Origin: Anaerosomatales bacterium | GTDB taxonomy: Bacteria; Actinomycetota; Coriobacteriia; Anaerosomatales; SLCP01 | Reading direction: 5' to 3' | Length of the DNA: 64,000 nucleotides | Assembly: GCA_029210645.1 (NCBI GenBank) | Contig: JARGFT010000011.1 | Span: 9,519-73,518 of the forward strand | Shown here: in pieces, positions 1 through 64,000 of the stretch | How positions within the stretch are numbered: the stretch's first letter is position 1 | Layout: each line of letters starts with the position of its first letter | The notes under the pieces: model-generated | Told to the model about the DNA's origin: nothing | The model's input: the letters and a program-made list of their open reading frames with translations, nothing else | Databases searched by the model: none | Position numbers and translations under genes: made by a program

Positions 1-335
1 ACCTCGGCCACGACGATGCCCCGCTCGGTCTCGGCAATCTCACCGAAGATGCGCGCGATCTCGCCGAGCGTGTCGGTATGACCTCTCTCGACTGCCAGGG
101 TGACCACCGACAAGACCTCGGGCGTCACCTTCTCGCCGAAGATGTCGCGCATGACGTCGCGCTTCTTCTCGGCAGGGATGCCGCTGTCGGTAAGCGCGGT
201 ACGCAGGTCGATGTGACCGCGGACCGCTTCGGCAGCGGCGCTCACACCCTCGTCGGCCGCGTCGACCGCATCGGCAGCGGAGGCGAGGTCGAAGAGGACC
301 CGTGCATAGGTCCTTGCGATCTCGCTAGTTGTCAT
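1..335 (-). CDS. atpH: ATP synthase F1 delta (OSCP) subunit, partial (C-terminus beyond window start)
   Basis: My translation from the ATG at 335 gives MTTSEIARTYARVLFDLASAADAVDAADEGVS..., a delta/OSCP-like N-terminus. The ATG overlaps the atpF stop. Position after atpB-E-F fits. Confidence 0.8.
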   Translation of the reverse strand, partial: MTTSEIARTYARVLFDLASAADAVDAADEGVSAAAEAVRGHIDLRTALTDSGIPAEKKRDVMRDIFGEKVTPEVLSVVTLAVERGHTDTLGEIARIFGEIAETERGIVVAE

Positions 336-867
336 TGAGGCTGCCCACCTCGGCGACGTACTTCTCGATGAGGCTCGCATGATCGGCCGTGGAGAGCTTC
401 TCGCCGATCAGCTTGCCGGCCACCGCGACCGAAAGATCGGCCACCGATGCCTGCAACTCGCCGATGGCGGCCTTTTTCTCGGCCTCCATGGCCTCGTGCG
501 CCTTGGCGACGATAGCCTCTGCGTCCTTGTTGGCCTGCGCGACGATCTCGGCCTTCATCGACTCTGCGACCTTGCGGCCCTGCTCGATGACCTTGCCGGC
601 CTCACCGCGCGCCTCGGCCATCTGCTGCTTGTACTCCTCGAGCATGCGCTCGGCCTCGACCTTGGTCTGCTCGGCCTTCTCGAGGGACTCCTTGATGGTG
701 GCCGCACGCTTGTCCAGTGTGGACGAGATGGGGCCGAACGCGAACTTCCTGAGCAGGAAGAACAGCAAGAGGAACGCAAGGATCGACGGCCAGATGTCGG
801 CCAGTACCGGCACGACCGAGATCGACGATCCGCCTTCCTCAGCTGCGTAGGCGACTCCTACAAACAT
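325..867 (-). CDS. atpF: ATP synthase F0 subunit b
   Basis: 180 aa with an N-terminal TM helix followed by a long charged A/E/K coiled coil. Lies between atpE and atpH. Confidence 0.9.
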   Translation of the reverse strand: MFVGVAYAAEEGGSSISVVPVLADIWPSILAFLLLFFLLRKFAFGPISSTLDKRAATIKESLEKAEQTKVEAERMLEEYKQQMAEARGEAGKVIEQGRKVAESMKAEIVAQANKDAEAIVAKAHEAMEAEKKAAIGELQASVADLSVAVAGKLIGEKLSTADHASLIEKYVAEVGSLNDN

Positions 868-900
868 GGCTCTACTACCTCCACTCTCGGTAGCGCGGAC

Positions 901-1170
<270 letters not shown>

Positions 1171-1208
1171 TCAATCCATACCGGCGTGTGCCGGCCAGAA
1201 ACCTGTCT

Positions 1209-2015
1209 CTAGTGCTCCGATGCGTGGAGCGCACCACCGATGTAGACGGAGGTGAGGATTGCGAACACGTATGCCTGGATGAACGCGACGAAGACCTTGA
1301 AGCCGTACATGATGACCAACATCATGAAGCCGAAGCCGGTCATGGTGATGCCGAGCGCACCGAGCTGCTGAGCGCCGAGGATCATGAAGATCCCGAAGAT
1401 GCCGAGGATGATGCCGCCGGCGAACATGTTGGCGTAGAGACGGACGGCGAGCGTCAGGGGACGCAGGAAGTGTCCGACCAGCTCGAGAACGAAGATGAAG
1501 GGCCCCAGGGTGAACCGGCCGCCCGGACCCATCTCCCTCACGCCGCTCGGGACGAAGCTCTTGAGGTATCCGATGACGCCGTTCTTCTTGAAGCCGATGG
1601 CGTTATACACGATGAAGACCATCAGGGCCCAGGTCGCGGTCACGCCGATGGAACCGGTACCGGGCAATGCGCCGGGAACCAGTCCAATCACGTTGTTGAA
1701 GAGGATGAAGAAGAAGAGCGTGCCGATGAACGGCGCGTACTTCGCCCCGTCCTTGCCCATGTTGTCCACGCACAGGTTGCGGATGAACTCGTATCCGGCC
1801 TCGGCGACCTGACCGATGCCCTGGGGCACGATCGAGACCCGCCTCGCAGCGACGAGGAAGAATGCGAGCGTGATGACGAACGCGATGATCAGGAAGAACG
1901 TGTAGTTGGTGAGAACGAACGGGTCCACCGCGTCTACCGTCCCGTTGACGTCACTGAACGGCAGAACAGAGTAGTGATGAAGCTTGGATGCCAGTTTCTC
2001 AGCAAAACCATCCAC
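1209..2015 (-). CDS. atpB: ATP synthase F0 subunit a
   Basis: 268-aa polytopic protein carrying the conserved ...LAVRLYANMFAGG... arginine motif. Confidence 0.95.
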   Translation of the reverse strand: MDGFAEKLASKLHHYSVLPFSDVNGTVDAVDPFVLTNYTFFLIIAFVITLAFFLVAARRVSIVPQGIGQVAEAGYEFIRNLCVDNMGKDGAKYAPFIGTLFFFILFNNVIGLVPGALPGTGSIGVTATWALMVFIVYNAIGFKKNGVIGYLKSFVPSGVREMGPGGRFTLGPFIFVLELVGHFLRPLTLAVRLYANMFAGGIILGIFGIFMILGAQQLGALGITMTGFGFMMLVIMYGFKVFVAFIQAYVFAILTSVYIGGALHASEH

Positions 2016-2030
2016 GCGGTCGTTCCTCCT

Positions 2031-2387
2031 TTACCGGGGTCGGGCGAGCACCTTGCCGTATCGCACGAGTTCCACCGTGTACAGCACGACAAAGCCGCCC
2101 GCTACTCCTGCAGCGAACGGCACGAATCCCTCAGATATGAAACGGAAGTACAGGAACAGGACGGCGGCGGCGAGCGCCATTCGAACGAACAGGGATATCG
2201 CCGCGAAGATGAGACCGGACTCCATCGAGTCCGGGGTGATGGCCTTGAAGCTCGCCCGGGAGGTCAGCAGAAGCCCGGCGCCCAATGCGATGCCGAGTAC
2301 TGCCGCGACGACCGGGTGGCCGAGCAGCGCGAGTACGCTATCGACGAGTGCGGGAGACAGCGACGGACCCCTCCGGTTAGGACTCAT
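2031..2387 (-). CDS. Small membrane protein, AtpI-like (ATP synthase protein I)
   Basis: The hydrophobic C-terminal 118 aa of ORF 2031..2546 sit immediately upstream of atpB. Start trimmed to the internal ATG (MSPNRRG...). The longer TTG start at 2546 would run through a strong hairpin. Confidence 0.5.
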   Translation of the reverse strand: MSPNRRGPSLSPALVDSVLALLGHPVVAAVLGIALGAGLLLTSRASFKAITPDSMESGLIFAAISLFVRMALAAAVLFLYFRFISEGFVPFAAGVAGGFVVLYTVELVRYGKVLARPR

Positions 2388-2450
2388 CGGTACATGACGC
2401 ACACTGTGAGACCAACCGCGGAGGCGGGTGCGCGAGCGACCTGGGCGAAA

Positions 2451-2474
2451 GGCGTGACCGAAACCGGTCACGCC
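2451..2474 (-). terminator. GC-rich hairpin downstream of wecA-like gene (putative intrinsic terminator)
   Basis: Minus strand reads GGCGTGACCG-GTTT-CGGTCACGCC, a perfect 10-bp stem followed by TTTCG. Lies 88 nt after the stop at 2562. The U-tract is short. Confidence 0.4.
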
Positions 2475-2561
2475 GCCGTTGACCGCTTGTCCGACGGGGG
2501 TCTCGGAAAGCTTGCCCATCGTACACGAACACCTCGGAGCGGGCAAGAAGCGAATGCGGGG

Positions 2562-3701
2562 TCAGTCACCCTCGCAGGACACGTCCCCGGACGGGGCGTT
2601 GTCGGTCCCCGAAAACGCATCTTCGGGCAGCTCATCGGCGTGGTAATGCGCCATCTCGAAGAGGCCGAGCCAGTGCGCCATGAACACCGAGAGACCTGCC
2701 AGCACCCCGAAGGTGAGAAGCTTCACCGAAGTGGCCGCCCAGCGCATGGCGTATGCGCCCACGCCCAGCCCCGCCGACCACACATAGATGATGAGCACCG
2801 TCTGCCGCTGCCCGAAACCCCGTCCCAGCAGCCGGTGGTGGATGTGACCCCGGTCGGCCTCCTGGATCGGCCGCTTGTGCCGCACCCGCCGCACGATCGC
2901 GCTTGCCGTGTCGAAGATCGGCACGCCGATGATGAGCAAGGGCACCACCAGCGTGATGGCCGCAACCGATTTCATCACGCCGAGAAGCGAGATGGCCGCG
3001 AGCGAGAAGCCAAGGAACATCGCCCCCGAGTCGCCCATGAAGATACTCGCAGGGTGGAAGTTGTGACGTAGGAAGCCGACACACGCACCGATGAGCGCCG
3101 CAGCGAACACCGCTGCGTCAGGCCGGTTCCCCTGCAGCGCGAGCACCAGCATCGTCGTACCCGCGATCGCGCTGACGCCGGCTGCCAGGCCGTCGAGCCC
3201 GTCGATGAGGTTGATGACGTTCGTGAAGGCGACGACGTAGACAGCGGTGATCGGGATACTGAGCAGCCCGAGCATGATCAGCCCGCCGAACGGGTTGCCG
3301 ATGAACTCGATCCGCAGGCCGAATGCGATAAGCACCCCTGCTGCGGCGACCTGACCGATCAGTTTCTGTCCGGCGTTGAGACCGAAGATGTCGTCGATAA
3401 GTCCGGTGACAAAGATGATGGCCAGACCGATGGCGCAACCGACGATCTGCGAGTCTGAGTCGGCAAGTGCCGTGCTCCACCCGAGCTGCCACTCCCCCAC
3501 TAGCTGCAGGGCGATTGCAGCCGCGATGCCCACTACGATGGCGATGCCGCCCAACCGCGACACGTCGCGCGTATGCACCTTGCGCTCCCCCGGCCGGTCA
3601 ACCAGCCCGAACCGTAGCGACACCTTCCGGACCACCGGGGTAAGCAGGAGTGTCACCACCGCGGCAACACCCACGAGCAGCGCGATGTGTTGCACGGTCA
3701 C
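2562..3701 (-). CDS. wecA: Glycosyltransferase family 4 (MraY/WecA-type undecaprenyl-phosphate GlcNAc-1-phosphate transferase)
   Basis: 379-aa polytopic protein with ...[10 protein letters not shown]... and ...FMGDSG... motifs. Sits at the rfe/wecA position upstream of the atp operon, as in actinobacteria. Confidence 0.85.
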
Positions 3702-4156
3702 CCGCTCTCACCGCCGCCGATGCGGCGCGGAGTCACACCCGCCTCTCCGAGAAGCTCCTCGGAGAGCGGGTCCGGGTAGGAATCGCGGTACGCGATGTCC
3801 ACGACACCTGCGTTGATCAGGATCTTTGCGCACAGGGAGCAGGGTTGATGGGTACTGTACACGGTAGAACCGTCGATCGTGATGCCGTGCTTCGCGGCCT
3901 GGATGACAGCGTTCTGCTCGGCATGGATGCCCCGGCAGAGTTCGTGATGACTGCCCGAAGCGATGTTGCGCTGCTCGCGCAGACACCCGACCTCCTCGCA
4001 GTGGCGCAAGCCCGCAGGCGTGCCGTTATAGCCGGTGGCGAGGATGCGCCGGTCCTTGACCAGTACCGCGCCGGTCTGCCGACGCAGGCAGGTCGACCTT
4101 CCGGCCACCTGCTCGGCGATGCTCATGAAGTAGTTGTCCCATGACGGCCGTGGCAT
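3698..4156 (-). CDS. dCMP deaminase (cytidine/deoxycytidylate deaminase family)
   Basis: Zinc motifs HAEQNA and PCSLCAKIL. Start trimmed to [10 protein letters not shown]..., since the longer ORF would overlap upp. Confidence 0.85.
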
Positions 4157-4173
4157 GCGCGGGGCCCCTGCCG

Positions 4174-4821
4174 CTACTTGGTGCCGAAGAGGCGGTCGCC
4201 GGCGTCCCCGAGACCGGGCACGATATACCCGTGGTCGTTGAGGTGGCTGTCCACGCAGCACGTGTAGATGCACACATCTTCGCAGTTCTTGACGACCTCT
4301 TCGATGCCCTCGGGGGCGGCGATGAGGACGAGAAGGTTGATCGAGCGCGCTCCGCGGGCGCGCAGGAACTGGACTGCCGCGGCAGCAGAGCCACCGGTGG
4401 CGAGCATCGGGTCGACGATGAGGATGTCGCGTTCGCCGATGTCCTCGGGAAGCTTGCAGTAGTACTCGACCGGCTGCAGCGTCTCCGGGTCGCGGTAGAG
4501 CCCCACGTGCCCCACCCGCGCTGCGGGGATCAGCTCGAGAATGCCCTCCACCATGCCAAGTCCGGCGCGGAGGATCGGGATGACAGCGACCTTCTTGCCC
4601 GCGAGCACGTACGTGGTGGTCTCGGTGATCGGCGTGGTGACGGTGGTCTCGGTGAGCTGGAAGCCCCGGGTCGCCTCGAAGGCCATGAGCATGGCGAGCT
4701 CCTTGACGAGCTCGCGGAACACCTTGGCGCCGGTTCCGACGTCCCGCAGGATCGACAGCTTGTGCTGGATGAGCGGGTGGTCCATCACCATGACGTTCGG
4801 GTACTGGGTGTTGCTCTTCAT
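4174..4821 (-). CDS. upp: Uracil phosphoribosyltransferase
   Basis: 215 aa with the PRPP-binding ...[13 protein letters not shown]... motif and a ...[12 protein letters not shown]... C-terminus. Confidence 0.95.
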
Positions 4822-4869
4822 CGGGCCGATACCTCCGTCACCGTCGGTTCGCGGGGCTGGGATTGCGGA

Positions 4870-6117
<1,248 letters not shown>

Positions 6118-6176
6118 GAGTGTCGTGCTCCCCTTCTCATCGTGCGGCGCACACTGCCGCACACACCGGTCACGTA

Positions 6177-6623
6177 CTAGGCGCGATCCCTCTCGAGCGC
6201 CGCTATCTTATCCACGCGGCGCTGGTGCCGACCGCCTTCGAATGCTGTTGCGAGGAACGTGTCGACGATCTCGCGCGCGGTCTCCTCGGGCAGGTAGCGC
6301 CCGCCCATGGTGACGACGTTCGCATCGTTGTGAAGCCGCGACATCTTCGCCATCTCGGGATCGTAGACGTTGGCCGCCCGAACGCCGTCCATCTTGTTGG
6401 CGGCTATCGCGACGCCGATTCCCGAGCCACAGACGAGCACTCCGCGCTCCGCCTCGCCACGCGCAACGGCCGCTCCGACTGCTGCGGCGAGATCCGGATA
6501 GTCGACCGAATCGTTGGTGTGAGTGCCGACGTCAGTGACCTCGTGCCCGAGCTCTCTGAGGTGCTCCTCGAGCTTCTCCTTCAGCTCGAAACCCGCATGG
6601 TCACTGCCGATGGAGATACGCAT
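6177..6623 (-). CDS. rpiB: Ribose-5-phosphate isomerase B
   Basis: 148 aa, [15 protein letters not shown]... with the ...VLVCGSGIG... motif. Confidence 0.92.
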
Positions 6624-6731
6624 GCCCGAGGGCCCCTTTCAGCCGTGAGAACGGATCGGCGGTGGCATCCGACCGGACACCACCGCCGATTGTATACCAC
6701 TCAGAAGGCACACGCCCCGACACGACGGCCG

Positions 6732-7379
6732 CTATACTCCACCCCGCGCGGCCGCCATGATCTGGTCGGTCGGGATGGCCCCCCCACGCAGGACCACGGG
6801 CTCGGGACCGGTGCAGTCCACGACCGTCGAAGCCGTGCGGTGCGCAGTCTCCCCGCCGTCGAGAACGACGTCGGCGGCCGCGAGGATCCGCTCCTCGACC
6901 TCGGCGAAGTCGCCCGGTGCGGGCATGCCGCTCGTGTTGGCCGACGTGGCGATGATCGGACCGCCGGATGCCTGGATGAGCTCCATGACGACTTCGTGAT
7001 CGGGGCTCCTCAGCGCCACGGTGCCATCGTCGGCACGGAAGTCCGGACCGACGACGTCAGAGGCCTTGACCACGAGGCTCAACGCTCCGGGCCAGAACGC
7101 CTTGGCGAGATTGTGCGCATACTCCGGGACTTCAACACCGTAGATATCGAGGGCATCCTCGTCCTCGACGAGCCAGGGCAGAGGCTTCTCGAGGGGGCGG
7201 ACCTTGATGTCGAAGATCTCGTGGGGACCGAAACACGAGTGTGCAGCCGCCCCGATGCCGTAGACGGTTTCCGTCGGGAACACGACGATCCCGCCGTCTC
7301 GCAGCACCGTGGCGGCGAGGTTTATCACTTCTGCTGACGGGTTCTCCGGGTCGATGTGGAACACCTTGCTCATCGCCAA
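6732..7379 (-). CDS. tsaC: L-threonylcarbamoyladenylate synthase (YrdC/Sua5 family)
   Basis: 215 aa with ...FPTETVYGIGA... and ...SANTSG... motifs. Conserved position after prmC. Confidence 0.88.
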   Translation of the reverse strand: MAMSKVFHIDPENPSAEVINLAATVLRDGGIVVFPTETVYGIGAAAHSCFGPHEIFDIKVRPLEKPLPWLVEDEDALDIYGVEVPEYAHNLAKAFWPGALSLVVKASDVVGPDFRADDGTVALRSPDHEVVMELIQASGGPIIATSANTSGMPAPGDFAEVEERILAAADVVLDGGETAHRTASTVVDCTGPEPVVLRGGAIPTDQIMAAARGGV

Positions 7380-7418
7380 CCGCCTCCGATCATCCTGGAC
7401 TGCCCTGGCTGGACGAAC

Positions 7419-8285
7419 CTATCTCCTCCGGCCGACCACCACTCGGTCCCGGCCGGCAAGATCCCTTACTGTCCTTACTTCTTGATACCACTCCCGTACT
7501 CCTTCGGAAGCATCCTTCGCGCATGTTTCGTCTATCTCCATCGCAACCACACCCTCCGGCCCGAGCCATTCGCACGCCTGCTCGGCGATTCGTCGCACGA
7601 CGTCAAGACCGTCCGGACCGCCGTCAAGCGCGAGACGCGGCTCGAAGCCGAGCACCTCGGCGGGCAGCGTCGGCAGATCACAGGTCGGGACGTAAGGCGG
7701 ATTCGCTATCACGAGATCGACTTCGCCCCGCAGCTCGTCAGGTACCCCCGCGAACAGGTCGCCTTCGAGCACCGTGACCCGGTCGGCCACCCCGAGCCGC
7801 TCGGCGTTCGCGCGCGCGACACCGACGGCGACGGGCGTGATCTCCGTGGCCACCACGCGGGCATCGGGGCGCTCCGTCGCGATGGCGCAGGCGATGCACC
7901 CCGATCCGCTGCACATCTCCAGCACCACAGGGCCCTCCACGTCTGCGATCATCTCGAGGGCAACGTCGACAAGGACCTCGGTCTCCGGCCTAGGGATGAA
8001 GACGCCGGGCTCGACGCGCACCACTATGTGACGGAAGGGCATCTCGCCGGTGACGTACTGCAGCGGCTCGCCGGCCGCACGGCGCTTCACGCCCTCGCGC
8101 AGCGTCGTGCGCTCCTCGTCGGAGAGAGGTCGCTCGTGGTACGCATACACCTCGACCCTCGACAGCCCCGTGGCCGCGGAGAGCAGCCATTCGGCGGAGC
8201 GTCGGGGCGACTCGATACCCTCCCGCTCGAAGTAGGCCACCGTCCAGTCGAGCGCGTCTTTGATCGTCCAGACGCGCGTCCCCAT
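7419..8285 (-). CDS. prmC: Release-factor glutamine N5-methyltransferase
   Basis: SAM motif ...LEMCSGSGCIA... and the NPPY motif (...VIANPPYVP...). Directly follows prfA. Confidence 0.93.
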   Translation of the reverse strand: MGTRVWTIKDALDWTVAYFEREGIESPRRSAEWLLSAATGLSRVEVYAYHERPLSDEERTTLREGVKRRAAGEPLQYVTGEMPFRHIVVRVEPGVFIPRPETEVLVDVALEMIADVEGPVVLEMCSGSGCIACAIATERPDARVVATEITPVAVGVARANAERLGVADRVTVLEGDLFAGVPDELRGEVDLVIANPPYVPTCDLPTLPAEVLGFEPRLALDGGPDGLDVVRRIAEQACEWLGPEGVVAMEIDETCAKDASEGVREWYQEVRTVRDLAGRDRVVVGRRR

Positions 8286-8288
8286 GCG

Positions 8289-9356
8289 TCAGACCACCGA
8301 GGCCAGACGCTCGGCGCGATCGGCGGCAGCGAGCGCGTCGATCACCGGCCCGATCTCCCCCATCATGATCGCGGGGAGGTTGTGCACGGTAAGCCCGATG
8401 CGGTGGTCGGTCAGCCGGTCCTGCGGGAAGTTGTAGGTACGGATCTTCTCCGAGCGCCCGCCCGAGCCGATCTGGCTGCGGCGCGCATCGCCGAGCTCGG
8501 CCTGCTGCCGTTCGAGCTCCATCTCGTACAGGCGCGCGCGCAGGACGCGCATCGCGTTCTCCTTGTTCTGCAGCTGCGACTTCTGGTTCTGCGACTGGAC
8601 TACGAGCCCGGTGGGCAGGTGAGTGATCCGCACCGCGGAGTCTGTGGTGTTGACCGACTGGCCCCCGGGCCCGCTGGACCGGTAGACGTCAATGCGCAGG
8701 TCGTTCTGGTTGACCTCGACTTCCACGTCCTCGACCTCGGGGAGGACCGCGACGGTGGCGGTCGACGTGTGGATGCGCCCGCCCGACTCGGTGGCAGGGA
8801 TCCGCTGCACGCGGTGAACGCCGGACTCGAACTTCAGCTTCGAGTAGACGCTCGCCCCTTTGACCATGAACGAGACCTCTTTGAACCCGCCGACCTCGTT
8901 CTCCGAGGCGTCGATCTCCTCGGCCTTCCAGCGCTGCGACTCGGCGAACCGCGTATACATCCGGTAGAGGTCGGCCGCGAACAGTCCCGCTTCGTCACCC
9001 CCGGCCCCGGCGCGGATCTCGACGATGACGTTCTTGTCGTCATTCGGGTCGGTCGGAAGCATCATGACCTTGAGGTCTTCCTCGAGCACATGCTTGCGCT
9101 GCTCCAACTCGCCGAGCTCCTCACGGGCAAGCTCGCGCATCTCCGGATCGCTCTCGGAGCGCACGATCTCCTCGGCGTCGGCGATCCCGTCGAGCACGCC
9201 GAAGTACGCCACGATTGCGTTGGCGAGCGGTGTCTGCGAGGCCTGCTCCTTGGCCAGCCGCGCGTAGGTCTTCTGATCGGAGTGCAGTGCCGGATCGCCG
9301 AGGCGATCGGTCAGCTCCCGGTAGGAAGAGAGTATCGATTCGAGCTTCTCGCGCAT
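8289..9356 (-). CDS. prfA: Peptide chain release factor 1
   Basis: 355 aa with the GGQ motif (...[11 protein letters not shown]...) and the PAT tripeptide (...RIPATES...). Confidence 0.97.
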
Positions 9357-9426
9357 GCGGAGTGAGTCCTAACGTCAGCGAAGTCTGTTCGATGCAAGCG
9401 TAGCATGATGGGCCGGTCATGCGGGG

Positions 9427-9981
9427 TCAGCCGAGCGTACTCCAGCCGCGTCCCAGGACCCGCCAGTACGTGCGGCTTGCAAACACGAGCGCCGTCGCGA
9501 TCGCGACGTACAGAACGCCGAGGACGGGCCGCGGAGTCGCCGTGAGCCGCAGCGCATGCCCGCCCGCCATCATGATGACGACCACGACCCACGAGCGCAC
9601 CGACAGGAAGCCGACGATCGAGGCATCCGGTCCCCGGTCGTGGATGCGGCGGGCTACCCCACGGGCTACACGATCGAGGAGGAAGCGAGCCTTCACGGTG
9701 CCGACCAGTACGCCGGTGCCGGCGAGCAGCAGCGTCCACGCCACGGGAAGCAACCAGCCGATGCCGCGAATGCCGAGTATCGCCGCGGCCACCAGCCACA
9801 GTCCTCCGGCGAGAACGAGCTGGATGCGCTCGCCGGCAACGAGCGATGCCCTGACGAGTGCCGCGGGCACGGCATCAGCAAAGGATGGGATACCCGCGGA
9901 TGCGGTCATGGTGCCTGATGCCTCGGACGGTATCGAGACCGTCGCGCGCGGCTCTACGGTGCGTTTCATGGTGCGGTGCAC
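9427..9981 (-). CDS. Hypothetical polytopic membrane protein
   Basis: 184 aa with about 4 hydrophobic helices and no motif I recognise. The start could be GTG 9981 or ATG 9969. Confidence 0.55.
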   Translation of the reverse strand: MHRTMKRTVEPRATVSIPSEASGTMTASAGIPSFADAVPAALVRASLVAGERIQLVLAGGLWLVAAAILGIRGIGWLLPVAWTLLLAGTGVLVGTVKARFLLDRVARGVARRIHDRGPDASIVGFLSVRSWVVVVIMMAGGHALRLTATPRPVLGVLYVAIATALVFASRTYWRVLGRGWSTLG

Positions 9982-9995
9982 AGCAAACTCCGCGC

Positions 9996-11021
9996 CTACG
10001 AGAGGATGACCGGCTCGACCTCGTCAGGAGCCAGATCCCCGGAGGACGGATCGCCACCGCACATGCCGACCGGAGGCGCCGCCTTGCCGCGGGCGAGCGC
10101 GGCCTCGCGCTCCTCGCAGGCGATGACCGCATTCATCGCCACCACAGCGACCTCCACCATGCTGTCATCGGGCTCCCTCGTCGTCATCCGCTGGAGCTGG
10201 AGTCCCGGCCACAGCACGACCTTGACCACGGGGTTGTCGGGCGCCTTGCCGGCCCACTTGATGACCTCGTATGCAAGCCCGGCGATGAGCGGGAGCAGGA
10301 GGATCCGGAATGAGATCGCAACGAGCAGCGTGATGATGCGGTGGTCGGTGCCGAGCAGGCCGGTGACCGCCTTGACGGGGATGAGCGAGAACACCAAGAT
10401 CGCGATGACCATCACCATCAGCAGGAACGAAGTCCCGCAGCGCACGTGCATGGTCTGGTAGCGCTGGATGATCTCGGCATCGAGCGGCAGCCCCCGCTCG
10501 TAGGCGTGGATGGTCTTGTGCTCGGCCCCGTGATAGGCGAAGACACGCTGGATGTCCTTGATGCGGCTGATCGCCCAGATGTAGATGAAGAAGGCCGCGA
10601 CGCGCAGCACTCCGTCGACCACGTTCCACGTGAACGGGCGCTCTGTGGCCTGTCCCACCATGAAGTTGGTGAGAACGGCCGGCAGCACGATGAAGAGCAC
10701 CACGGCAAGCCCGATGCCGAGGACCATAGAGAGCGCGATCTCCTTGCTCGAGAGCTGCTCCTCCTCAGTCTCACCGGCATACTCGGCCGAGATGGCGAAC
10801 GCCTTCATAGCGAGCACGAGACTCTCGTAGAGACCGACGACACCGCGGATGACCGGCTTGCCGAGGTTAGGGTGCTTGGAGACGGCGGTGCGCAGCTCGT
10901 GCTCCTCGACGTGGATCTCGCCATCCGGCTTGCGGATGGCCACCGCCCAGTTGTGTCTGCCTCTCATCATGACGCCCTCGAGGACCGCCTGGCCCCCGAT
11001 GTGCGTGTGCTTGACCGGCAT
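9996..11021 (-). CDS. DUF1385 family membrane protein (often linked to prmC/prfA)
   Basis: MPVKHTHIGGQAVLEGVMMRG... and ...YHGAEHKTI... are hallmarks of DUF1385. Start trimmed to the ATG at 11021, which shares 1 nt with the upstream stop. Confidence 0.8.
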   Translation of the reverse strand: MPVKHTHIGGQAVLEGVMMRGRHNWAVAIRKPDGEIHVEEHELRTAVSKHPNLGKPVIRGVVGLYESLVLAMKAFAISAEYAGETEEEQLSSKEIALSMVLGIGLAVVLFIVLPAVLTNFMVGQATERPFTWNVVDGVLRVAAFFIYIWAISRIKDIQRVFAYHGAEHKTIHAYERGLPLDAEIIQRYQTMHVRCGTSFLLMVMVIAILVFSLIPVKAVTGLLGTDHRIITLLVAISFRILLLPLIAGLAYEVIKWAGKAPDNPVVKVVLWPGLQLQRMTTREPDDSMVEVAVVAMNAVIACEEREAALARGKAAPPVGMCGGDPSSGDLAPDEVEPVILS

Positions 11022-11503
11022 CAGCGTTCGTCCTTCCCTCCGAGAAGTATGGTCCACCCACGCTTGACCTCGATGGGCACGGACGAGTAGGTCGCAAGCC
11101 ATACGAGATAGACAGCCACCGCGGCGAGCAGAAGTGCCGCAGTGGGCTGGTTGAGCCAGTGAGGACTGCCGGGCAGCCTGAAGACGTCCATGATAGCAAG
11201 CCCGGTGATCGACATCGTCACGAGCGAGACGTTGGCAGCGTTGTCGCGGCGCTCCAGGTAGCGGACGCTGCGAATCTTCTGGCTTTCGCGCATCCGTGCC
11301 GCGATGCCCCACACCGCCGGGCGCAGGCCGACCGCGAGCAGCGGCAGGAATGTGGCGAAGAGCGGCCAGGACCACCCTTCGGCCAGAAGACCGGCGAAAA
11401 TCGCCGCGAAGACCACGGGAACCGCGAGATGGGCGATGACGACCCCGCGGTCGGGGTCGTAGACATCGCGCCCCGCGTCCCCGGGCAGCACGACCCTACT
11501 CAC
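11021..11503 (-). CDS. Hypothetical membrane protein
   Basis: 160 aa with about 4 TM helices. Overlaps the thyX stop and the DUF1385 start, which suggests translational coupling. Confidence 0.55.
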   Translation of the reverse strand: MSRVVLPGDAGRDVYDPDRGVVIAHLAVPVVFAAIFAGLLAEGWSWPLFATFLPLLAVGLRPAVWGIAARMRESQKIRSVRYLERRDNAANVSLVTMSITGLAIMDVFRLPGSPHWLNQPTAALLLAAVAVYLVWLATYSSVPIEVKRGWTILLGGKDER

Positions 11504-12179
11504 GTCGGGGCGCCCGCTCGTACGGCTCGCCGCAGGTCATCTTTCCCTCGCGGCACGGCCCGCGCCTGCACGACGCGCCCGCGTCCATGAAGACGTAGGG
11601 CGCGGTGGGCTCGGCGAGTGCGAGCATGCGCAGCGCGAGGTCACGGATCTCCCACTGGGCCCGCTTGCAGCACCTCAGCTCGAAGAAGTGCAGCAACTCG
11701 CGCACGTTCATGGTGATGACGATCTTCGTCTCCATGGCGTTGGGCAGCAGATAGCGGGCATCCTCTGCGGGGATCCCGGAGTCGACGAGCTCGCGGTAGG
11801 CAGCGAACGCGGCGGAGGCCGCGGCATCGAAACGCTCGCGAATCCCCGGATCGTCCGTCACGCTCGGCGGGACGATGAAGGTGGGCTCCTCGTCGTAGGC
11901 GACGTAGCGCTGCGACTGCTGGTTGTACGAGGCGAGGCGGTGACGGACGAGCTGGTGGGTCATCGCCCGGGAGACCCCGTCGACCGCGAAGGTGTAGGAG
12001 ACGTGCTCGAGCGCGGAGAAGTGGCCCGAGTTCATGATGGTGCGCAGGACCTTGCGCACGCTCTCGGCGGTCATGTCCTCGAAGAGCGCCGCGGCGCCCA
12101 CCGGCGCGTAGCAGAGCCGGGCGGCCGCGGCGATCGCACGCTCGGGATCGGGTGTGTGATAGAGCAGGCGAACGTCCAC
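11496..12179 (-). CDS. thyX: FAD-dependent thymidylate synthase
   Basis: ThyX signature ...RHRLASYNQQSQRY... Start placed at the GTG (VDVRLLYHTPDPE). The ORF could extend to 12251. Confidence 0.88.
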   Translation of the reverse strand: MDVRLLYHTPDPERAIAAAARLCYAPVGAAALFEDMTAESVRKVLRTIMNSGHFSALEHVSYTFAVDGVSRAMTHQLVRHRLASYNQQSQRYVAYDEEPTFIVPPSVTDDPGIRERFDAAASAAFAAYRELVDSGIPAEDARYLLPNAMETKIVITMNVRELLHFFELRCCKRAQWEIRDLALRMLALAEPTAPYVFMDAGASCRRGPCREGKMTCGEPYERAPRRE

Positions 12180-12278
12180 GCGGTGCCTCTCGGAACGCGG
12201 GGCCGTCGGGCCCCGATACGGCAAGGGAGGCGAGTCGCCTCGCCTCCCCATTCTAGCAGTGCCGGTGCGGCAGAACGC

Positions 12279-12716
12279 CTACTCGGCGCTCTCCTCGGCG
12301 GGGGCCTCCTCGGCGACCGGTTCCTCGGCGGGAACCTCGTCGCCAACCGCATCAGCCACGCCCTGGGCCGCCGCAACCTTCGTCTCGTGCTTAGCTGCCT
12401 TGGCGGCCTTCTCGGCATCCTTCGCGGCGCGGGCCTCGCGGGCGGCAAGAGCAGCTTCCTCGTGCGCCTTCTGACGTGCGGCGCGCTCGGCGGCCTCCTT
12501 CTCGATGACGTTGGATGCCGAGGCACCGAATTTGTCGGCGAAACGCTGGACGCGACCGCCGGAGTCGACGAGCTTCTGGGTGCCGGTGTAGAACGGGTGG
12601 CACTTGGAGCAGAGCTCGACGTGGAGCTCTGCCTTGGTGGAGCGGGTCTTGAACGACTCGCCGCACGAACACGTCACCGTACTCTCGACGTAGTCCGGGT
12701 GGATACCCTCACGCAC
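12279..12716 (-). CDS. rpmE: Ribosomal protein L31 (zinc-ribbon type) with ~75-aa Ala/Glu/Lys-rich C-terminal extension
   Basis: N-terminal 70 aa reads REGIHPDY...CSCGES...[13 protein letters not shown] start lies 6 nt after a GGAGGTGA SD. The tail is low-complexity ([35 protein letters not shown]...). Confidence 0.92.
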
Positions 12717-12737
12717 GTGCAGTCACCTCCGATAAGC

Positions 12738-12760
12738 GGCCCTGGTTTCCGACCAGGGCC
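12738..12760 (-). terminator. Hairpin between rho and rpmE (rho terminator or rpmE leader stem)
   Basis: Minus strand reads GGCCCTGGT-CGGAA-ACCAGGGCC, a perfect 9-bp stem. It lies 7 nt upstream of the rpmE SD and has no U-tract. Confidence 0.35.
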
Positions 12761-12833
12761 TGAGCAAGCCGAGCAAGTGTAGCACGCGTCCTGCAGGTGG
12801 GCAACGAGATATTGCAGCGCTCTCCGGGGGTCC

Positions 12834-14183
12834 CTACAGATCGACCCCGTTGCTCTTCTCGGCAGCCTTCTTGGCCATCCGGTGCAGGAACTCCTGGTTC
12901 GTCGGCACCTGGCGCAATCCCTTGATGAGCATCTCGATGGCGCGCTCGGAGTTGTCCACCCCGTGCAGGATGCGCCGCACGCCCCACACGAACGGTGCCT
13001 CCATCGGATCGAGGAGCAGCTCCTCCTTGCGCGTGCCGCTGGTGACCACGTCGATGGCCGGGAAGATCCGGCGGTCGGCGAGGCGACGATCGAGGCGCAG
13101 CTCCATGTTACCCGTGCCCTTGAACTCCTCGAAGATCACCTCGTCCATCTTCGAGCCGGTCTCGACGAGCGCGGTTGCCATGATGGTGAGCGATCCGCCG
13201 TGCTCGATGTTGCGGGCCGCGCCGAAAAAGCGCTTGGGCGGGTAGAGAGCGGTCGAATCGACACCACCAGAGAGGATACGCCCGCTCGCCGGGGTGGCGA
13301 GGTTGTAGGCGCGCGCGAGGCGGGTGATCGAGTCGAGCAGGATGACAACGTCGTACCCGCTTTCGACGAGGCGCTTCGCGCGCTCCATCAGGAGTTCGGC
13401 CACGGCGATGTGGTTGTCGGCCGGCATATCGAAGGTCGAGGAGACGACCTCGCCCTTGATCGAACGCTCCATGTCGGTGACTTCCTCGGGCCGCTCGTCA
13501 ACCAGCAGGCACATGAGGTGGACGTCCGGGTCGTTAGCCGAGATCGACGCGGCGATCTCCTTGAGGATGGTGGTCTTGCCGGCCTTGGGCGGCGAGACGA
13601 TGAGCCCGCGCTGCCCCTTGCCGATGGGCGCCACCAGATCGATGATGCGGGCGGTGAGCTCGTCCTTGCCCGTCTCCAGCCGGAAGCGCTCGTCGGGGTA
13701 GACCGGCGTCAGGTCGCGGAAGTGCTTGCGCCCGCGCGCCTGCTCCGGGCTCAGCCCGTTGACCGTGTCGATGCGCTGGAGGGCCGCGTACTTCTCGTTG
13801 TCCTTCGGTGGCCGCACCTGTCCGCGGATCAGGTCGCCGCGGCGCAGCTCGCCCCGGCGGATCTGCGACATCGAGCAGTAGACATCCGAATCACCCGGGA
13901 GGTAGCCAGCCGTGCGGATGAAACCGTAGCCCTCGGGAAGAACGTCGAGGATGCCGCCGATCTCGACGAATCCCTCGGCCTTGACCTTGGCCTCGAGGAC
14001 GACATCGATGAGTTCGTCCTTCTTCTTGAGCGCCTTGACGTCGAGGCCCAGTTCGGCCGCCATCTCTCTGAGCTCGACGACCTTCTTCGGCTCGAGGTCG
14101 GCGCGGGTTATCGAGGGCTGGGGCGGCTGCTGGGCAGGACCACCTCCGCCGCGGCGGCCGCGCTTACGGGGTCGTGCGCTCAT
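12834..14183 (-). CDS. rho: Transcription termination factor Rho
   Basis: Rho N-domain, Walker A ...PPKAGKTT... and a conserved C-terminus. Start trimmed to MSARPRKRGRRGGGG..., whose ATG forms an ATGA overlap with the fsa stop. Confidence 0.95.
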   Translation of the reverse strand: MSARPRKRGRRGGGGPAQQPPQPSITRADLEPKKVVELREMAAELGLDVKALKKKDELIDVVLEAKVKAEGFVEIGGILDVLPEGYGFIRTAGYLPGDSDVYCSMSQIRRGELRRGDLIRGQVRPPKDNEKYAALQRIDTVNGLSPEQARGRKHFRDLTPVYPDERFRLETGKDELTARIIDLVAPIGKGQRGLIVSPPKAGKTTILKEIAASISANDPDVHLMCLLVDERPEEVTDMERSIKGEVVSSTFDMPADNHIAVAELLMERAKRLVESGYDVVILLDSITRLARAYNLATPASGRILSGGVDSTALYPPKRFFGAARNIEHGGSLTIMATALVETGSKMDEVIFEEFKGTGNMELRLDRRLADRRIFPAIDVVTSGTRKEELLLDPMEAPFVWGVRRILHGVDNSERAIEMLIKGLRQVPTNQEFLHRMAKKAAEKSNGVDL

Positions 14184-14842
14184 GAGTTCTTTACCTTCTC
14201 CCAGTCGGCCAGGAACGACTCCAGGCCGCGATCGGTCAGCGGGTGCTTGATGCACTGCTGCAGGATCTTGAAGGGAACGGTCGCGATGTCCGCCCCCAGA
14301 AGCGCGGCACCCACCACGTGGCCGGGATGACGCACGCTCGCCGCGATGATCTCGACGTCGTGTCCGAAGTCGTAGTTGTTGATCGCGGCGACGGTGTTGC
14401 CGAGGTGCTCCAGCCCGTCCTCGGAGATGTCGTCGAAGCGGCCGATGAACGGCGAGATGTAGGCGGCTCCCGCGCGGGCGGAAAGCAGCGCTTGGGGCAC
14501 GGTGAAGCAGAGTGTCATGTTGACCTTGATGCCGCGCTCGAAGAGCTCGCGGGTCGCGGCGAGCCCCTCGGGCATCGTCGGGACCTTGACAACGACGTGC
14601 TCGTGCAACGCGGCGAGCTCGACGCCCTCGGCGACGATCTCGTCACGCTTCAGACTGACCGTCTCGGCCGAGACCGGCCCGTCCACGATCTCGCAGATTC
14701 GCACGATGTGCGCGTGGAAGTCGGCAAGCTTGCCGCCTTCGCGCGCGTAGAGCGTGGGGTTGGTGGTGACTCCCGAAACCGCTCCCCAGCTCGCGGCTTC
14801 CTCGATTTCGGCGATGTTCGCCGTGTCCAAGAAGAACTTCAC
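14180..14842 (-). CDS. Fructose-6-phosphate aldolase / transaldolase (type 3B, Fsa/TalC family)
   Basis: 220 aa, MKFFLDTANIAEI...GVTTNPTL...VKVP (Schiff-base Lys context). Confidence 0.88.
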   Translation of the reverse strand: MKFFLDTANIAEIEEAASWGAVSGVTTNPTLYAREGGKLADFHAHIVRICEIVDGPVSAETVSLKRDEIVAEGVELAALHEHVVVKVPTMPEGLAATRELFERGIKVNMTLCFTVPQALLSARAGAAYISPFIGRFDDISEDGLEHLGNTVAAINNYDFGHDVEIIAASVRHPGHVVGAALLGADIATVPFKILQQCIKHPLTDRGLESFLADWEKVKNS

Positions 14843-15792
14843 GTCCGGTCTTCCTCCTTCATAGTCACGCCGCTTTCAGGCGTATCTTCCGTGTTGCGCA
14901 GAACCTCGTTCACAACGTGCTCGAGCGTGTCTGCGACTGTGTGGTCGAGCTGATGGCTGTAGATGATCGGGACCCCGTGCTTGTCGGCCTGGTCCTCGAT
15001 GTAGAGACCGAGCATCCGGATGTTGTCGAAGTTGGACCGGTACCGCTCGAAGGGCCTGAGCCCGTCGGTCTGCACCTCGCGGATGTAGAAGTGGCTGCGA
15101 TGCGAGTCCTCGTCCTCGACAGCTATCAGGATCTGGACGACCCGGGCACCCGGGAAGTCCGACGGTTCGATGTATCCGGGAACGAGGTGGATACCTTCGA
15201 CTACCAGGCTGACGCCCTCTTTCATGCTCCGCTCGATGAGCGCCTTGACCCCGGATACGACCACTGCCGTCTGCTCCCGGAACCCGACGATGACCGGATC
15301 GGCTCCACGGGGTACCGGGACTCGGAGGCTGCGCCACGCTTCAAATGCGCTTGCATGGAGCGCGGGCATGAGTTCCTCGGTAAAGATAGCACGCATGACC
15401 TCACGAATGGAATCCGTCGACACGAAACGCGTGATGCCGAGCCGGTGTGCGACCTCTGCTGCGATGGTCGACTTGCCCACACCGGTGGTTCCGCCGATGA
15501 GCACGATCACGGGCGTGTCGATCCTGCTCAGCTCGTCCAGGTGCTGGTAGCGCTCGGCAAAGGACTCGCCCGCCATACGCTGCAGGTAGTCAACGGCAAG
15601 GTCCTTGAGCCGGCCCATCGTGATCGAGAGCTCGTCGCGCTCACGCAGGTCGTCCTGGATGGCCTGGGCCACCTCGTACGCCTTGCTCGGAGGCAGTCCG
15701 GTCGCCGTGAACGACTGGGCGAGGAGCCCCTTGGAGAACGGGAGCCCGTGTCGCTTGTCAGAAAGCGTGATGATCTTTCCCGTCGGGGGCAC
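14839..15792 (-). CDS. 2-phosphoglycerate kinase (archaeal Pgk2-type)
   Basis: P-loop ...LIGGTTGVGKSTIA... and overall resemblance to methanogen 2PGK. GTG start at 15792 lies 1 nt after the cpgS stop. The longer ORF to 15942 would overlap cpgS. Confidence 0.75.
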   Translation of the reverse strand: MPPTGKIITLSDKRHGLPFSKGLLAQSFTATGLPPSKAYEVAQAIQDDLRERDELSITMGRLKDLAVDYLQRMAGESFAERYQHLDELSRIDTPVIVLIGGTTGVGKSTIAAEVAHRLGITRFVSTDSIREVMRAIFTEELMPALHASAFEAWRSLRVPVPRGADPVIVGFREQTAVVVSGVKALIERSMKEGVSLVVEGIHLVPGYIEPSDFPGARVVQILIAVEDEDSHRSHFYIREVQTDGLRPFERYRSNFDNIRMLGLYIEDQADKHGVPIIYSHQLDHTVADTLEHVVNEVLRNTEDTPESGVTMKEEDRT

Positions 15793-15793
15793 G

Positions 15794-17137
15794 CTAAGCT
15801 CCCCTCTCTGCGCCGCGCTCGAGCGCGAGGCGCGACGCTTCCAGCAGCACTCCGTCAAGATCGCCCCCGTCCACCGGGACGGGCACGTTGTCACAGAGCA
15901 CGGTCGGCACCCCTGCCTCCTCGCCCGCGGTGGCCACCACATCGATCGCCGCAGCCTTGAGCTCGGTCAGGAGCAGGTCGTACTCCCCGGCGCATCGCTG
16001 CATGTCCCGTCTGAGCAGCGAGCGGTTCGACAGGTGGGAACTCGCGCCCACCACGGTGCAGCCGTACTCCTCCTCGAGATGGGCTGAGAGCTTGTCGAGC
16101 ACGGCCTCTGGTGCGGTGGTCGCGAAGAACACGCGGGCGCCGTCGACCGGCTCGATCGGCGCGGGCCGGAAGGTGGTCGTGGCAACCGGGAGTCCGGGGC
16201 GGGCCTCCTCTACGGCCTGCCGGACCGTCTCGATCTCCGCTGCCGACGCGTTGGGCTCCTCGGCCGTTGCGAGCACCACCGCATCAGCCTTGCCGAGCCG
16301 AAACGGCCCAAAGTAGTCGCGCACGTAGGTCAGACCGCGCCCGGCTCCCACTACGAGGATCGACGCATCCGCGTGGACCGGCGGGATCGCCGCGCCGGAA
16401 CCCTCGAGTACGAGCAGCTCCTTGCCGAGCGAGTCGGCAAGCCGCGCCCCCTCCACTACGTTGCTGAAGTAGGTCTCCCCTGCCATCCCGCCTCCGCAGC
16501 GGCGGCAACCAACCGTCGTGACCCGGCTCATGACGGCGTCCTCGTAGTTGTCCGAGGAGGCATGCTTGCCCTGCTTGGCGAGCTCGAGCAGTTCGGGCGT
16601 GGTCAGTGCGACCTCGTCGCCCCGGATGAGCTCGGGCTCGGCCGGACCGCCCCGGCCCATCGCGAGCACCACGATGTCGTGGCCCCGGGCTTTCAGCAGG
16701 CGCGCGACGTACGCCGAGATCGCCGTCTTGCCGACCCGCTTGCCGGTGCCGATGAGCCCCAGCGTGGGCGTCACGGTGTGCAGCGCGGCGGTGGGCGGCG
16801 AGAAGTGGAAGTCCGCGCCCCGGTACTCCACGCCGTGTGCGAGCGCGATGCCCGCGAGGCGGAAGCGGTCCGCGGAAGTCACGACCGGCTCGTCGGACAG
16901 GTCGACGACCAGGTCCGGGCTGTATCGCTCGACCGCCTCGGTCACGGCCCCCTCGGCGTCCGGAGCCGAGACGAGCGGCACGCCGTAGGTCTCGTGCCCG
17001 CCGTCGAGGTCGACCTTCTCGGTCCCACCGAGGAAGGCAGCTGCGACGACCTCATGCTCGGCAGCCAACTCCTCGAGCGCGAAGCGAACGACCGGCGGGT
17101 AGTGCTCGCCATCGATGAGCGCGACGACACGGCTCAC
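15794..17137 (-). CDS. Cyclic 2,3-diphosphoglycerate synthetase-like protein
   Basis: About 447 aa. N-terminus ...VVALIDGEHYPPVV... and P-loop-like ...GTGKRVGKT... fit my memory of methanogen cDPGS (~460 aa). GTG start forms a GTGA overlap with the upstream stop. Confidence 0.72.
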   Translation of the reverse strand: MSRVVALIDGEHYPPVVRFALEELAAEHEVVAAAFLGGTEKVDLDGGHETYGVPLVSAPDAEGAVTEAVERYSPDLVVDLSDEPVVTSADRFRLAGIALAHGVEYRGADFHFSPPTAALHTVTPTLGLIGTGKRVGKTAISAYVARLLKARGHDIVVLAMGRGGPAEPELIRGDEVALTTPELLELAKQGKHASSDNYEDAVMSRVTTVGCRRCGGGMAGETYFSNVVEGARLADSLGKELLVLEGSGAAIPPVHADASILVVGAGRGLTYVRDYFGPFRLGKADAVVLATAEEPNASAAEIETVRQAVEEARPGLPVATTTFRPAPIEPVDGARVFFATTAPEAVLDKLSAHLEEEYGCTVVGASSHLSNRSLLRRDMQRCAGEYDLLLTELKAAAIDVVATAGEEAGVPTVLCDNVPVPVDGGDLDGVLLEASRLALERGAERGA

Positions 17138-17931
17138 ACCGTCACCTCCCCGGCATCCGGGCGCCACCGGCAGTAGGTGCGGTGGACGTCATGGAAGTCC
17201 GCGACGCACTCGGCACCCGCGAAGGGCTCCTTGAGCAGCACGCGAACGCGCTCTCGGTGGTGGATCTCGACGATGTTGTAGCAGGGGCGCACCCGGCCGC
17301 GCAGGCGATGCGAACACGCCGTCCCCGCGTTGACGATGAGCATGTCCTCGAGCCGCCAGACGTTGGGCACGTGCTTGTGGCCGCAGAGCACCAGATCGGT
17401 GCCGCAGTTCGAGAGCACCCTGAGCATGTCTCCGGCGTCGTAGACGATGTTGCGTTCGCGTCCGGTGCCCGGCACCGGCACGAGATGGTGATGCAAGCAG
17501 ACGACCTTGAACTCGTCGGGCTCGCTGAAGCGCTCCTCGATCCAGCGGTACCGCTCGCGACCCACGCGACCGCTGTCGAGATCGGGCTCGGAGGAGTCCA
17601 GGCCGAGGAGGCGGATGCCCCCTGCCAGCAGCTCGCGACTGCGCGCACCGAAGAGCTCCGTGAAGTGCTCGTCGCCGACGTTTCGCGAGTCATGGTTGCC
17701 CATCAGCACGAGGCGGTTCGGGCACTCGATCCGGTCGAGCAGCCGCTGCGCCTGCGCGAACTCCTGACGAAACCCCATATCGGTGAGGTCGCCTGTCACG
17801 ACCACCACATCGGGCTCGAGCTCGTTGAGCTCGTCGATCACCCGGGTGGCCAGGCTCGGGATGTGGTAACGCGACCCGCAGTGCAGGTCGGAGATGTGGG
17901 CGATGACGAAAGGTGCGTTCTCGCTCACCAT
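17134..17931 (-). CDS. Calcineurin-like metallophosphoesterase
   Basis: Motifs ISDLHCG, VTGDLTD, GNHD, LHHH and GHKH are all present. Confidence 0.85.
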   Translation of the reverse strand: MVSENAPFVIAHISDLHCGSRYHIPSLATRVIDELNELEPDVVVVTGDLTDMGFRQEFAQAQRLLDRIECPNRLVLMGNHDSRNVGDEHFTELFGARSRELLAGGIRLLGLDSSEPDLDSGRVGRERYRWIEERFSEPDEFKVVCLHHHLVPVPGTGRERNIVYDAGDMLRVLSNCGTDLVLCGHKHVPNVWRLEDMLIVNAGTACSHRLRGRVRPCYNIVEIHHRERVRVLLKEPFAGAECVADFHDVHRTYCRWRPDAGEVTV

Positions 17932-17943
17932 CGACTCCCCCTC

Positions 17944-18936
17944 CTAGTGCGGAAGCGTGCGGCGGACAGCGTCGGCATCGGGCGCGAAGATGCCGAGGCG
18001 CTCGAGACGACTGCCGAATCCGATGAGGCTTCGCAGCAACCCGCTGTAGTCGTCGGCAATGTAGGTGACGACGTTCGGCTCGCCCTCGATACCACCCAGC
18101 TCGGCGGCACGGTCGAGCGCATCGTTGAAGGTGCCGAGGGAATCGACCAGCCCCATCTCGCGGGCGACCATGCCCGGCCACATCCAACCGGTCGCCATCT
18201 CCTCGACCTCATCGGCGGGAAGCGAACGACCTTCCGCAACGATGTCGATGAACTCGCGGTAGGCGACGTCGATGTACTCCTCGAAGAGCGCGGTCTCCGT
18301 TGCAGTCATGCTCCGGTACGCGCTCCCCGCATCCTTGTACTCGCCTGCGGTGAGCACGGTGAACTCGATGCCGAGCGTGTCCAGCAGGCCCTCGACGTTG
18401 GGTATCTGGGCGATCACGCCGATGCTGCCCACCGAGGAGGTGGGGGTGGCGACGATCTCGTCGCACTGCGAGGACACCATGTAGGCGCCCGAAGCGCAGA
18501 TGTCGCCGACGCTGACCACTATGGGCTTCTCGATGCGGGCGATCTCCATCGCGATCTCTTGCGACGCGGCCACCGTGCCTCCGGGAGAGTCGACCCGGAT
18601 AAGGATCGCCCTGACGGAGGGATCCTCATCGGCCTGCTGGAGCTGGTCGACGAAGTACTCGGGTGTGATGATTCCGCTGTAGACGTTTCCCGTCCCCGCG
18701 ATCACGCCGTCGAGATAGAGAAGCGCCACCGAGCCACCGGAGGTCCGGACCGTCGGGCCGCTATCGTATGCCCAGAATGCGACGAACGAGCACGCAAAGG
18801 CGGCGAGCAGCAGCACGACCACTGCGCCGATGAACCAGCGCCACCCCGTGCTCGATCGCTCCGGAGCAGGAGGAGCGGCAGGCGCGACGGGCTGCTCGGG
18901 GAGGTGTAGTGCGGAAGTGGTGCCCTGGTGTTCCAT
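17944..18936 (-). CDS. sppA: Signal peptide peptidase SppA (36K type)
   Basis: N-terminal TM helix followed by a ClpP/crotonase-like fold, with ...DICASGAYM... (catalytic Ser context). Confidence 0.85.
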   Translation of the reverse strand: MEHQGTTSALHLPEQPVAPAAPPAPERSSTGWRWFIGAVVVLLLAAFACSFVAFWAYDSGPTVRTSGGSVALLYLDGVIAGTGNVYSGIITPEYFVDQLQQADEDPSVRAILIRVDSPGGTVAASQEIAMEIARIEKPIVVSVGDICASGAYMVSSQCDEIVATPTSSVGSIGVIAQIPNVEGLLDTLGIEFTVLTAGEYKDAGSAYRSMTATETALFEEYIDVAYREFIDIVAEGRSLPADEVEEMATGWMWPGMVAREMGLVDSLGTFNDALDRAAELGGIEGEPNVVTYIADDYSGLLRSLIGFGSRLERLGIFAPDADAVRRTLPH

Positions 18937-19040
18937 GGATTCCTCCGCGCGAGGTGTGGATGTCGCGGCTGCGACAGCGGATGGCGGTGCTCTCTATATT
19001 CCCTGACCGTGGATTGTCCGGTCAACAACCGCAGCACACT

Positions 19041-19967
19041 TCAGGCCAGGGTGGCGCCCGAGCGCGATATCCCGACGGCGAGCGGCTCGCACCTTCCCTC
19101 GAGCCGCTCGATCGCGGGACGCGCCCGAGCGGCGATCTCCACCGCATGCGCGAGCGCGCTTGCATCATCGGCTTCGGCGACGAGCCCGATCACCGTCGGA
19201 CCGGCACCCGAGAGCGCGGCGCCGGTGGCCCCCGCGGCGAGCAAGGCGGAGCGCACCGCCTCCAGATCGCCCACCGCGGCAGCACGGTACGGCTCGTGGA
19301 TCCGGTCGGCCAGACCGGCGGCGAGTGCGCCTGCGTCGCCGAGCGCGATCCCCGCGACGAGCAGGCCGGCGCGACCGGCGCTGAACGCTGCGTCGGCGTG
19401 GGGCACTGTTGCGGGGAGCAGCTCTCGCGCGTCGGGCGTAGCGAGCTGAGCGTGCGCGCTCACGACAACGGCCGCAAGACCCCGGGCCGGCTCGAGTCGC
19501 ATACATCGTGGCGTCCCGTCACTCAGTGCCCAGCTCACGGTGAACCCGCCATAGAGTGCAGCCGCAACGTTATCGGGATGGCCTTCGATCTCGGTCGCGA
19601 GCGCCAGCAGGGTCTCGCGGTCCAGATCGCTCCCGCACAGCGCGTCTCCCAGGATGAGCCCGCCGACGATCGCCGCCGCCGACGAACCGAGCCCGGCACC
19701 CGGGGGAATGTTGTTCTCGCACCGCAGCGATGCGGCGAGTCCGGGACGGCCCGCCTCGGCGAACACCCGCGCCACCGAGCGCGCCACGCGGTTGTCGGCT
19801 CCGCTGGAGAGCAGCCCCTCACCCTCGCCGGCGACCTCGACGTGCCACTCCTCGGCGAGCTCGGCGCTGAACCGGTTGTGCAGCGCGAGCGCCAGGCCGA
19901 AGGAGTCGAATCCCGGACCGAGATTGGCGCTGGTCGCGGGTATCGTGACGGTGTGCACGCGTGGCAC
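19041..19967 (-). CDS. thrB: Homoserine kinase
   Basis: GHMP kinase motifs ...PATSANLGPGFD... and ...IPPGAGLGSSAA... Start at GTG 19967 or 19958, just after the hom stop. Confidence 0.92.
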   Translation of the reverse strand: MPRVHTVTIPATSANLGPGFDSFGLALALHNRFSAELAEEWHVEVAGEGEGLLSSGADNRVARSVARVFAEAGRPGLAASLRCENNIPPGAGLGSSAAAIVGGLILGDALCGSDLDRETLLALATEIEGHPDNVAAALYGGFTVSWALSDGTPRCMRLEPARGLAAVVVSAHAQLATPDARELLPATVPHADAAFSAGRAGLLVAGIALGDAGALAAGLADRIHEPYRAAAVGDLEAVRSALLAAGATGAALSGAGPTVIGLVAEADDASALAHAVEIAARARPAIERLEGRCEPLAVGISRSGATLA

Positions 19968-19974
19968 CGGGTTC

Positions 19975-21261
19975 CTAGAGGTCCTCGACGCGGAGGACCG
20001 AGTCGACCGACTCGACGATGTCGAGCTGCTCGATCTCGGCAAGCGCCGCCCGTACGGCCCGCTCGGTCGCACGATGCGTCACGTAGACGATCTCGGCTGT
20101 CGGTTCGTCGGCGCCCTTCTGGATGACGCTCGCGAGCGACACGCCGTGATCTCCGAAGGACGTGGCCACCCGGCCGAACACACCCGGCTGGTCGACGACG
20201 CGCAGCCGCAGGTAGTAGGAGGTCTCGAGGTCTCCCATGTCACGCACGGGCAGCTCCTCGTTGCAGGTGCAGCCGACCAGGCCGAGGCAGCCGCGGGAGA
20301 TGTGACGGGCCACCTCGATCACGTCGCCGACCACCGCGCTCGCCGCCGGCAGCGACCCGGCGCCCTCGCCGAAGAACATCGTCTCGCCGACCGAATCCCC
20401 GACGACATAGATCGCGTTGTAGACACCGTTGACGCCCGACATCGGGTGCGACATGCGAATCATCGTCGGGTGGACCCTGATGTCGATGCCGGCCTCTGTG
20501 CGCCGCGCGATCGCCAGCAGCTTGATCGCGTAGCCCATCTCCGCGGCGTAGGCGACGTCGGCCGCCGAGATCGAGCGGATACCCTCGGCCGGCACCTGGT
20601 CCATCACGACGCGGCTGTTGAACGCGATCGAAGCGAGGATGGCAATCTTGGCTGCAGCGTCGAGCCCGTCGACGTCAGCGGTCGGGTCCGCCTCGGCAAA
20701 CCCTTTATCCTGGGCCTCGGCAAGCGCGGAGTCGTAGTCGAGCCCGTCCTCGGCCATCCGTGTGAGCATGTAGTTCGTGGTGCCGTTGACGATGCCCATG
20801 ATGCTGGTGATCTCGTTGGACACGAGGCAGTGCTTGAGCGGACTTATGATCGGGATACCGCCGCCCACACTCGCCTCGAACGCGATGTCCACGCCGTGCT
20901 CCGCGGCAGTGTCCATGACCTCCTGGCCGTGGCTTGCCATGAGCGCTTTGTTGGCGGTCACCACGCTCTTGCCCGATGTGAGAGCCGTGAGTACCACGTC
21001 CCGCGCCACTCCGGTGCCACCGATGAGCTCGATCACGATGTCGAGTTCGGGGTCGGAGATGAGTTCGAACGCGTCCGTGGTGAACGTCTTCTCAGGCAGG
21101 CCGAGGGCCTCCGCGCGGCCGGCATCGCGATCCGCGAACCGCGTGAGACGGATGTCGACGCCGGCCCGCCTCCGGAAGTCCCCGGCATGCCGACCGAAGA
21201 TCTCCACGACTCCGGAGCCGACGGTTCCAAGGCCGATCAGGCCGACGTTGACGGTGCGCAT
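19975..21261 (-). CDS. hom: Homoserine dehydrogenase (with C-terminal ACT domain)
   Basis: 428 aa with Rossmann motif ...VGLIGLGTVGSG... and a conserved catalytic core. Confidence 0.95.
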   Translation of the reverse strand: MRTVNVGLIGLGTVGSGVVEIFGRHAGDFRRRAGVDIRLTRFADRDAGRAEALGLPEKTFTTDAFELISDPELDIVIELIGGTGVARDVVLTALTSGKSVVTANKALMASHGQEVMDTAAEHGVDIAFEASVGGGIPIISPLKHCLVSNEITSIMGIVNGTTNYMLTRMAEDGLDYDSALAEAQDKGFAEADPTADVDGLDAAAKIAILASIAFNSRVVMDQVPAEGIRSISAADVAYAAEMGYAIKLLAIARRTEAGIDIRVHPTMIRMSHPMSGVNGVYNAIYVVGDSVGETMFFGEGAGSLPAASAVVGDVIEVARHISRGCLGLVGCTCNEELPVRDMGDLETSYYLRLRVVDQPGVFGRVATSFGDHGVSLASVIQKGADEPTAEIVYVTHRATERAVRAALAEIEQLDIVESVDSVLRVEDL

Positions 21262-21436
21262 GACTTCCTCCGGTGCAGACTGCGGGACGGACCGGCGGTT
21301 GCCCGGTCAGAGCGTATTGTACCCGAGTCCCGGGCCGGGCCGGGTCGCGCCGCAGTGGTCAGACAACGGTCAGATGTGGTTGGCACCCATGTGGATACTC
21401 GGCATCGAACATACGTTTGACCGAGGGAGGCGGCCG

Positions 21437-22081
21437 ATGAAACGGAGACATGCAACCACAAGAGCGGTCACGGCACTGCTGATCGTGCTCGGCGTCCTCG
21501 TGCCCGCATACGCGTTCGCGGCGTACAGGATGGTGCCGACGACGTGCACGAGCAGGTGTGCCAAGCAGCAGACGACCTACTGGTGCGGCCCCGCGAGCAC
21601 ACATTTCGTACTGCACTCGCAGGGACGCAACCTCGCGCAGTCGACCCTCGCTCGAGAGCTGAAAGGGTACCGCGGGGCGACCGCGATCGAGAACATCCCC
21701 GCCGTGCTCAACAGGTACAAGAGGGTCTCCATCAAGTACGTGCACGTGCCCCGCCGCTACATCACGAGCACCTCGCTCGTGAGAAGCATCATCACCTACG
21801 CAGTCGATCGCAAGTCCAGCGCGATCCCCTGCGTCAACCCGTACCCATACACCAACACCGCAGGGTACTACTCACCGGGCCTCCCGACCTATAGCGGCAC
21901 GAAGGCCGGCGGACACTACGTGGTGATTCGCGGGTACAACATCTCCTCGACCAGCGACTACGTCTACTACTTCGATCCGCACTACAGCTCCACACATTAC
22001 GGGAAGAGGCGCGCGAGCGTGTGGGCGATGGCCCGATCGATCCGGGTGAAGAACTATGGCAGCCAGGGCATCGTCTACTAG
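21437..22081 (+). CDS. Secreted papain-fold cysteine peptidase, C39-like
   Basis: 214 aa. Sec signal MKRRHATTRAVTALLIVLGVLVPAYA/FA, Cys motif QQTTYWCGPAS, His motif GGHYVVIRGY, then YYFDPH. Start chosen at ATG 21437. The long ORF from 20777 is antisense to hom. Confidence 0.7.
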   Translation: MKRRHATTRAVTALLIVLGVLVPAYAFAAYRMVPTTCTSRCAKQQTTYWCGPASTHFVLHSQGRNLAQSTLARELKGYRGATAIENIPAVLNRYKRVSIKYVHVPRRYITSTSLVRSIITYAVDRKSSAIPCVNPYPYTNTAGYYSPGLPTYSGTKAGGHYVVIRGYNISSTSDYVYYFDPHYSSTHYGKRRASVWAMARSIRVKNYGSQGIVY

Positions 22082-22976
22082 CGCCGCCGCGGAGCGGCCG
22101 AGCGGCAGCGCACGTACCGCCGGGCGCGGGAGGAGAGCTGCCATCGGCATCGCCTGGGGGCAGGCATGCCTCTTCGCGGCGAGCACTCTGGTGCCGGCCC
22201 AGGGCATACGGGCTGGAGCGGAGCTCGGCTCACCGGCGCTGCGCGTTCTCGAGTGGACGCTGTTGCTTCCGCTGAGCCTGAGCGTTGCCGCGGTGTACCG
22301 GACTGCGAACACGACAGAAGCGCTCGCCGCCCACGGCCTGCCGCAGACGGCGCTCCCGCTGCCCGCGCTCGCCGGCTGGACGCTCGTGGCGTTTTTCGCC
22401 GCGCTTCTTGCCTCCCGTGGGCAGATGGTGGCCCGCGCGGCGCTCGCGATCGCCGTGGTTGCCGGGTGCGTGGCGGCCGGGGTGCACGTTCCTGCGACCG
22501 CCGAGGCGCGCGATGCCGAGCAGATCTTCCTGCGCATGGTCAAGACCGATCTCGACCCTTGGGACGACCCGGTCTCGCGCTCCGCGGCCAGGGCACTGGC
22601 GACTCGCTATCCCGATTCGCGCTGGGCGTCCGAGGCCTGGAGGGTCATTGCCATCGACGCGGAACGGCGTGACAGCGTGTCGGAGGCACTCGCCGCCTGG
22701 CAGTCCTTCGGAGAGTGCTTCGACAACACATCGGCACCGGGGCGGTCGCTGGCCGCGCTCAACTCCGCCCGCCTGTTGGAGCGGTCGGCCCCTGCGGACG
22801 TCGCCGCGGCCCACTACGCACGAGCGCTCCGCTCGATCGGAACGGGCGAGGACGCCGTACAGGCATGGATCGCCCCAGAAGCTGCGGGCAGCCTCGCGCG
22901 GCTCTCGCAGCGCAGCGGACTCTATGCGACCGCGGCGTACTGGCAGCGCAGAACGCAGCCAGACCCTGGAAAATGA
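22056..22976 (+). CDS. Hypothetical membrane protein with TPR/YbgF-BamD-like C-terminal half
   Basis: 306 aa with high GC3 in this frame. About 3-4 hydrophobic segments are followed by ...ATRYPDSRWASEAW... helical repeats. Start uncertain; ATG 22056 overlaps the peptidase gene by 26 nt. Confidence 0.55.
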   Translation: MAARASSTSAAAERPSGSARTAGRGRRAAIGIAWGQACLFAASTLVPAQGIRAGAELGSPALRVLEWTLLLPLSLSVAAVYRTANTTEALAAHGLPQTALPLPALAGWTLVAFFAALLASRGQMVARAALAIAVVAGCVAAGVHVPATAEARDAEQIFLRMVKTDLDPWDDPVSRSAARALATRYPDSRWASEAWRVIAIDAERRDSVSEALAAWQSFGECFDNTSAPGRSLAALNSARLLERSAPADVAAAHYARALRSIGTGEDAVQAWIAPEAAGSLARLSQRSGLYATAAYWQRRTQPDPGK

Positions 22977-23001
22977 CCCATTCGAAACAAGGAGGTCTGA
23001 G

Positions 23002-24111
23002 ATGAGTACGTCTCGCAACATGCCCCGGATCGTCGGGGCGACGGTACTGGCAGCACTCATGATCGCCGTCGTCGTCGCCACGGCGTCCGCCGGCCGAGCG
23101 CGCGTGGCAAGCGCGTTTGCCGACGACGTAAAGGCGGAGATGGCACGAACCTATCGCGATGCATCGACGTGGCGCGCGCACATCGAGGAGCGGGAACTCG
23201 TCGCTGACGGCGCCTACCGCACCACCAGACACCGCGTGGCGGTAGGCGGCCCGAACCGGTACCGCATCGAGACGATCGAGCAGGACGCGAGTGGCAGGGA
23301 GGTCACCTCGGTCACCCTGAGAAACGGCAACACCGTCTACGCGGCCATGCCGACGGAGGACGGAGGCGTACACGTCCTCGAGCTGCGCAACGCACCGCCG
23401 AGCCTCGGCGCGCTGGCCGACAACATGCTCGGCCAACGAGTGCGCGACCTCGCGCGTGCGGGTGAGATGCGCTATGCCGGTCGCGACCGAATCCGTGGGA
23501 ACGCGGCACTCAAGCTCGTGGTCGAGCCCGACCACCTCGCCTGGGTCGATGCGACCACCAACATACCGCTGCGCGAGCAGTTCCTCGCGGACGGTGCGCC
23601 CGTCCACGAGATCGAGTTCCTGTCGTTCGAGACGAACCGCCGGATCGAGGAGGCCGAGTTCGACCCCTCATCGCTGGGGGCGGTACCGTCGGCGACCGAG
23701 GACCTCGGGTTCCGCAGCGCCGACCTGCGCTCCGCACCCACACTACTCGGGTTCACGCCGCGGGAGTTCTCGGCCCCCGACGAGTGGCGGCTTCTCGAGT
23801 CCGGCTATGTCGAGCCGACCGCGGCGTTCGACGAAGTCCCGGGCACGCACACGTGGATCTCTCACTACAGCACACCCGTCGGACCCGTGATCATCACCCA
23901 GTCCGCGGTGGACGAGGAGTTCGTGCTCTCGCCCGAGGCCGGAGATGGGACAGAGGGGCCGCTGCTCACCGAGGTCGGCGGTCATCGTGTCGCCTACTAC
24001 ACCGATCCGTGGCGGACCCACGCGACGATGCACGTGGGCGATACGATCGTTTCGGTCGAGGGGGTACTGCCGTTCGAGACGGTGCTCGATGCACTGGCAC
24101 GGGTACGATGA
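23002..24111 (+). CDS. Membrane-anchored LolA/RseB-like lipoprotein-sorting fold + DUF4367-like C-terminal domain
   Basis: ATG lies 6 nt after AAGGAGG. N-terminal anchor ...IVGATVLAALMIAVVVATASA. The middle region resembles LolA/MucB-RseB-type proteins and the C-terminal ~100 aa resembles DUF4367. Confidence 0.65.
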   Translation: MSTSRNMPRIVGATVLAALMIAVVVATASAGRARVASAFADDVKAEMARTYRDASTWRAHIEERELVADGAYRTTRHRVAVGGPNRYRIETIEQDASGREVTSVTLRNGNTVYAAMPTEDGGVHVLELRNAPPSLGALADNMLGQRVRDLARAGEMRYAGRDRIRGNAALKLVVEPDHLAWVDATTNIPLREQFLADGAPVHEIEFLSFETNRRIEEAEFDPSSLGAVPSATEDLGFRSADLRSAPTLLGFTPREFSAPDEWRLLESGYVEPTAAFDEVPGTHTWISHYSTPVGPVIITQSAVDEEFVLSPEAGDGTEGPLLTEVGGHRVAYYTDPWRTHATMHVGDTIVSVEGVLPFETVLDALARVR

Positions 24112-25064
24112 GGAGGGCGGGGGTGGTGCGCATGCCGGAGACCACAGGGGCGAGACGCTTCGCGATCATCATCGGGACCCTTCTGCTCGCGTTCGCCCTC
24201 GGCGCGTCCGCAGGTTGCTCTCAAGCGGGGGGCGAATCCGGCGACGCGCCGGGAAGCGGATCAGCGGGACCCGTGGCGGTCGACACCAACGGCGAGCCAT
24301 ATCCCCAGCTGGAGGGGCTCGTGTTCGTCAGACAGGGGTCGATCTGGGCAGTCGAGGACGGTATCGCCCGTCAGGTTATCGATATCGCGTCGCCATGGTC
24401 TCTCCGTGACGCGCGGAGCGGAGACGCCATCACCTACGCTTCGCTCGAGGGCACGAACGCCCACGTCTACACGGCTGCACGAGGCGACTGGCGGCCCGAG
24501 TCGATGTGGGAGACGGAGATGGGCTCGCTGCTCGTCGAGAGCTCACACGACGATATCGCCGATGCGCTCTGGTTCTCGGTGAGCGGCGAACAGACTGCCA
24601 CTATCGGGGTGCGCGACGGGACGGGCACTGCGGGCACGCTGGAGATGGCGGTGGAAGCCTCCCCGTACTTCGCGGTCCGCTACGAGGATGGGACTATCTT
24701 CGTAGTGGGGGCTTCGCAGGAACCGGCACGGCTCTACGAAGTAGGAGTGGAGACACGAGAGCTGCTCGTTGCGGGCACACTCTTCTCTCCACGCCTGTCC
24801 CCGGACGGGACCCGGGTGCTGCTGACCGGATCGGATCAGGGCACCGGCACGTTCCACCTCTGGGTCGTCGACACCTCGTCCGGATCGCTCGCCGATATCG
24901 GAGTCGGTGCGGGTGTGCCCACCGATCCGGTCTGGTCTCGCGACGGCACGCGCATCGCGTTTCGGGACACGCACACCGGCACGGTGTGGATCGTGCCCGC
25001 CACCGAAGGTGGTGCTGCTCACGACACCGGTCTACTCGCAGATGAGGGAGGGCTCGCCTGGTAG
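24108..25064 (+). CDS. Lipoprotein with TolB-like (PD40/WD40-like) beta-propeller repeats
   Basis: Lipobox ...LAFALGASAGC. Repeated ...SPDGTRVLL.../...SRDGTRIAF... motifs are typical of PD40 repeats. ATGA overlap with the upstream stop. Alternative ATG at 24132. Confidence 0.65.
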   Translation: MRRAGVVRMPETTGARRFAIIIGTLLLAFALGASAGCSQAGGESGDAPGSGSAGPVAVDTNGEPYPQLEGLVFVRQGSIWAVEDGIARQVIDIASPWSLRDARSGDAITYASLEGTNAHVYTAARGDWRPESMWETEMGSLLVESSHDDIADALWFSVSGEQTATIGVRDGTGTAGTLEMAVEASPYFAVRYEDGTIFVVGASQEPARLYEVGVETRELLVAGTLFSPRLSPDGTRVLLTGSDQGTGTFHLWVVDTSSGSLADIGVGAGVPTDPVWSRDGTRIAFRDTHTGTVWIVPATEGGAAHDTGLLADEGGLAW

Positions 25065-25138
25065 ACCGGCACGTGCGCTGCGAGCAGCGTGATGTGGTGG
25101 CGTGCGCCGGGTACCAACCCCGGAGGAGGTGCCCCAGG

Positions 25139-25804
25139 GTGGAAACCGCAACAGCTCTTGCGCCGTTCGTCGTCGCCGGATCGATACTGCCGACATGGAC
25201 GATCGTCGTCATCGCCCTGCTCGGCACCGCTCGGCCGGTCGCGAACAGCACCGCGTTCGTTCTCGGGAATGCTGCGTTTCGCGCGTTGCTCGGGATCGCC
25301 GTGCTGTTCGTGATCCCGCTCCCCGACAGCGAGAGTTTCCGGCTCGACTCCGGCGCCTGGGACGCGCGCGCGGTGATCGTGTTCGGCGTGGGGCTTCTCG
25401 CACTCGCGGCGTGGCTCTGGACGCGGCCCCCGGCGCCGGAGGGCGACAGCTGGGTCGAGCGGGCGGAGCAGATCCGCCCGCGGACCGCATTCGTGGTCGG
25501 CGCTCTGATGACCGCCTCTCCGGGCGTGCAATACGCCTACCTGCTCGGCGGGTTGGCCGCTGTGCTCGAAACCACTGGCGGTCCTGTCGAGCGCGTCGTC
25601 GCCCTGGGGGTGTTCGTCCTTGCCCTGCAGTGGATGCTCGCAACGCCGATTGCGATCTACCTGCTCTTCCGCGAGGGCGCGAAGCGCATCCTGCAGCGGA
25701 TGAAGGCATGGCTGAGAGCCTACGGCCAACGGCTGATAGCGGGTGTGCTCGGGGTCGCGGGCGCCTACGTGACGGTCATAGGCGTCCAGCAGCTGCTGGC
25801 CTGA
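25139..25804 (+). CDS. Polytopic membrane protein (GAP/Sap-like family, tentative)
   Basis: About 6 TM helices. GTG start lies 9 nt after GGAGGAGG. Family assignment is from memory and is weak. Confidence 0.5.
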   Translation: METATALAPFVVAGSILPTWTIVVIALLGTARPVANSTAFVLGNAAFRALLGIAVLFVIPLPDSESFRLDSGAWDARAVIVFGVGLLALAAWLWTRPPAPEGDSWVERAEQIRPRTAFVVGALMTASPGVQYAYLLGGLAAVLETTGGPVERVVALGVFVLALQWMLATPIAIYLLFREGAKRILQRMKAWLRAYGQRLIAGVLGVAGAYVTVIGVQQLLA

Positions 25805-25815
25805 GTCGCGCGCTC

Positions 25816-26307
25816 CTAGAACGTGTCACCGAGCCCGGCGCCGAGCCCTACGGTCCCTGAGACCGAGGAGGCGTCCTCACCGAGTTCGCGCACGGTGATG
25901 ATCGATTGGGCGCCGGCACCCTTGAAGAGATAGAGCACCACGCCCTGGGAGTCTGCGCCGGAGAGCCTCTCTTCCCGGTCGAGCACCCAGTTCGCCCCCG
26001 CATAGGCAAGGCGGTACCATTCGCTCACGAGATCAACCGGCTCGGCTGCCTCGAGATCGTAGCCCCAGACCGAGCCCGGGGTCACGACCTGCGTGCCGGT
26101 CACGATGGCATCGAACACCGGCACCTGGAACGGGAACCCCTCGGCGAGTTCGGTCGACTTGCGCTCCATGGACATCGCGTGGGCGGGAACGTCGACCGCC
26201 GGACGCTCCACGGCAGCGGTGTCGACCGGCGGATTCGCAGTGCAGCCGAGGAGCAGTACGATCATCGACACGACCAGGGCAGCGGCTGAGGTCGTGCGTC
26301 GGAACAT
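25816..26307 (-). CDS. Small lipoprotein, function unknown
   Basis: Start trimmed to MFRRTTSAAALVVSMIVLLLGC (lipobox LLGC). About 163 aa, directly downstream of lysA. Confidence 0.6.
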   Translation of the reverse strand: MFRRTTSAAALVVSMIVLLLGCTANPPVDTAAVERPAVDVPAHAMSMERKSTELAEGFPFQVPVFDAIVTGTQVVTPGSVWGYDLEAAEPVDLVSEWYRLAYAGANWVLDREERLSGADSQGVVLYLFKGAGAQSIITVRELGEDASSVSGTVGLGAGLGDTF

Positions 26308-26312
26308 CCGCC

Positions 26313-27683
26313 TCACCCCCCGAGCACGTCGTTGCGCATGAGGTCGTCGTAGGTCTCGCGCTTGATGACCCAGCGCCACTGCCCGTCGCGCACGAACACC
26401 ACGCCGGGACGCACCTGCTTGTTGTAGTTGCTCGCCATCGACTGGCAGTATGCGCCGGTCGCGCAGACGCACAGCACGTCACCGGGCTCCGGGCACTGCA
26501 GCGAGGCATCGTTGACCACGATGTCCCCGCTCTCGCAGTGCTTGCCGGCCACGGTCGCGACCATCTCGCGCGGCTGGTCGGCCTTGTTGGCGAGCAGCGC
26601 CTCGTAGTGTGCGTCGTAAAGCGAGGTTCGGATGTTGTCGGACATGCCCCCGTCCACCGCCACGTACGTGCGGATGTCCGGGATCTCCTTGATTGAGCCG
26701 ACGGTGTAGAGCGTCACGCCGGCGTTCGCCACGATGGAGCGCCCCGGCTCGACGGCCATGCGCGGCACCGCCAGTCCGTGTTTCTCGCACTCCTCCTTGA
26801 TGCCGTCGACCACCACCTTGCCGAAGTCCTTGACGGTCGAGGGTTCGTCCGGCGCACCGTACGCGACGCCGAGCCCGCCCCCGACGTCGAGCATGCGTAC
26901 CGGTTGGCCCGTCCCGCTCTCGATCTCGCGCATGAACGCGACGATGACCTCGATGGCGCGGGCGAAACTGTGGAGCGCGAAGATCTGCGAACCGATGTGC
27001 ATGTGCAGGCCCTCGAAGTCGATGCCGGGCAGGCCGATGGCACGCTTGACCGCCTCCATCGCGAGTCCCTGGTTCAACCCGAATCCGAACTTGGAGTCCT
27101 CGGCACCGGTCATGATGAAGTCGTGGGTGTCCGCCTCGACACCCGGCGTGACGCGGATGAGCACCTTCTGCGACGCGCCGCGCGCTGACGCGAGTGCGGA
27201 GAGCCGTTCCATCTCCTCGAAGTTGTCCACGACGATGCGCCCAACTCCGGCATCGAGACATTCGGCGAGCTCGGCAGGGGTCTTGTTGTTGCCGTGCACC
27301 TGCACGCGCTCGGCCGGGAAGCCGGCGCGGATCGCGTACGCGAGCTCTCCTCCGGACGCACACAGCAGGCAGCAGTCCTCCTCGGCGACGATCCTGATCA
27401 TCGCGAGCGAGAGGAACGCCTTGCCCGCGTACACGACGTCCACGTCGGGCCAGTGGAAGCGCGTCCAGCGCACGTACTCCGCGAGCTGGTGGCGGATCGT
27501 CGCCTCGTCCATGACGTAGAGTGCGGTGCCCGCCTCGCGGGCCAGGTCGACCATGTCGACGCCGCCGATCCACAGGTGTCCGTCGCGCACCTCGGCCGTC
27601 ATCGGCAGCACCGGAGCGAGGTCGGCCGCGGTCTTCAGGTCGGGAACCGCCCGCGGGCGGGGCGTGCTCGGCTTGGCGGCCAT
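26313..27683 (-). CDS. lysA: Diaminopimelate decarboxylase
   Basis: 456 aa, fold-III PLP decarboxylase with ...YAGKAF... (PLP Lys) and ...CESGD... motifs. Confidence 0.95.
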   Translation of the reverse strand: MAAKPSTPRPRAVPDLKTAADLAPVLPMTAEVRDGHLWIGGVDMVDLAREAGTALYVMDEATIRHQLAEYVRWTRFHWPDVDVVYAGKAFLSLAMIRIVAEEDCCLLCASGGELAYAIRAGFPAERVQVHGNNKTPAELAECLDAGVGRIVVDNFEEMERLSALASARGASQKVLIRVTPGVEADTHDFIMTGAEDSKFGFGLNQGLAMEAVKRAIGLPGIDFEGLHMHIGSQIFALHSFARAIEVIVAFMREIESGTGQPVRMLDVGGGLGVAYGAPDEPSTVKDFGKVVVDGIKEECEKHGLAVPRMAVEPGRSIVANAGVTLYTVGSIKEIPDIRTYVAVDGGMSDNIRTSLYDAHYEALLANKADQPREMVATVAGKHCESGDIVVNDASLQCPEPGDVLCVCATGAYCQSMASNYNKQVRPGVVFVRDGQWRWVIKRETYDDLMRNDVLGG

Positions 27684-27693
27684 GGTGCTCCTC

Positions 27694-29406
27694 CTACATC
27701 CGTTCGGGCGCGCTCACGCCCACCAGACCGAGCACGGTAGCGAGCGCGATCCGGGTGGCGTCGACGGCGTACAGGCGGGCTGCGGTGAGATCGGTGTCGT
27801 CCGGGTCGACCACCCGGCACTGCGTGTAGAACTGGTGGAACGATGCCGCAAGCTCCTCGGCGTAGCGGGTGAGCTTGTTCGGGGCGAGTTGGCGCGCGGC
27901 CACCTCGACCACGTCGGGGAACGCGGCGAGCTTGCGCATGAGCGCGAGCTCGGGCTCGCTCGCGAGCAGGTGGAGAGGTGCGTCTCCCGCCACGAGCGCC
28001 GTGGCGGTCGCTGCGATGTCCACACTCGTGTCGGCGGTGTCGGCGCCGGCGGCCTTGCGCAGGATCGCGCAGATGCGGGCGTGCGCGTACTGCACGTAGT
28101 AGACCGGGTTGTCGCTCGACTGTTCCTTGGCGAGCACGATGTCGAAGTCGAGCGCCTGGTCGGTCGAGCGCCTCAGGAAGAAGTAGCGCGCCGCGTCGGG
28201 GCCGACCTCGTCGAGCAGGTCCTCGAAGGTCACCATCTCCCCGGTACGCTTGCTCATCCGGACAACCTCACCGGCGCGGAACAGGTTGACGAGCTGGCCG
28301 ATGACGATGGTGAGCTTGCCCTCGTGGCCGAGCGCGGCGACGGCCGCTTCCATCCGCTTCACGTAGCCGTGGTGGTCCGCCCCCCAGATATTGATGACGC
28401 GGTCGAAGCCGCGGTCGTACTTGTCGGCATGGTACGCGATGTCGGCCGCGAAGTAGGTGTAGGAGCCGTCGGCCTTCTTGAGCACGCGGTCTTTGTCGTC
28501 GCCGAGCGCGGTGGACCGGAACCACAGCGCGCCCTCGTGCTCGTAGGTGTGACCGGCCTCCTTCAGGCGCGCCAGCGTACGCTCCACCGCGGTCACGCCG
28601 TCGGCGGAAGACGCGACGTGCAGGCTCCGCTCGGAGAACCACACGTCGAAGTCCACACCCATGCCGTGCAAGACGTGCTCGAGATGCGCCAGCACCTGGG
28701 CGTAGGCCCGCTCGAGGAAGTGCGACTCACGCCCGGACGGCTCGGCATCTGCCCACTTCTCGCCTTCGTCCTGGAGGATCTCGCGAGCGATCTCGGTGAT
28801 GTATGCCCCGCGGTACCCCTCCTCGGGAAACTCCACCTCGCGCCCGCACAGCTCGAGGTAGCGCGCGGCAACCGACTTGGCGAAGGTGTCCATCTGGACG
28901 CCCTGGTCGTTGATGTAGAACTCGCGCTCGACGAGCCATCCCGCGTGAGCGAGCACGCGGGCCATGCTGTCGCCGAGCGCTGCCCACCGGCCGTGGCCGA
29001 CGTGCATCGGCCCAACGGGGTTGGCCGAGACGAACTCGACCTGGACGCGCCTGCCGCCACCCTCGTCGATGCGCCCGTAGCCGGAACCCGCCAGCCGCAC
29101 CTCGGTGAGCACGCGCTGAAGGGCGTTCGCCGAGAGCCGGATGTTGATGAACCCCGGACCGGCGACCTCGACGGCGGCGACATCCGGGTGCCCGCTCATC
29201 CGCGTCGCAACCGCCTCGGCAAGCTGCCGCGGATTCATGGCGGCCGCCTTGGCCGAGACCATGGCGACGTTGGTCGCCCAGTCGCCATGCGATGGGTCGC
29301 GGGGATGCTCGACCCGTACCTCCGGCACATCGGCGAGCACCACATCACCCGCGTCGATGGCGGCGGCGAGCGCATCACGAACGAGCGTGGCGGCGAGCTC
29401 TCTCAC
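27694..29406 (-). CDS. argS: Arginine--tRNA ligase
   Basis: 570 aa with a HIGH-like ...ANPVGPMHVGHGR... motif and a conserved DALR anticodon-binding C-terminus. GTG start lies 10 nt after GGAG. Confidence 0.96.
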   Translation of the reverse strand: MRELAATLVRDALAAAIDAGDVVLADVPEVRVEHPRDPSHGDWATNVAMVSAKAAAMNPRQLAEAVATRMSGHPDVAAVEVAGPGFINIRLSANALQRVLTEVRLAGSGYGRIDEGGGRRVQVEFVSANPVGPMHVGHGRWAALGDSMARVLAHAGWLVEREFYINDQGVQMDTFAKSVAARYLELCGREVEFPEEGYRGAYITEIAREILQDEGEKWADAEPSGRESHFLERAYAQVLAHLEHVLHGMGVDFDVWFSERSLHVASSADGVTAVERTLARLKEAGHTYEHEGALWFRSTALGDDKDRVLKKADGSYTYFAADIAYHADKYDRGFDRVINIWGADHHGYVKRMEAAVAALGHEGKLTIVIGQLVNLFRAGEVVRMSKRTGEMVTFEDLLDEVGPDAARYFFLRRSTDQALDFDIVLAKEQSSDNPVYYVQYAHARICAILRKAAGADTADTSVDIAATATALVAGDAPLHLLASEPELALMRKLAAFPDVVEVAARQLAPNKLTRYAEELAASFHQFYTQCRVVDPDDTDLTAARLYAVDATRIALATVLGLVGVSAPERM

Positions 29407-29410
29407 GGGT

Positions 29411-29473
29411 CACGGACTCCTCGGAACGGGACGGAAACAGCGGGCTCTCCAGAATAGCGTGAGGAGTCCCGTG
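29411..29473 (-). promoter_or_regulatory. argS leader hairpin whose 3' arm contains the Shine-Dalgarno sequence
   Basis: mRNA reads 5'-CACGGGACUCCUC-(38 nt)-GAGGAGUCCGUG-ACCC-GUG. The stem is 12 bp with one bulge. The 3' arm includes GAGGAG, the only SD for argS. Confidence 0.35.
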
Positions 29474-29499
29474 CGGCAACGCAGCGAAACGCATGCGCC

Positions 29500-29751
29500 T
29501 CAGCGAATGGCCCTGCCGATGGCGAGCAGGATGATCGCTCCGATGGTCGCCACGATGATCGACCACAGGTCCACCCCGCCAACGCCGCTGAACCCGAACA
29601 GTCCCATCACGAACCCGCCTACGAGCGCCCCGATGATACCGAGGATGACAGTGACGATGCACCCTTTGCGCTCTCCCCCGCCCATGATCACCTGGGCGAG
29701 TAGTCCCGCAACCAGACCCACCGCCACCCAGCTCAGCAGACCCATCGTCAT
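29500..29751 (-). CDS. GlsB/YeaQ/YmgE family transglycosylase-associated membrane protein
   Basis: 83 aa, Gly-rich with 3 TM helices: MTMGLLSWVAVGLVAGLLAQ...GIIGALVGGF... Confidence 0.75.
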   Translation of the reverse strand: MTMGLLSWVAVGLVAGLLAQVIMGGGERKGCIVTVILGIIGALVGGFVMGLFGFSGVGGVDLWSIIVATIGAIILLAIGRAIR

Positions 29752-29820
29752 CTCCCTTCGCTCGCGTACGGGCATGCCAGGAAGATACCCGTTCGGGAGC
29801 GAACGACCGACACCACGCGT

Positions 29821-30285
29821 CTAGCGGTGGTACGGCTCGCCGCGCACGATGCGGAAGGCCCGATAGATCTGCTCGAGCAGGACCACGCGCGCGAGCTGGT
29901 GCGGCAGCGTCATCGGGCCGAGACTGAGGCGGGAGTCGGCACGTGCGAGCACTCCCGGTGCCAGGCCCGCCGCCCCGCCGAGAACGAACGCCACGTGACT
30001 GCGGCCGCCCACCATGTGATCGGCAAGATCGTCGGCGAAGCCCTCCGAGGACAGCGCGCGGCCTGAGATCTCGAGTGCGACAACGTGGGCGCCGTCGGGC
30101 AGCGCCCGCAGCACATCGGCAGCCTCCTCGGAAAGAGCGCGCGCCTCGTCGCGGGTCACATCACGGTCGGGCACTTCGATCACCTCGACGGTGGCATACG
30201 GCCGCAACCGCTTCAGGTACTCGGCAGCACCATCGCGCCAGTACGCCTCCTTGAGACGCCCGACGGCGACAAGCGTGACCCTCAT
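29821..30285 (-). CDS. rlmH: 23S rRNA (pseudouridine1915-N3)-methyltransferase
   Basis: 154 aa SPOUT protein, MRVTLVAVGRLKE...GGAAGL... Confidence 0.9.
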   Translation of the reverse strand: MRVTLVAVGRLKEAYWRDGAAEYLKRLRPYATVEVIEVPDRDVTRDEARALSEEAADVLRALPDGAHVVALEISGRALSSEGFADDLADHMVGGRSHVAFVLGGAAGLAPGVLARADSRLSLGPMTLPHQLARVVLLEQIYRAFRIVRGEPYHR

Positions 30286-31565
30286 CAGCGGTCGGCGTCG
30301 GAGCCGAGCGTGACCGTGAGGTCCCGCTCGGTATCGGCCCTGATCACGGTCACCTCGAGCGTGTCTCCCACACCCGCTGCCCGAACGACAGCGACCAGGT
30401 CCTCGGCACGGGCGATGTCCCGGCCTCCCGCCTCAACGATGATGTCGCCCCGTTGCAGGCCACCCGAATCAGCGGGCGAGCCGGGCTCCACGAACTGAAC
30501 GAGCGCACCCGCGCGCGCCGGCAGGTCGAACTGGACCGACAGGTTCTCGTCGATCGTCACCGACTGGACGCCGAGGTAGGGGTGGATGGCCTCCCCGGTC
30601 TCGATCAGCTGGTCGGCGACGTTGCGCGCGAAGTCGGAGGGTATGGCGAAACCGATGCCTGCCGAGGAGCCCGACGTGGACTGGATGAGCGTGTTGATCC
30701 CGATAAGCCTGCCCTCGGCGTCGACGAGCGCCCCGCCGGAGTTGCCGGGGTTGATGGCCGCATCGGTCTGGATGAGGTTGGTGTAGCGAGCGATCCCGAG
30801 GCCTTTGCCGTCGGGCGTGCGCTGGAGTGCGGAGATGATGCCGGCGGTCACCGTCTTCTCGAGCCCGAAGGGACTGCCGACCGCGACCACGAACTGGCCG
30901 ACCTCGAGGTCTGCCGAGGGGGCGAACGCGATGGCGGGGTGATCGTTACCCGGGATCTTGAGCAGCGCGAGGTCCGTGGACGGGTCCACGCCGCTCACCT
31001 CGGCCTCCATGTCCTGCACTCCGACGGTCACGACCACCCGGTCGGCTCCCTCGATCACGTGGTAGTTGGTCAGGATGTAGCCGTCCTCGCGGACGATGAC
31101 TCCACTGCCGTTGCCGACCTCACGCAGCTCCACGCTTCCGGTAAACACGTTCCTGAACTGCTGTTGAACCGAGACGTTGACCACCGAGGGGGTGACCTTG
31201 GACGCGACGGCGACCGCAGCATTGACGTTGCCGTCCACCGTGATCTGCGTCTCGCTCGGCCGGGTATTGGTCGGCGCCTCGGTGCGGGTCAGTGGCCGGA
31301 CGCCCGGAACGAGCCCGATCGCCCACATGATCGCCGCAGCCACCAGGACGCCACCGACGATGGCGCCGAGTCCTGCCGAGATGATGACGGCAGCACTCGA
31401 CCACCGTTTGACAAGCGCCGGCTCCTCACAGGGCTCATCGTCGGGGGATCCCGTGTACTCGCACACGGGAAGGGGGCCCTCTACCGTGACGTAGGCGGGC
31501 TCGGGTTGTCCGGTCGTCTCGCCGGGAGCATCCGGCTCAATGGTGTCGTCGCGCTCGTCGCTCAT
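30285..31565 (-). CDS. HtrA/DegP-family serine protease with PDZ domain
   Basis: N-terminal TM helix, trypsin fold with ...TDAAINPGNSGGALV..., and a C-terminal PDZ domain. Confidence 0.92.
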   Translation of the reverse strand: MSDERDDTIEPDAPGETTGQPEPAYVTVEGPLPVCEYTGSPDDEPCEEPALVKRWSSAAVIISAGLGAIVGGVLVAAAIMWAIGLVPGVRPLTRTEAPTNTRPSETQITVDGNVNAAVAVASKVTPSVVNVSVQQQFRNVFTGSVELREVGNGSGVIVREDGYILTNYHVIEGADRVVVTVGVQDMEAEVSGVDPSTDLALLKIPGNDHPAIAFAPSADLEVGQFVVAVGSPFGLEKTVTAGIISALQRTPDGKGLGIARYTNLIQTDAAINPGNSGGALVDAEGRLIGINTLIQSTSGSSAGIGFAIPSDFARNVADQLIETGEAIHPYLGVQSVTIDENLSVQFDLPARAGALVQFVEPGSPADSGGLQRGDIIVEAGGRDIARAEDLVAVVRAAGVGDTLEVTVIRADTERDLTVTLGSDADR

Positions 31566-31608
31566 GATCGTCCTCGGAATCGCGGGTGGTCACTATGGAT
31601 ACGCGGTG

Positions 31609-31639
31609 AGTATACCCGCGGGGCCGGGCGGACTGTGAA
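31609..31639 (-). promoter_or_regulatory. Possible sigma70-type promoter for htrA (TTCACA-N19-TATACT)
   Basis: Read in the nuoN-htrA spacer. The -10 is good, but the spacer is long and the -35 is moderate. Confidence 0.25.
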
Positions 31640-31690
31640 GCGTCAGCATCTTCTCCACCACAAGAGCACGCAGGCCAGCGCGGTGCGCTC

Positions 31691-33070
31691 CTAGCCGAGC
31701 AGCGCTCCGAGCCCTCTGAGAAGCGGGGAGGCACCCAGACCGATCACAACGGTGCCGGCCACGAGCGCGACGAGCGCCACGGTGGCCGCCGGAGAGGCGA
31801 TACCCTCCCCCGAAACGCCTACCGGTTCGCCGAAGAACATCTCCCTCACCACCCGGAAGTAGTACCCGGCTGAGACCACACTCGTCAGGATGCCGAGCAC
31901 CACGAGCAACCAGAGCGAGGAGTCGACCGCGGCGCCGAACAGGTAGAGCTTGCCGAAGAAGCCCGCGAGCGGCGGGATCCCGATGAGCGAGAGCAGCCAG
32001 ATGACCACCGACCAGGCAAGCCACGGACGCCGTGCCGCCAACTGCGCCAGATCGGTGATCTCCGTACCCTCCTCGGCAGCGACCAGCATGACCGCCATCG
32101 AGGGCAGTGCGTACGCCACGGCATAGAAGACAGCGGCGGCATATCCCGTGTCCGTACCCGGCGCGAGCGCCATCAAGAGGTAGCCCGTGTGGGCCACGCC
32201 CGAGTACGCCATGAGACGGCGCAGATCGCTTTGGGGCAGCGCGGCGAGGTTGCCGAGGAGCATCGAGGCAACGGAGGCAACCGCCACGAGCGTGACGAGC
32301 GTCGGCATGTCGGGGGCGATCGCCGAAAGCAGGCGTGCGATGACCGTGATGCCCGCGATCTTGGGTACGGTGGATACGAACGCCACCGATGCGGGGGCCG
32401 CCCCCGCGTAGGCGTCGGGAGCCCAGTAGTGGAAGGGCGCGGCCGACATCTTGGCGAGCAGGCCAACGAGCGTCAGCAACACGGCGACGAGTCCGAGAAC
32501 ACCCGCCCCCTCGATCGAAAGTTCGGCAAACGCGGTCGAGCCGGAGATGCCGTAGAGGAACGACAGACCGTAGAGCATGACGATGCTCGTGAGCATCGAC
32601 AGCAGGAAGTACTTAAGCGCGCCTTCCAACCCCGAGACATCGCGCCGGCGGTAGCCCATGAGGATGTAGGCGGGCATGGTCGAGAGTTCGAGGGCGATGT
32701 ACATGACGATCAGATCGCGGGCCATGCACAGAAGCATGCCGCCTGCGGCCGCGAAGAGCGCGAGCGCGACGGCATCGCGCCGGCGCTCGTCAGACATCCC
32801 TCTGCCTGCGACCCAGAGTGCCCATACGGCGGTCAGACCCGCAACGCCCGTGCGTGCGAAGCGCGCGACGCTATCGGGCTCCACCTGCCCGAACACCATC
32901 GGGCCTCCCGTGCCTCCGACGGCCACCAGGAGTGCTGCCGCGCCGGCGAGAGCGGCAGCGATATATGCGGCTCCCTTGTCGCGCCCGGGCAGGAACTCAC
33001 CGAAGAGCACTGCCAGCGCACCCGCTACGACGAGTGCCTCCGGGACGAAGTGCCAGTAACCCGAGAGCAT
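31691..33070 (-). CDS. nuoN: NADH-quinone oxidoreductase subunit N
   Basis: 459-aa antiporter-like subunit, last gene of the nuo operon. Confidence 0.9.
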   Translation of the reverse strand: MLSGYWHFVPEALVVAGALAVLFGEFLPGRDKGAAYIAAALAGAAALLVAVGGTGGPMVFGQVEPDSVARFARTGVAGLTAVWALWVAGRGMSDERRRDAVALALFAAAGGMLLCMARDLIVMYIALELSTMPAYILMGYRRRDVSGLEGALKYFLLSMLTSIVMLYGLSFLYGISGSTAFAELSIEGAGVLGLVAVLLTLVGLLAKMSAAPFHYWAPDAYAGAAPASVAFVSTVPKIAGITVIARLLSAIAPDMPTLVTLVAVASVASMLLGNLAALPQSDLRRLMAYSGVAHTGYLLMALAPGTDTGYAAAVFYAVAYALPSMAVMLVAAEEGTEITDLAQLAARRPWLAWSVVIWLLSLIGIPPLAGFFGKLYLFGAAVDSSLWLLVVLGILTSVVSAGYYFRVVREMFFGEPVGVSGEGIASPAATVALVALVAGTVVIGLGASPLLRGLGALLG

Positions 33071-34543
33071 CTACACGGCTCCCATCGTCGCGAGAAGCGC
33101 GGTGACCGCCGGGTCCACGTAGCGCAGGATGCTCGACCAGTAGACCCCCATGACCACGGTAATCACCACGAGGGGGACGAGTATCCCGATCTCCAGGCGG
33201 TTCAGGTCGGTGATGCCCTCGACCGCACTGCTCGGCGTACCGAGCACGGTCCGTTGCACCATCCAGAGCATGTAGGCCGCCGCAAGCAGCACACCGATGG
33301 CAGCCGCTACCACGAAGCCCGGCGCAACGAGCTCGGAGCGCCACGCGCCCACCAGGCTCAGGAACTCCCCGACAAAGCCCGCCAGTCCGGGCAGGCCGAG
33401 CGAAGCGAAGGATGCGAAGGCGAGCATTCCCGCCGCTACCGGAGCCTGCTTGGAGAGCCCCGAAACGTCGGCGATCGTGCGGGTGTGGGTGCGCTCGTAG
33501 ACCATGCCCACCAGAAGGAAGAGCATGCCCGTGATGACCCCGTGAGCGAACATGATCGCCACAGCGCCGTTGAGACCCTCCGGTGTACCGGCTGCGATGC
33601 CGAGCATCACGAAGCCCATGTGCGACACCGACGAGTAGGCCACAAGCTTCTTCAGATCGGTCTGGGCGAAGGCCACGGCGGCTCCGTACAGGATCGAGAT
33701 CACACCCAGCAGCGCGACGAACCACGCCCATGACTCGGCAGCGTCAGGTAGCATCGGCAAGCTGACACGCACGAACCCGTACGTTCCCATCTTCAGCAGG
33801 ATTCCGGCGAGCAGAACCGAGCCGGCCGTCGGCGCCTCGACGTGGGCGTCGGGCAGCCACGTGTGGAACGGGAAGACCGGCACCTTGACCGCGAAGCCGA
33901 GGAAGAACGCGGCGAAGACCCACCACTGGAAGCTCGCGGGAAGACCGGTCGATGCGGCCAGCACGGTCATGTCGAACGTACCGCCCGCAGGATGCAGATA
34001 GAGCGCCAGGATACCGACGAGCATAAACACCGAGCCGAAGAGCGTGTAGAGGAAGAACTTGATCGCGGCGTACTCGCGCCTCGGTCCGCCCCACACCGCG
34101 ATCAGGAAGTACATCGGCACCAGCACGAGCTCCCAGAACACGTAGAAGAGCACGAAGTCCAGCGCGACGAACACTCCGTTCATGCCCACCGCGAGCAGCA
34201 GGATCATCGTGAAGTAGAAGGAGGGCCTCTCGGTCACCTTCCAGGACGCGAGGATCGCGATCGGCAACAGCAGCGCCGAGAGGAAGAGCAGCGGCAGGGA
34301 GATGCCGTCCACGCCGAGGAAGTACTGGATGTTCGCCTCGGGGATCCAGCGCGCCCGCTCGATGAACTGCAGCCCGGCGGCGACGTCGAAGCGCGCCGCG
34401 AGCCAGAGCACGAGAGCGAGATCGACCAGGGAGACGACAAGCGCCACCAGGCGCGGCAGGTCGGTGCGCTCCTTGGGCAGGAGTGCGGTGACCGCCGCAC
34501 CCACGAGCGGCAGGAACACGATGATCGTCAGGAGTGGCAACAT
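33071..34543 (-). CDS. nuoM: NADH-quinone oxidoreductase subunit M
   Basis: 490-aa antiporter-like subunit with ...FPFHTWLPDAHVEAPT... Confidence 0.93.
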   Translation of the reverse strand: MLPLLTIIVFLPLVGAAVTALLPKERTDLPRLVALVVSLVDLALVLWLAARFDVAAGLQFIERARWIPEANIQYFLGVDGISLPLLFLSALLLPIAILASWKVTERPSFYFTMILLLAVGMNGVFVALDFVLFYVFWELVLVPMYFLIAVWGGPRREYAAIKFFLYTLFGSVFMLVGILALYLHPAGGTFDMTVLAASTGLPASFQWWVFAAFFLGFAVKVPVFPFHTWLPDAHVEAPTAGSVLLAGILLKMGTYGFVRVSLPMLPDAAESWAWFVALLGVISILYGAAVAFAQTDLKKLVAYSSVSHMGFVMLGIAAGTPEGLNGAVAIMFAHGVITGMLFLLVGMVYERTHTRTIADVSGLSKQAPVAAGMLAFASFASLGLPGLAGFVGEFLSLVGAWRSELVAPGFVVAAAIGVLLAAAYMLWMVQRTVLGTPSSAVEGITDLNRLEIGILVPLVVITVVMGVYWSSILRYVDPAVTALLATMGAV

Positions 34544-34546
34544 CCC

Positions 34547-36454
34547 CTAGGCCCCTTTCACCACGATCCACAGCATGAGGAGCACGAGCGCTCCCAGGAC
34601 AGAGCGTTGGTAGGTCTGCACCCGGCCGGCCTGGATGCGGCGGAGTGCGCCACCCGAAGCACGGGCGGCGCGCGCTACACCGTTGACGAAACCGTCGATG
34701 ACGCGGCCGTCGAAGCTCCACGCGACCTCGGTCAGGCGCTTCCAGGCCCCAGCCGCTCCGTTCACGGCACCGTCGACCGCACTGCCGTCGAAGCGGGAGA
34801 GGGACTCGGCTGCGCGCATGTACGGGCGGATGATGAAGTGCTCGTACGTCACGTCGAAGTAGTACTTCTGCGTGAGCACGGTGTAGGCGTGGCCGCTTCG
34901 CTCCTTGAGCGAGCGGGTGTTGAGCACGAGGCGCGTGCGCCCGTAGGCCCACCAACCCAGCGCGAGACCGGAGAGTGACACCGCGCTCGACGAGATAGCC
35001 ATCGCCGGATCGGGCCAGTGTCCCGCGTGGCCGAGGAACTCCGAGAAGAAGGGTGCGGAGAAGCCGATCACCGCGGTGATCGCAGCCAGCACACCCATCG
35101 GAGCGAGCATCTCGGCGTGACCCTCGGCAAGGTTCTCGGTCTGAACCGGGCCGGTGAAGACGCGGAACCACAGGCGCGCCACGTAGAAGGCGGTCACGAA
35201 AGCCGCCAACAGTGCGACGGCGAACGTGACGTAGTGCCCGTCGTGCCACACGGCATACAGGATCTCGTCTTTGGACCAGAACCCGGAGAACGGGAAGATG
35301 CCTGCAAGCGCGAGAGCGCCGATGCCGAAGGTGACCGAGGTCACCGGCAGATGGCGTGCGAGCCCGCCCATCTCGCGCATGTCCTGGGTGTGAGCGGCGT
35401 GGATGATGACACCCGCGCCGAGGAAGAGCAGCGACTTGAAGAACGCGTGTGTCACGAGGTGGAACATGCCGGCGATCGCCCCGCCGGCGCCGATGGCGAG
35501 GAACATGTACCCCAGCTGGCTGATCGTCGAGTAGGCCAGCACCTTCTTCACGTCGTGCTGCACCGCGGCGAGCAGCCCTCCGAGCAGCGCGGTGATCGCT
35601 CCGACCGCCATGGTGACGGTGAGGGCCACCCCGCTCGCCTCGAAGATCGGCAGCGCCCGGGCCACGAGGAAGACGCCGGCCGCGACCATGGTCGCCGCAT
35701 GGATGAGCGCCGAGGCAGGTGTCGGGCCCGCCATGGCGTCGGGCAGCCATACGTGCAGGGGCACCTGTGCCGACTTGCCCATCGCGCCGAAGAGCAGCAG
35801 CAGGGCCACCGCGGTCGCGACACCCGGGGCCCAGGCGCCCGCGGAGCCGAGCACGACGTCGAAGTCGAACGAGCCGACCGTCGCGTACATGATCGCGAGC
35901 CCGATCGCGAAGCCGACGTCTCCGACACGCGTGGTGAGGAACGCCTTCTGCGATGCCTTCCTCGGCGCTTCCTGCTCGTGCCAGAACCCGATGAGCAGGT
36001 ACGAGCAGAGCCCCATGACCTCCCACGCCATGTAGAACATGAGGAAGTTGTCGGAGAGCACGAGCGCGAGCATCGCCGCCGTGAAGAGCGTGAGCACGGC
36101 GAAGTACCATCCCACCCGCTCGTCTCTGTGCATGTAGCCGAGCGAATAGACCTGCACGCACACGCCGACGATGGTGACCACAAGCAGCATGATGGCGGCG
36201 AGCGGGTCGAGCAGGATGCCGAGCGAGAGGTCGACTCCGCCTATCTGCGCGATCGGCCAGGAAGCGTGGTACGCCGCCTCACCCTCGTGCCCGCCCGGCC
36301 ACACGGAGGCGAACGCGACCAGCGAGAGCAGCAGCGCGCCGCCCACGCCCGCGACGCCGAGCCAGCGCACGCGATTGCGCACGCCCCGCGAGAGCGGTGC
36401 CATGACCGCGAAGGCCAGCGCCGGGAGCAACGGTATGAGAGCGACGTAGGCCAC
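34547..36454 (-). CDS. nuoL: NADH-quinone oxidoreductase subunit L
   Basis: 635 aa with ...PLHVWLPDAMAGPTPASALIHAATMV... and a long C-terminal lateral-helix region. Confidence 0.93.
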   Translation of the reverse strand: MAYVALIPLLPALAFAVMAPLSRGVRNRVRWLGVAGVGGALLLSLVAFASVWPGGHEGEAAYHASWPIAQIGGVDLSLGILLDPLAAIMLLVVTIVGVCVQVYSLGYMHRDERVGWYFAVLTLFTAAMLALVLSDNFLMFYMAWEVMGLCSYLLIGFWHEQEAPRKASQKAFLTTRVGDVGFAIGLAIMYATVGSFDFDVVLGSAGAWAPGVATAVALLLLFGAMGKSAQVPLHVWLPDAMAGPTPASALIHAATMVAAGVFLVARALPIFEASGVALTVTMAVGAITALLGGLLAAVQHDVKKVLAYSTISQLGYMFLAIGAGGAIAGMFHLVTHAFFKSLLFLGAGVIIHAAHTQDMREMGGLARHLPVTSVTFGIGALALAGIFPFSGFWSKDEILYAVWHDGHYVTFAVALLAAFVTAFYVARLWFRVFTGPVQTENLAEGHAEMLAPMGVLAAITAVIGFSAPFFSEFLGHAGHWPDPAMAISSSAVSLSGLALGWWAYGRTRLVLNTRSLKERSGHAYTVLTQKYYFDVTYEHFIIRPYMRAAESLSRFDGSAVDGAVNGAAGAWKRLTEVAWSFDGRVIDGFVNGVARAARASGGALRRIQAGRVQTYQRSVLGALVLLMLWIVVKGA

Positions 36455-36455
36455 G

Positions 36456-36767
36456 CTACCCCTTCAGCGAGTCGATGGAGGACAGTTCGATGGAGCGGGT
36501 CTGGCGGTAGATCGCGAGCACGAGCGCCAGACCGAGACCGATCTCGGCCGCCGAGACCACCATCGTGAACATGGCGAAGAACTGGCCGGTCATCTCGGTC
36601 GGCGTGACGAAGCGCGAGAGCGCGACCATGTTGAGGTTGACCGCCACCGCCATGAGCTCGAGCGACATCAGCACCATGACCGCGCTGCGACGCGCAACGG
36701 CACCGTAGAGACCGAGCGCGAAGAGCACGGCGGCGAGCCCGAGGAAGGCCGAGGGTCCGATCGTCAC
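36456..36767 (-). CDS. nuoK: NADH-quinone oxidoreductase subunit K
   Basis: 103 aa, 3 TM helices, ...SAAEIGLGLALV... Confidence 0.9.
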   Translation of the reverse strand: MTIGPSAFLGLAAVLFALGLYGAVARRSAVMVLMSLELMAVAVNLNMVALSRFVTPTEMTGQFFAMFTMVVSAAEIGLGLALVLAIYRQTRSIELSSIDSLKG

Positions 36768-37267
36768 CGGTCATCCCCCTCCCTGGACCACCACACGGCG
36801 CCTACGAGCGCCACGAGCAAGACGAGCGACGCGACTTCGAAGGGTAGTGCCCACTGCGTGAAGAGCAGCTCGCCGAGGGCCGCGGTATCGGGCACGACGA
36901 TGGGCATCTCACCGACGCGGTCACCGTACCGGGCGATCGCCACGTACATCACCGTTCCGAAGACCGCGGCCAGGATCCCACCACCGATCGACACCTCGAC
37001 CGGGCGAACGGAGTCCTCACGGCGGCGCAGGGTGAGCATGATCACGAAGAGCATCAGGACCGAGACCGCTCCCGCGTAGATGAGGATCTGCACGACAGCG
37101 AGGAACTCCGCGGAGAGCAGAAGGTAGAGACCGCCCACGGCCACCATGACCTCGAGCAGCCAGAACGCCGCGTGAATGATGTTGCGCGTCGTGAGCATCC
37201 CCACCGCGCCGCCGATCGAGGCGAACGCGAGGATAACGAAGGCCACGCCGTTCACGCTCTCACTCAT
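36764..37267 (-). CDS. nuoJ: NADH-quinone oxidoreductase subunit J
   Basis: Start trimmed to MSESVNGVAFVILAF... About 167 aa, sitting between nuoI and nuoK. Confidence 0.85.
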   Translation of the reverse strand: MSESVNGVAFVILAFASIGGAVGMLTTRNIIHAAFWLLEVMVAVGGLYLLLSAEFLAVVQILIYAGAVSVLMLFVIMLTLRRREDSVRPVEVSIGGGILAAVFGTVMYVAIARYGDRVGEMPIVVPDTAALGELLFTQWALPFEVASLVLLVALVGAVWWSREGDDR

Positions 37268-37763
37268 CGCTGGCCTCCTCTCGGGAAAGCTCGGCCGGGG
37301 AGGAATCGGCCCGGGCAAGTTCGGCCTTCGGTGTGGCTGCGGGACGCGCGCGCTTGACCGGCACCGCGTCCACGTCGGCGAGCAGATCGTAGGTGAGCTC
37401 GGCGGGGTCAAGGCGCGCCAGCTCGTAGTCGTGGCTCATCTCGATCGCATCGAACGGGCAGGCCTCCACGCACAGGCCGCACATCATGCACGCGCCGATC
37501 TCGTAGGAGTAGCGCTCGATGTGCTTGCTCTTGTCCTCGCGGGTCGTGAATTCGAGATCGAGGATATGGTCCGGGCACGCGCGTACGCACGCCATGCACG
37601 CGGTGCACTTCGGCTTGCCCTCCCCGTCGTACTTTGGCACGACCGCCCAGCGGGCACGCTCGGGGATCTCGAGCCTCTCGTAGGGGTACTTCACGGTGAT
37701 CGGCCCGCGCAGCATGTTGCGCATCGTGATACGCATACCGGTGAGGATGCCCTTGCCCCACAT
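37260..37763 (-). CDS. nuoI: NADH-quinone oxidoreductase subunit I (2x[4Fe-4S]) with ~35-aa charged C-terminal tail
   Basis: CTACMACVRACP and CMMCGLCVEACP ferredoxin motifs. Start trimmed to MWGKGILTG..., overlapping the nuoH stop. Confidence 0.92.
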   Translation of the reverse strand: MWGKGILTGMRITMRNMLRGPITVKYPYERLEIPERARWAVVPKYDGEGKPKCTACMACVRACPDHILDLEFTTREDKSKHIERYSYEIGACMMCGLCVEACPFDAIEMSHDYELARLDPAELTYDLLADVDAVPVKRARPAATPKAELARADSSPAELSREEASDE

Positions 37764-38773
37764 CAGGCGACACCCCCGGGAGCCACGAGCTTCACGACAA
37801 CGCCGACGAGCATCAGCCACGCAAGCGAGATCGGGATAAGCCACTTCCAGCCGAGGTTCATGAGGTGGTCGATGCGCACGCGGGGCAGCGTCCCGCGTAT
37901 CCACATGAAGACGAAGATGCCGATGTAGGTCTTCAAGACGAACACCACCGGGGCGATCGGCGCGAGCACCGAATCCGGAACGAACGGCAGCGTCCACCCA
38001 CCGAAGAAGAGCGTGACCGCGAGCGCCGAGATGACAAACGAGTTGCTGAACTCGGAGAGGAAGATCAGGCCGAACTTCATCGACGAGTACTCGGTGGCAA
38101 AGCCGGACACGAGTTCGGACTCGGCCTCGGACATGTCGAAGGGCGTCTGGTTGAGCTCGCACAGCGCCGCGATCATGAAGATGACGAACGAGGGGATGAG
38201 CAGGACCACGAACCACCTCGGAACCACTCCGAGCCAGACGCCGGTCTGGAACGCCACGATCTCGGCAAGGTCCATCGAGCCGACGATCATCACCACCGGC
38301 AGCACCGACAGTAGCAGCGGGACCTCGTACGCGACCTGCTGCGCCGCGGCCCGAAGCGCGCCGATGAGCGCGTACTTGTTCGCCGAGGACCATCCCGCCA
38401 TGATCACGCCGAGCGGGACCACGGAGAGCACCGCGAACGTGTAGAGCAGACCGGTGTCGAGCCGCGTGATGCGCAGCGTCTCAGAAAACGGCAGTGCTGC
38501 GTAGGCCATGAGCGACGGCACGAACACGACCACCGGCGCCAGGACGTACATCCAGCGGTCGACGCCGTTGGGCCTGATGTCCTCCTTGGAGAGCAGCTTC
38601 AGCACGTCGGCGGTGGTCTGGACGATACCCTTGGGGCCGACATGGACCGGACCGAGGCGTAGGTGCAGGTGCCCGAGTACCTTGCGCAGCATGTAGATGA
38701 GCACCACACCGTTGGCCAGCATGAGGCCGATAGCCGCCAGCACGGGCAGTATGGGGGCGAGCACCTGACTCAT
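37763..38773 (-). CDS. nuoH: NADH-quinone oxidoreductase subunit H
   Basis: 336-aa polytopic protein with ...PFDMSEAESELVSGF... Confidence 0.93.
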   Translation of the reverse strand: MSQVLAPILPVLAAIGLMLANGVVLIYMLRKVLGHLHLRLGPVHVGPKGIVQTTADVLKLLSKEDIRPNGVDRWMYVLAPVVVFVPSLMAYAALPFSETLRITRLDTGLLYTFAVLSVVPLGVIMAGWSSANKYALIGALRAAAQQVAYEVPLLLSVLPVVMIVGSMDLAEIVAFQTGVWLGVVPRWFVVLLIPSFVIFMIAALCELNQTPFDMSEAESELVSGFATEYSSMKFGLIFLSEFSNSFVISALAVTLFFGGWTLPFVPDSVLAPIAPVVFVLKTYIGIFVFMWIRGTLPRVRIDHLMNLGWKWLIPISLAWLMLVGVVVKLVAPGGVA

Positions 38774-39975
38774 CGGTCTATCTCCCCGAGGACGATGTCC
38801 ACACTGCCGATCAGCATGATGGCGTCGGCAAGCAGGTGACCGGGGAGTATCTCCTCGAGGACTTGCATCGCGAAGAGCGACGGGGCCCGGTAGTGGAACC
38901 GGTAGGGCGTGTCGGAGCCGTCAGCTACCAGGTGAACGCCGAGCTCGCCGCGGGGCGACTCCACGCACGCGTAGGTCTCTCCCGCCGGCGGGCGGAGCAC
39001 CCTGGGGACCTTTGCCATCACATCTCCTTCGGGCAGCCCCTCGATGCACTGGCGGCACATGCGCGCTGCCTGCCGCATCTCCTCCATGCGCACGAGATAG
39101 CGGTCCCACGCGTCCCCGGTCGCACCGAGCGGCACGTCGAAGTCGAGCTCGGTGTAGGCGGCGTAGGGCTTGTCGCGGCGTACGTCGTACGGGACGCCGC
39201 TTCCCCGCAGGTTGGCGCCGGTCAGACCGAACGCAAGCCCGGTCTCGCGATCGATGACGCCGACCCCGCGGACACGCTTCTGAAAGATCTCGTTGCCGCC
39301 GAGCAGCGCGTGATGCTCGTCGAGGTACGAGTCGATGGTACGCAGAAAGGTCCGGAGCTTCTGCTCGGCATCGGGCGTGATATCGTCGAGAACGCCGCCC
39401 GGCCGCACGTAGTTGAACATCATCCGCTGCCCGGTGACCGACTCGAGCACGTCGAGCAGCGCCTCCCTCTCGCGCATCGCGTAGAGGAACTGCCCCATCG
39501 CACCGCAGTCCAGTCCGAACGTCCCGAACCACACCAGGTGGCTTGCGATGCGGTTGACCTCGCTCATGAGGCTCCGGAGCCACTGGCCCCTGGGCGGCAC
39601 CTCGACCTCGAGCAGCTGCTCGGCCGCGAGCGCGGCGGCAAGCTCACCGTGGATCCCCGAGACGTAGTCGCCGCGGTCCATCAACGTTCCGAGCTGGTGG
39701 TAGCGCCGGTGCTCCCCGAGCTTCTCGATGCCGCGGTGCAGGTAGCCGACGGCCACCTCTACGTTCATGACCTCCTCGCCGTCGAGCTCGGCAACGAGGC
39801 GCAGCACGCCGTGGGTCGACGGGTGCTGGGGGCCGATGTTGACGACGAGGTGCTCGGTAGCAAGCCCGTCGACACCGCTCGGGATACGCTTGATGCCGGC
39901 GGGCGCCCTGCCCGGATCGAAGGTTCCCTCGGCCTGCAGAGCGTGCGTGAGAACGGTGTCGCGCGGGTCGGTCAC
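38770..39975 (-). CDS. nuoD: NADH-quinone oxidoreductase subunit D
   Basis: 401 aa with ...NIGPQHPSTHGVLR... Confidence 0.95.
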   Translation of the reverse strand: MTDPRDTVLTHALQAEGTFDPGRAPAGIKRIPSGVDGLATEHLVVNIGPQHPSTHGVLRLVAELDGEEVMNVEVAVGYLHRGIEKLGEHRRYHQLGTLMDRGDYVSGIHGELAAALAAEQLLEVEVPPRGQWLRSLMSEVNRIASHLVWFGTFGLDCGAMGQFLYAMREREALLDVLESVTGQRMMFNYVRPGGVLDDITPDAEQKLRTFLRTIDSYLDEHHALLGGNEIFQKRVRGVGVIDRETGLAFGLTGANLRGSGVPYDVRRDKPYAAYTELDFDVPLGATGDAWDRYLVRMEEMRQAARMCRQCIEGLPEGDVMAKVPRVLRPPAGETYACVESPRGELGVHLVADGSDTPYRFHYRAPSLFAMQVLEEILPGHLLADAIMLIGSVDIVLGEIDR

Positions 39976-40401
39976 CGGTCGCGCACCTCCTTAAGCGTGC
40001 GGATCGGCACCGAGCGGCGCAGCAGAGGTTGCTCTCCGTCGGTGGTGAGCAGCCGTGCCGGGTTCGGATGGCCGGCGAGTGTGAGCCCGAACAGTTCGGC
40101 TGTCTCGCGCTCGGGCAGCAGCGCCGAGGCGTACACGTTCCAGACCGAGTGTAGAACGCCGTCGTGGGGCAGCGAGCACTTCACGTAGAGCTCCTCGTCG
40201 CGAGCGAACGAGCGCAGGTGGTAGGTGAGCTCGACGTCTTCGTCGGTGTCGGTACCGAGCAGGTCGACGAGCATCACGAATCCCAGGTCGCTGGACTTGA
40301 GCGCGGAGAGCACGGCGGCCGTGTCCTCGTGAGGCACGCGCACGACCACGCCCAGGGACGTCGCCGTCACCTCGGCCCGCGCCACTCCTGTGAGTACCGT
40401 C

Positions 40402-40427
<26 letters not shown>
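39972..40427 (-). CDS. nuoC: NADH-quinone oxidoreductase subunit C
   Basis: About 150 aa of the 30-kDa family (...[10 protein letters not shown]...). Start uncertain: GTG 40427 overlaps nuoB, and GTG 40385 is the alternative. Confidence 0.8.
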
Positions 40428-40926
<499 letters not shown>

Positions 40927-41467
40927 GCATAGAGCAGGCCGAGCACGAGGATACCGACGAATACGGCCATCTCAACCAGGATGAAGGGGCCCATCCGCCC
41001 GAAGACGACCGCCCACGGGTAGAGAAAGACCGTCTCGATGTCGAAGACGACGAAGAGTAGCGCGTAGACGTAGTAGCCGATGCGGAACTGCACCCACGGC
41101 GGACCGATCGGTTCCACGCCGCACTCGTAGATACGGCCCTTCTCGAACGAGGGCCTCTGGTGGCTCAGAAGGTTTGAGAGGGTGACCGTCACCATAACGA
41201 AGACGACGCCCACGAGAACGAAGGTGCCGAGTACAACATAGTCGGATGCCATGTCCCGGAACTGCCGTCCTCTCCACCTCACACACCACTGCGGGTGCGC
41301 CCAAATCAGGATACGACAACGCCCGTCGAGCGGCGAGGGGCCGCTGGCCCGGGCGTAGAGTTCGCGACAAGGTAACACAAGTCACATCACCGCTCAAGAG
41401 TACCTGAGTACCTCGGCTCCGATGCGGTATCGTAGAGAACGAAGGCGACGTACGGGAGGAGGCAGCC

Positions 41468-41581
41468 GTGAGCGACGTGGTCAAGCTGATCGCCGGGCTG
41501 GCGCTCGTCCTCGTCCTCGCGTGGGCTGTCGTCAACGTGATGCAGCTCGTCGCGAGCGCGCTCGGCTTCACGATGGGTTGA
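41468..41581 (+). CDS. Candidate 37-aa hydrophobic small protein (not in ORF track)
   Basis: GTG lies 5 nt after GGAGGAGG. Translation is VSDVVKLIAGLALVLVLAWAVVNVMQLVASALGFTMG*, a single TM helix. A strong hairpin follows at 41641. Confidence 0.4.
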   Translation: MSDVVKLIAGLALVLVLAWAVVNVMQLVASALGFTMG

Positions 41582-41640
41582 GCGGTCTGAGCTGGCCCGT
41601 GGGGCCGGCACGACACCCGGAGACAGCCGGACAGATGCAC

Positions 41641-41671
41641 GAGGCCCGCCGGAGCGGATCCGACGGGCCTC
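41641..41671. terminator. Strong hairpin between small ORF and tRNA-Thr (possible bidirectional terminator)
   Basis: GAGGCCCGCCGGA-gcgga-TCCGACGGGCCTC, 12 bp with one mismatch. It lies 12 nt beyond the tRNA 3' end on the minus strand. On the plus strand it is followed by GATCGTGTTGTGTGG. Confidence 0.45.
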
Positions 41672-41683
41672 GATCGTGTTGTG

Positions 41684-41759
41684 TGGAGCCGACGAGGGGA
41701 CTCGAACCCCTGACCTGCGCATTACGAGTGCGCTGCTCTACCAGCTGAGCTACGTCGGC
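41684..41759 (-). tRNA. tRNA-Thr (anticodon CGU), CCA encoded
   Basis: Minus strand reads GCCGACG-TA-GCTC-AGCTGGTA-GAGC-A-GCGCA-CTCGTAA-TGCGC-AGGTC-AGGGG-TTCGAGT-CCCCT-CGTCGGC-T-CCA. This folds by hand as a clean cloverleaf. Confidence 0.93.
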
Positions 41760-41775
41760 GTCTCTGTGCCCGGGT

Positions 41776-42972
41776 CTAGCCCTGGGCGTTGTCATCCGTC
41801 TTCGGCGAAGACCTGCGCCTGCGCCTGCGACGTCCCTGCGACGAGCCGCCTGAGGCCGGCTGCTCGCCACTGCGATCGGCTCCGGCCTTCGCCTCGCCTC
41901 CCGAGCCTCCCGCCTGCTGTTGGCCGGCCGCCTTCTCCTGGCCTGCCGCCTGCTCCTGGCCGGCCGCCTGCTGCTTGCTCTTGCCCTTACGCCGCGACCG
42001 GCGCTTGCCGCCTCCGCCGCCGCCTCCGCCTTCCTCGCCGCGGCGCTCGTCAGCGCTCTTGGCCTCCGGCTTCGACTCGCCGAGCTCCCGCACCGGGCCC
42101 GTGAGCGCACTCGGCGCCGCCGGACCCGCCAGCGCTTCCATCGTCTCGGCCGAGATCCGGCACGGACACCCGCCACCGGGACACTCGACGCCCTCGATCG
42201 GCACCGAGAGCGATCCTCCCGCGGCGAGTCTGATCTGCACGGTCTCGCGCGGGGTGTTCAGCCCCGTCACCTTACCCTCGCCGACCGGCGTCTCGACCTT
42301 GGCGCCACGCTTGGGAGCACGGGACTTAAAGTCCTTGTAGGCCTCGTACTCGTAGCGCAGACAGCACATGAGTCTTCCACACAGGCCGCTGATTTTCAAG
42401 GGATTGAGCGGTAGGTCCTGTTCCTTGGCCATGCGGATCGAAACGGGCTGGAAATCGCCCGCGAAGCGCACACAGCACAGCTGCTGGCCACAGTGCCCGA
42501 GACCGCCCACCATGCGGGCCTCGTCGCGCACCCCGACCTGGCGCATGTCGATGCGCACCTTGAAGCGCGACGCGAGTTCGCGCACGAGCTCGCGGAAGTC
42601 CACACGCTCCTCGGCGACGAAGTAGAAGACGACCTTGTCGCCGCCGAAGAGATACTCGACGTCGACCGGCTTCATGTCGAGGCGATTCTCCTCGATGAGC
42701 TGCCGGTACACCCGCATCGCCTCGCGCTCCTTCTCGGCGAGTTCCTCCGCGAGAGCAAGGTCCTCGTCGGTGGCGATGCGCTCGACCGGCATCGGCGCCG
42801 CAGGAAGGCTGGCCTTGTCGATCTCGCAGGGAACGTCGACGACCTGTCCCATCTCGGTTCCGCGCTCCGTCTGGACCACGACCGCCTGACCGGGTACCGG
42901 CTCGGTACCCGCAGGATCAAAGAACAGCACCTTAGGTGCGAATCGAAGCTTGACTCCCACTACCGTGGGCAT
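41776..42972 (-). CDS. PSP1 domain protein (RicT/YaaT-like) with long low-complexity C-terminal tail
   Basis: N-terminal ~280 aa is PSP1 with the Cys cluster ...GHCGQQLCCVRF...GLCGRLMCCLRYE... Conserved position upstream of holB-tmk. Confidence 0.88.
   Translation of the reverse strand: MPTVVGVKLRFAPKVLFFDPAGTEPVPGQAVVVQTERGTEMGQVVDVPCEIDKASLPAAPMPVERIATDEDLALAEELAEKEREAMRVYRQLIEENRLDMKPVDVEYLFGGDKVVFYFVAEERVDFRELVRELASRFKVRIDMRQVGVRDEARMVGGLGHCGQQLCCVRFAGDFQPVSIRMAKEQDLPLNPLKISGLCGRLMCCLRYEYEAYKDFKSRAPKRGAKVETPVGEGKVTGLNTPRETVQIRLAAGGSLSVPIEGVECPGGGCPCRISAETMEALAGPAAPSALTGPVRELGESKPEAKSADERRGEEGGGGGGGGKRRSRRKGKSKQQAAGQEQAAGQEKAAGQQQAGGSGGEAKAGADRSGEQPASGGSSQGRRRRRRRSSPKTDDNAQG
41905..41973 (-). 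repeat. ~3.5 tandem copies of an 18-nt unit inside the PSP1-protein tail
   Basis: Encodes QQAAGQ-EQAAGQ-EKAAGQ-QQAGG. Flanked by a Gly8 run (42007..42030) and an Arg7 run (41812..41832). Confidence 0.7.
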
Positions 42973-44087
42973 CTTAGGACCTCCCGGATATCGAAGAGCA
43001 TGGCCTCGATGGCCAGCTGGGGGCTCACATTATACGAGATGCGCCGCCGCGCCTCCTTGACCGCGGCAAGCGCGCGTGCGGCGGCGGCCGGTGCGATCAC
43101 CGCCGCCACCTCCTCCATCGCATCGATCTCATCCCTGTTGGCCACGAGATCTCCCACACCCTGGGACATCACCAGGCAGTCCCTCAACCAGCTCTCGGCG
43201 ATGTTAAGCACCTCGGCCACACCCTCCCGCTCCCGTGCGGTGAGCTGACGCTTCTGGCGGTCCTCCAGCGCTTTCACACCCTTGCTGCCGAGGAAGTCCG
43301 CTCGCTCCCGCGCCTCGTCCGCGTGGGTCGCCTTGAGATCGTCCAGGGGTGCTTTGACGGCGGCGAGAAGCGTCTTGGCTGCCCGGAGCACGTCGTGCTC
43401 GTCGGAGACGGTGAGGTCCTTGAGCGTCGTCAGCATCCGGCCCCGTGCGGCACGCCGCACCGGCGAGTCGAGGAACTCGACCGCACGGGCGAGTACCCCG
43501 CCGGTCGCTGCCAGCGCGGCCAGTGCCTCGTCCTCGTCGGCTCCCGTGCGCTCGATCAGCAGCCGGATGGACTCCTGCGGGGCCATCCTGCGGAAGCGGA
43601 CCACCTGGCAGCGCGACGCGATGGTCGGCAGCACCCCGTCGTAGGTAGTCGCGAGCAGGATGATGATGACGTCGTCCGGGGGCTCCTCGAGGGTCTTCAG
43701 GAACGCGTTGGCCGACCCGTCGTTGAACGAGTCGGCGGCTTCGACGATGAAGATCTTGCGGTTGGTCTCCACGGGGGAGAGGTGAACGTCGCGAATGATC
43801 TCGCGAACCTGCTCGACCATGTAGGTGGCAGCACCCTCGGGAGCGATCACCCGCACGTCCGGGTGCGCTCCTCGCTTGACGCGACGGCATGCCGAGCACT
43901 CGCCGCAGGCATCGTCGTCACAGAGGATGGCGCACGCGAGCGCACGCGCGGTGCTCTTCTTGCCGGCGCCTGCCGGCCCCACGAAGAGATAGGCGTGCGA
44001 GACCGCACCGCGGCGCACCGCCGCGGCGAGGTGGTCGGCCACCTGGCGCTGACCGACGAGCTCCTCCCACACGCACGGCTTCGTCAT
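42960..44087 (-). CDS. holB: DNA polymerase III delta' subunit
   Basis: Start trimmed to MTKPCVWEELVGQ... Walker A ...GPAGAGKKS... and zinc module CDDDACGECSACRR. Confidence 0.9.
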   Translation of the reverse strand: MTKPCVWEELVGQRQVADHLAAAVRRGAVSHAYLFVGPAGAGKKSTARALACAILCDDDACGECSACRRVKRGAHPDVRVIAPEGAATYMVEQVREIIRDVHLSPVETNRKIFIVEAADSFNDGSANAFLKTLEEPPDDVIIILLATTYDGVLPTIASRCQVVRFRRMAPQESIRLLIERTGADEDEALAALAATGGVLARAVEFLDSPVRRAARGRMLTTLKDLTVSDEHDVLRAAKTLLAAVKAPLDDLKATHADEARERADFLGSKGVKALEDRQKRQLTAREREGVAEVLNIAESWLRDCLVMSQGVGDLVANRDEIDAMEEVAAVIAPAAAARALAAVKEARRRISYNVSPQLAIEAMLFDIREVLRCPR

Positions 44088-44094
44088 AGCCGCG

Positions 44095-44733
44095 CTAGTG
44101 TAGCACGGCCGCGAGTACCGGCAGCCTGCGTACCGCCTCGAGTACCCTCTGCGAGGCCTCGGCAGGCGTGCCGGTCGCGGATACCACGACGACCCGCTCG
44201 GGGTCGTCGGCGGCGATCTCGAGGAAGCCACGTCTCACTCGCTCGTGGAAGCTCAGGGCCTCGGCCTCCAGGCGATCGGCACCGCCGCCGGTGGCGCGGG
44301 CGAGGCCCTCGGCCGGATCGAGGTCGAGCACGATGGTGATGTCCGGGACCATGCCGGAAGTCGCGAACTGGTTGAGGCGAACCACCTGGTCGAGCGGGAG
44401 TCCGCGCCCGTAGCCCTGATAGGCGGTCGTGGAGTCGAAGAAACGGTCGCACACAACGGCACCGCCGGAGGCGAGCGCGGGCCGGATCACCCGGCTCACG
44501 AGCTCTGCCCGGCTGGCTTCGTAGAGCAGGATCTCGGCGCGGGGGTCGAGCCCGTCGTGGGCCGGGTCCAGCAGGAGGTCCCGGACCGCCTCGCTCACGA
44601 GCGTGCCGCCCGGTTCGCGCACCTCGGTCACTGACAGACCGGCCTCGCGCAGCGCCTCGGCGAGCAGGGCAGCCTGCGTAGACTTGCCGGTGCCCTCGCA
44701 CCCTTCGATCGTGATGAACACGCCACGCACCAT
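44095..44733 (-). CDS. tmk: Thymidylate kinase
   Basis: Start trimmed to MVRGVFITIEGCEGTGKST... Its ATG overlaps the upstream stop. Confidence 0.93.
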   Translation of the reverse strand: MVRGVFITIEGCEGTGKSTQAALLAEALREAGLSVTEVREPGGTLVSEAVRDLLLDPAHDGLDPRAEILLYEASRAELVSRVIRPALASGGAVVCDRFFDSTTAYQGYGRGLPLDQVVRLNQFATSGMVPDITIVLDLDPAEGLARATGGGADRLEAEALSFHERVRRGFLEIAADDPERVVVVSATGTPAEASQRVLEAVRRLPVLAAVLH

Positions 44734-45341
44734 CACGCATCTCCTCCGTCGATACCGGCGGCGCCGCGCCACTCGAGCGCCGCGGTCAGGTACAGGTCCT
44801 CGCCACGGGCATCGATTGCGACGAATGCCGGGAACCGGTCGAGCTGCAGGCGCACGAGCGCCTCGGTCCCGAGCTCCGGGTAGGCGACGGTCTCCGCCGC
44901 AGTGACATGCATCGCGAGCAGGGCCGCCGCACCCCCCACCGCCGCGAAGTAGACCGAGCCGTACTCGGCGCACGCCCGCCGCACCTCCGCCGAGCGAGGG
45001 CCCTTGCCGATGGTGGCGACGATGCCTGCTTCGAGGAGCGCAGGAGTCGCCCTGTCCATCCGCTTGGCCGTGGTCGGCCCGAGAGCGCCGGACGGGCGCC
45101 CGGCGGCAGGCGGTGTCGGGCCCGCGTAGAGAAGCGTCTGACCGGCGAGCCCGTGGGGCAGCTCGCCTGCGCTCCTGAGCCCGGCGAGAAGTCGCTCGTG
45201 GGTCGCGTCGCGGGCGGTGTAGACCGGGCCGGTGAGCACGACCTCATCGCCGGCACGAAGCGTTGCCAGCACCTCACGGGTCGCCGGGAGCGACACCTCT
45301 GTCGGTCCCGTGCCGCCGGGACCGCGCCTCGCCTCACTCAT
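44733..45341 (-). CDS. Class I (Fe-S type) fumarate/tartrate hydro-lyase, beta subunit
   Basis: About 202 aa with ...LTGPVYTARDATHERL...GPTT..RMD...IGKG... typical of FumB/TtdB-type beta subunits. Confidence 0.82.
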   Translation of the reverse strand: MSEARRGPGGTGPTEVSLPATREVLATLRAGDEVVLTGPVYTARDATHERLLAGLRSAGELPHGLAGQTLLYAGPTPPAAGRPSGALGPTTAKRMDRATPALLEAGIVATIGKGPRSAEVRRACAEYGSVYFAAVGGAAALLAMHVTAAETVAYPELGTEALVRLQLDRFPAFVAIDARGEDLYLTAALEWRGAAGIDGGDA

Positions 45342-46815
45342 CCAGACACGCCTCCCCGCACCTGCGCCACTCCAGCGTCCGATAAGCATACCCCGCGGCG
45401 GCCAGCACGATGAGCGCCGCGAGCTGCAGCGCGACTTGTGGCCCGGTCAGCCCCAGCGTGCCGAGCGAGTCGGGGTACGCGCGCAGCAGCCGCTCCACCC
45501 CGCGCGCGATGACATCGCCGAGCGGGGCCATCACGAGCATCGAGGCGAGCAGTGAGACCTTGATCACCGACTCCAGTGCGGTGAATACGCGCCCACGGAT
45601 CTCGTCGGCAACGGTCGCAACCACGTACGTGTTCCCGGCCACGGTGACCGTCGCCACGCATGCGCCGGCCACGAGCGCGAGCAGGCCGGCAACCGCGTAG
45701 CTGCGGGCCAGCGCGAAGGTGAACATCGCCAGGCCGAACCCACCGATACCGCCGAGAAAGAGCAGTTGCAGCGTAAGGTGTTGCGCCAATCGCGGGACGA
45801 GCAGCGCCCCTCCCACCATCCCTGCTGCCAGGAAGACGAGCATGAACGAGGTGGGTGCGGCAGCCAGTTGCTGCAGCCAGGGAACCTCGTCGCCGAAGGG
45901 TACGCCGCCGACCAGCTGCTGCGGGACGAAGACCATGCCGATCGTCACGATGGCACCGCCTCCGAAGATCGCGAGCCCGATCGTCACGAGCAACCCCCGC
46001 AGCTCCCGGTGGTCACGCAGGAAACGGAAAGCGTCAACGACGTCGGCCCCGATGAGTCGCAGGTCGAGGCGCACCCTTTCGCGCTCGGACTCCGAGACGA
46101 GCGGGATGCTCGCGATGATCGCCGCCGAGACCAGGAAGGTGAGCGAGTTGAGGAACACGCCCGCGCGCGGACCGAGCAGCGCGGGTGCGACCAGGCCGCC
46201 GAGCAGGTCGATAAGGGGCAGGCCGCTCTCGAGCACCATGCGGACCAGCCGCTCGAACAGCGCCAGCAGCGCACCGGACGCCGTAAGCCCCACGAGCATC
46301 GCCGCCTGCTGGGTGGTGTAGGAGACGCCGTTGGCAACAGCGACGTCCTCCTCGGACACCAGATGGGGTATGAGCGCGTTCTTCGCCGGGTAGAAGAAGA
46401 GCGAGCCGATCTCCATCAGCAGCACGATGAGGTAGATCACGGCAAGGCTGTTGGTGACGAGCAGGCCGAGCGTGAGCGCGGCGCGCGCGAGGTCGCACGC
46501 GATCATCAGGCGCCGCCGGTCGAACCGGTCGACCAGCACGCCGGTGAGCGAACTCAACACGAGCGCGGGCAGCAGCTTGGCGACGAGTATCCCGGCGACC
46601 GCGAATGACGAACCGCCGGAGAGCGAGGTGACGAGCGGCATGAGCAGACCGATGACGAGCCAGTCGCCGATACCGCTCACGAACTGGCTCACCCAGAGGC
46701 GGCGGAAGCCGGGGTTGCCTGCAAGCCGTCGGTAGGCGCCCCTCGGGGTAGCCGCGGGTTCTCCGGCAGGCACCTCGAGTGCGGTGGGGTCTCCCATCTC
46801 AGGCGACCTCGACAC
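45334..46815 (-). CDS. MFS transporter (12-14 TM)
   Basis: 493 aa with ...FRRLWVSQFVSGIGDW... and ...DRFDRRR... motifs. Overlaps both fumarase subunit genes. Alternative ATG at 46797. Confidence 0.85.
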   Translation of the reverse strand: MSRSPEMGDPTALEVPAGEPAATPRGAYRRLAGNPGFRRLWVSQFVSGIGDWLVIGLLMPLVTSLSGGSSFAVAGILVAKLLPALVLSSLTGVLVDRFDRRRLMIACDLARAALTLGLLVTNSLAVIYLIVLLMEIGSLFFYPAKNALIPHLVSEEDVAVANGVSYTTQQAAMLVGLTASGALLALFERLVRMVLESGLPLIDLLGGLVAPALLGPRAGVFLNSLTFLVSAAIIASIPLVSESERERVRLDLRLIGADVVDAFRFLRDHRELRGLLVTIGLAIFGGGAIVTIGMVFVPQQLVGGVPFGDEVPWLQQLAAAPTSFMLVFLAAGMVGGALLVPRLAQHLTLQLLFLGGIGGFGLAMFTFALARSYAVAGLLALVAGACVATVTVAGNTYVVATVADEIRGRVFTALESVIKVSLLASMLVMAPLGDVIARGVERLLRAYPDSLGTLGLTGPQVALQLAALIVLAAAGYAYRTLEWRRCGEACLDE

Positions 46816-47638
46816 TCGCGGATCGCACGGCCGAGCAGCCCACGTTCACCGCGACCGGCAACGATGCGATGTGACAGGGTGCCGTGACGACGTGCACGCC
46901 CAGAGCCGTCACCGTTCCACCGAGCCCGCCGGGGCCGATGCCCAGCGCGTCGACCTTGGCGGCGATCCGGCGCTCGAGTGCGGCGACCCGGGGGTCGCGG
47001 TGCGCGGTACCGATCGGGCGCAGCAGTGCGCGCTTCGCGAGCGAGGCGACCTTGTCGAAGGTCGCCCCCACGCCCACGCCCACGAGCAGGGGCGGGCACG
47101 CCGAGGCCCCGGTGCGAGCGACAGTCTCGGTCACGAAGCGAACGACCCCGTCCTCGCCATCGCCCGGCGCGAGCATGCTCACCGCCGAGGCGTTGTCCGA
47201 GCCCCCACCCTTGAGCATCACCGTGACGGTGACGCCGGTTCCGGAGCGAAATCCGATGTCGATGAAGGCCGGGGTGTTGTCCTTCGTGTTGGCGCGGTCC
47301 ATGAGCGCGTCGCGGACGATACTCATCCTCAAGTGAGCGTCGGCGTACGCCGCGGCGACCGCAGCATTCACCGCGTCAGGGACGTCGCCGCCCACGCACT
47401 CGCCCTCCCCCACCTCGAGGAGGACCCATACCGAGCCCGTGTCCTGGCACAGCGGCACCGCGTCGTCTGCGGCAATCCGAGCGTTCTCGAGGAGCTGGCC
47501 GAGGATGGCGCGGCCCCTCGGGGAGCGCTCCCTCGCCTCCGCGTCGCGCATCGCGGCGAGCGCATCGGGCCGGAGCGTGGTGGCGGCACGTACGATCGCG
47601 TCGTAGACAGCGCTTCCGATGGCCTCGGCGCCAACCAT
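46799..47638 (-). CDS. Class I (Fe-S type) fumarate/tartrate hydro-lyase, alpha subunit
   Basis: 279 aa with ...PLCQDTGS... and ...KGGGSDN... motifs, plus a Cys in the ...ACPP... context. Confidence 0.85.
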   Translation of the reverse strand: MVGAEAIGSAVYDAIVRAATTLRPDALAAMRDAEARERSPRGRAILGQLLENARIAADDAVPLCQDTGSVWVLLEVGEGECVGGDVPDAVNAAVAAAYADAHLRMSIVRDALMDRANTKDNTPAFIDIGFRSGTGVTVTVMLKGGGSDNASAVSMLAPGDGEDGVVRFVTETVARTGASACPPLLVGVGVGATFDKVASLAKRALLRPIGTAHRDPRVAALERRIAAKVDALGIGPGGLGGTVTALGVHVVTAPCHIASLPVAVNVGCSAVRSASVEVA

Positions 47639-47647
47639 CTCCGCTCC

Positions 47648-48577
47648 TTACAATCCCAGCGCCGAGACGGCCTCGGCGACGGTATCCGCTGACGCTTGCA
47701 GGGCGGCGAGTTCAACGTCGTCGAGATCGATCTCGACCACACCTCGCACACCCTGCCTGCCCAGCGACGCGGGAATGGACATGTAGACGCCGGAGATCCC
47801 ATACTCGCCGTCCAGATGGACGCAGCTGGGTAGGACCGCGCCCGTGTCGCCCAAGACCGCCTCGACCATCGCGGTGACCGACGCTGCCGGCGCATAGAAA
47901 GCGCTGCCGGTCTTCAGGAGCGCGACGACTTCGGCCCCGCCGAAGATCGTCCGCTTCACGAGTGCGCCGATGCGCTCCGGAGTCAGCAGCTCGGTCAGCG
48001 GCGTGCCCGCGACCGTCGAGTGACGCGGCAGGGGCACCATGGCGTCACCGTGAGCGCCCACCGCAAGCGCGGTGATGGTGTCGATCCCGGCACCGGTCTC
48101 CTCGGCGATGGCATAGGCGAAGCGCGCCGAGTCCAGCACGCCGCCCATCCCGAAGATGCGCTCGGCCGGCAACCCGGAGACCCTCCATGCGAGGTAGGTC
48201 ATCACGTCGAGGGGGTTGGTCACGCAGATGACGATCGCATCGGGTGAGGCCTCGACCGCAGCGCCGATCACCGAGCGCACGATCGCGCCGTTGGCCGCAA
48301 GCAGGTCGTCGCGGGTCATACCCGGCTTGCGCGGAAGCCCCGCGGTCACCACGACCACGTCGGACCCGGCGGTGTCGGCGTAGTCGTTGGTGCCGGTGAC
48401 GACCGGTGCGAACCGCTCGACGGAGCGGGAGTGCATCATGTCCAGCGCCTTGCCCTGGGGGAGCCCCTCGGCCACGTCGACCATCACCACATCGGCGATA
48501 CCTTTGTTGAGCAGGAGGAACGCCGTTGTGGCGCCCACCTGTCCGGCACCTACGACGGTCACCTTCGGCAGCGTCAT
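47648..48577 (-). CDS. mdh: Malate dehydrogenase (LDH-like family)
   Basis: 309 aa with ...VVGAGQVG... and ...AGLPRKPGMTRDDL... The Arg at the substrate-discriminating position favours MDH over LDH. Confidence 0.9.
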   Translation of the reverse strand: MTLPKVTVVGAGQVGATTAFLLLNKGIADVVMVDVAEGLPQGKALDMMHSRSVERFAPVVTGTNDYADTAGSDVVVVTAGLPRKPGMTRDDLLAANGAIVRSVIGAAVEASPDAIVICVTNPLDVMTYLAWRVSGLPAERIFGMGGVLDSARFAYAIAEETGAGIDTITALAVGAHGDAMVPLPRHSTVAGTPLTELLTPERIGALVKRTIFGGAEVVALLKTGSAFYAPAASVTAMVEAVLGDTGAVLPSCVHLDGEYGISGVYMSIPASLGRQGVRGVVEIDLDDVELAALQASADTVAEAVSALGL

Positions 48578-48685
48578 CCGTAACCCCTCTCGTCATGGCG
48601 GACGCCACAGGCGACCGGAAAGCGCGTGCGACGGGCGGCCGCGTGGCCGACACCCTCGAACGTGGATTCTACCACCGGCAGGAGT

Positions 48686-49369
48686 TCAGGACAGGTCGGC
48701 CGGATAGTCGACCGGCGGTCTGCGTCCTTCGTGGACGGCAAGACGCTGGACGAGGATCGGAGGCAGTGCGGGCAGGGGCATCCCGGGCTCGGGAGGCGAG
48801 AGCGACACCTCGACCTCGGCGAACAGCACCTCGTCGTCGGGGCCCGTCGCCTCGGCGACCAACTCCCCCGCGTGGATGATCGCACTCGTCCCGCAACACC
48901 CGTCGTGCCGCTGGCCGCCCGAGCACTCGGCGAGCAGCAGGAGCCCCGCGAGCGCTGAAGAGCACCCGAGCGCGTACTCGAGGATGGCCTCGGCCTGCAG
49001 CTCGGACTCGGCGCCGGGACGCCAGACAAGAGCCTGCGCCCCCTCGGCAACCATCGACCGCAGCACGTTCTCGCGCAGGCAGTCATCTCCGCCGACGAGC
49101 GCGGTGCGACCGAGCGGGGTATCCGCGACACGCGGCTCGGCGTCCTCCTCGACAAAGGAGAGAAACAACGTGGATCCTTCTGTGCAGCCCGCGATGCGCG
49201 CCAGCAGGGCTTCGCGGGCTGTGGCGTCCAGGCCGGCCAACGAGGGCGCCCTGGGACCGACGATCACGCGAGCGCCGACCGCGCATGCGTGTCGCGCAGC
49301 GTCCACGAGCGCATCTGCGTCGGCAGCAGCGTCGCCGCGCACGCGGTGGTGTATCACGGCGATCTTCAC
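48686..49369 (-). CDS. Hypothetical protein, weakly carbon-nitrogen hydrolase-like (possibly degenerate)
   Basis: 227 aa with good GC3 periodicity. Overall alpha-beta pattern and a ...GGDDCLRE... Cys. I cannot find the usual N-terminal catalytic Glu context. Confidence 0.4.
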   Translation of the reverse strand: MKIAVIHHRVRGDAAADADALVDAARHACAVGARVIVGPRAPSLAGLDATAREALLARIAGCTEGSTLFLSFVEEDAEPRVADTPLGRTALVGGDDCLRENVLRSMVAEGAQALVWRPGAESELQAEAILEYALGCSSALAGLLLLAECSGGQRHDGCCGTSAIIHAGELVAEATGPDDEVLFAEVEVSLSPPEPGMPLPALPPILVQRLAVHEGRRPPVDYPADLS

Positions 49370-49437
49370 GGCGACCTCCCCGATCGGGCGAAACGGCTAC
49401 ACAGGAGATACCCCGAACTCCCGCCGTTCCCCTGCTC

Positions 49438-51849
49438 TCAGGAGGTCTTCTTGGTGTTCCGCTTGGCGGGTGAGCGGCCCTTCGCCGAAGCCTTGCGCGT
49501 GCCCCGGCCCTTTGCGGCGCTCCCCTTCTTGGGGTCCTTGGCTCGTGCGGAGCACTCGGGATCGATGCATATCTTCCACGGCCCCTTCTTGGTGTGGACG
49601 ACGACCTTCGGCGCTCCGCACGGCTCGCAGACCTCGTCGGTCGCCTCGATCTCACCCGACTGGGGAAGCGGGTAGGAGACAGGATGTTCCTTCGCGTCGT
49701 AGTTGACGCAGCGAACGTAGCGGCTGCCGACCGGCGAGTAGCGCACGCGCAACTCTGCCCCATCGACGGGACAGCGACCGACGAGTATCTCGGGACCCTT
49801 CTTGGTGGGGCACTGAGTGTTGAGGCACATGTTCCGCGCGGGCCGCTTGAACTGCATGACCTTGACCTGATGGCTGCCGCACACCTCGCACATCTCCTCG
49901 ACCGCCGCATAGCGGGCGTTCTTGGGCAGCGGGTAGGTGACGGTGCACTCGGGGTAACCCTGGCAGCCGACGAAGTACGAGCGGGTCTTCGGCGAGTACT
50001 TGATGAGGAGGTCGTGGCCGGACTGCGGGCACGTGCCGACCTTGGCGTCCTCGTCGGCGGCTGCCTTGAGAAGCTCACCGACCTCGGGCACGTGCGCAAG
50101 CAGCGCGGTCATCACATCGGCAAGCAGCGTGCGCGAGTGACCGACGACCTGCTTGCGCTGCGCCTTGGCGCGTGCGATCTCATCCATCTCGCGATCGAGC
50201 TCGGCGGTCATCTCGGGAGTCGTGATGCGCTCCGCATGCGTGAGGAGCGCGTTGATGACGCTGATCCCTTTGCAGGTGGGCTGGATGGGGTCGCCCGTGA
50301 CGTACTTGCGATCGTAGAGCGTCTGGATGATGTCGTGGCGGGTGGCTTTGGTGCCCAGACCGAGCTTCTCCATCTCCTGGATCATCTTGCCCTGGCTGTA
50401 GCGCGCGGGCGGCTGCGTCTGCTTGGCGTCCATCTCGGCACCGAGGAAGTCGACTGAGACACCCTCGTCGAGCAAGGGCAGGTACTCCTCTTTCTTCATG
50501 CCGTACGGGTAGACGGCGCGAAAGCCCGCCGAGACCACCACGTCACCGCGCGCCACGAAGCGCTCGCCTGCGACGTCGATACCGATCTTGGTGCTCTCCA
50601 GCACCGCGGCGTCTGAAAGCGTGGCCATGAAGCGCCGCGCGATGAGGTTGTAGATCTTGAACTCCTCGGGCTTGAGCTTCTCGGGATTGGCCGCGCCGGT
50701 GGGGTGGATCGGAGGATGGTCGGTGGTCTCCTTGGCGCCGCGCGTCGGCTTGAGCGCCCCCTTCTTCAGAAGCGCCGACGCGTACTGGTGGTACGCCGGC
50801 ACCTTGTCGAGCTCGCGCAGGATCGTGTGCAGCTCGAGGCTGGGGGGGTAGACGGTGTTGTCGACGCGCGGATAGGACACCAGGCCGCTCATGTAGAGCG
50901 ACTCTGCGATGCGCATCGTGCGGGACGGGGAGATGCCCTCATTGGCGGCCGCGGCCTGCAGGGCCGTCGTGTTGAAAGGCGTCGGCGGCTTGACGGTGCG
51001 CCTGGTCTTGGTGACCTCGGCCACCGTGCCCTCACTGGCGCCCGACACGGCCGCCATGGCCCGCTCGGCCTCAGCCACGTCCTTGAAGCGCTCCGTAGCG
51101 TGCGAGGCGCCGAACTCGCTCTCGGCGTCGCCGTGCGGCGCAAACCGCGCGCGCACCGTCCAGTAGTCCTCGGGCACGAAGGCGTCGCGCTCGGCCTCGC
51201 GGTCGACGATGAGCTTGAGCGTGGGCGTCTGCACGCGGCCGGCCGAGAGCATGTCACCCCACGCGCGCTTCGAAGCGGCGTTCGACGCGAGTGTCAGGTA
51301 GCGCGTGAGCACCGCACCCCACACCAGGTCGATGTCCTGGCGGGTGGCCCCTGCGTCGGCGAGTTCCTCGGAGAGCTCGCCGGGCTCGGCAAACGCGCGC
51401 TCGATCTCGTCTTTGGTGATGGCGGAGAATCGCACGCGCGAGACGGGCACGTCCGCGTTGACTCGCCGCACGACATCGCGCGCGTCCGCGCCGATGAGCT
51501 CGCCCTCGCGGTCGAAGTCGGTGGCGATCATGACCTGCTCGGCCTTCTTGGCGAGGTTCTCGATCGACCGGATGATGCCCTTCTCGGCACCCTCCTTGAG
51601 CACGGGAGCGCCCACGAGCGTGGGCAGCGAGTCGAGCTTCCACTTCTTCAGGTCGACCCCGTCGAGTTCCTCGGGGAAGTCGACCTTCATGATGTGGCCC
51701 TTCAGCCCGATGCTGACCCAGTCCTCGCCGTCGCGGCGGAACCGGTAGACCGGGGTGGAGTAGACCTTGTCGGTGGTTGGCTTGCCCACGGCGAGGATCT
51801 CGGCGATCCTGCGCGCGGCGATGTTCTTCTCTGAGACGACCAGTCGCAT
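49438..51849 (-). CDS. topA: Type IA DNA topoisomerase with 4 C-terminal zinc ribbons and Lys-rich tail
   Basis: TOPRIM ...ATDFDREGELIG... and active-site Tyr context ...GLVSYPRVDNTVY... Four Cys4-type ribbons. I prefer ATG 51849 (MRLVVSEKNIAARRIAEIL) over the track's TTG start at 51879. Confidence 0.9.
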   Translation of the reverse strand: MRLVVSEKNIAARRIAEILAVGKPTTDKVYSTPVYRFRRDGEDWVSIGLKGHIMKVDFPEELDGVDLKKWKLDSLPTLVGAPVLKEGAEKGIIRSIENLAKKAEQVMIATDFDREGELIGADARDVVRRVNADVPVSRVRFSAITKDEIERAFAEPGELSEELADAGATRQDIDLVWGAVLTRYLTLASNAASKRAWGDMLSAGRVQTPTLKLIVDREAERDAFVPEDYWTVRARFAPHGDAESEFGASHATERFKDVAEAERAMAAVSGASEGTVAEVTKTRRTVKPPTPFNTTALQAAAANEGISPSRTMRIAESLYMSGLVSYPRVDNTVYPPSLELHTILRELDKVPAYHQYASALLKKGALKPTRGAKETTDHPPIHPTGAANPEKLKPEEFKIYNLIARRFMATLSDAAVLESTKIGIDVAGERFVARGDVVVSAGFRAVYPYGMKKEEYLPLLDEGVSVDFLGAEMDAKQTQPPARYSQGKMIQEMEKLGLGTKATRHDIIQTLYDRKYVTGDPIQPTCKGISVINALLTHAERITTPEMTAELDREMDEIARAKAQRKQVVGHSRTLLADVMTALLAHVPEVGELLKAAADEDAKVGTCPQSGHDLLIKYSPKTRSYFVGCQGYPECTVTYPLPKNARYAAVEEMCEVCGSHQVKVMQFKRPARNMCLNTQCPTKKGPEILVGRCPVDGAELRVRYSPVGSRYVRCVNYDAKEHPVSYPLPQSGEIEATDEVCEPCGAPKVVVHTKKGPWKICIDPECSARAKDPKKGSAAKGRGTRKASAKGRSPAKRNTKKTS

Positions 51850-51926
51850 ACGGGTCGGGTCCTGTTCTTCAGGCGGCAAGTCTTTGCGAGTATATACTGC
51901 GCGTCAACCCACGCCCTACCGAACCC

Positions 51927-52478
51927 TTACAGTCCCAGCTCCTCCGAGCGTGCCTGCATCGCTTCGAGAGCGACGGTGAGGAACTCCTCACGCGTGATGC
52001 CGAGCGAGGCGCACGTGTCCATCTGCTCGCGGTTCGCACCGCGCGCAAACGCCTTCTCCTTCCAGCGCTTCTTCAGCGAGCGCACCTCGACGCCGGCAAG
52101 CGACTTGTCCGGCCTGACGAGCGCGGCGGCGACGACGAAACCGGTGAGCGGGTCGGCTGCGTACAGTGCGCGGTCCATGTCGGTCTCGAGCTCCACGTGA
52201 CAGGCGTGCGCCAGGATCGCGTGCACGATCTCGTCGTCAACGACGCCTGCGAGTTCTTCAGCGGCGCCACGGGCGTGACGCTGCGGGTCCTCGGCGGTCT
52301 CGGCGTAGTCCAGATCGTGCAGCAGACCGGCAAGGCCCCACCGCGCCACGTCCTCCTCGGGCAGGCCGAGGTGGCGCGCGAGCGCCTCCATGATGACTTC
52401 TGCGGCGATGCAGTGGTTGACGAGGTTGCGGTTCGGGATGCGCTCGCGGACGAGCGCCAGTGCTGCCTCGCGGTCCAT
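51927..52478 (-). CDS. HD-domain (HDIG-like) metal-dependent phosphohydrolase
   Basis: Start trimmed to MDREAALALVRE... Contains the ...LLHDLDY... motif. Confidence 0.75.
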   Translation of the reverse strand: MDREAALALVRERIPNRNLVNHCIAAEVIMEALARHLGLPEEDVARWGLAGLLHDLDYAETAEDPQRHARGAAEELAGVVDDEIVHAILAHACHVELETDMDRALYAADPLTGFVVAAALVRPDKSLAGVEVRSLKKRWKEKAFARGANREQMDTCASLGITREEFLTVALEAMQARSEELGL

Positions 52479-52506
52479 GGGGGCTCCTTCCTGCCGGTGG
52501 CCGGGC

Positions 52507-53184
52507 TCAGTCCGTTGGGATGTCCGCCCGCGCCCGCTGCGACTCGATGCGCGCGGCAAGCCACTCGGCCCACTCGGCGACACCCTGGTCCTTGGTCGCT
52601 GCCATCGGGAAGACGGGCACCGTAGCGTTGAGGCGACGCACGACCTCCCGGAACTCGTCCTCATCGAAGTCGAAGACCGGCATCGTGTCGTACTTGTTGA
52701 GGATGACCGCCTCGGCCCGCGCGAAGATGTTCGGGTACTTGTAGGGTTTGTCGTGGCCCTCGGGCACCGAGAGGATCATGACCTTGGCGTGCTCTCCGAG
52801 GTCGAAGTCAGTGGGGCACACCAGGTTGCCGACGTTCTCGATGATAAGCAGGTCGATCTCGGCGATCTCGAGCGTGTCGACCGCGCGGCGGATCATGTCG
52901 CTTTCGAGGTGGCACGCGCCGCCGGTATTGATCTGGACCGCCGGCACCCCGTGCTCCTTGATCTTCTGCGCATCGACGTCGCTCGCGATATCTCCCTCGA
53001 TGACCGCGATGCGATAGCGGTCACGCAGTACGGCGATCGTGGCGAGGATCGTCGAGGTCTTGCCCGCCCCCGGAGAGGCCAGCAGGTCGAGCACGAAGAC
53101 GCCGTGCTCGTCGAAGAGCGCGCGGTTCTCGGCGGCGAACCGCTCGTTGCGATCGAGGATCGGCTTTGACAGGTCAACCTTCAT
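52507..53184 (-). CDS. hypB: Hydrogenase nickel-incorporation GTPase HypB
   Basis: 225 aa with P-loop ...SPGAGKTS... and ...ENVGNLVCP... Confidence 0.92.
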   Translation of the reverse strand: MKVDLSKPILDRNERFAAENRALFDEHGVFVLDLLASPGAGKTSTILATIAVLRDRYRIAVIEGDIASDVDAQKIKEHGVPAVQINTGGACHLESDMIRRAVDTLEIAEIDLLIIENVGNLVCPTDFDLGEHAKVMILSVPEGHDKPYKYPNIFARAEAVILNKYDTMPVFDFDEDEFREVVRRLNATVPVFPMAATKDQGVAEWAEWLAARIESQRARADIPTD

Positions 53185-53555
53185 GATGTCTCCCCGGCTT
53201 CTGTCTCATCGGGCAGGTCGATGTCGATCGACTCGATCTCCAGTTCGCGGCCCTCAACCAGTTCGCAGAAGTAGTTCTTGCACGAAGGGCATTCGACGTC
53301 GAAGCGGCCGTGGTTGAAGGTAGTACCGCACTCGACGCACCTCGATCGTCCGGGCACGCGCTCCACGACAAGCGTCGCTCCCTCGGCGAGCGTGCCCGGG
53401 CTCAGCGCCTCGAACGCGAAGTGAAGCGCATCGTCCACGATCTCGGTGAGCTCGCCGACGCGGATGCGAATCTCGTTGATGCGCGTCGCATTCTCCCGCG
53501 CTGCGGTCTCGACAGAGGCCGTCAGGATCCCGCTGACGATTCCCATCTCGTGCAC
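53181..53555 (-). CDS. hypA: Hydrogenase nickel-insertion protein HypA
   Basis: MHEMGI... N-terminus and zinc site CVECG...CPSC. ATGA overlap with hypB. Confidence 0.92.
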   Translation of the reverse strand: MHEMGIVSGILTASVETAARENATRINEIRIRVGELTEIVDDALHFAFEALSPGTLAEGATLVVERVPGRSRCVECGTTFNHGRFDVECPSCKNYFCELVEGRELEIESIDIDLPDETEAGETS

Positions 53556-53570
53556 GTGTCCGGCCCTCCG

Positions 53571-54323
53571 CTAGTAGCCCTGTGTACGGCGCCGCTCGAT
53601 GCGCTTGACGAGTACGACACGGGCGAGCGCCATGCTGATCTCGTACAAACCGACAAGCGCCGCGAACAGCGCGAGCATCGTCACCGGCGACCAGTCGGGC
53701 GTCGCGCCTGCCGCCAACACGATCAACACCGTGTAGACCACGCGCCAGTTCGCCCGCAACTTGTCGTAGGGAACGATATTGAAGATCATGAGATAGAAGA
53801 TGACCACCGGCAGCTGGAAGGCGAGCCCGAACCCGAGCATCAGCATGATGGCGCCCTGGAAGTAGGTGCTCGCCTCGGGCATCTGCGTGACGCCCTCCCA
53901 CGCCTGCCCCACGATCCACTCGAATGCGGTGCCGAGGATCACCTGGTGCGCGAAGACGACACCACCTGCGAACAGCACCACCATCGCAAGGAACGTCGGG
54001 ACCACCCACTTGCGCTCGTTGGGCTTAAGGGCAGGAAGGAAGAACGCCATGACCTGCCAGATGATGATGGGGCTGCCCACGACGAGCGTGGCGTAGAGGG
54101 CGACCTTGAAGCGCAGAGTGAACGTCTCGAACGGGTTGAGGACCACGAGTTGCTGGTCCCCGAAGATGTGCAGGATCGGCTGCATCGCAAGGTTGTAGAA
54201 GTACGGCGCGGGGAAGTACAGGACGATCGAGCCCGCGAAGACGACGATGGCGATGATGATGAGCCGGTGGCGCAGTTCCCGGAGGTGCTCGGTGATGGGA
54301 AGTCGCTTGGGTCCTATCGGCAT
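53571..54323 (-). CDS. tatC: Twin-arginine translocase subunit TatC
   Basis: 250 aa, 6 TM helices, ...LPITEHLRELRHRL... Confidence 0.93.
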   Translation of the reverse strand: MPIGPKRLPITEHLRELRHRLIIIAIVVFAGSIVLYFPAPYFYNLAMQPILHIFGDQQLVVLNPFETFTLRFKVALYATLVVGSPIIIWQVMAFFLPALKPNERKWVVPTFLAMVVLFAGGVVFAHQVILGTAFEWIVGQAWEGVTQMPEASTYFQGAIMLMLGFGLAFQLPVVIFYLMIFNIVPYDKLRANWRVVYTVLIVLAAGATPDWSPVTMLALFAALVGLYEISMALARVVLVKRIERRRTQGY

Positions 54324-54350
54324 GATGTGGTCCGAGGAAGCGCCCGGGGG

Positions 54351-54668
54351 CTACTCCTCTTCCTCCTCGTCCTCATCCTCGGGCACCGAATCGTCCGCGA
54401 GGAGCGGCGTGCCGGGAACCCGGGTCGGCGGGACGGCCTCCTCGTCTTCGCCCTCCTCGTCGCTCTCCACATCGGCCAGGTTGCCCGGCGTACGCTTGTC
54501 AGCGTAGACCTCGGCCCGGATAACGGACTCCATAGTCTCCTGGGCACGCTTGAACTCGCGCATCATCTGACCGATCGTCCGCCCGAACTGAGGAAGCTTG
54601 TCGGGGCCGAAGATGAGCAGCACGAAGACGACGATAATGAAGAGCTCGGTTCCGCCGATGCCGAACAC
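54351..54668 (-). CDS. tatA: Twin-arginine translocase subunit TatA/E with long acidic tail
   Basis: MFGIGGTELFIIVVFVLLIFGPDKLP... The C-terminus ends ...EDEDEEEEE. Confidence 0.92.
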   Translation of the reverse strand: MFGIGGTELFIIVVFVLLIFGPDKLPQFGRTIGQMMREFKRAQETMESVIRAEVYADKRTPGNLADVESDEEGEDEEAVPPTRVPGTPLLADDSVPEDEDEEEEE

Positions 54669-54711
54669 AGAAACACCCTTTCGAGAGGACCTTGCCGGTG
54701 ATCCCCGGTCG

Positions 54712-55047
54712 CTAGAACTCCCGCGCCTCCGCGGCGTCGGGGAATATAGCGAACACCTTGTCCAGACCTGTTATGCGGAATATCTTCAGGATGTTCTCAC
54801 GCGTGCACACGAGACGGATGGCCCCGTCGCGCTCATTTGCACGTCGCAAGCCGCCGACGAGCACGCCGAGGCCGGAGCTGTCGATGAAGCCGACGCCTTC
54901 GAGATCGACGATGATACGGGAGCACCCCGATTCGATCTGATCGATGAGAGTCTCCTTGAGCCGGGGAGCGGTGTAGACGTCGACCTCACCCTCGAGCGAC
55001 ATCGTGCACACCCCGTCCGCCTGCACCGCGGTGATCTCAAGTTCCAT
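54712..55047 (-). CDS. STAS-domain anti-sigma-factor antagonist (SpoIIAA/RsbV-like)
   Basis: Start trimmed to MELEITAVQADG... Retains the phosphorylatable-Ser motif ...FIDSSGLGVL... Confidence 0.85.
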   Translation of the reverse strand: MELEITAVQADGVCTMSLEGEVDVYTAPRLKETLIDQIESGCSRIIVDLEGVGFIDSSGLGVLVGGLRRANERDGAIRLVCTRENILKIFRITGLDKVFAIFPDAAEAREF

Positions 55048-55088
55048 GGCGCGCTTCGCTCCCTCTCGTTGCCGGAATAGCCTGAAAG

Positions 55089-55118
55089 ATTGTACCGTGC
55101 TTCCACCCCCCGTACCAA
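55089..55118 (-). promoter_or_regulatory. Candidate promoter for the minus-strand STAS gene (TTGGTA-N18-TACAAT)
   Basis: Read in the divergent spacer. The -10 is at 55094..55089 and the -35 at 55118..55113. A GAGGGAG SD lies further downstream. Confidence 0.35.
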
Positions 55119-55242
55119 CCAGACCCGTTGCCGGACCGGTGCGGTCGGGCGCAGGGCAGGGCATCTGCTCGGACGTTACTCGGTATCGGTCGGAGGAATA
55201 CGGGTACCATTGTGGTGAATCCGCCCGAAAGAAAGGATCCCG

Positions 55243-55593
55243 ATGTCGCTCACGATAGACCTCACACAGGAGCCCACCTACTGGCTCCTGAAACTCGCGG
55301 GGGATCTGGACTACGGTGAGTGCGCTGCGTTCCGGGTCAACATCGACCGGATCCTGAAGAACTCGCCACCTGCGGCGATCGTCGATCTATCGAACCTCGA
55401 GTATCTGGACAGCTCCGGTCTCGGGCTGCTCTTGAGCCTGTCCAAGGAGTTCGGCGCCCAGGGAGGCCGTCTCGTGCTGGTCACCAACGAAACGGTCGAC
55501 AACATCCTGTCGCTGACCCGGCTGAACGGTATCTTCTCCACCGCATCGTCGATGGAGGATGCGCTGGCAACCGTCTCGGAGCAGCCGCTTTAG
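55243..55593 (+). CDS. STAS-domain anti-sigma-factor antagonist (SpoIIAA/RsbV-like)
   Basis: 116 aa with ...YLDSSGLGLLLS... Divergent from the other STAS gene. Confidence 0.85.
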   Translation: MSLTIDLTQEPTYWLLKLAGDLDYGECAAFRVNIDRILKNSPPAAIVDLSNLEYLDSSGLGLLLSLSKEFGAQGGRLVLVTNETVDNILSLTRLNGIFSTASSMEDALATVSEQPL

Positions 55594-55665
55594 CAGGTGC
55601 CAGGGCCGGACCGAAGATGGCGCCGTCACCGGCGCCATCTTGTTGGTTCCTATGCGCGCGGCACC

Positions 55666-56322
55666 CTACGGCGTGGTCGTCGCCTCGCCTGACGGCGTCG
55701 CCGGTAACTCAGCAAGCATGCTCTGGGCGGCCGATGCACTCTGGCCGTCCGGCTCTATCTCGAGGTAGCGCGTGAACGCCACTGCCGCATCGTCCATCCG
55801 CCCGGCGGCCCGGTAGAAGATCCCGGCGTTGAAGTAGGCGGGGGCAAACTCGGGCACATCGGCCATCACCTGCTCCGCCACCTCGATGGCGCGTGAGGTC
55901 TGTCCCGAGTAGAAGTACGCGATGGCCATGTCGACCGATACGTTCGGGTCGCCGGGCTGCTGGGCCAGCGCCCGCTCGTAGGCGGTCGTCGCCGAGGCCC
56001 AGTACGGCAGGTCGTGTCCCGTGTTGGGACCGAGCCCCTGCTGGATCTGGACTCCCCAGTCGAAGTACGTGTTGCCCAGCCCCACCAGTGCCGTATAGCT
56101 CGTCGGCTCGCTGGCCAGCATCGCCGTATACGAGTTCACGGCGGGCAGGTGATCGTTGGCGATACGCTCCAGGGTCGCACCGGTCTCCGTCGCGCCGGTC
56201 GCCTGTTGGGTGTTGCCGCCGCCCATGAACAGTGCGGGAACCAGGCTCGCCACGAAGGCGACCACGACGAATACCAGGACGACCTTCACCCAGAGCGATG
56301 ACTGCTTCTTGTTGATAGCCAC
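55666..56322 (-). CDS. Membrane-anchored TPR-repeat protein
   Basis: N-terminal TM helix (...LWVKVVLVFVVVAFVASLVPALF) followed by about 3-4 TPR-like repeats. Confidence 0.75.
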   Translation of the reverse strand: MAINKKQSSLWVKVVLVFVVVAFVASLVPALFMGGGNTQQATGATETGATLERIANDHLPAVNSYTAMLASEPTSYTALVGLGNTYFDWGVQIQQGLGPNTGHDLPYWASATTAYERALAQQPGDPNVSVDMAIAYFYSGQTSRAIEVAEQVMADVPEFAPAYFNAGIFYRAAGRMDDAAVAFTRYLEIEPDGQSASAAQSMLAELPATPSGEATTTP

Positions 56323-56325
56323 GTC

Positions 56326-56733
56326 TTACTCGCTCTCGCCCTCGGGAGCAGCGGTGTCCGTCGCCTCTCCACCGGTCATGTCATCGATCGGAGGATGTCC
56401 CGGAGGCATCTCGCCCTGCAGTTCCTGTTCGGAGAGCGGAGGCGCTTGCGTGCCGCCGGTACCCATGCTGGGAACGCCCACGCTCGGCGACGTCACCTGC
56501 GGGCTGCCGGTAGGGATGAGGATACCGATGATGATGCCGACGAGCAGCGCGACCACGCCGATAAGACCGGCAACGCTCATCGTCACGCTCTGTGCTCCGG
56601 CGGGAGCGGCAGCCGTCTTGGTGCGGGGAGCGCTCGCCCGGGCCTTGGCACCGGCAGGCTTGGCCGCCGACTTGGCTGCGGGCTTATCAGCCTGAGCCTC
56701 GTCGTCGTCGAAGAAGAAGTCCTGGTCACTCAC
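56326..56733 (-). CDS. Hypothetical single-pass membrane protein (acidic N-terminus, external PPGHPP motif)
   Basis: 135 aa with a low-complexity Ala/Lys-rich cytoplasmic part, one TM helix, then ...GEMPPGHPPIDDM... Ends 3 nt before the TPR gene start. Confidence 0.6.
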   Translation of the reverse strand: MSDQDFFFDDDEAQADKPAAKSAAKPAGAKARASAPRTKTAAAPAGAQSVTMSVAGLIGVVALLVGIIIGILIPTGSPQVTSPSVGVPSMGTGGTQAPPLSEQELQGEMPPGHPPIDDMTGGEATDTAAPEGESE

Positions 56734-56768
56734 GGGTCGATTCCCTCCTACTCTGATATGACAGGCCG

Positions 56769-57224
56769 TCAGTCCTCTCCGGAATCCCCCGGAAAGCGGC
56801 TGCGACCCCGCGCGATTATAGCACGCACCCTCGCTTGTACCTCCGCGCCTTCGAATGAGCGCTCGTAGCGCCTCAGGGATACGAGGGATGCGGCCCCGGC
56901 CGATATGGCGAGCACGGCGCCGGCGACGTCCGGTGCGAGTTGCACCCAGTTTGCCAGCAAGAAGCCAGCCAGATACCCGAGCACCACTGCCGCCACAGGA
57001 ACTACATAGACGAGTCGCTGCGCCCGTCGCCGGGCAGCGGCAGGAGTCTCGACCTCCACGGTGTCACCAGGGCGGGCACCGTGCGTGTCTACGATGCTTT
57101 CGAGCAGGCGTTTCCCGCCCGCACCCTCGGCACAGGCACCGCACGTCGCGCACGATTCGGACGGCACGATGGCGACCGAAACGCGTCCGTCGGCGGCCGA
57201 GACGACCGTGCCACACTCGCGCAT
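56769..57224 (-). CDS. RseC/MucC (SoxR-reducing system) family protein
   Basis: Start trimmed to MRECGTVVSAADGRVSVAIV...CATCGACA, followed by two TM helices. This is the typical RseC architecture. Confidence 0.75.
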   Translation of the reverse strand: MRECGTVVSAADGRVSVAIVPSESCATCGACAEGAGGKRLLESIVDTHGARPGDTVEVETPAAARRRAQRLVYVVPVAAVVLGYLAGFLLANWVQLAPDVAGAVLAISAGAASLVSLRRYERSFEGAEVQARVRAIIARGRSRFPGDSGED

Positions 57225-57226
57225 GT

Positions 57227-58579
57227 CTAGACGATCCTCAACTTGATGCGCATCTCCTCGGCCCGAGCCTGGATGCGGTCGATGTCGAGCAGGCTCCAAC
57301 GGCCCGAATCGTAGAGCACCTGACCTGCGACCATGGTGAACATCACGTTCTCCTGATTCGCGGTATGCACGAGCGTGCTGTACGGGTAAAGCGTCGGGAT
57401 CTGGTGGCTGTGCGAGATGTCGACGGCGATGATGTCCGCCTGCTTGCCCGGTTCCAGCGAACCCACCCGATCGTCGAGGCCAAGGGCTCGTGCGGCGTCG
57501 AGGGTTCCCATCTTGATGAACTGGCGGGCGATCAAGTGTGACTCGTAGCCAGAGAGTGCGCGCTGGATGAGCAGGCCTATCCGCATCTCATCGAACATGT
57601 CCAGCGTGTTGTTCGATGCGGGCGAGTCGGTCCCGATCCCCACCTCTATCCCCCGCTCGAGGAAGCTGCCGAGCGGGGCGACACCCATGCCGAGCTTGGC
57701 GTTGCAGCGCGGGCAGTACGCCACGGCCACCTCGCGACCGGCGAGGATCTCCATGTCGGCGTCGTCGACCTGCGTGCAGTGCACCGCGAGCATCCGTGGG
57801 ACCTCGAAGAGCCCCCACTGGTCGATGTAGCGCACGGGGCTCACGCCGGTGGGCAGCCACCCGAGATCGACACCGGTGAATGTGTCCCGGTAATCCACCG
57901 CAAGACGGGAGCTGCCGTACTTCACGAAGTCGTACTCGTCCTTCGAGCCTGCCACGTGCATCGCGACCGGCAGGTCCTCGGCGATCGCCTTCTCGGCGAC
58001 CTGACGGTAGACCTCGGGGTGACAGCTGTACGCCGCGTGCGGCGCGATCCCAATGGTCAGACGCGACGGGTCCCCGTACTCGCGCCATGCCGCGATGTCC
58101 TCGGCTGCGCGGGCCATCAGCCCCGCTACCTGTCGCTTTTCCATCGTGGAGACTTCCCGGTACGCGACCGCGCGAAGGCCGGACCCCGCCGCCGCGCGCG
58201 CCGATGCGCCCGTCTCGGTGATGTCGGCGACCGTCGTGATGCCGGACTGCAGGGCCTCGGCGGCGCCGAGCCGGGCGGCGTCCTCCCAGTCCTCGTCATC
58301 GAGGTACTGTTCCTTCTCGAGCAGCTGGAGTTTCCACTGCGAGTAGGGCAGGTCGTCGACGAGTCCGCGCATCGCCGAGTACTCGAGGTGGGTGTGCAGG
58401 TCGACGAAGCCGGGCATGAGCACGGCAAGGCCGAAGTCGCGGATCTCCTCGTCGGGATGGGCCGCTTTGAGCTTCTCGAGCTCCCCGATCTCCACGATGT
58501 GGTCGCCGTGCACGAGCACGGCGCCATCGACGATGTGCGGCGCGGCTATCGGAAGGACGTACCGGGCGGCGAGTAGCAT
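57227..58579 (-). CDS. Amidohydrolase (COG0402-type: MTA/SAH, guanine or aminofutalosine deaminase-like)
   Basis: Start trimmed to MLLAARYVLPIA... (ATG 58579). Metal motifs ...GFVDLHTHLEYS..., ...VAMHVAGS... and ...IGTDSPASN... Confidence 0.85.
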   Translation of the reverse strand: MLLAARYVLPIAAPHIVDGAVLVHGDHIVEIGELEKLKAAHPDEEIRDFGLAVLMPGFVDLHTHLEYSAMRGLVDDLPYSQWKLQLLEKEQYLDDEDWEDAARLGAAEALQSGITTVADITETGASARAAAGSGLRAVAYREVSTMEKRQVAGLMARAAEDIAAWREYGDPSRLTIGIAPHAAYSCHPEVYRQVAEKAIAEDLPVAMHVAGSKDEYDFVKYGSSRLAVDYRDTFTGVDLGWLPTGVSPVRYIDQWGLFEVPRMLAVHCTQVDDADMEILAGREVAVAYCPRCNAKLGMGVAPLGSFLERGIEVGIGTDSPASNNTLDMFDEMRIGLLIQRALSGYESHLIARQFIKMGTLDAARALGLDDRVGSLEPGKQADIIAVDISHSHQIPTLYPYSTLVHTANQENVMFTMVAGQVLYDSGRWSLLDIDRIQARAEEMRIKLRIV

Positions 58580-58632
58580 GCACGTCTCCTCGGAGTCGGT
58601 GTGTCGCCATTCTAGCAGCACGGAGACGCTCT

Positions 58633-58746
58633 GGGAGCGACGGGGAGGGTTGCCCGGCGAGTTCTGCAGCGCGGAGGGAGGCGCTTCGCGCCGAGGGCCC
58701 CTCCGCGCGAAGCTGTCTGAGTCGGGGAACCCTCCCCGTCGCTCCC
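58633..58746. repeat. 114-nt nested inverted repeat (long GC-rich hairpin) between menG/ubiE and the amidohydrolase gene
   Basis: Outer arms are a perfect 19 bp (58633..58651 GGGAGCGACGGGGAGGGTT pairing with 58728..58746). Inner arms are a perfect 10 bp (58669..58678 with 58699..58708). The apical hairpin GGCGC-TTC-GCGCC lies at 58680..58692. Confidence 0.8.
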
Positions 58747-58752
58747 CCGCCC

Positions 58753-59499
58753 CTACTTCACGGCGGTGTGGATGGCGACGATGCCGCCGGTGCGGTCCTC
58801 CCAGGAGATCGCGGTGAAGCCCGCGGCCCGCAACTCGGCCGCAAGCTGGGCCTGCGGCGGGAAGGAGCGGATCGAGTCGTTGAGGTAGACGAACGAGGCG
58901 CGGTCGCGCGTGAGCAGTCCGCCGATCGCCGGGATGACGACACGCAGGTAGAGGTGGTAGAACCAACGCCACGGCGCAAAGGAAGGACGCGAGAACTCGA
59001 GGATGACGTAGCGCCCGCCCGGTTTGAGGACCCGCAGGACCTCGGAGAAGTTGGCTGCGCGGTCGGGCAGGTTGCGCACCCCGAAGGCCACTGTCGCTAC
59101 GTCGAACGAGGAGTCCGGGAAGGGCAGGTCCTGGGCGTCTGCGACGGAGAAGGACACCTTGGTGCGGCCCGAGAAGCCACGCCCCTTCTGCTCGGCGACC
59201 GCAAGCATCTCGGGTACGAAGTCGGTGCCGACGACCTCGGCCGGCCTGCCCTGCTTCGCGAGGGCAAGCGAGAGGTCACCGGTGCCGGCGCACAGGTCGA
59301 GCACCCGGCTCGTGGTCTTGAGGTTTGCCGCCTGCACCGCAGCGCGCCGCCAGGACCGGTCGATGCCGAAGCTCGAGAGGATGTTGAACAGGTCGTAGCG
59401 GTCCGCGATCAGCGAGAAGATGCCATGCACGCGCTCGGCGGTCGGCTCGCCCGGCGCTGGAGCGCCGGGCGCATCTCGTTCGTCGTTCACGTCGGGCAT
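58753..59499 (-). CDS. menG: Demethylmenaquinone/ubiquinone C-methyltransferase (UbiE/MenG family)
   Basis: ...YDLFNILSSFGIDRSWRR..., SAM motif ...VLDLCAGTGDL... and ...LKPGGRYVILEFS... The ATG shares 1 nt with the radical-SAM gene stop. Confidence 0.88.
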   Translation of the reverse strand: MPDVNDERDAPGAPAPGEPTAERVHGIFSLIADRYDLFNILSSFGIDRSWRRAAVQAANLKTTSRVLDLCAGTGDLSLALAKQGRPAEVVGTDFVPEMLAVAEQKGRGFSGRTKVSFSVADAQDLPFPDSSFDVATVAFGVRNLPDRAANFSEVLRVLKPGGRYVILEFSRPSFAPWRWFYHLYLRVVIPAIGGLLTRDRASFVYLNDSIRSFPPQAQLAAELRAAGFTAISWEDRTGGIVAIHTAVK

Positions 59500-61289
59500 C
59501 AGGCCTCCGGGGGTTCGCACACGGGCTGTGGACGGGGCGCGGGGCGCCTCCGGGACCCGAACAGGTTAGCTAGGTTCTCCCGCAGCCACAACATGAAGAC
59601 GTGGCGAACGTTACGGAGGCCCACCGAACGAGGCCAGTTCAGCTCGGACTTCTCGCAGACCGTCGACTCGCTCAGGCGATCGATCTCCTCCTTGAGAGCA
59701 TCGAGTTCGCGCCCGCGGACAGCAGGGTCCCGCTCGCCCATCACCTCATCGATGCGCGCCATGGCCTCACGAGCCTGAAGAATGCGGTCCTCGGTGCACG
59801 CCACGACGTCCGGCTCGATGGTGCCCAGGCGCCCCTTGAGGCGGTTCAGGCGCAGGCCCACCTCGTACATCGTGTCGACCATCTCGTCTTTGGGAAGCGA
59901 GTGGCTCTCGTAGTTCATGATGTACTTCCAGGAGGGCTGCACGAGCAGCTGGCGGTGCTCCTCGAGCGTGTCGGCCAGCCGCGTGTAGCCGTACTTCTCG
60001 GGATTGTCGTAGACCATCGAGCCGGGATCGAGGAACGGCGCCATGGGCGACGAGAAGCACAGCAGCCGCTTATCGTTGCCCACCTTCTCGTAGAGCGACT
60101 CGATGTAGGCCGGCGTCTCGAGCACGGAAGCGGCGGTCTGGGTCGGGATGCCGGTCATCATGTAGAGGTCGAAGCGCGAACAGCCGTTGCGCAGCGCCGC
60201 GGCGATCGACTCCTCTACCTGCGCGGTGGTGTAGTGGTGCTTGCCGAAGGCCGCGCGCACATCGTCGTCGTGCGTCTCGATGCTGATCTCGACCGAGTAG
60301 TCGTCGAGGTGCTCGTTGAGGAACCAGTAGAACTCCTCGGCGGGCGGCTTGAAGAACTCGAACCCGATCGGATTGCGCAGGTTGATCTTAGAGAGCCCGC
60401 GTATGAATGCGGCGGTGTAGTCGCGCCCGGCCTGCAGGAAGTCGTTGAGCACGAAGACCGGCCCCGGGATGTACTTCTGGAAGTGTTCGATATCGCGGAC
60501 CAGCAGCTCCGGATCGCGGAACGCCACGCGGTCGCGGCCGTAGTGGTTTCTGAACGCGTATGCCGAGCCGCCGCACGTCACGCAGTTGTGCGTGCAACCC
60601 CGGCAGGTGAGCGAGGCACACACCGGGTACTGCAGCCAGTCCTTGAAGGGCACAGAGCCCATCATGTCCCGGTAGCGGATGACCGACTTCATGCTGTAGG
60701 AGTAGTCGAGCGAGATGTCGTTCATGTCGCCCGGGACCCACTCGAACGGCGTCGAGTGCACAGACCCGTCGCGCGTGGTGTAGGTCAGGTTCGGGATGTC
60801 ATCGACCCGTCCCTTCCCCTTGAGCGCGTAGAGCAGGCGCGTCATCGGCTCCTCGGTCGAATCGCCGCGCACCACGTAGTCCACGCTCGGGTAGCTCGCG
60901 AGCTCCTCGTGGAAGAAGCTGGCCGAGAGGCCGCCGAAGATCACCGGCGTGTCCGGATGGTACTTCTTGCAGATCTTCGAGATCTCGACCGAGCCGTGGG
61001 CGTGTGGCAGCCAGTGCAGGTCGATGCCGAATGCGACCGGGTTCATCTCCCGGATCGCCCGCTCGACGTCGAAACCGGGCTTGTTGAGCATGAGGACGGC
61101 CAGGTTCACGATGCGGACCTTCAGCCCGTGGCGCTCCATGTACTCGGCCATGGTCGTGAAACCGAGGGGGTACATCTCGAAGACAGGGGTCGAGGGCACC
61201 ATGTCGGACACCGGTCCGAACATGATGGAGCGCTCTCTGAAGTCATACACGCTGGGAGCGTGGAGCAACACGAGGTCGACTCGCGACAT
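59499..61289 (-). CDS. B12-binding-domain / radical SAM protein (~596 aa)
   Basis: Start trimmed to MSRVDLVLLHAPSVYDF... An N-terminal Rossmann-like cobalamin-binding domain is followed by the radical SAM cluster motif CTHNCVTC (CxxxCxxC). Confidence 0.82.
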   Translation of the reverse strand: MSRVDLVLLHAPSVYDFRERSIMFGPVSDMVPSTPVFEMYPLGFTTMAEYMERHGLKVRIVNLAVLMLNKPGFDVERAIREMNPVAFGIDLHWLPHAHGSVEISKICKKYHPDTPVIFGGLSASFFHEELASYPSVDYVVRGDSTEEPMTRLLYALKGKGRVDDIPNLTYTTRDGSVHSTPFEWVPGDMNDISLDYSYSMKSVIRYRDMMGSVPFKDWLQYPVCASLTCRGCTHNCVTCGGSAYAFRNHYGRDRVAFRDPELLVRDIEHFQKYIPGPVFVLNDFLQAGRDYTAAFIRGLSKINLRNPIGFEFFKPPAEEFYWFLNEHLDDYSVEISIETHDDDVRAAFGKHHYTTAQVEESIAAALRNGCSRFDLYMMTGIPTQTAASVLETPAYIESLYEKVGNDKRLLCFSSPMAPFLDPGSMVYDNPEKYGYTRLADTLEEHRQLLVQPSWKYIMNYESHSLPKDEMVDTMYEVGLRLNRLKGRLGTIEPDVVACTEDRILQAREAMARIDEVMGERDPAVRGRELDALKEEIDRLSESTVCEKSELNWPRSVGLRNVRHVFMLWLRENLANLFGSRRRPAPRPQPVCEPPEA

Positions 61290-61365
61290 GAAGTCAGGCC
61301 CTTCTGTCTGCAGCGGCCCTACGGCGGCCCCCCGGCAGGGCAACGGCCGAGGCCGAACGGCCGGA

Positions 61366-61374
61366 AGTATAGCA
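61366..61374 (-). promoter_or_regulatory. Extended -10 element (TGCTATACT) upstream of the radical-SAM/menG operon
   Basis: Lies in the 120-nt spacer between the cytochrome stop (61410) and the rSAM start (61289). I see no convincing -35. Confidence 0.3.
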
Positions 61375-61409
61375 CGAGCCGTGCCTGTTAGGCGGCCGCG
61401 ACGTTGGCT

Positions 61410-62618
61410 CTACTGGGAGACGGATCCCCTCACGTGGCACTCGGCGCAGTACGTCGGGTTGTGGCAGTCGAAGCACTGCTGTGCTCCGCCCTCGCGCACC
61501 GGCTCCATGTGCTGCGGGATCCACGCGCGGTTCGGATCGGCGCCCTCGTGGTGGCAGTCGTTGCAGAAGTCCGATCCCGGCGCACTCGCATGGCAGTTCT
61601 CGCAGACCTCGGGACGGGTCCGTCCGTCCTCGCCATGCTCCTTGGCAAAGCCCTCGGGGTGCGGCATCTGCACGCCGTGGCAACCGTCGCAGAACACGCG
61701 CTCGTTGTGGCAGGTCTGGCAGTAGCCGACCGCCGCCACCGGCGGGAGATGCTGGAGCTGCTCGTACATCGGCGCGTCGGTGTGCGGCTCTTCGAGATCG
61801 GCGCGGGCCGCTGTATAGGCGGCGAAGTCCTCGTTGGCCATCGCCGCGTGGCCACCGCTCTCGCCGTACGGCTCGTAGAAGCCCGGTTCGCTGTGGTTCG
61901 CCGGCATGAGCTCGAAGTCAGGCGTGTGGCATGCCTCGCACTCGGCGGGGGCCACGATCCCGCTCACGGACTCGCCGCTCGTGGTGTGGCACCGGTAGCA
62001 GGCCGCCATGAGCATGAAGTCCTCGTGCGGCTGGTTGGGCTCGCCGGTGCCCGGGTCGGTGAGCGTGAGCTCGAAGTCCTCGACGTGCGCGGTGCGGTTG
62101 TGGCACACCGTGCAGTGGATCTCGGCCTCATCGTGGACGGCGTGGTCGATGACGATCCCCGGGCTGGGGGTCACGGTGCGGTTCTCGAGCCAGTGGCACT
62201 GGTTGCACTGCTCCGGACCCATGTACTTCTGGCTGAGCGCGAGATGAGAGCCGTGATTGAGGGGCAGTTCGAACTTGTTGGTGGCCGTGAGATACAGCTC
62301 GCCGAGGGCCTCGGCCTTGTGCAGCAGGAAGGTGACCGGATCGGCGTTCACCGGCATGTGGCACGCCATGCACGACACTTCGGAGTGCGGCGAGCGGTCG
62401 TAGGCGATGATCGTGTCGTCCTGCACCTTGTGACACACGTTGGCGCAGAACCAGTACGTCGAGGTAACGCCGAGTGCGACGACAACGAATGCCGCCAGAC
62501 CGAGGACGACCGCACCTGTCCAGATGAGATAGCGGGGACGCCGCATCGGGTCGGCGTAACCGGAGAAGAACGTCTTCAGCTTCGGCATGCGCTCCTGTCC
62601 TGTCTCACGAGGCTCCAT
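61410..62618 (-). CDS. Membrane-anchored dodecahaem c-type cytochrome with NapC/NirT (NrfH/CymA)-like N-terminal module
   Basis: 402 aa. TM anchor ...YLIWTGAVVLGLAAFVVVALGV, then FCANVCH...SPHSEVSCMACHMP (NapC/NirT pattern). I counted 12 CxxCH motifs in total. Confidence 0.85.
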   Translation of the reverse strand: MEPRETGQERMPKLKTFFSGYADPMRRPRYLIWTGAVVLGLAAFVVVALGVTSTYWFCANVCHKVQDDTIIAYDRSPHSEVSCMACHMPVNADPVTFLLHKAEALGELYLTATNKFELPLNHGSHLALSQKYMGPEQCNQCHWLENRTVTPSPGIVIDHAVHDEAEIHCTVCHNRTAHVEDFELTLTDPGTGEPNQPHEDFMLMAACYRCHTTSGESVSGIVAPAECEACHTPDFELMPANHSEPGFYEPYGESGGHAAMANEDFAAYTAARADLEEPHTDAPMYEQLQHLPPVAAVGYCQTCHNERVFCDGCHGVQMPHPEGFAKEHGEDGRTRPEVCENCHASAPGSDFCNDCHHEGADPNRAWIPQHMEPVREGGAQQCFDCHNPTYCAECHVRGSVSQ

Positions 62619-62657
62619 AGTAACTCAATTCACAACCCTACCATGAAAAAGGGGGGG

Positions 62658-64000
62658 CTACGTCCCACTCGAAACCGTGAAGAAGACCGTCTTTGGCGGG
62701 AACTCGACGTTGCCGGACCAGTCCTCGGACCAGAACTCGAGGTTGTAGGTCTCCATCCCACTCACTGGCGGCGGCACTTCGATTACCGTTCCGTACCGGA
62801 GAGCGCCACCGTTCAGGCGGTAGTACGTGTACCTGGATCCGAGATAACCGTCGTCGGTCGGACCCAGAACCACAGTCGCCGTAGCCTCATACGAGCTACG
62901 AACGTTCGACGTCGTGACCGGCGCGAGTGTGTCCGGGACGACCGTGAACGTCGCCGTCCTCGACGGCGATTCGTAGACACCCGATAGGCTCTCTGACCAG
63001 AACTCGAGCGAGTGTACGCCTGGCTCACTGACAAAGACTCCGGGTCCGGCCATGAGCCGGCCCCCATCCAAACGGCGATACGTCCGGCCATCCGCGGCTT
63101 CGCCATCCACGGTGATGGCAAACGAGATGTATGCGGGGCCGACGTAGGATACCTGCACATCGGCGACGGTGACCGGGGGGGTCGCCTCTACAGATGAGAA
63201 CCTGCTCGCCAGGGCGGTGGTAGCCGCCGGCACTACATGGCAGTTGAGACAGAAGCCGGGATCCAACAGAGCTCCGACGCCGGCCGTATGGCAACTGTCA
63301 CAGTAATCCCGTGCGAGCGGGTTTGATGCGTAGGGGTCATGACTCACGAAGGCATCACCGTGATACGCGACATGACAGCCGCTCTGTTGGCAGCCCTTGT
63401 CCGGCTCATACGTGTCCCAGGTAGCCGGGTGACACGTCAGACACTCCGAACCGTGAGCGGTCACCAGGTCGTCCGCGTGACAGCCTATCCCGCAGTCGAC
63501 CGTATCGACGAGCCAGGCAGTTCGTGGCCGCCCAAGGTGACTATCCGTGAAGAAGTCCATGGTGTCCGGCACAAGCGTAAGCGTATGATCCACCTCGGCG
63601 TGCGGATCGGTGCCGTGACAAGACCCGCACTCTGCCGTGCGGGGCTCACCCGGAAGGTGGCACGCCTCACAGCCCGTGACGGTGCCGGCGTGGATGTCGA
63701 TGGGGTCGCCTGCGTCGTGACACCCGAGGCACTCATCGAACCCTTCAGGCAGCTCGTGCAGGAGGGAGTGACAGTTCAGGCAGAGCGCATGCCCTGCCGT
63801 AACGGTTACCTCGTGCGAAGACTCGACCGGTCGCACGAGAAAGCGCTCGGCACTGCTCTCGTGAGGAAACACGTGGAATTCCGGGTTGCCGGTGGACTCC
63901 GCGCTGACCGGGGACGAGTACACGCTCACGGCGAATGTCTGTTCCGCGCCGAGCATAGGGTTGGTGCCCCTCTCGGAGGGTCCGATATCGCGGGCGTCCT
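62658..64000 (-). CDS. Multihaem c-type cytochrome with two C-terminal Ig-like/beta-sandwich repeats; 5' end probably outside window
   Basis: 7 CxxCH motifs plus CGIGCH (CX3CH) and CQQSGCH (CX4CH). The C-terminal ~170 aa holds two similar modules (...YRRLDGG...HSLEFWSES... and ...YYRLNGG...YNLEFWSEDWSGNVE...). The frame stays open upstream of Met 63956 to the window edge, and no signal peptide is visible. Confidence 0.8.
   Translation of the reverse strand, partial: DARDIGPSERGTNPMLGAEQTFAVSVYSSPVSAESTGNPEFHVFPHESSAERFLVRPVESSHEVTVTAGHALCLNCHSLLHELPEGFDECLGCHDAGDPIDIHAGTVTGCEACHLPGEPRTAECGSCHGTDPHAEVDHTLTLVPDTMDFFTDSHLGRPRTAWLVDTVDCGIGCHADDLVTAHGSECLTCHPATWDTYEPDKGCQQSGCHVAYHGDAFVSHDPYASNPLARDYCDSCHTAGVGALLDPGFCLNCHVVPAATTALASRFSSVEATPPVTVADVQVSYVGPAYISFAITVDGEAADGRTYRRLDGGRLMAGPGVFVSEPGVHSLEFWSESLSGVYESPSRTATFTVVPDTLAPVTTSNVRSSYEATATVVLGPTDDGYLGSRYTYYRLNGGALRYGTVIEVPPPVSGMETYNLEFWSEDWSGNVEFPPKTVFFTVSSGT

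Follow-up and report, generated by a model that had tools for sequence, protein, structure and literature searches.

A predicted two-step pathway to cyclic 2,3-diphosphoglycerate in a housekeeping operon of uncultured anaerobic Actinomycetota

Cyclic 2,3-diphosphoglycerate (cDPG) is made in Methanothermus fervidus, Methanopyrus and Methanothermobacter by 2-phosphoglycerate kinase (2PGK) and cDPG synthetase (cDPGS). To our knowledge, the gene for a cDPG (or 2,3-DPG) hydrolase has never been identified; the activity is described biochemically only, in Methanothermobacter. A 2023 paper calls cDPG exclusive to hyperthermophilic methanogens; the compound has also been reported in a mesophile, Methanobrevibacter smithii (PMC1224877). 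The cDPGS of M. fervidus, whose structure is solved, is reportedly reversible (PMC1224877), and codon problems were reported for its 33%-GC cdpgs gene (PMC12136491). The arginine synthetase ArcE, formerly annotated as a "predicted GTPase", shares the cDPGS fold and catalyzes a completely different reaction; its similarity to cDPGS is described as "low", and its gene is linked to arcB and arcC and is widespread in bacteria (PMC11032458). Homologues of 2PGK occur in methanogens without cDPGS (PMC2686161). Our literature search for cDPG in bacteria found no work, the compound being reported from methanogens only, which agrees with the initial annotation of the present DNA, to whose knowledge no functional bacterial pathway had been characterised.

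The window analysed here, a 64,000-nucleotide stretch of an Anaerosomatales genome, carries intact genes for homologues of both enzymes next to a metallophosphoesterase (MPE) gene (Table 1). We estimate a probability of about 0.7 that these genes encode a complete, native, functional and vertically inherited bacterial two-step cDPG pathway; that the enzymes are active and that the host accumulates cDPG are predictions from the genes. The block sits within the actinobacterial core cluster lysA-hom-thrB...rho-rpmE-prfA-prmC-sua5...atp, so that the initial annotation was right to describe the genes as embedded in a bacterial core operon. Its coordinates and its 1-nt gap between cDPGS and 2PGK were confirmed exactly, and both genes lie on the minus strand. 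Upstream, the block is bordered by thrB, which has a probable GTG start 8 nt past the hom stop.

Table 1. Features of the locus, in the order of transcription (positions in the window).
Feature	Position	Strand	Remarks
hom, homoserine dehydrogenase	19975..21261	-	ORF translation; syntenic in 45 loci
thrB, homoserine kinase	19041..19967	-	start approximate; GHMP kinase motif PGFDS; aligns with thrB of related loci
sppA, 36K-type signal peptide peptidase	17944..18936	-	Peptidase_S49 160 bits; TIGR00706 207.6 bits, above cut-off
metallophosphoesterase (MPE)	17134..17931	-	265 aa; Pfam Metallophos 66.3 bits, cut-off 21.5
cDPGS	15794..17137	-	447 aa; GTG start at 17137; begins MSRVVALIDGEHYPP
2PGK homologue, 2-phosphoglycerate kinase	14839..15792	-	317 aa; GTG start at 15792; P-loop GGTTGVGKSTIA
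fsa/tal, small transaldolase / fructose-6-phosphate aldolase family	14180..14842	-	220 aa; Pfam TAL_FSA 178.9 bits; TIGR00875 253 bits, cut-off 245.95
rho, transcription termination factor	12834..14183	-	Rho ATPase core and R/G-rich N-terminus in ORF translation
L31-Coriobacteria ribosomal-protein leader	12727..12759	-	Rfam RF03128 34.6 bits, gathering score 33; upstream of rpmE (12279-12716); opens the next regulatory unit beyond rho

The genes of the block are chained by their start and stop codons. Read directly, the first junction runs from the sppA TAG through a 12-nt spacer, GGAGGGGGAG, to the MPE ATG. The MPE gene then runs into cDPGS through a 4-nt stop/start overlap, GTGA; the cDPGS TAG is followed after 1 nt by the GTG of 2PGK; another GTGA overlap joins the end of 2PGK to the start of fsa; and the fsa stop overlaps the rho start as ATGA, with the rho ATG at 14183. 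The overlaps claimed in the initial annotation, to the MPE upstream and to fsa and rho downstream, are thus all present. Shine-Dalgarno-like sequences precede the overlapping or 1-nt-spaced starts, rho is the last gene in the translationally coupled chain, and no terminator-like sites were found between positions 11000 and 22000 of the window. Being translationally coupled to the MPE, the fsa/tal gene and rho, the cDPGS and 2PGK genes would therefore be expressed within a housekeeping transcription unit. The base composition of the block is native: its GC content is 0.63-0.71 (0.65-0.72 in the flanks) and its GC3 of 0.82-0.89 is similar to that of the adjoining genes.

Sequence comparison clearly identifies the window cDPGS as an orthologue of the M. 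fervidus enzyme of known structure. The assignment is based on a PDB sequence search with phmmer, which matched it to 8ORU/8ORK with E = 1.1e-132; residues 3-440 align with residues 5-453 of the M. fervidus chain at 47% identity, a full-length alignment that takes in the N-terminal dimerisation and substrate domain. The Pfam and NCBIfam libraries scanned hold no cDPGS model and gave sub-threshold P-loop matches only (AAA_26, CbiA). Close homologues (87-92% identity) have a precomputed assignment to Pfam family PF27272 and are called "2,3-diphosphoglycerate synthetase" at their source; because public pipelines already use that name, recognition of the protein as cDPGS is not new.

The ligand residues were taken from the M. 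fervidus structure paper (PMC10690619). Residues E45, K46, K145, R146, K149 and T150 of that enzyme correspond to E40, K41, K133, R134, K137 and T138 in the window, and D208, E305, T353, E404 and K406 to D196, E293, T341, E392 and K394; all are kept. The Walker A motif reads GTGKRVGKT (K133, R134, K137, T138), in which the equivalents of K145/R146 are the substrate-binding pair. Across 59 actinobacterial and 16 archaeal sequences the following are invariant: i) the Walker A K/R pair and K149; ii) the Mg ligands T150 and D208 and the trans-subunit 2,3-DPG contacts E45 and K46; and iii) the nucleotide contacts T353, E404 and K406. The nucleotide contact E305 is shared by the window protein, all 16 archaeal sequences and 57 of the 59 actinobacterial ones. 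The sole ligand that could not be placed is P335 of the structure paper, which falls on a non-proline in this numbering; the neighbouring P337 and P339 are conserved. The cDPGS identity given in the initial annotation therefore stands, with every placeable active-site ligand conserved and P335 the one exception.

The kinase scores best with the 2PGK models of NCBIfam, NF008994 (328.9 bits, E 4e-98) and NF003259 (304.3 bits, E 1e-90, profile positions 6-298 of 306), although it stays below their cut-offs of 603 and 343 bits. Paralogous models are far weaker: PRK12338 gives 157.6 bits (5e-46) and mevalonate-3-phosphate 5-kinase 84.1 bits (1e-23). The Walker A motif GGTTGVGKST lies at residues ~100-109, where P-loop Pfam families also match, and a PDB search returned weak FtsY matches only. 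The HMM scans thus support placing the protein in the 2PGK family (COG2074) and not among its paralogues, as the initial annotation had proposed. The kinase gene lies directly downstream of cDPGS in 55 of the 57 actinobacterial loci with room for it and, with the 1-nt gap in the window and a co-variation of identity with cDPGS across loci of r = 0.96, this adjacency points to a functional partnership of the two predicted enzymes.

The third member of the block is a calcineurin-like metallophosphoesterase in whose translation all five motifs can be read (SDLH, TGDLTD, GNHD, HHH and GHKH, following the scheme DxH, GDxxD, GNHD, H, GHxH). Its nearest solved relatives are the 2ZO9/2DXL/3D03 phosphohydrolase, which we take to be GpdQ, and Rv0805 (E 4e-12 to 4e-11). 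Of the 60 actinobacterial loci with room for it, 55 have the MPE gene upstream of cDPGS, and five loci keep cDPGS-2PGK without it; it is therefore not obligatory. We regard it as a candidate cDPG or 2,3-DPG hydrolase.

Of 61 loci from actinobacterial MAGs, ~55 keep the order MPE-cDPGS-2PGK-fsa-rho, even where cDPGS identity is as low as 45-50%; sppA, between thrB and the MPE, is variable and was found in about half of the syntenic loci. The rho gene is syntenic in 51 loci (61-97% identity), and the identity of cDPGS correlates across loci with that of rho and of hom (r = 0.90 for each). In a neighbour-joining tree of cDPGS the sequences from actinobacteria group in separate deep clades; the tree was midpoint-rooted without an ArcE outgroup and therefore gives no direction of transfer between domains. 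The family is encoded in at least 545 species genomes, many of those listed being bacterial. The initial annotation had called the genes archaeal-type, which is apt for the orthology to the M. fervidus enzyme and overstated otherwise, because of these many bacterial carriers and the separate deep actinobacterial clades. Its further claim, that the block is an insertion, holds at best for an ancient event: the block is shared by at least two deep clades of actinobacteria and has diverged in step with rho and hom, and it is not strain-specific, being conserved in dozens of species-level genomes. Judged from these sequences, uncultured anaerobic Actinomycetota have inherited an old module vertically, in Coriobacteriia-like lineages as well as in deeper-branching ones (e.g., Ca. 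Aquicultor).

The genome nearest by cDPGS is the MAG Coriobacteriia KA18 (JAHYJI010000011, 98% identity), and the carrier lineages are uncultured Coriobacteriia and deeper classes, e.g., Ca. Aquicultor. All carriers found are MAGs, no cultured one being identified; a search for Anaerosoma/Parvivirga isolates with protein P0113 of the Karabetova-Gora mud-volcano MAG returned MAGs only, and neither the paper on the OPB41 isolate nor its supplement mentions them. The titles of several carrier MAGs point to peat or groundwater, and those of others to mud volcanoes or sediments. The IVYWREL growth-temperature proxy gives 49-55 C from ~39 window proteins, absolute values that are untrustworthy because even a palsa (permafrost peat) MAG scores 54 C on the six syntenic proteins; in the relative order, which alone is suggestive, the window ranks upper-middle. 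Outside the Actinomycetota the neighbourhoods differ. Neither 2PGK nor MPE lies within 10 kb of cDPGS in the 15 archaeal loci examined. In other bacterial phyla a cDPGS homologue adjoins an iPGM-like gene, an independent link to phosphoglycerate chemistry, and in Bacillota, Bipolaricaulota and "Anaerolineae" MAGs it is part of a cluster with ABC-importer, GntR and iPGM-like genes that resembles an uptake operon.

In the proposed pathway 2PGK would convert 2-phosphoglycerate and ATP to 2,3-diphosphoglycerate (2,3-DPG), and cDPGS would consume a second ATP. Attack by the 3-phosphate would then release Pi and close the cyclic pyrophosphate ring, as has been proposed for cDPGS of M. fervidus (PMC10690619). 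The MPE may open or dephosphorylate cDPG or 2,3-DPG and thereby provide turnover. By analogy with Methanothermobacter, cDPG would most likely serve as a trianionic counter-ion to K+ and as a reserve of phosphate, carbon or energy drawn off gluconeogenesis, and not specifically as a thermoprotectant. The initial annotation had presented the genes as a pathway to a thermoprotective solute; the gene identities hold by sequence and the thermoprotective role does not follow, because the mesophile M. smithii also has cDPG (PMC1224877). A purely thermoprotective role is doubtful as well, because carrier MAG titles point to peat and groundwater.

The most serious alternative is that the pair has been neofunctionalised, keeping the fold and acting on another phosphorylated acid, or making 2,3-DPG or some other product only and no cDPG. 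ArcE, which derives an unrelated reaction from the same fold, is a precedent and shows that homology alone has misled before in this superfamily; 2PGK homologues with other or uncertain roles exist without cDPGS in Thermus, Deinococcus and plants (LPA1); the window kinase falls under both equivalog cut-offs, and the window cDPGS shares just 47% identity with the characterised enzyme. However, all mappable 2,3-DPG, Mg and ATP ligands are kept and, save E305, are invariant in the bacterial clade; the window cDPGS scores 1e-132 where ArcE has merely "low" similarity, and no arcB or arcC is among its neighbours; and its gene is consistently paired with one for a kinase of the 2PGK family, as the two steps of the known pathway would lead one to expect. 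We consider neofunctionalisation unlikely. Somewhat less probable still is catabolic use, in which cDPGS would run in reverse (cDPG + ADP + Pi -> 2,3-DPG + ATP) on cDPG scavenged from methanogens living nearby and the MPE would complete the breakdown. The reported reversibility of the M. fervidus enzyme (PMC1224877) and the uptake-like clusters of other phyla would suit such energy recovery, but neither the window nor its relatives have a transporter in the cluster, the committed biosynthetic kinase is translationally coupled to cDPGS, and a constitutive housekeeping operon is ill-suited to inducible scavenging.

Foreign origin and defence are both very improbable, the latter the more so. The enzymes were first known from archaea, and the block splits the thrB-rho adjacency of Mycobacterium and Streptomyces (Rv1293-Rv1311 in the M. 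tuberculosis gene order), as might be expected of archaeal contamination, chimeric assembly or the recent horizontal gain of DNA with no established function. Against this stand the identical gene order in ~55 independent assemblies, the codon overlaps that bind the block to bacterial core genes, its native GC and GC3, its co-divergence with rho and hom, and the lack of 2PGK or MPE near the archaeal genes; synteny, composition and co-divergence effectively refute contamination and recent transfer. Pairs of P-loop proteins and metallophosphoesterases occur in defence systems, and the MPE has weak partial NCBIfam matches to "anti-phage phosphoesterase" models, so that an anti-phage module of P-loop NTPase and MPE was considered. 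It was rejected on the PADLOC result (none for cDPGS, marginal for the MPE at 28 bits and 2PGK at 17 bits) and on synteny, a conserved and vertically inherited housekeeping operon being unlike a defence island.

If the two-step biosynthetic pathway is active, cDPG would no longer be the archaeal, hyperthermophile-only extremolyte that recent papers describe, and would be a solute of uncultured anaerobic Actinomycetota, a large group of them with worldwide distribution, in which storage of phosphate, energy or carbon and K+ balance are as plausible as thermoprotection. The conserved MPE would offer a concrete candidate for the cDPG-degrading enzyme. Biotechnological cDPG production would gain new and possibly more easily expressed enzymes, since the high-GC bacterial genes might escape the codon problems of the M. 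fervidus gene (PMC12136491). A broader proposal, which we hold only tentatively and think improbable as a whole, is that cDPG serves widely among anaerobic bacteria of the subsurface as a phosphate-rich solute or phosphagen, with MPE-cDPGS-2PGK as a complete module for synthesis and turnover and the GntR/ABC-importer/cDPGS/iPGM-like operons of Bacillota, Bipolaricaulota and Chloroflexota MAGs importing and degrading it. Import of cDPG for ATP, phosphate and carbon would imply its exchange between two domains.

Four described systems can be set beside the locus. The class III cyclic-nucleotide and glycerophosphodiester phosphodiesterases (2ZO9/2DXL/3D03, Rv0805, CpdA, SpdA) have the calcineurin-like fold and the five metal-binding motifs in common with the window MPE, but the similarity is just E ~1e-11 to 1e-12 with no equivalog match, and the position ahead of cDPGS suggests a substrate other than theirs, possibly cDPG or 2,3-DPG. 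ArcE (TK2200 of Thermococcus kodakarensis; PMC11032458) is a distant homologue of the window cDPGS with the same P-loop fold and is set apart by its published description, whereas the window protein keeps the ligands for 2,3-DPG and its gene lies beside that of 2PGK; an ArcE identity was rejected, as the protein is a close cDPGS orthologue and has no OTC (arcB) or CK (arcC) gene nearby. The orphan 2PGK homologues (COG2074) of Class I methanogens without cDPGS, of Thermus and Deinococcus, and plant LPA1 belong to the same kinase family and have uncertain substrates and no cDPGS partner, whereas the window-type kinase is coupled to cDPGS in nearly all loci (55/57). Closest is the pathway of M. 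fervidus, Methanopyrus and Methanothermobacter (2PGK + cDPGS; 8ORK, 8ORU): its ligand residues are identical to those of the window, and the window 2PGK covers almost the entire archaeal model NF003259. The predicted bacterial version differs in its host and in having cDPGS and 2PGK adjacent, translationally coupled, partnered by an MPE and set in a housekeeping operon.

The window is best read as encoding the canonical two-step pathway to cyclic 2,3-diphosphoglycerate (cDPG), as predicted from two adjacent genes. The 2-phosphoglycerate kinase (2PGK) homologue would convert 2-PG and ATP to 2,3-DPG, and the cDPG synthetase (cDPGS) homologue would then convert 2,3-DPG and ATP to cDPG, ADP and Pi. 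Both would be expressed constitutively, together with housekeeping genes. The cDPGS homologue was identified by a PDB sequence search (the Pfam and NCBIfam copies used contain no cDPGS model). It matches the M. fervidus cDPGS, 8ORU and 8ORK, over residues 3-440 with E = 1.1e-132 (47% identity), and a third PDB entry labelled cDPGS, 9SXB, with 1e-109 (44% identity); as a sequence match, this is unambiguous. Among the matches listed, NCBI and JGI call close homologues "2,3-diphosphoglycerate synthetase" or else "cyclic 2,3-diphosphoglycerate synthase", and these carry PF27272.

In the M. fervidus enzyme, K145 and R146 of the Walker A loop bind 2,3-DPG, K149 and K406 are charge shields, T150 and D208 are Mg ligands, E305, T353 and E404 contact the nucleotide, and E45 (with K46) is contributed by the partner subunit (PMC10690619). 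These residues were transferred to the window through an 80-sequence alignment, and the equivalents, E40, K41, K133, R134, K137, T138, D196, E293, T341, E392 and K394, are all conserved. The comparison of active-site residues with the published structure, proposed in the initial annotation, thus came out in favor of cDPGS for every mapped ligand; no proline stands at the paper's "P335" in the numbering used, and its neighbors P337 and P339 are conserved. Across the alignment, the mapped ligands except E305 are invariant in 59/59 actinobacterial and 16/16 archaeal sequences, and E305 is kept in 57 of the 59 actinobacterial ones. The one known paralogous function in the cDPGS fold is that of the arginine synthetase ArcE, which resembles cDPGS only weakly and occurs in linkage with arcB and arcC (PMC11032458). 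Neither feature applies to the window protein, which is 47% identical to M. fervidus cDPGS and lacks such linkage, and identification as ArcE was rejected.

For the kinase, the profile comparison suggested earlier gave a divided answer: the 2PGK models are the best by far, with 328.9 bits for NCBIfam NF008994 and 304.3 bits for NF003259 (profile positions 6-298 of 306), but both scores are under the equivalog cut-offs of 603 and 343, respectively. Related models score far lower (PRK12338, 157.6 bits; mevalonate-3-phosphate 5-kinase, 84.1 bits). A PDB search found no solved 2PGK structure for placing the substrate residues. Homologues of 2PGK without cDPGS occur in Class I methanogens (PMC2686161), and also in Thermus, Deinococcus and plants. 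Family membership alone is therefore weak evidence, and the decisive support for the identity of 2PGK comes from its gene linkage to cDPGS.

Features of the window discussed in the text, in window coordinates
Feature	Position	Strand	Remark
hom	19975-21261	-	first of the order read
thrB	19041 to about 19967	-	after hom
sppA	17944-18936	-	after thrB
MPE, metallophosphoesterase	17134-17931	-	after sppA
cDPGS homologue	15794-17137	-	after MPE; 447 aa
2PGK homologue	14839-15792	-	after cDPGS; 317 aa
fsa, small transaldolase/FSA-family gene	14180-14842	-	after 2PGK
rho	12834-14183	-	after fsa; then rpmE, thyX (also -)
L31-Coriobacteria leader (Rfam RF03128)	12727-12759	-	just upstream of rpmE
thyX and DUF1385 gene	9996-12251	-	thyX 11496-12251; DUF1385 ORF runs to 11495
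Complex-I-type (Nuo or Mrp-like) cluster	31691-40971	-	
tRNA-Thr(CGT)	41684-41759		

The gene positions and junctions in the initial annotation were correct in every detail when the junctions were read base by base, and the window translation contains both motifs that it quoted, GGTTGVGKSTIA and LIDGEHYPP. The sppA/MPE spacer is 12 nt with GGAGGGGGAG within it, MPE/cDPGS and 2PGK/fsa each overlap by GTGA, fsa/rho overlap by ATGA, and a single base separates cDPGS from 2PGK. A consensus scan found no terminator-like sites in 11000-22000. The GC content of the block from sppA to fsa (0.63-0.71) and its third-position GC (0.82-0.89) are both like those of the flanks. The gene called fsa passes TIGR00875 narrowly (253 against a cut-off of 245.95 bits) and its product has SPFIGR; true fructose-6-phosphate aldolases have Tyr at this position and small transaldolases Phe. 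Judged by its sequence, it is probably a transaldolase.

The window is a classic actinobacterial core region: lysA, hom, thrB, the block, rho, rpmE, thyX, DUF1385, prfA, prmC, sua5, rpiB, glyA, upp, a GT4 transferase and atpB/E/F, followed further along by the complex-I-type cluster, topA, tatC and other genes. Set against the M. tuberculosis order, which we take to be lysA-thrA-thrC-thrB-rho-rpmE-prfA-hemK-Rv1301-rfe-atp (Rv1293-Rv1304), the placement of extra genes between thrB and rho is borne out, sppA to fsa lying there. The thyX and DUF1385 genes (Pfam match of the latter from residue 214) between rpmE and prfA are presumably another departure from the Mycobacterium-type order; this insertion is kept in many related loci. 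The L31-Coriobacteria leader, at the expected place and barely above threshold (34.6 bits vs a gathering score of 33), fits a Coriobacteriia origin. The complex-I-type cluster has three antiporter-like subunits plus 4L, 6, H and B homologues.

When GTDB species were scanned, with a single genome for each, at least 545 loci encoding cDPGS homologues came up. The best 80 of these (L001-L080), to which the counts below refer, comprise 61 actinobacterial loci (Coriobacteriia MAGs, Ca. Aquicultor and several bins whose labels are evidently wrong), 15 from Methanobacteriales or Methanopyri, and four from Bacillota, Bipolaricaulota or "Anaerolineae". The closest among the matches listed, L001 (MAG Coriobacteriia KA18), is 98% identical. 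When the loci were queried with ten window proteins, 2PGK immediately followed cDPGS in 55 of the 57 actinobacterial loci with room for it, and MPE immediately preceded cDPGS in 55/60. The commonest actinobacterial gene orders are hom-thrB-(sppA)-MPE-cDPGS-2PGK-fsa-rho-rpmE-thyX, nearly all syntenic loci having fsa between 2PGK and rho, and synteny is kept down to 45-50% cDPGS identity. The identity of cDPGS to the window protein co-varies across loci with that of 2PGK (r = 0.96), MPE (0.95), rho (0.90) and hom (0.90). In a neighbor-joining cDPGS tree, the methanogens form one clade and the actinobacterial sequences fall into at least two separate deep groups; 9SXB groups with Bacillota sequences. 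The tree is midpoint-rooted and so gives no direction of transfer.

The initial annotation had called the block an insertion. As a recent or strain-specific event this does not hold, the order being common to most actinobacterial loci; this explanation and contamination were both rejected on the synteny across loci and the co-variation with rho and hom. Together with the deep groups in the tree, these sequence data argue that the block is old in these lineages and has been inherited vertically. Its invariant core is cDPGS-2PGK-(fsa)-rho. Only about half the loci have sppA, and MPE is lost, or was never there, in a subclade (L008, L010, L012, L015) and in L073, where cDPGS-2PGK-fsa-rho is kept. 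In an Actinomycetota MAG (L058:11259-12366) the 2PGK homologue is split by a frameshift across two overlapping frames, which means a pseudogene or else an error of assembly; thrB and fsa are also absent from the block in L058 and L064. Bins labelled "Eubacteriales" (L008, L015, L020, L022, L043), "Reyranella" (L063) and "Slackia heliotrinireducens" (L046) are probably mislabelled, as the labels conflict with their Coriobacteriia-like hom-thrB-...-rho-rpmE-thyX synteny and cDPGS tree position.

MPE clearly belongs to the calcineurin-like phosphoesterases (Pfam, 66.3 bits; five of five metal motifs readable). Its closest solved relatives, all distant, are Rv0805 and the 2ZO9/2DXL/3D03 phosphohydrolase, which we take to be the glycerophosphodiesterase GpdQ; the closest curated ones are the distant cyclic-nucleotide phosphodiesterases SpdA and CpdA. 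A PADLOC search for defence genes returned nothing convincing, and a defence role was therefore rejected. We know of no gene assigned to the cDPG hydrolase activities of Methanothermobacter. Such activities are involved in cDPG turnover there (Roberts 2005, PMC1224877), and since MPE is translationally coupled to cDPGS, it is a plausible candidate for the enzyme that opens the cDPG ring or dephosphorylates 2,3-DPG. The five loci that keep cDPGS-2PGK without MPE count against an obligate role, and its place beside cDPGS may be no more than a matter of inheritance.

A second bacterial cDPGS cluster, paired with neither 2PGK nor MPE, is found in Bacillota, Bipolaricaulota and "Anaerolineae" MAGs (L057:4-7686; L052:325-4516; L055:154-4145; L077:6352-14435). 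It has a GntR/UTRA regulator, a periplasmic solute-binding protein, a fused double permease, a TOBE-type ABC ATPase and an iPGM-like protein with Metalloenzyme and iPGM_N domains in unusual order. From its gene content, it looks like an operon for uptake and catabolism of cDPG, 2,3-DPG or a related phospho-acid. M. fervidus cDPGS is reported to be reversible (PMC1224877); it is therefore conceivable that these bacteria take up cDPG or 2,3-DPG and gain ATP from its breakdown. The cluster ties the cDPGS family to phosphoglycerate chemistry in bacteria, and the contrast with it makes a biosynthetic role more credible for the actinobacterial cassette with its linked 2PGK.

As to the role of cDPG, a K+ counter-ion and reserve is favored over thermoprotection. 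Titles of several carrier MAGs among the matches listed indicate palsa, bog, groundwater or sediment samples; cDPG was detected in the mesophile Methanobrevibacter smithii, and in Methanothermobacter it acts as a phosphate, carbon or energy pool with rapid turnover (PMC1224877). A composition-based temperature proxy was too unreliable for deciding on the role. Orthologues of cDPGS are common in MAGs of both Methanobrevibacter (L060, L068-L070, L075, L076) and Methanobacterium (L054, L072, L080). Their presence in these largely mesophilic genera agrees with the old NMR detection in M. smithii (PMC1224877) and runs counter to recent papers that word the distribution of cDPG as "exclusively hyperthermophilic", such as the 2023 structure paper, which states cDPG to be exclusive to hyperthermophilic archaeal methanogens (PMC10690619).

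The enzymes themselves are established, and annotation pipelines give these proteins the corresponding names. In the literature searched, neither cDPG nor its pathway is reported from any bacterium, the paper on the first OPB41 isolates makes no mention of the cDPGS/2PGK genes, and there is no cultured carrier of cDPGS-2PGK among the matches listed. The three-gene arrangement MPE-cDPGS-2PGK is conserved and unstudied. Even at E = 1e-3, neither 2PGK nor MPE is found within 10 kb of cDPGS in the methanogen or the other bacterial loci, whereas in the window both directly adjoin it.

Follow-up and report, generated by a model that had tools for sequence, protein, structure and literature searches.

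Between hom and lysA, an Anaerosomatales (Coriobacteriia) genome carries five co-directional plus-strand genes (G1-G5, positions 21437-25804) amid housekeeping genes on the minus strand, and the question raised by this locus is what a compact set of genes for envelope-facing proteins does there. In a GC3-based gene call, essentially all other genes of the window (the full 64-kb stretch of DNA analysed) lie on the minus strand, apart from a small ORF at 55243; the observation of five plus-strand genes, made in a first-pass annotation of this DNA, holds. We find that G1-G4, often with G5, make up one operon and a real four-to-five-gene unit. Our preferred, tentative reading is that it may be a tethered autolysin-control module on the outer side of the cytoplasmic membrane in a monoderm member of the Coriobacteriia.

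Table 1. Features of the hom-lysA locus (window coordinates)
Feature	Coordinates	Strand	Description or evidence
hom	19975-21261	-	NF004976, 554 bits
hom/G1 divergent intergenic region	21262-21436		175 nt; sequence inspection
G1	21437-22081	+	214 aa, Sec-secreted Peptidase_C39_2 papain-fold cysteine peptidase
G2	22056-22976	+	306 aa, membrane protein with C-terminal TPR-like domain
G3	23002-24111	+	369 aa, TM-anchored two-domain MucB/RseB-like (LolA-type) protein
G4	24108-25064	+	318 aa, PD40 beta-propeller lipoprotein
G5	25139-25804	+	221 aa, GTG start, SfLAP (Sap/Gap) polytopic membrane protein
G6	25816-26307	-	163 aa, small lipoprotein, lipobox LLGC
lysA	26313-27683	-	TIGR01048, 447 bits

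The borders of G1-G6 in the first-pass annotation agree with the start-codon contexts, and a codon-position GC plot switches phase at these same borders. All of G1-G5 are coding, as shown by their GC3 phase, by conserved orthologues and by dN/dS values of 0.1-0.34, which mark purifying selection; the two ORFs for which a coding test had been proposed, G2 and G5, have 11 full-length homologues and a PF11139 match at 3e-26 respectively, each with a dN/dS of 0.31. The genes are translationally coupled, and the junctions confirm the previously reported overlaps and AAGGAGG motif: G1 and G2 overlap by 26 nt, the G3 stop and G4 start share an ATGA at 24108, and the AAGGAGG Shine-Dalgarno sequence lies 7 nt 5' of the G3 ATG, with another (GGAGGAGG) upstream of the GTG start of G5. 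The 26-nt overlap is real because the ATG at 22056 is the sole candidate start 5' of the conserved first TM helix of G2 (GIAWGH motif). Promoters of both divergent units are presumed to lie in the hom/G1 intergenic region, a presumptive placement because a sigma-70 consensus search of 21000-26600 returned no match.

The order G1-G4 is kept at about ten hom/lysA loci, and at one further locus (L096) the four genes adjoin hom while the far flank differs. In a second Coriobacteriia lineage (clade 2) they keep this order at a different, unrelated locus (MarR/ABC ... Aminotran_5/ADI/BipA), with homologous versions of all four proteins at 26-51% identity. Whether the cassette moves as a unit, a check proposed earlier, is answered in the affirmative by these two genomic contexts: G1-G4 is a co-inherited unit, restricted to a handful of uncultured Gram-positive Coriobacteriia. 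In most relatives, across dozens of loci, 18-600 nt separate lysA from hom, an adjacency that had been anticipated, and the slot between them is thus a variable insertion point. The label of inserted island needs qualification, however: the cassette resembles its flanks in base composition, its surroundings contain neither tRNA genes nor mobility genes nor flanking repeats, and orthologues of G3 with as little as 46% identity occupy this slot, indicating that the cassette is old in this lineage.

G5, correctly described before as a polytopic membrane protein, is a confident SfLAP member (PF11139, 3.4e-26, 92.5 bits, cut-off 35). It follows G4 in L001, L005-L008, L016, L096 and L099 and is missing from L003, L004, L009 and every clade-2 locus; given its absence from L003, L004 and all clade-2 cassettes it is not core, but a frequent accessory fifth gene, dispensable for the unit. 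G6, previously added to the set as an extra lipoprotein, begins 5 nt past the lysA stop codon in the same orientation, has no match in Pfam or NCBIfam and shares only 30% identity with its counterpart in the close relative L005. Since G6-like genes fill the slot in the cassette-less relatives L020 and L031, G6 is not a cassette member but its neighbour, the tail of the argS-lysA transcription unit.

The only enzyme encoded in the unit, G1, is also its best-conserved gene (67-85% identity within clade 1, ∼50% to clade 2). Its signal peptide terminates in AYAFA, and its identification as a C39-like secreted cysteine peptidase is sustained by PF13529 (1.2e-10, 42.6 bits, cut-off 24), whereas the bacteriocin-type C39 family PF03412 stays below cut-off (13.9 bits vs 22). 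In a comparison of 20 homologues drawn from the two lineages, Cys50 and His160 never vary and at least 90% of the proteins have Asp180, and we propose these as the catalytic residues from their conservation; Cys37, Cys41 and Cys132 are likewise invariant. PHROG matches are to endolysin families only (phrog_6007, phrog_1519 and phrog_16428, 5e-10 to 2e-7) and span the whole catalytic domain (residues 42-188), the “endolysin” label on PHROG and Pfam matches being itself bioinformatic. G1 itself carries neither a wall-binding nor an anchoring domain, and no precursor peptide or ABC exporter was found near it. One published list places Peptidase_C39_2 among the endolysin catalytic domains that occur exclusively in phages infecting Gram-positive hosts (PMC8223927); the literature searched yielded no biochemically characterised C39_2 wall hydrolase and does not establish the bond specificity of C39_2 endolysin domains.

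The remaining core proteins are non-enzymatic. G2 has three to four hydrophobic helices followed by a C-terminal TPR-like domain of ∼150 aa and seven helices (AF2 pLDDT 77 overall, ∼90 in the C-domain), no Pfam or NCBIfam family, and just 12 homologues in 5.8 billion clusters. Its earlier description as having a YbgF/BamD-like TPR half is right about the TPR domain but not about the family, as BamD/YfiO fails (12.9 bits vs 81.4) and Foldseek returns generic TPR proteins only (designed CTPR, KLC, MamA, YfgM). This domain is predicted to be extracytoplasmic from the positive-inside rule, with 3-5 K/R and zero D/E in the TM3-TM4 loop of those homologues with calls for both helices, and from the L096 homologue, in which a single N-in TM precedes the TPR domain. 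G3 combines an N-terminal TM anchor with an extracytoplasmic two-domain MucB/RseB-like (LolA-type) fold: for its AF2 model (pLDDT 82, pTM 0.74) the top 15 Foldseek matches in the PDB are all RseB/MucB (E 1e-16 to 8e-11, ∼340 columns aligned), spanning both domains at 13-16% identity. At sequence level PF03888 falls below its cut-off (4.5e-4, 20.3 bits vs 22.3), as does a weak DUF4245 match of the second domain (5e-4). The G3 family comprises the 19 clusters that its profile matched among 1.84 billion representatives, the distant members being LolA_like + DUF4367 proteins; the previous label “LolA/RseB-like plus DUF4367” is accurate for the fold, but DUF4367 is seen only in these most distant relatives. 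G4 has a lipobox (...SAGC; LAGC or LGGC in orthologues) whose Cys is invariant in the alignment, and PD40 repeats (PF07676, 22.0 bits, cut-off 20.9). Its profile finds TolB propellers in the PDB (4e-10 over ∼75 residues) as well as S9 peptidases and acyl-peptide hydrolases; calling it a TolB-like propeller lipoprotein suits the repeats, but the TolB equivalog TIGR02800 fails (37.7 bits vs 343), and G4 consists of a propeller of ∼270 aa without the TolB N-terminal domain.

In the reading we prefer, G2 (as a TPR scaffold), G3 and G4 would be membrane-tethered partners of G1 that hold the secreted peptidase where membrane and wall meet and regulate its activity. G1 would cut peptidoglycan stem peptides or cross-links, with cleavage restricted to the sites and times at which the wall opens for growth, division or turnover, and G3 might act as activator or sensor. 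What we infer is that G1-G4 interact physically, that peptidoglycan is the substrate, and which way the regulation runs. The operon signs (overlaps or tight spacing, and Shine-Dalgarno sequences), the co-inheritance of G1-G4 and the Gram-positive wall of cultured Anaerosomatales (PMC9686372) support such a module, as do the signal peptide of G1, the N-terminal TM of G3, the lipobox of G4 and the predicted position of the G2 TPR domain, all extracytoplasmic; the Pfam and PHROG results, the conserved Cys/His/Asp set and the lack of a precursor peptide or exporter nearby make G1 a candidate wall hydrolase. Against it, G1-G4 contain no peptidoglycan-binding domain (LysM, SH3, SPOR or PASTA), C39-fold enzymes classically cleave proteins, likeness to the GerS and SsdC proteins discussed below is at fold level only, and G5 and the LolA-type fold point equally to lipid handling.

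The lack of a peptidoglycan-binding domain also favours a processing or quality-control complex, which we consider possible but somewhat doubtful, in which G1 would cleave secreted, lipoprotein or surface proteins outside the cytoplasm, for instance to mature pilus or surface-protein precursors or to remove misfolded exported proteins. G2 and G4 would then be substrate adaptors and G3 would sense or bind a substrate or lipid cue, much as NlpI is an adaptor for Prc, propellers serve Tricorn and S9 peptidases and RseB senses for RseA/DegS. C39 enzymes classically act on peptide or protein substrates, PD40 propellers gate the S9 peptidases and acyl-peptide hydrolases found among the G4 matches, faint Tricorn_N matches were obtained, and pili-like appendages are abundant in cultured relatives (PMC9686372). 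However, neither context has a conserved candidate substrate gene beside the cassette, whether for a small precursor, a double-glycine leader or an adhesin, G1 misses the bacteriocin-type C39 cut-off, and its functionally labelled matches are endolysins only. Handling of a cell-surface lipid, lipoglycan or lipoprotein seems unlikely: G3 would carry an acylated molecule released from the membrane with the help of G5, and trimming of the cargo, or of its protein anchor, would fall to G1, in parallel with the mycobacterial LprG/LppX carriers and Sap/Gap proteins, the latter of which assist MmpL glycolipid export. LolA/RseB folds are lipid-binding half-barrels, the SfLAP protein follows G4 in hom/lysA loci and in the rearranged L096, and G4 bears a faint resemblance, at E 0.015 and far short of the cut-off, to NF048007, the MmpL3/TtfA stabiliser propeller, but G5 is not core, no MmpL/RND or ABC lipid exporter is present in 1-47 kb of the window, and the reading leaves unexplained why the peptidase should be the best-conserved component.

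The first-pass annotation had instead seen in these folds the vocabulary of diderm envelope maintenance. Taken literally, the cassette would then be Tol/Lol/Bam-like machinery, or a vestige of it, and its actinobacterial host would have an outer membrane or would have been diderm until recently. The best structural match of G3 is indeed the proteobacterial LPS sensor RseB/MucB, the best PDB sequence matches of G4 are TolB propellers, and SsdC has itself been interpreted as a leftover from a diderm past in Firmicutes (PMC7769602). This reading is nonetheless largely refuted and very improbable: thin sections of cultured Anaerosomatales show a Gram-positive wall type (PMC9686372), the TolB, BamD/YfiO and PF03888 tests fail, no tolQRA/pal, lolCDE, bam or lpt genes occur in 1-47 kb of the window, the families are very small and limited to particular lineages, not ancestral, and the same folds have monoderm roles in SsdC and GerS-CwlD (PMC7769602; bioRxiv 10.1101/2025.01.13.632879). 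The cassette is most likely not a relic of outer-membrane machinery. Scarcely credible, and disfavoured, is a sigma-E-like envelope-stress module in which G3 would guard an anti-sigma G2 from site-1 cleavage by G1. The fold of G3 and the adjoining protease and membrane protein genes fit such a module, and an anti-sigma sensor with a nearby sigma factor had been raised as an alternative, but we found no sigma or anti-sigma genes in 1-47 kb of the window, no sigma factor in clade-2 flanks and no zf-HC2 or RskA matches, and the cytoplasmic N-terminus of G2 (∼20-27 non-conserved residues, 19 in L096) is too short for an anti-sigma domain.

Like the Tol-Pal accessory proteins TolB and CpoB (YbgF), and like BamB/BamD, the cassette offers envelope-facing PD40 repeats and TPRs, encoded together, but G4 is a propeller-only lipoprotein, G2 is an integral membrane protein with generic TPRs, and the host has neither TolQRA/Pal or Bam genes (1-47 kb) nor an outer membrane. 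E. coli RseB and P. aeruginosa MucB match G3 over both domains and are likewise encoded beside a protease and a membrane protein, yet they are soluble and periplasmic whereas G3 is TM-anchored in a monoderm without LPS, and its unit has no sigma factor, RseA/MucA-type anti-sigma, DegS or RseP of the sigma-E/AlgU pathway. The cassette shares PF11139 and an actinobacterial setting with mycobacterial Sap/Gap systems, and a LolA-type lipid-carrier fold with LprG/LppX, but has no nearby MmpL transporter and a dispensable G5; Coriobacteriia are not known to have a mycomembrane. G1 belongs to the same family, PF13529, as phage endolysin Peptidase_C39_2 domains, but is chromosomal, Sec-exported and single-domain, without a wall-binding module, and is encoded in an operon with membrane partners.

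The preferred autolysin-control reading finds its analogues in B. subtilis SsdC (YdcC), a TM-anchored RseB-like protein needed for normal cortex peptidoglycan (PMC7769602), and C. difficile GerS, a LolA-like lipoprotein that allosterically activates the amidase CwlD (bioRxiv 10.1101/2025.01.13.632879). All are membrane-tethered in monoderms, by a TM anchor in SsdC and G3 and a lipid anchor in GerS; G3 has the N-terminal TM plus RseB-like architecture of SsdC, and its most distant sequence relatives share the LolA_like + DUF4367 architecture reported for SsdC (bioRxiv 10.1101/2025.01.13.632879). The likeness is one of fold only, the G3 family is limited to a few Coriobacteriia lineages, and the Firmicute systems are sporulation-specific whereas the cassette organism forms no spores. 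The partner enzyme is a C39_2 cysteine peptidase rather than the Amidase_3 of GerS-CwlD, and TPR and propeller partners are absent from the Firmicute systems; the cassette is an undescribed combination of known folds.

The plus-strand genes G1-G5, between hom and lysA, form a cassette with a four-gene core, G1-G4, and a frequent accessory, G5. Database entries identical to the encoded proteins come from a MAG of the Anaerosomatales (OPB41, class Coriobacteriia). The gene island that the first-pass annotation had proposed at 21437-25804 was confirmed: the third-codon-position GC signal (GC3) changes phase at the gene borders it had claimed, start-codon contexts agree with its coordinates, and the junctions are as described, with a 26-nt G1/G2 overlap, AAGGAGG upstream of G3 and an ATGA overlap between G3 and G4; GGAGGAGG lies upstream of the G5 start. 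That annotation had doubted whether G2 and G5 are coding, a doubt settled by their dN/dS of 0.31 each against L005, a locus from a close relative (loci from relatives are labelled L throughout). With values of 0.10 for G1, 0.34 for G3 and 0.22 for G4, all cassette genes are under purifying selection.

Coordinates of the cassette, its neighbours and related features in other loci, with nucleotide identity to L005
Feature	Sequence	Coordinates	Strand	Evidence or remark	Identity to L005
G1	window	21437-22081	+	GC3 phase, start-codon context	~83%
G2	window	22056-22976	+	GC3 phase, start-codon context	67-70%
G3	window	23002-24111	+	GC3 phase, start-codon context	73-93%
G4	window	24108-25064	+	GC3 phase, start-codon context	94-98%
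G5	window	25139-25804	+	GC3 phase, start-codon context; GTG start	94-98% (most of gene)
G6	window	25816-26307	-	GC3 phase, start-codon context	45-56%
Flanks (most)	window				94-98%
457-aa ORF	window	15794-17167	-	between AAA-ATPase and metallophosphoesterase genes	
hom, thrB, S49/NfeD-type peptidase succession	window	17944-20072	-		
Transgly_assoc gene	window	29500-29775	-	PF04226, 3.7e-13; between argS and rlmH	
116-aa ORF	window	55243-55593	+	GC3-based calling	
Lipoprotein gene in place of G6	L005	12818-13264		only 30% identity to G6	
G6-like gene	L020	6007-6501		cassette-free relative	
G6-like gene	L031	12246-12806		cassette-free relative	
58-aa ORF	L011	9602-9778			
58-aa ORF	L015	9554-9730			
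Fragmented clade-2 cassette	L015	10001-13307		ENA contig_56184, 550 kb	

Outside the cassette, the window from 1 to 47 kb is a classical actinobacterial housekeeping block, entirely on the minus strand, with the atp genes, a GT4 (WecA-like) gene, upp, glyA, tsaC, prmC, prfA, thyX, rho, tal, thrB and hom in that order before the cassette and lysA, argS, rlmH, htrA and the nuo genes after it; the immediate flanks were identified as homoserine dehydrogenase (NF004976, 554 bits) and diaminopimelate decarboxylase (TIGR01048, 447 bits). Strand bias is extreme over window positions 1-62618, where GC3-based calling gave ~55 consecutive minus-strand genes, G1-G5 and a 116-aa ORF being the only plus-strand genes. 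The window is ~68% GC, and in such DNA a scan for promoter and terminator consensus sequences returned nothing useful. Among the neighbours, hom is followed directly by thrB (GHMP kinase), without thrC between them, and next by an S49/NfeD-type peptidase gene; the longest ORF for thrB shares ~98 nt with the 3′ end of hom and its L001 orthologue has 306 aa, the true start probably lying downstream of the longest-ORF start. A 457-aa ORF gave no Pfam match in our scan, and its L001 orthologue carries a precomputed match to PF27272 (CpgS_N), which is the N-terminal domain of an archaeal thermoprotectant enzyme, cyclic 2,3-diphosphoglycerate synthetase. The gene for a small Transgly_assoc (GlsB/YeaQ/YmgE-type) membrane protein also occurs in L099, there with a YggT-family gene.

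The first-pass annotation was right to place the cassette at a junction where lysA and hom normally adjoin: a lysA-based metagenome scan yielded 80 loci, and most of those reaching hom have a lysA-hom gap of 18-600 nt. A minority carry 1-4 kb of unrelated genes in the gap (L036, L050, L067, L020, L031, L062, L035, L038, L039 and others), which by sequence or length probably encode, among others, MFS transporters, cytochrome bd subunits, an ABC transporter, a membrane protein of 944 aa and small secreted proteins bearing a Cys motif. Among Coriobacteriia relatives the junction is thus a point of repeated insertion. The reading as a recently acquired genomic island was rejected from composition, repeats and tRNA content. 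The base composition of the cassette matches that of its flanks (GC 0.62-0.72 and GC3 0.78-0.86 versus 0.67-0.69 and 0.88-0.92), flanking repeats are at chance level only, there are no mobility genes at the cassette, and the single tRNA of the window lies at 41.7 kb. Orthologous cassettes occupy this slot even where G3 identity has fallen to 46%, the slot being variable among more distant relatives; since G3 has diverged this far in place, the cassette is a long-standing resident.

G6, a minus-strand lipoprotein gene that the first-pass annotation had counted in a six-protein set, has to be removed from it. It begins 5 nt after lysA and on the same strand, is replaced in L005 by a poorly similar lipoprotein gene, and has counterparts filling the slot in relatives that lack the cassette (L020, L031), so it falls outside the unit. 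Some relatives (L001) lack it, and it has no family match; the small lipoprotein gene behind lysA is itself a variable element.

The arrangement hom-[G1-G4]-lysA, with G3 orthologues of 46-83% identity, was found in metagenome and MAG loci L001-L009, L016 and L099 (clade 1), with L010, a 1.5-kb fragment, showing G3-G4 only; L096 has hom-[G1-G6] followed by a GGDEF gene and hisIE in place of lysA. Second-tier G1 homologues (47-51% identity) led to a second Coriobacteriia lineage, clade 2 (L011-L015, L097, L098 and L100; one of these carries a Coriobacteriia MAG annotation), in which G1-G4 stand in identical order at a site unrelated to hom/lysA, with MarR/ABC or Ni_hydr_CYTB genes on one side and Aminotran_5/ADI/BipA on the other. 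Each of the four proteins there is a homologue of its window counterpart (G2 ~32-35%, G3 31-33% and G4 26-33% identity). The same four genes in the same order in both lineages identify G1-G4 as a co-inherited unit in at least two genomic contexts, which answers whether the cassette travels as a whole. G5 comes next after G4 in L096 and the majority of clade-1 loci, is missing from L003/L004 and all of clade 2, and is therefore accessory. A pattern-based genome scan with G3 found six GTDB species, a lower bound, as clade-2 G3 proteins would escape it. In L015 apparent frameshifts break up the cassette and its ADI and BipA neighbours alike, a pattern that indicates errors of long-read assembly and not pseudogenisation.

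The best-conserved member of the unit is G1, a protein of 214 aa whose signal peptide ends in AYAFA and which matches PF13529 (Peptidase_C39_2) at 42.6 bits (cut-off 24, E 1.2e-10) over profile positions 7-143 of 143. Among 20 homologues from both lineages, Q44, C50 and H160 never vary, nor do three other cysteines, and at least 90% of the sequences carry D180; C50, H160 and D180 are the putative catalytic residues by motif position. Its PHROG matches are three endolysin families only (5e-10 to 2e-7), and Peptidase_C39_2 is catalogued as an endolysin catalytic domain in phages of Gram-positive hosts (PMC8223927). Identity as a bacteriocin-processing C39 peptidase was rejected: G1 scores 13.9 bits against PF03412, below the cut-off of 22, and neither an ABC exporter nor a small precursor ORF was found conserved beside the cassette. 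A conserved 58-aa ORF (MD.KQQV.DAMKAAGEPLNAGK.AEMTGL.RK.VDKAM.ELKK.G.IVSPKRCYW.P) does lie ~200 nt upstream of most clade-2 cassettes (L011 and L015, and also L012, L098 and L100) and was considered as a substrate precursor; it was set aside as being winged-helix-like and not universally present (absent from the window, L013 and L097). It resembles a small DNA-binding protein of the winged-helix type and might act as a local regulator.

Sequence-profile searches of the PDB returned no match for G1 at E values up to 10, a single match at E 0.31 for G2 and RseB at E 0.056 for G3; being uninformative for the first two and weak for the third, they made structure prediction necessary. G2 (306 aa) has only 12 homologues in a database of 5.8 billion clusters and no Pfam or NCBIfam family match. 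Its AF2 model (pLDDT 77, ~90 in the C-terminal half) has membrane helices followed by seven helices, which in Foldseek match generic TPR proteins only. In homologues with both helices called, the loop before the last transmembrane (TM) helix holds three to five K/R and no acidic residues, and the L096 homologue has a single N-in TM helix ahead of the TPR domain; on these grounds the domain is predicted most likely to lie outside the cell. The TPR half assigned earlier stands, and a specific YbgF/BamD character is unsupported: G2 scores 12.9 bits against TIGR03302 (BamD/YfiO; 81.4 required), and PF13525 matched one of 11 homologues, at E 0.067. BamD/YfiO and YbgF/CpoB are soluble or lipoprotein periplasmic TPR proteins of diderms, whereas G2 is an integral membrane protein.

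G3 (369 aa) has an N-terminal hydrophobic TM helix followed by an RseB-like fold. With its AF2 model (pLDDT 82), Foldseek ranks 1-15 are all RseB/MucB chains, matched over both domains and ~340 columns (E 1e-16 to 8e-11), ahead of LolA, LolA-superfamily and ependymin-related proteins at E 1e-7 and weaker. TM scores against RseB/MucB are low (0.33-0.47) because of domain orientation, and the predicted structure is the two-domain RseB fold, an N-terminal LolA-like half-barrel with a smaller C-terminal domain. Against PF03888 (MucB/RseB) G3 scores 20.3 bits, below the gathering score of 22.3, and its profile found 19 matches among 1.84 billion representative proteins, 11 of them below 1e-30. Of the earlier description as an anchored LolA/RseB-like plus DUF4367 protein, the anchor and the fold are borne out; G3 itself matches neither LolA_like nor DUF4367, and DUF4367 appears, with sub-cut-off LolA_like, only in the distant relatives P0085, P0090 and P0091 (E 7e-14 to 4e-4), the weakest of the full-length matches.

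G4 (318 aa) is a lipoprotein with PD40 repeats, as the earlier assignment of a propeller lipoprotein implied, and membership of TolB is what fails. Its profile matches TolB propellers at 4e-10 over only ~75 residues, and also S9 peptidases; against the TolB equivalog TIGR02800 it scores 37.7 versus 343.15, over ~70 residues corresponding to two PD40 blades. TolB has an N-terminal TolA-binding domain and tolQRA-pal neighbours, whereas no tol or pal genes were found near the cassette. G5 can be assigned with confidence, from its profile match, to the SfLAP (Sap/Gap) family (PF11139, 92.5 bits versus 35, positions 11-212 of 213).

Against L005, from a genome otherwise ~95-98% identical, the cassette is a mosaic (window 21437-24111 compared with L005 8437-11110). 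Values of dS reach 0.75 for G1, 0.81 for G2 and 0.37 for G3, versus 0.08-0.26 for hom, G4, G5, lysA and argS. This elevation relative to the flanks suggests that the G1-G2(-G3) segment was exchanged by recombination as a divergent allele rather than accelerated in place; MAG chimerism is the alternative explanation.

All four core proteins are predicted to be exported or to expose their globular parts on the outer side of the membrane. The single enzyme lacks any anchoring or wall-binding domain, and the other three are membrane-tethered and non-enzymatic; as read from the sequences, this is the layout expected of a secreted hydrolase that is retained and regulated at the membrane surface. Precedents exist in monoderms: GerS of C. 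difficile is a LolA-like lipoprotein that allosterically activates the amidase CwlD, and its Bacillus orthologue SsdC has an extra DUF4367 domain (bioRxiv 10.1101/2025.01.13.632879); SsdC is TM-anchored and MucB/RseB-like, and a normal spore cortex requires it (PMC7769602). Given these precedents and the affinity of G1 to endolysins, the model with the most support, which we hold tentatively, is that G1-G4 may be an autolysin-control module. G3 is linked to G1 by their shared operon, and the closest function-labelled matches of G1 are endolysin domains. The parts are familiar folds with established roles in monoderms, and the function of G1-G4 is an inferred one. A doubtful extension is that they form an undescribed class of self-contained autolysin-control machine in monoderm Actinomycetota, in which an RseB-like sensor of lipids or glycolipids, a membrane scaffold of TPR type and a lipoprotein propeller would jointly gate a secreted endolysin-type cysteine peptidase, with G1-G2(-G3) exchanged between strains as divergent alleles.

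A protein-processing or quality-control protease complex might be assembled from the same parts, an explanation we consider unlikely though worth retaining. Lipid or lipoglycan handling would draw on the LolA-type fold of G3 and on SfLAP, the accessory member, and appears improbable. The diderm envelope-maintenance machinery originally proposed from LolA-, TolB- and YbgF-like folds fails on its defining features: there is no outer membrane and, in window 1-47 kb, no Tol, Lol or Bam partner, and the two cultured Anaerosomatales members are thin rods of Gram-positive wall type (PMC9686372). We regard it as very improbable; when LolA-, TolB- and TPR-type folds turn up in the genome of a monoderm, they do not attest outer-membrane biology. 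The fold of G3 also brings to mind a sigma-E-like signalling module, which the first-pass annotation had named, as an anti-sigma sensor with a sigma factor nearby, among the outcomes that would overturn its proposal. No sigma or anti-sigma families occur among the genes scanned in window 1-47 kb or in the flanks of L001, L011, L013, L097, L098 and L100, so that neither the ECF sigma factor nor the RseA/MucA anti-sigma factor of a MucB/RseB-type operon is found nearby; there is no anti-sigma domain, the G2 N-terminus is too short, and this module is scarcely credible.

Our literature search found no paper describing this gene combination, and two of the four cassette families are without a database model, the G2 and G3 families being tiny. 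To our knowledge, only a handful of systems controlling secreted wall hydrolases are known in Gram-positive bacteria, such as FtsEX-CwlO/PcsB/RipC and GerS-CwlD, and nearly all the restraint systems we know of are from Firmicutes or mycobacteria. The locus adds a compact candidate of four genes, from a Coriobacteriia order of the deep subsurface whose first cultures are recent. If its partners gate the C39_2 peptidase, it would represent a new autolysin control logic and the first cellular role for a catalytic domain known mainly from endolysin catalogues; if G1-G2(-G3) alleles are swapped between strains, this would suggest that the surface-exposed part is also under phage or antagonist pressure. 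The third component, G3, extends the RseB/LolA fold to monoderm Actinomycetota, and shares with the SsdC/GerS type a membrane tether and an extracytoplasmic RseB/LolA-like domain in a monoderm.

Follow-up and report, generated by a model that had tools for sequence, protein, structure and literature searches.

The locus examined here raises the question of why a gene for a cobalamin-binding radical SAM (rSAM) enzyme should be tied to menG, the gene for the methyltransferase that acts on demethylmenaquinone, and whether this arrangement points to a step of menaquinone tailoring that has not yet been described. The window, i.e., the whole stretch of DNA that was analysed, comprises 64,000 nucleotides of an Anaerosomatales bacterium (Actinomycetota, Coriobacteriia; GCA_029210645.1, contig JARGFT010000011.1), and the coordinates given below and in the table count from its first letter. 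The sequence-only reading from which the analysis started had claimed that the rSAM stop codon shares a nucleotide with the menG/ubiE start, that the two genes are almost certainly co-expressed, that the enzyme recalls the poorly characterised subfamily named after Thermoplasma Ta0216, and that, since Thermoplasma makes a methylated menaquinone while the known extra ring methylations are attributed to class C (HemN-like) enzymes, a B12-dependent menaquinone-tailoring step might be encoded here.

The first point is whether the arrangement is real, and the junction described by that reading was confirmed in the sequence. The rSAM protein starts MSRVDLVLLHAPSVYDFRE; an upstream TTG at 61343 is not supported as the start, because the homologues align from residue 1 of the ATG form, and the public annotation of the identical protein also gives 596 aa. 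On the minus strand the junction reads ...CCGGAGGCCTGATGCCC, the A of the rSAM stop TGA being the first base of the menG ATG, so that exactly one nucleotide is shared, with a GGAGG Shine-Dalgarno sequence 4 nt upstream of that ATG. A one-base overlap between stop and start is common in operons and proves little alone; what exceeds chance is its conservation, described below.

Features of the window around the rSAM gene (all on the minus strand)
Coordinates	Feature	Length	Observations
59499..61289	TIGR04190 (Ta0216-family) B12-binding rSAM enzyme	596 aa	CX3CX2C motif at C232/C236/C239
58753..59499	UbiE/MenG demethylmenaquinone C-methyltransferase	248 aa	PF01209, 220 bits
59499..59508	Translational-coupling junction		Shine-Dalgarno GGAGG 59508-59504; stop TGA 59501-59499; start ATG 59499-59497
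57227..58579	Amidohydrolase of the MtaD/DadD type	450 aa	Conserved downstream of MenG in 27 loci
56769..57224	RseC/MucC-family small protein (PF04246)	151 aa	Starts 2 nt after the amidohydrolase stop; may belong to the same operon; conserved cluster 34 in 12 Actinomycetota loci
56326..56733	Conserved protein with no family match and no Pfam hit	135 aa	One predicted membrane helix; conserved in 21 loci
55666..56322	Membrane-anchored TPR protein	218 aa	Conserved in 24 Actinomycetota loci
61410..62618	NapC/NirT-type multihaem quinol dehydrogenase (PF03264, 47.6 bits)	402 aa	Ends 120 nt upstream of the rSAM start; directly upstream of the rSAM in 11 or more loci
53571..54668	TatA (54351..54668) and TatC (53571..54323)		Part of the conserved downstream syntenic block; TatC 4.7-5.5 kb downstream in most Coriobacteriia-like loci, at other distances elsewhere in the clade; one rSAM-TatC fusion protein exists (P0131)
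31691..41381	nuo (complex I) operon		About 18 kb from the rSAM; context only

The identity of the two coupled proteins was examined next by profile searches and structure comparison. The rSAM protein scores 613.7 bits against NCBIfam TIGR04190 (B12_SAM_Ta0216; cut-off 500), the match covering residues 5-538 of the protein and positions 1-531 of the 554-position model, so that the suggested link to the Ta0216 subfamily was right. Members from Thermoplasmatales, Bacillus, Geothermincolia-like and Anaerolineae genomes score 635-664 bits, so this is one family. Pfam finds a B12-binding domain (PF02310, aa 35-146, 55.2 bits) and a Radical_SAM domain (PF04055, aa 228-392, 34.4 bits), and the three cysteines of the cluster motif are conserved in at least 90% of 39 diverse members. 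The AF2 model (pLDDT 93.1) superposes its B12 domain on those of TsrM, TokK and OxsB. The downstream protein scores above the curated cut-offs of TIGR01934 MenG_MenH_UbiE (240.4 bits, cut-off 158.35) and NF001244 (226.8 bits, cut-off 216), although whether it is the only MenG of the genome was not examined. For the amidohydrolase a reading as aminofutalosine deaminase was considered and rejected as the primary one, since NF006269 gives 186 bits against a cut-off of 320 and the characterised aminofutalosine deaminases DR_0824 and Nis_0429 score only 99 and 80 bits, compared to 186 bits for the nearest solved structure, the MTA/SAH deaminase 4f0r; moreover, Eggerthella and Gordonibacter use the classical Men pathway (PMC4746308). 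The protein is probably a deaminase for 5'-substituted adenosines (SAH, MTA, 5'-deoxyadenosine), the by-products of the two SAM enzymes encoded upstream.

Is the association with MenG found beyond this genome? Related loci (designated below by L numbers) were located with an alignment of 14 sequences, the alignment of 39 sequences being too diverse for this purpose. A MenG homologue follows on the same strand, within 142 nt of the end of the rSAM alignment, in L001-L023 and L078, where the order rSAM, MenG, amidohydrolase is kept; the same three genes are present, rearranged, in a gut Eggerthellaceae genome. In addition, three protein clusters are natural fusions of the rSAM with a UbiE domain (P0124, seen on 3 contigs, P0125, seen on 2, and P0402), and P0124 and P0125 sit on separate branches of the tree. 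The genes of the prenyl side chain are also involved: in Geothermincolia-like genomes the order hepS-like, rSAM, menG, hepT-like occurs in L028, L031 and L035, while in L027 the hepS-like and hepT-like genes flank the rSAM without menG and in L057 a hepT-like gene follows it and the short upstream ORF clusters with the same family. The hepT-like gene scores 249 bits for PF00348, and its best NCBIfam match is HepT (303 bits, below the cut-off). It should be considered that the linkage to MenG, HepS/T and the amidohydrolase is inherited within one monophyletic Actinomycetota clade, so that those loci count as roughly one evolutionary event. In lineages outside Actinomycetota a MenA-like UbiA prenyltransferase accompanies the rSAM in 15 loci and in two gene orders, lying 9-68 nt upstream in 11 loci and 50-282 nt downstream in 3, whereas L171 has MenA and a HepT-like gene 1.2-2.2 kb upstream; TIGR00751 menA scores 106-120 bits against a cut-off of 102 in four of them.

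The association extends to enzymes that use the quinone. The gene is inserted in the nuo operon as nuoA-B-C-[rSAM]-D-H-...-N in L064 (a Dehalococcoidia MAG), L128, L129 and L143, it follows nuoN, after two small ORFs, in a Thermoplasmatales MAG, and it has NDH-2 as a divergent neighbour in Anaerobacillus arseniciselenatis; NiFe hydrogenase with HypA is a divergent neighbour in 7 metagenome loci. Overall, 47 of 171 loci have MenG, MenA, HepS or HepT within 500 nt, which for a random gene is estimated at well under 1%. On the other hand, 49 of 81 genome loci (Chloroflexota, Thermodesulfobacteriota and others) have no menaquinone gene within 10 kb apart from two weak, distant UbiE-like hits, their neighbours being variable (MoxR with DUF58, Rex-CBS-OFOR, SelA, SurE), and about half of the sampled loci, among them many in Anaerolineae and Bacillaceae, show no quinone genes nearby. 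In Neobacillus, Mesobacillus, Bacillus sp. T3 and an Alicyclobacillaceae genome the gene stands alone; these genera are reported with plain MK-7, although only from aerobic cultures. Within the window, a Pfam scan of 30 further ORFs across 1-49 kb found no mqn or men genes, only housekeeping genes and nuo. No riboswitch was found upstream of the gene in Bacillaceae, in Thermoplasmatales or in the window, a promoter and terminator scan of 55.5-62.8 kb gave nothing above the shuffled expectation, and the search for a Rex operator returned only a match with 3 mismatches at 62618-62635, which is not significant.

Taken with these data, the interpretation advanced by the sequence-only reading is supported. 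Menaquinone is the common denominator of these contexts, but the reaction is unknown. Co-expression with MenG is backed by the overlapping stop and start with the Shine-Dalgarno sequence, by the conserved order and by the natural fusions, while a role in menaquinone tailoring is backed by neighbourhood evidence that was not available to that reading. Two outcomes had been named in advance as counting against it, namely a consistent neighbourhood with unrelated pathways such as lipid or RiPP genes and a clustering of the protein with enzymes of known, different function; both were looked for, and neither is seen. The product implied there, a Thermoplasma-like methylmenaquinone, is nevertheless only one option, and it is weakened by the presence of the family in gut Eggerthellaceae, whose 8- and 7-methylated quinones (MMK and DMMK) are assigned to class C MenK/MenK2 (PMC10114718). 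This observation, together with the many loci without quinone context, argues against a plain 8- or 7-methylmenaquinone synthase.

The gene encodes a class-B-type rSAM enzyme, with a cobalamin-binding Rossmann domain and one [4Fe-4S] cluster, of the uncharacterised family TIGR04190. The explanation that we favour, with moderate confidence, is that it acts late in menaquinone (MK) biosynthesis on prenylated demethylmenaquinone (DMK) or menaquinone in the membrane, and that it would make a tailored quinone for low-potential anaerobic respiration. In this Coriobacteriia genome it is translated together with MenG, the C2 methyltransferase, and it probably shares an operon with the MtaD/DadD-like deaminase. 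In the most likely chemistry, one SAM would methylate cob(I)alamin, giving SAH, a second SAM would be cleaved to the 5'-deoxyadenosyl radical, which would abstract a hydrogen from the substrate, and methylcobalamin would then deliver a methyl group to that carbon, on the ring or on an alkyl or prenyl carbon; the by-products SAH and 5'-deoxyadenosine inhibit such enzymes, and the neighbouring deaminase would clear them. Family membership, the predicted fold, the coupling of the genes and the recurrent menaquinone and respiratory context rest directly on the analysis, whereas the substrate (MK or DMK), the methylation and the role of the deaminase are inferences from it; indeed, no chemistry was tested, cobalamin binding, methyl transfer and methylation at C-8 or C-7 were not assayed, no quinone profile is available, and only the gene context points to menaquinone. 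That the family works on menaquinone or its immediate precursors appears fairly likely, while C-methylation, although the leading guess, is held only tentatively; B12 rSAM enzymes also catalyse reactions other than methylation, such as ring contraction by OxsB, thioether formation by ThnL and cyclisation by Grs (PMC13459092, PMC9407657).

Among the alternatives, all of them unlikely, the one that survives best is that the enzyme does act on menaquinone or demethylmenaquinone but is not a simple methylase, and performs instead C-S bond formation towards a methylthio-naphthoquinone (methionaquinone-like), side-chain cyclisation or oxidation, or extension of the C2 methyl group installed by MenG. 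The gene context is the same as for the favoured explanation, B12 rSAM enzymes are known to form thioethers (ThnL, PMC9407657) and rings in isoprenoid chains (GrsA/GrsB, PMC13459092), the Eggerthellaceae carry this family in spite of their MenK/MenK2, and the tight coupling or fusion to MenG fits an enzyme acting directly before or after C2 methylation. However, only the three cluster cysteines are conserved, with no auxiliary-cluster motif as found in MiaB/RimO, for which reason a methylthiotransferase reading was rejected; the best partial matches to named families are C-methylases (HpnR at 53-76 bits, KedN5 and RiPP C-methyltransferases at about 22 bits), although BzaD and the non-methylase BchE also appear, and no sulfur-donor gene is conserved nearby.

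Somewhat less likely still, the enzyme could have a general function unrelated to quinones, on another lipid, a cofactor or an RNA, its position next to menaquinone and respiratory genes reflecting lineage-specific synteny and the habit of anaerobic-respiration genes to cluster. More than half of the loci have no quinone gene nearby, RluD being found among the neighbours there in addition to those listed above, the gene stands alone in Bacillaceae, and the nearest named families are lipid methylases, HpnR and the ladderane-type B12 rSAM. Against this, at least five separate lineages place the gene directly next to, inside or fused with different menaquinone or quinone-reductase genes (MenG, HepS/T, MenA in two orders, nuo and NDH-2), no lipid, RiPP, tRNA or cofactor pathway recurs, and the family occurs in both Thermoplasmatales and bacteria, which share menaquinone but not membrane lipid types. 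The weakest alternative, the C-methylation of a residue in a quinone-binding respiratory enzyme such as NuoD, by analogy with Mmp10 and MgmA, which methylate methyl-coenzyme M reductase, could account for the nuo insertions, the position after nuoN in Thermoplasmatales, the NDH-2 and hydrogenase neighbours and the best sequence match to a solved structure (MgmA, 9ccb, E 4.7e-7), but it does not explain the UbiE/MenG fusions, the hepS-rSAM-menG-hepT operons or the 15 MenA loci, no single respiratory enzyme is a neighbour in all lineages, and the match to MgmA covers only the generic rSAM core.

A more far-reaching reading, possible but less likely than not, is that TIGR04190 would define a third, cobalamin-dependent class of quinone-tailoring enzyme, making a menaquinone derivative not attributed to any known gene (methylated at a new ring position, extended at the C2 methyl group or modified in the side chain), or that it could be the unassigned route to thermoplasmaquinone or methionaquinone in Thermoplasmatales; the product would be made only under anoxic, B12-replete conditions, and so would have been missed by routine aerobic chemotaxonomy of Bacillaceae, Chloroflexota and Coriobacteriia. 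Methylated and otherwise tailored menaquinones set the redox potential of anaerobic respiratory chains and are used as taxonomic and environmental biomarkers, and only class C (HemN-like) enzymes are known to tailor the menaquinone ring. The family is large: the search returned 7171 protein clusters at E<=1e-10, a count that may include other B12 rSAM families, and at least 588 hits came from species-representative genomes, spanning gut Eggerthellaceae, subsurface Coriobacteriia, Chloroflexota, Bacillaceae and Thermoplasmatales; cultured carriers exist, including Neobacillus, Mesobacillus and Anaerobacillus arseniciselenatis. If confirmed, a role on menaquinone would assign a function to a long-standing "hypothetical" TIGRFAM, predict new quinone species in anaerobes, explain why the gene sits inside complex I operons and give a genetic marker for low-potential quinone use in metagenomes. 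In the literature, no paper on TIGR04190 was found, the hits for Ta0216 were all irrelevant strings, and searches combining menaquinone, B12 or cobalamin rSAM, the nuo operon and Thermoplasma found no characterisation. The Synechocystis B12 rSAM Slr0320 was speculated to methylate a quinone (PMC8065906); it was not compared with the present protein, no cyanobacterial hits appeared, and no use is made of it here.

How, then, does the enzyme compare with known systems? With MqnK, MenK and MenK2, the class C rSAM methyltransferases of menaquinone C-8 and C-7, it shares the proposed substrate and purpose, i.e., tuning the quinone for anaerobic respiration, and both are oxygen-sensitive rSAM enzymes; paralogue pairs that recall MenK/MenK2 occur here too, as a tandem pair in Thermincola and as two distinct proteins named for the same Bacillaceae species, some of them on a contig of the same length. 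The fold and cofactor set are, however, unrelated: an N-terminal cobalamin domain is present and no HemN_C domain is found, HemN (1olt) aligns only over the generic core (TM 0.24), and class C enzymes use two SAM molecules and no cobalamin (PMC10114718), so that the protein is not a member of that family. With the structurally characterised cobalamin-dependent enzymes TsrM, TokK, CysS, OxsB and MgmA, ranked first by Foldseek (E 1e-15 to 1e-12, probability 1.0), it shares the three-part architecture of a Rossmann B12 domain, an rSAM barrel with CX3CX2C and a helical C-terminal domain, but sequence identity is only 12-17%, TM is about 0.5-0.56, the HMM matches are weak (E 1e-3 to 5e-7) and the substrates of those enzymes (tryptophan, carbapenem, cystobactamid, nucleoside and protein) are unrelated. 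Among the lipid-modifying B12 rSAM enzymes (HpnR, HpnP, Gmm, GrsA/GrsB), whose substrates are membrane isoprenoid lipids like the one proposed here, the hopanoid C-3 methylase HpnR is the best-scoring named family after TIGR04190 (53 bits here, 76 bits for the L035 homologue), far below its cut-off of 650, and no hopanoid or tetraether genes, such as Tes, lie nearby; orthology to the GDGT ring synthases GrsA/GrsB (Saci_1585, Saci_0240) was not tested, and the family is abundant in bacteria, which do not make GDGTs. Finally, the Geothermincolia-like loci have the three genes of the Bacillus subtilis gerC operon, hepS-menH(menG)-hepT, in the same order, with the TIGR04190 gene inserted between the hepS-like gene and menG, where the B. 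subtilis operon has no such gene.

On the minus strand, the ORF encoding the B12-binding radical SAM enzyme (rSAM) comprises 596 aa starting MSRVDLVLLHAPSVYDFRE, and its junction with the next gene reads CCGGAGGCCTGATGCCC, the stop codon of the first and the start codon of the second sharing one base, while a GGAGG Shine-Dalgarno sequence sits 4 nt before that ATG (the coordinates of these and of the other features are collected in the table below). The public annotation of an identical protein, found on contig JAVVDZ010000017.1 of the Coriobacteriia MAG GCA_032251415.1, makes the same calls of 596 aa and 248 aa. Pfam finds a B12-binding domain and a Radical_SAM domain in the first protein, and Ubie_methyltran in the second; NCBIfam places the first protein in TIGR04190 B12_SAM_Ta0216 at 613.7 bits (cut-off 500), and the second in MenG_MenH_UbiE at 240 bits (cut-off 158). 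What the sequence-only reading had observed, namely a B12-type radical SAM gene whose stop codon overlaps the start of menG, is therefore correct in every factual part, including the link to the Ta0216 family.

Coordinates of the features discussed in the text
Sequence	Position	Strand	Feature
Window	59499..61289	minus	rSAM ORF
Window	59501-59499	minus	Stop TGA of the rSAM gene
Window	59499-59497	minus	ATG of the MenG gene
Window	61410-64000		Cluster of multihaem c-type cytochromes
Window	62618-62635		Weak Rex-operator-like site
Window	14839-17167	minus	Two long ORFs (367 aa and 457 aa)
Window	12727-12759 and 41687-41759		L31-Coriobacteria ribosomal leader and one tRNA
L064	8592-21383		Complex I operon with the rSAM gene inserted
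L171	6950-7996		Second radical SAM gene
L135	506-1336		SAM hydroxide adenosyltransferase gene (example locus)
L037	4607-7619		MoxR-rSAM-DUF58 arrangement (example locus)
L081	9986-13810		Tandem paralogues in Thermincola ferriacetica
L172/L173	10001-12265		Gut Eggerthellaceae versions of the rSAM

As for the protein itself, an alignment of 39 diverse relatives keeps the cluster motif C232-x3-C236-x2-C239, and no further conserved cysteines appear. The AlphaFold model built on that alignment is confident (pLDDT 93.1, pTM 0.91), and Foldseek ranks the cobalamin-dependent radical SAM enzymes TsrM, TokK, OxsB, CysS and MgmA first (E 1e-15 to 1e-12), although sequence identity is only 12-17% and TM about 0.5-0.56; sequence searches of the PDB give only weak core matches. 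Apart from TIGR04190, the best named family is the hopanoid C-3 methylase HpnR, at 53 bits against a cut-off of 650. The protein is thus a class-B-type enzyme with no characterised close relative, and a literature search found no paper that mentions the family.

The family is widely distributed. A search of a large protein collection returned 7171 clusters at E<=1e-10, a count that may include other B12 radical SAM families, the closest hits (70-97% identity) coming from Coriobacteriia and Actinomycetota MAGs; at 50% clustering there are 319 representatives at E<=1e-30, and at least 588 hits came from species-representative genomes. Members from Thermoplasmatales, Bacillus, Geothermincolia-like and Anaerolineae genomes all pass the TIGR04190 cut-off, at 635-664 bits, and cultured carriers include Neobacillus, Mesobacillus, Anaerobacillus arseniciselenatis and an Alicyclobacillaceae strain. 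The Thermoplasmatales proteins (P0139/P0274, locus L082) are 56-61% identical to those of Bacillaceae and Alicyclobacillaceae (P0284-P0401), and in a neighbour-joining tree they nest inside the Bacillota branch, next to Alicyclobacillaceae, which suggests horizontal transfer between acidophilic Bacillota and Thermoplasmatales. The versions found in gut Eggerthellaceae (P0403-P0498) are about 750-780 aa long, with a C-terminal extension of roughly 150-180 aa that has no Pfam match; for most of them the precomputed Pfam annotation lists only the B12 domain.

In the window, the local order on the minus strand is multihaem cytochromes, a NapC/NirT quinol dehydrogenase, the rSAM, MenG, an amidohydrolase, an RseC-like protein, a 135-aa unknown protein, a TPR protein, two STAS proteins, TatA and TatC, and HypA and HypB. 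The multihaem c-type cytochromes upstream comprise the NapC/NirT type and then a larger protein that runs off the window end, while the matching public contig also carries an NHL-repeat protein and a 479-aa multihaem protein; this suggests extracellular or low-potential electron transfer in this Coriobacteriia organism. A protein that reads like a Rex redox-sensing repressor, an identification made by inspection of the sequence with no HMM run, lies within about 1.5 kb upstream of the rSAM, sometimes with a small ORF between, at loci L016 and L022 (Actinomycetota) and L038, L039, L052 and L056 (Anaerolineae), and its cluster is present in 11 Actinomycetota and 4 Anaerolineae loci; in the window, only a weak Rex-operator-like site (3 mismatches, not significant) lies just upstream of the NapC/NirT gene. 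Elsewhere in the window, two long ORFs with a coding-like GC3 bias have no Pfam match at E<=1e-8, and Rfam finds an L31-Coriobacteria ribosomal leader (34.6 bits, just above its gathering score), which agrees with the Coriobacteriia origin of the window, and one tRNA.

The rSAM-MenG-amidohydrolase order is present in the loci numbered L001-L023 and L078, at 64-97% identity, and the same genes occur, rearranged, in a gut Eggerthellaceae genome. Three protein clusters are natural rSAM-UbiE fusions (P0124, P0125 and P0402); two of them are seen on more than one contig, and P0124 and P0125 lie on different branches of the tree. Two other fusion proteins, each seen on a single contig, join the rSAM with TatC (P0131, 814 aa) and with a PGA_cap domain (P0132, 1060 aa); TatA and TatC also lie near the gene in the Actinomycetota clade, in Thermoplasmatales and in locus L171. 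In Geothermincolia-like genomes the order is hepS-like, rSAM, menG, hepT-like, amidohydrolase (L028, L031 and L035; L029 is cut short), whereas L027 has the hepS-like and hepT-like genes flanking the rSAM without menG, and L057 has a hepT-like gene after it. All of these loci form one monophyletic Actinomycetota clade, and therefore they show the long-term maintenance of one arrangement, not many independent origins.

To look at independent lineages, a metagenome scan was seeded with the Thermoplasmatales/Bacillota branch and gave 80 more loci, whose neighbouring ORFs were subjected to unbiased clustering followed by HMM annotation. A MenA-like UbiA prenyltransferase lies directly upstream (9-68 nt) of the rSAM in 11 loci of one lineage and directly downstream in 3 loci of another lineage (L070, L117 and L133), while L171 has MenA, a HepT-like gene and then the rSAM; the best NCBIfam matches are all 1,4-dihydroxy-2-naphthoate prenyltransferase models, and TIGR00751 menA exceeds its cut-off in four cases. 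In L171 a second radical SAM gene, best matching the PTO1314 family (TIGR03961, 129 bits, below its cut-off), lies directly upstream of the TIGR04190 gene, MenA and the HepT-like gene being further upstream; in L134, L135, L137, L139 and L149 a SAM hydroxide adenosyltransferase gene (PF01887/PF20257) lies upstream of the MenA-rSAM pair, directly or with one ORF between, and is preceded by GatB or a conserved 72-aa ORF where the contig extends that far. The gene is also inserted inside a complex I operon between nuoC and nuoD, as nuoA-B-C-[rSAM]-D-H-I-J-K-L-M-N, in a Dehalococcoidia MAG (L064) and in three metagenome contigs (L128, L129 and L143) whose rSAMs are 64-66% identical to the L064 rSAM; in one Thermoplasmatales MAG it follows nuoN, after two small ORFs; in Anaerobacillus it is paired divergently with an NDH-2 gene beside the cta cluster; and in seven metagenome loci it is paired divergently with NiFe hydrogenase, in most of these also with HypA. 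In all, 47 of 171 loci have MenG, MenA, HepS or HepT within 500 nt.

Such a context is not found everywhere: 49 of the 81 genome loci (Anaerolineae, Thermodesulfobacteriota and others) have no menaquinone gene within 10 kb apart from two weak, distant UbiE-like hits, and their neighbours vary (MoxR with DUF58, Rex-CBS-OFOR, SelA, SurE). In many Anaerolineae of the L030-L050 group the gene sits tightly between a MoxR AAA+ ATPase (about 44 nt upstream) and a DUF58 protein (about 54 nt downstream), an arrangement which is unexplained, whereas in Neobacillus mesonae, Mesobacillus subterraneus, Bacillus sp. T3 and an Alicyclobacillaceae genome the gene stands alone. A consistent neighbourhood with unrelated pathways, such as lipid or RiPP genes, had been named in advance as the pattern that would speak against a role in menaquinone tailoring; no lipid, RiPP or tRNA pathway recurs anywhere, so that this pattern is not seen.

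The items that do recur are the enzymes that build prenylated menaquinone (HepS/T, MenA, MenG) and those that reduce or oxidise it (complex I, NDH-2, hydrogenase, NapC/NirT), and menaquinone, which is also one of the few lipids common to Thermoplasmatales and these bacteria, is the only thing they share; we therefore take the family to act on prenylated DMK or MK. The interpretation offered by the sequence-only reading is accordingly supported, with reasonable though not full confidence, at the level of a menaquinone-linked tailoring enzyme, while the reaction is unresolved. Cobalamin-dependent C-methylation is the default, because most class B enzymes are methylases and the nearest named families are methylases, but it can be put forward only tentatively. 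As to the adjacent amidohydrolase, it is nearest to MTA/SAH deaminases (4f0r, 186 bits) and less similar to aminofutalosine deaminases (80-99 bits), and Eggerthella and Gordonibacter use the classical Men pathway (PMC4746308); we read it as clearing SAH and 5'-deoxyadenosine, the by-products of a class B methylase and of MenG. Whereas the gene arrangements and family assignments are results of the analysis, both the methylation and the role of the amidohydrolase are inferred. The family is uncharacterised.

The identity of the product deserves a comparison with the known routes to modified menaquinones. Thermoplasmaquinone is a methylmenaquinone (PMC6832408), which fits the connection with Thermoplasma suggested by the sequence-only reading; however, 8- and 7-methylation in Wolinella and Adlercreutzia is done by class C MqnK, MenK and MenK2 (PMC10114718), and gut Eggerthellaceae nevertheless carry the present family. 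The product may therefore be something other than 8- or 7-MMK or, alternatively, the two systems may replace each other in different species; this was not tested, as it requires whole genomes. A protein-modifying role on NuoD, by analogy with MgmA and Mmp10, explains the nuo insertions but neither the MenG fusions nor the MenA pairs, and is unlikely. With respect to gene organisation, the arrangement seen in the Geothermincolia-like genomes is the Bacillus gerC operon with the rSAM inserted. Finally, Thermincola ferriacetica has two tandem paralogues of the family, and for several Bacillaceae species (Neobacillus mesonae, Mesobacillus zeae, M. persicus, M. stamsii and M. subterraneus) two or more distinct TIGR04190 proteins are listed, those of N. 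mesonae and of M. zeae being recorded in each case with a longest contig of the same size; this pairing recalls that of MenK and MenK2.
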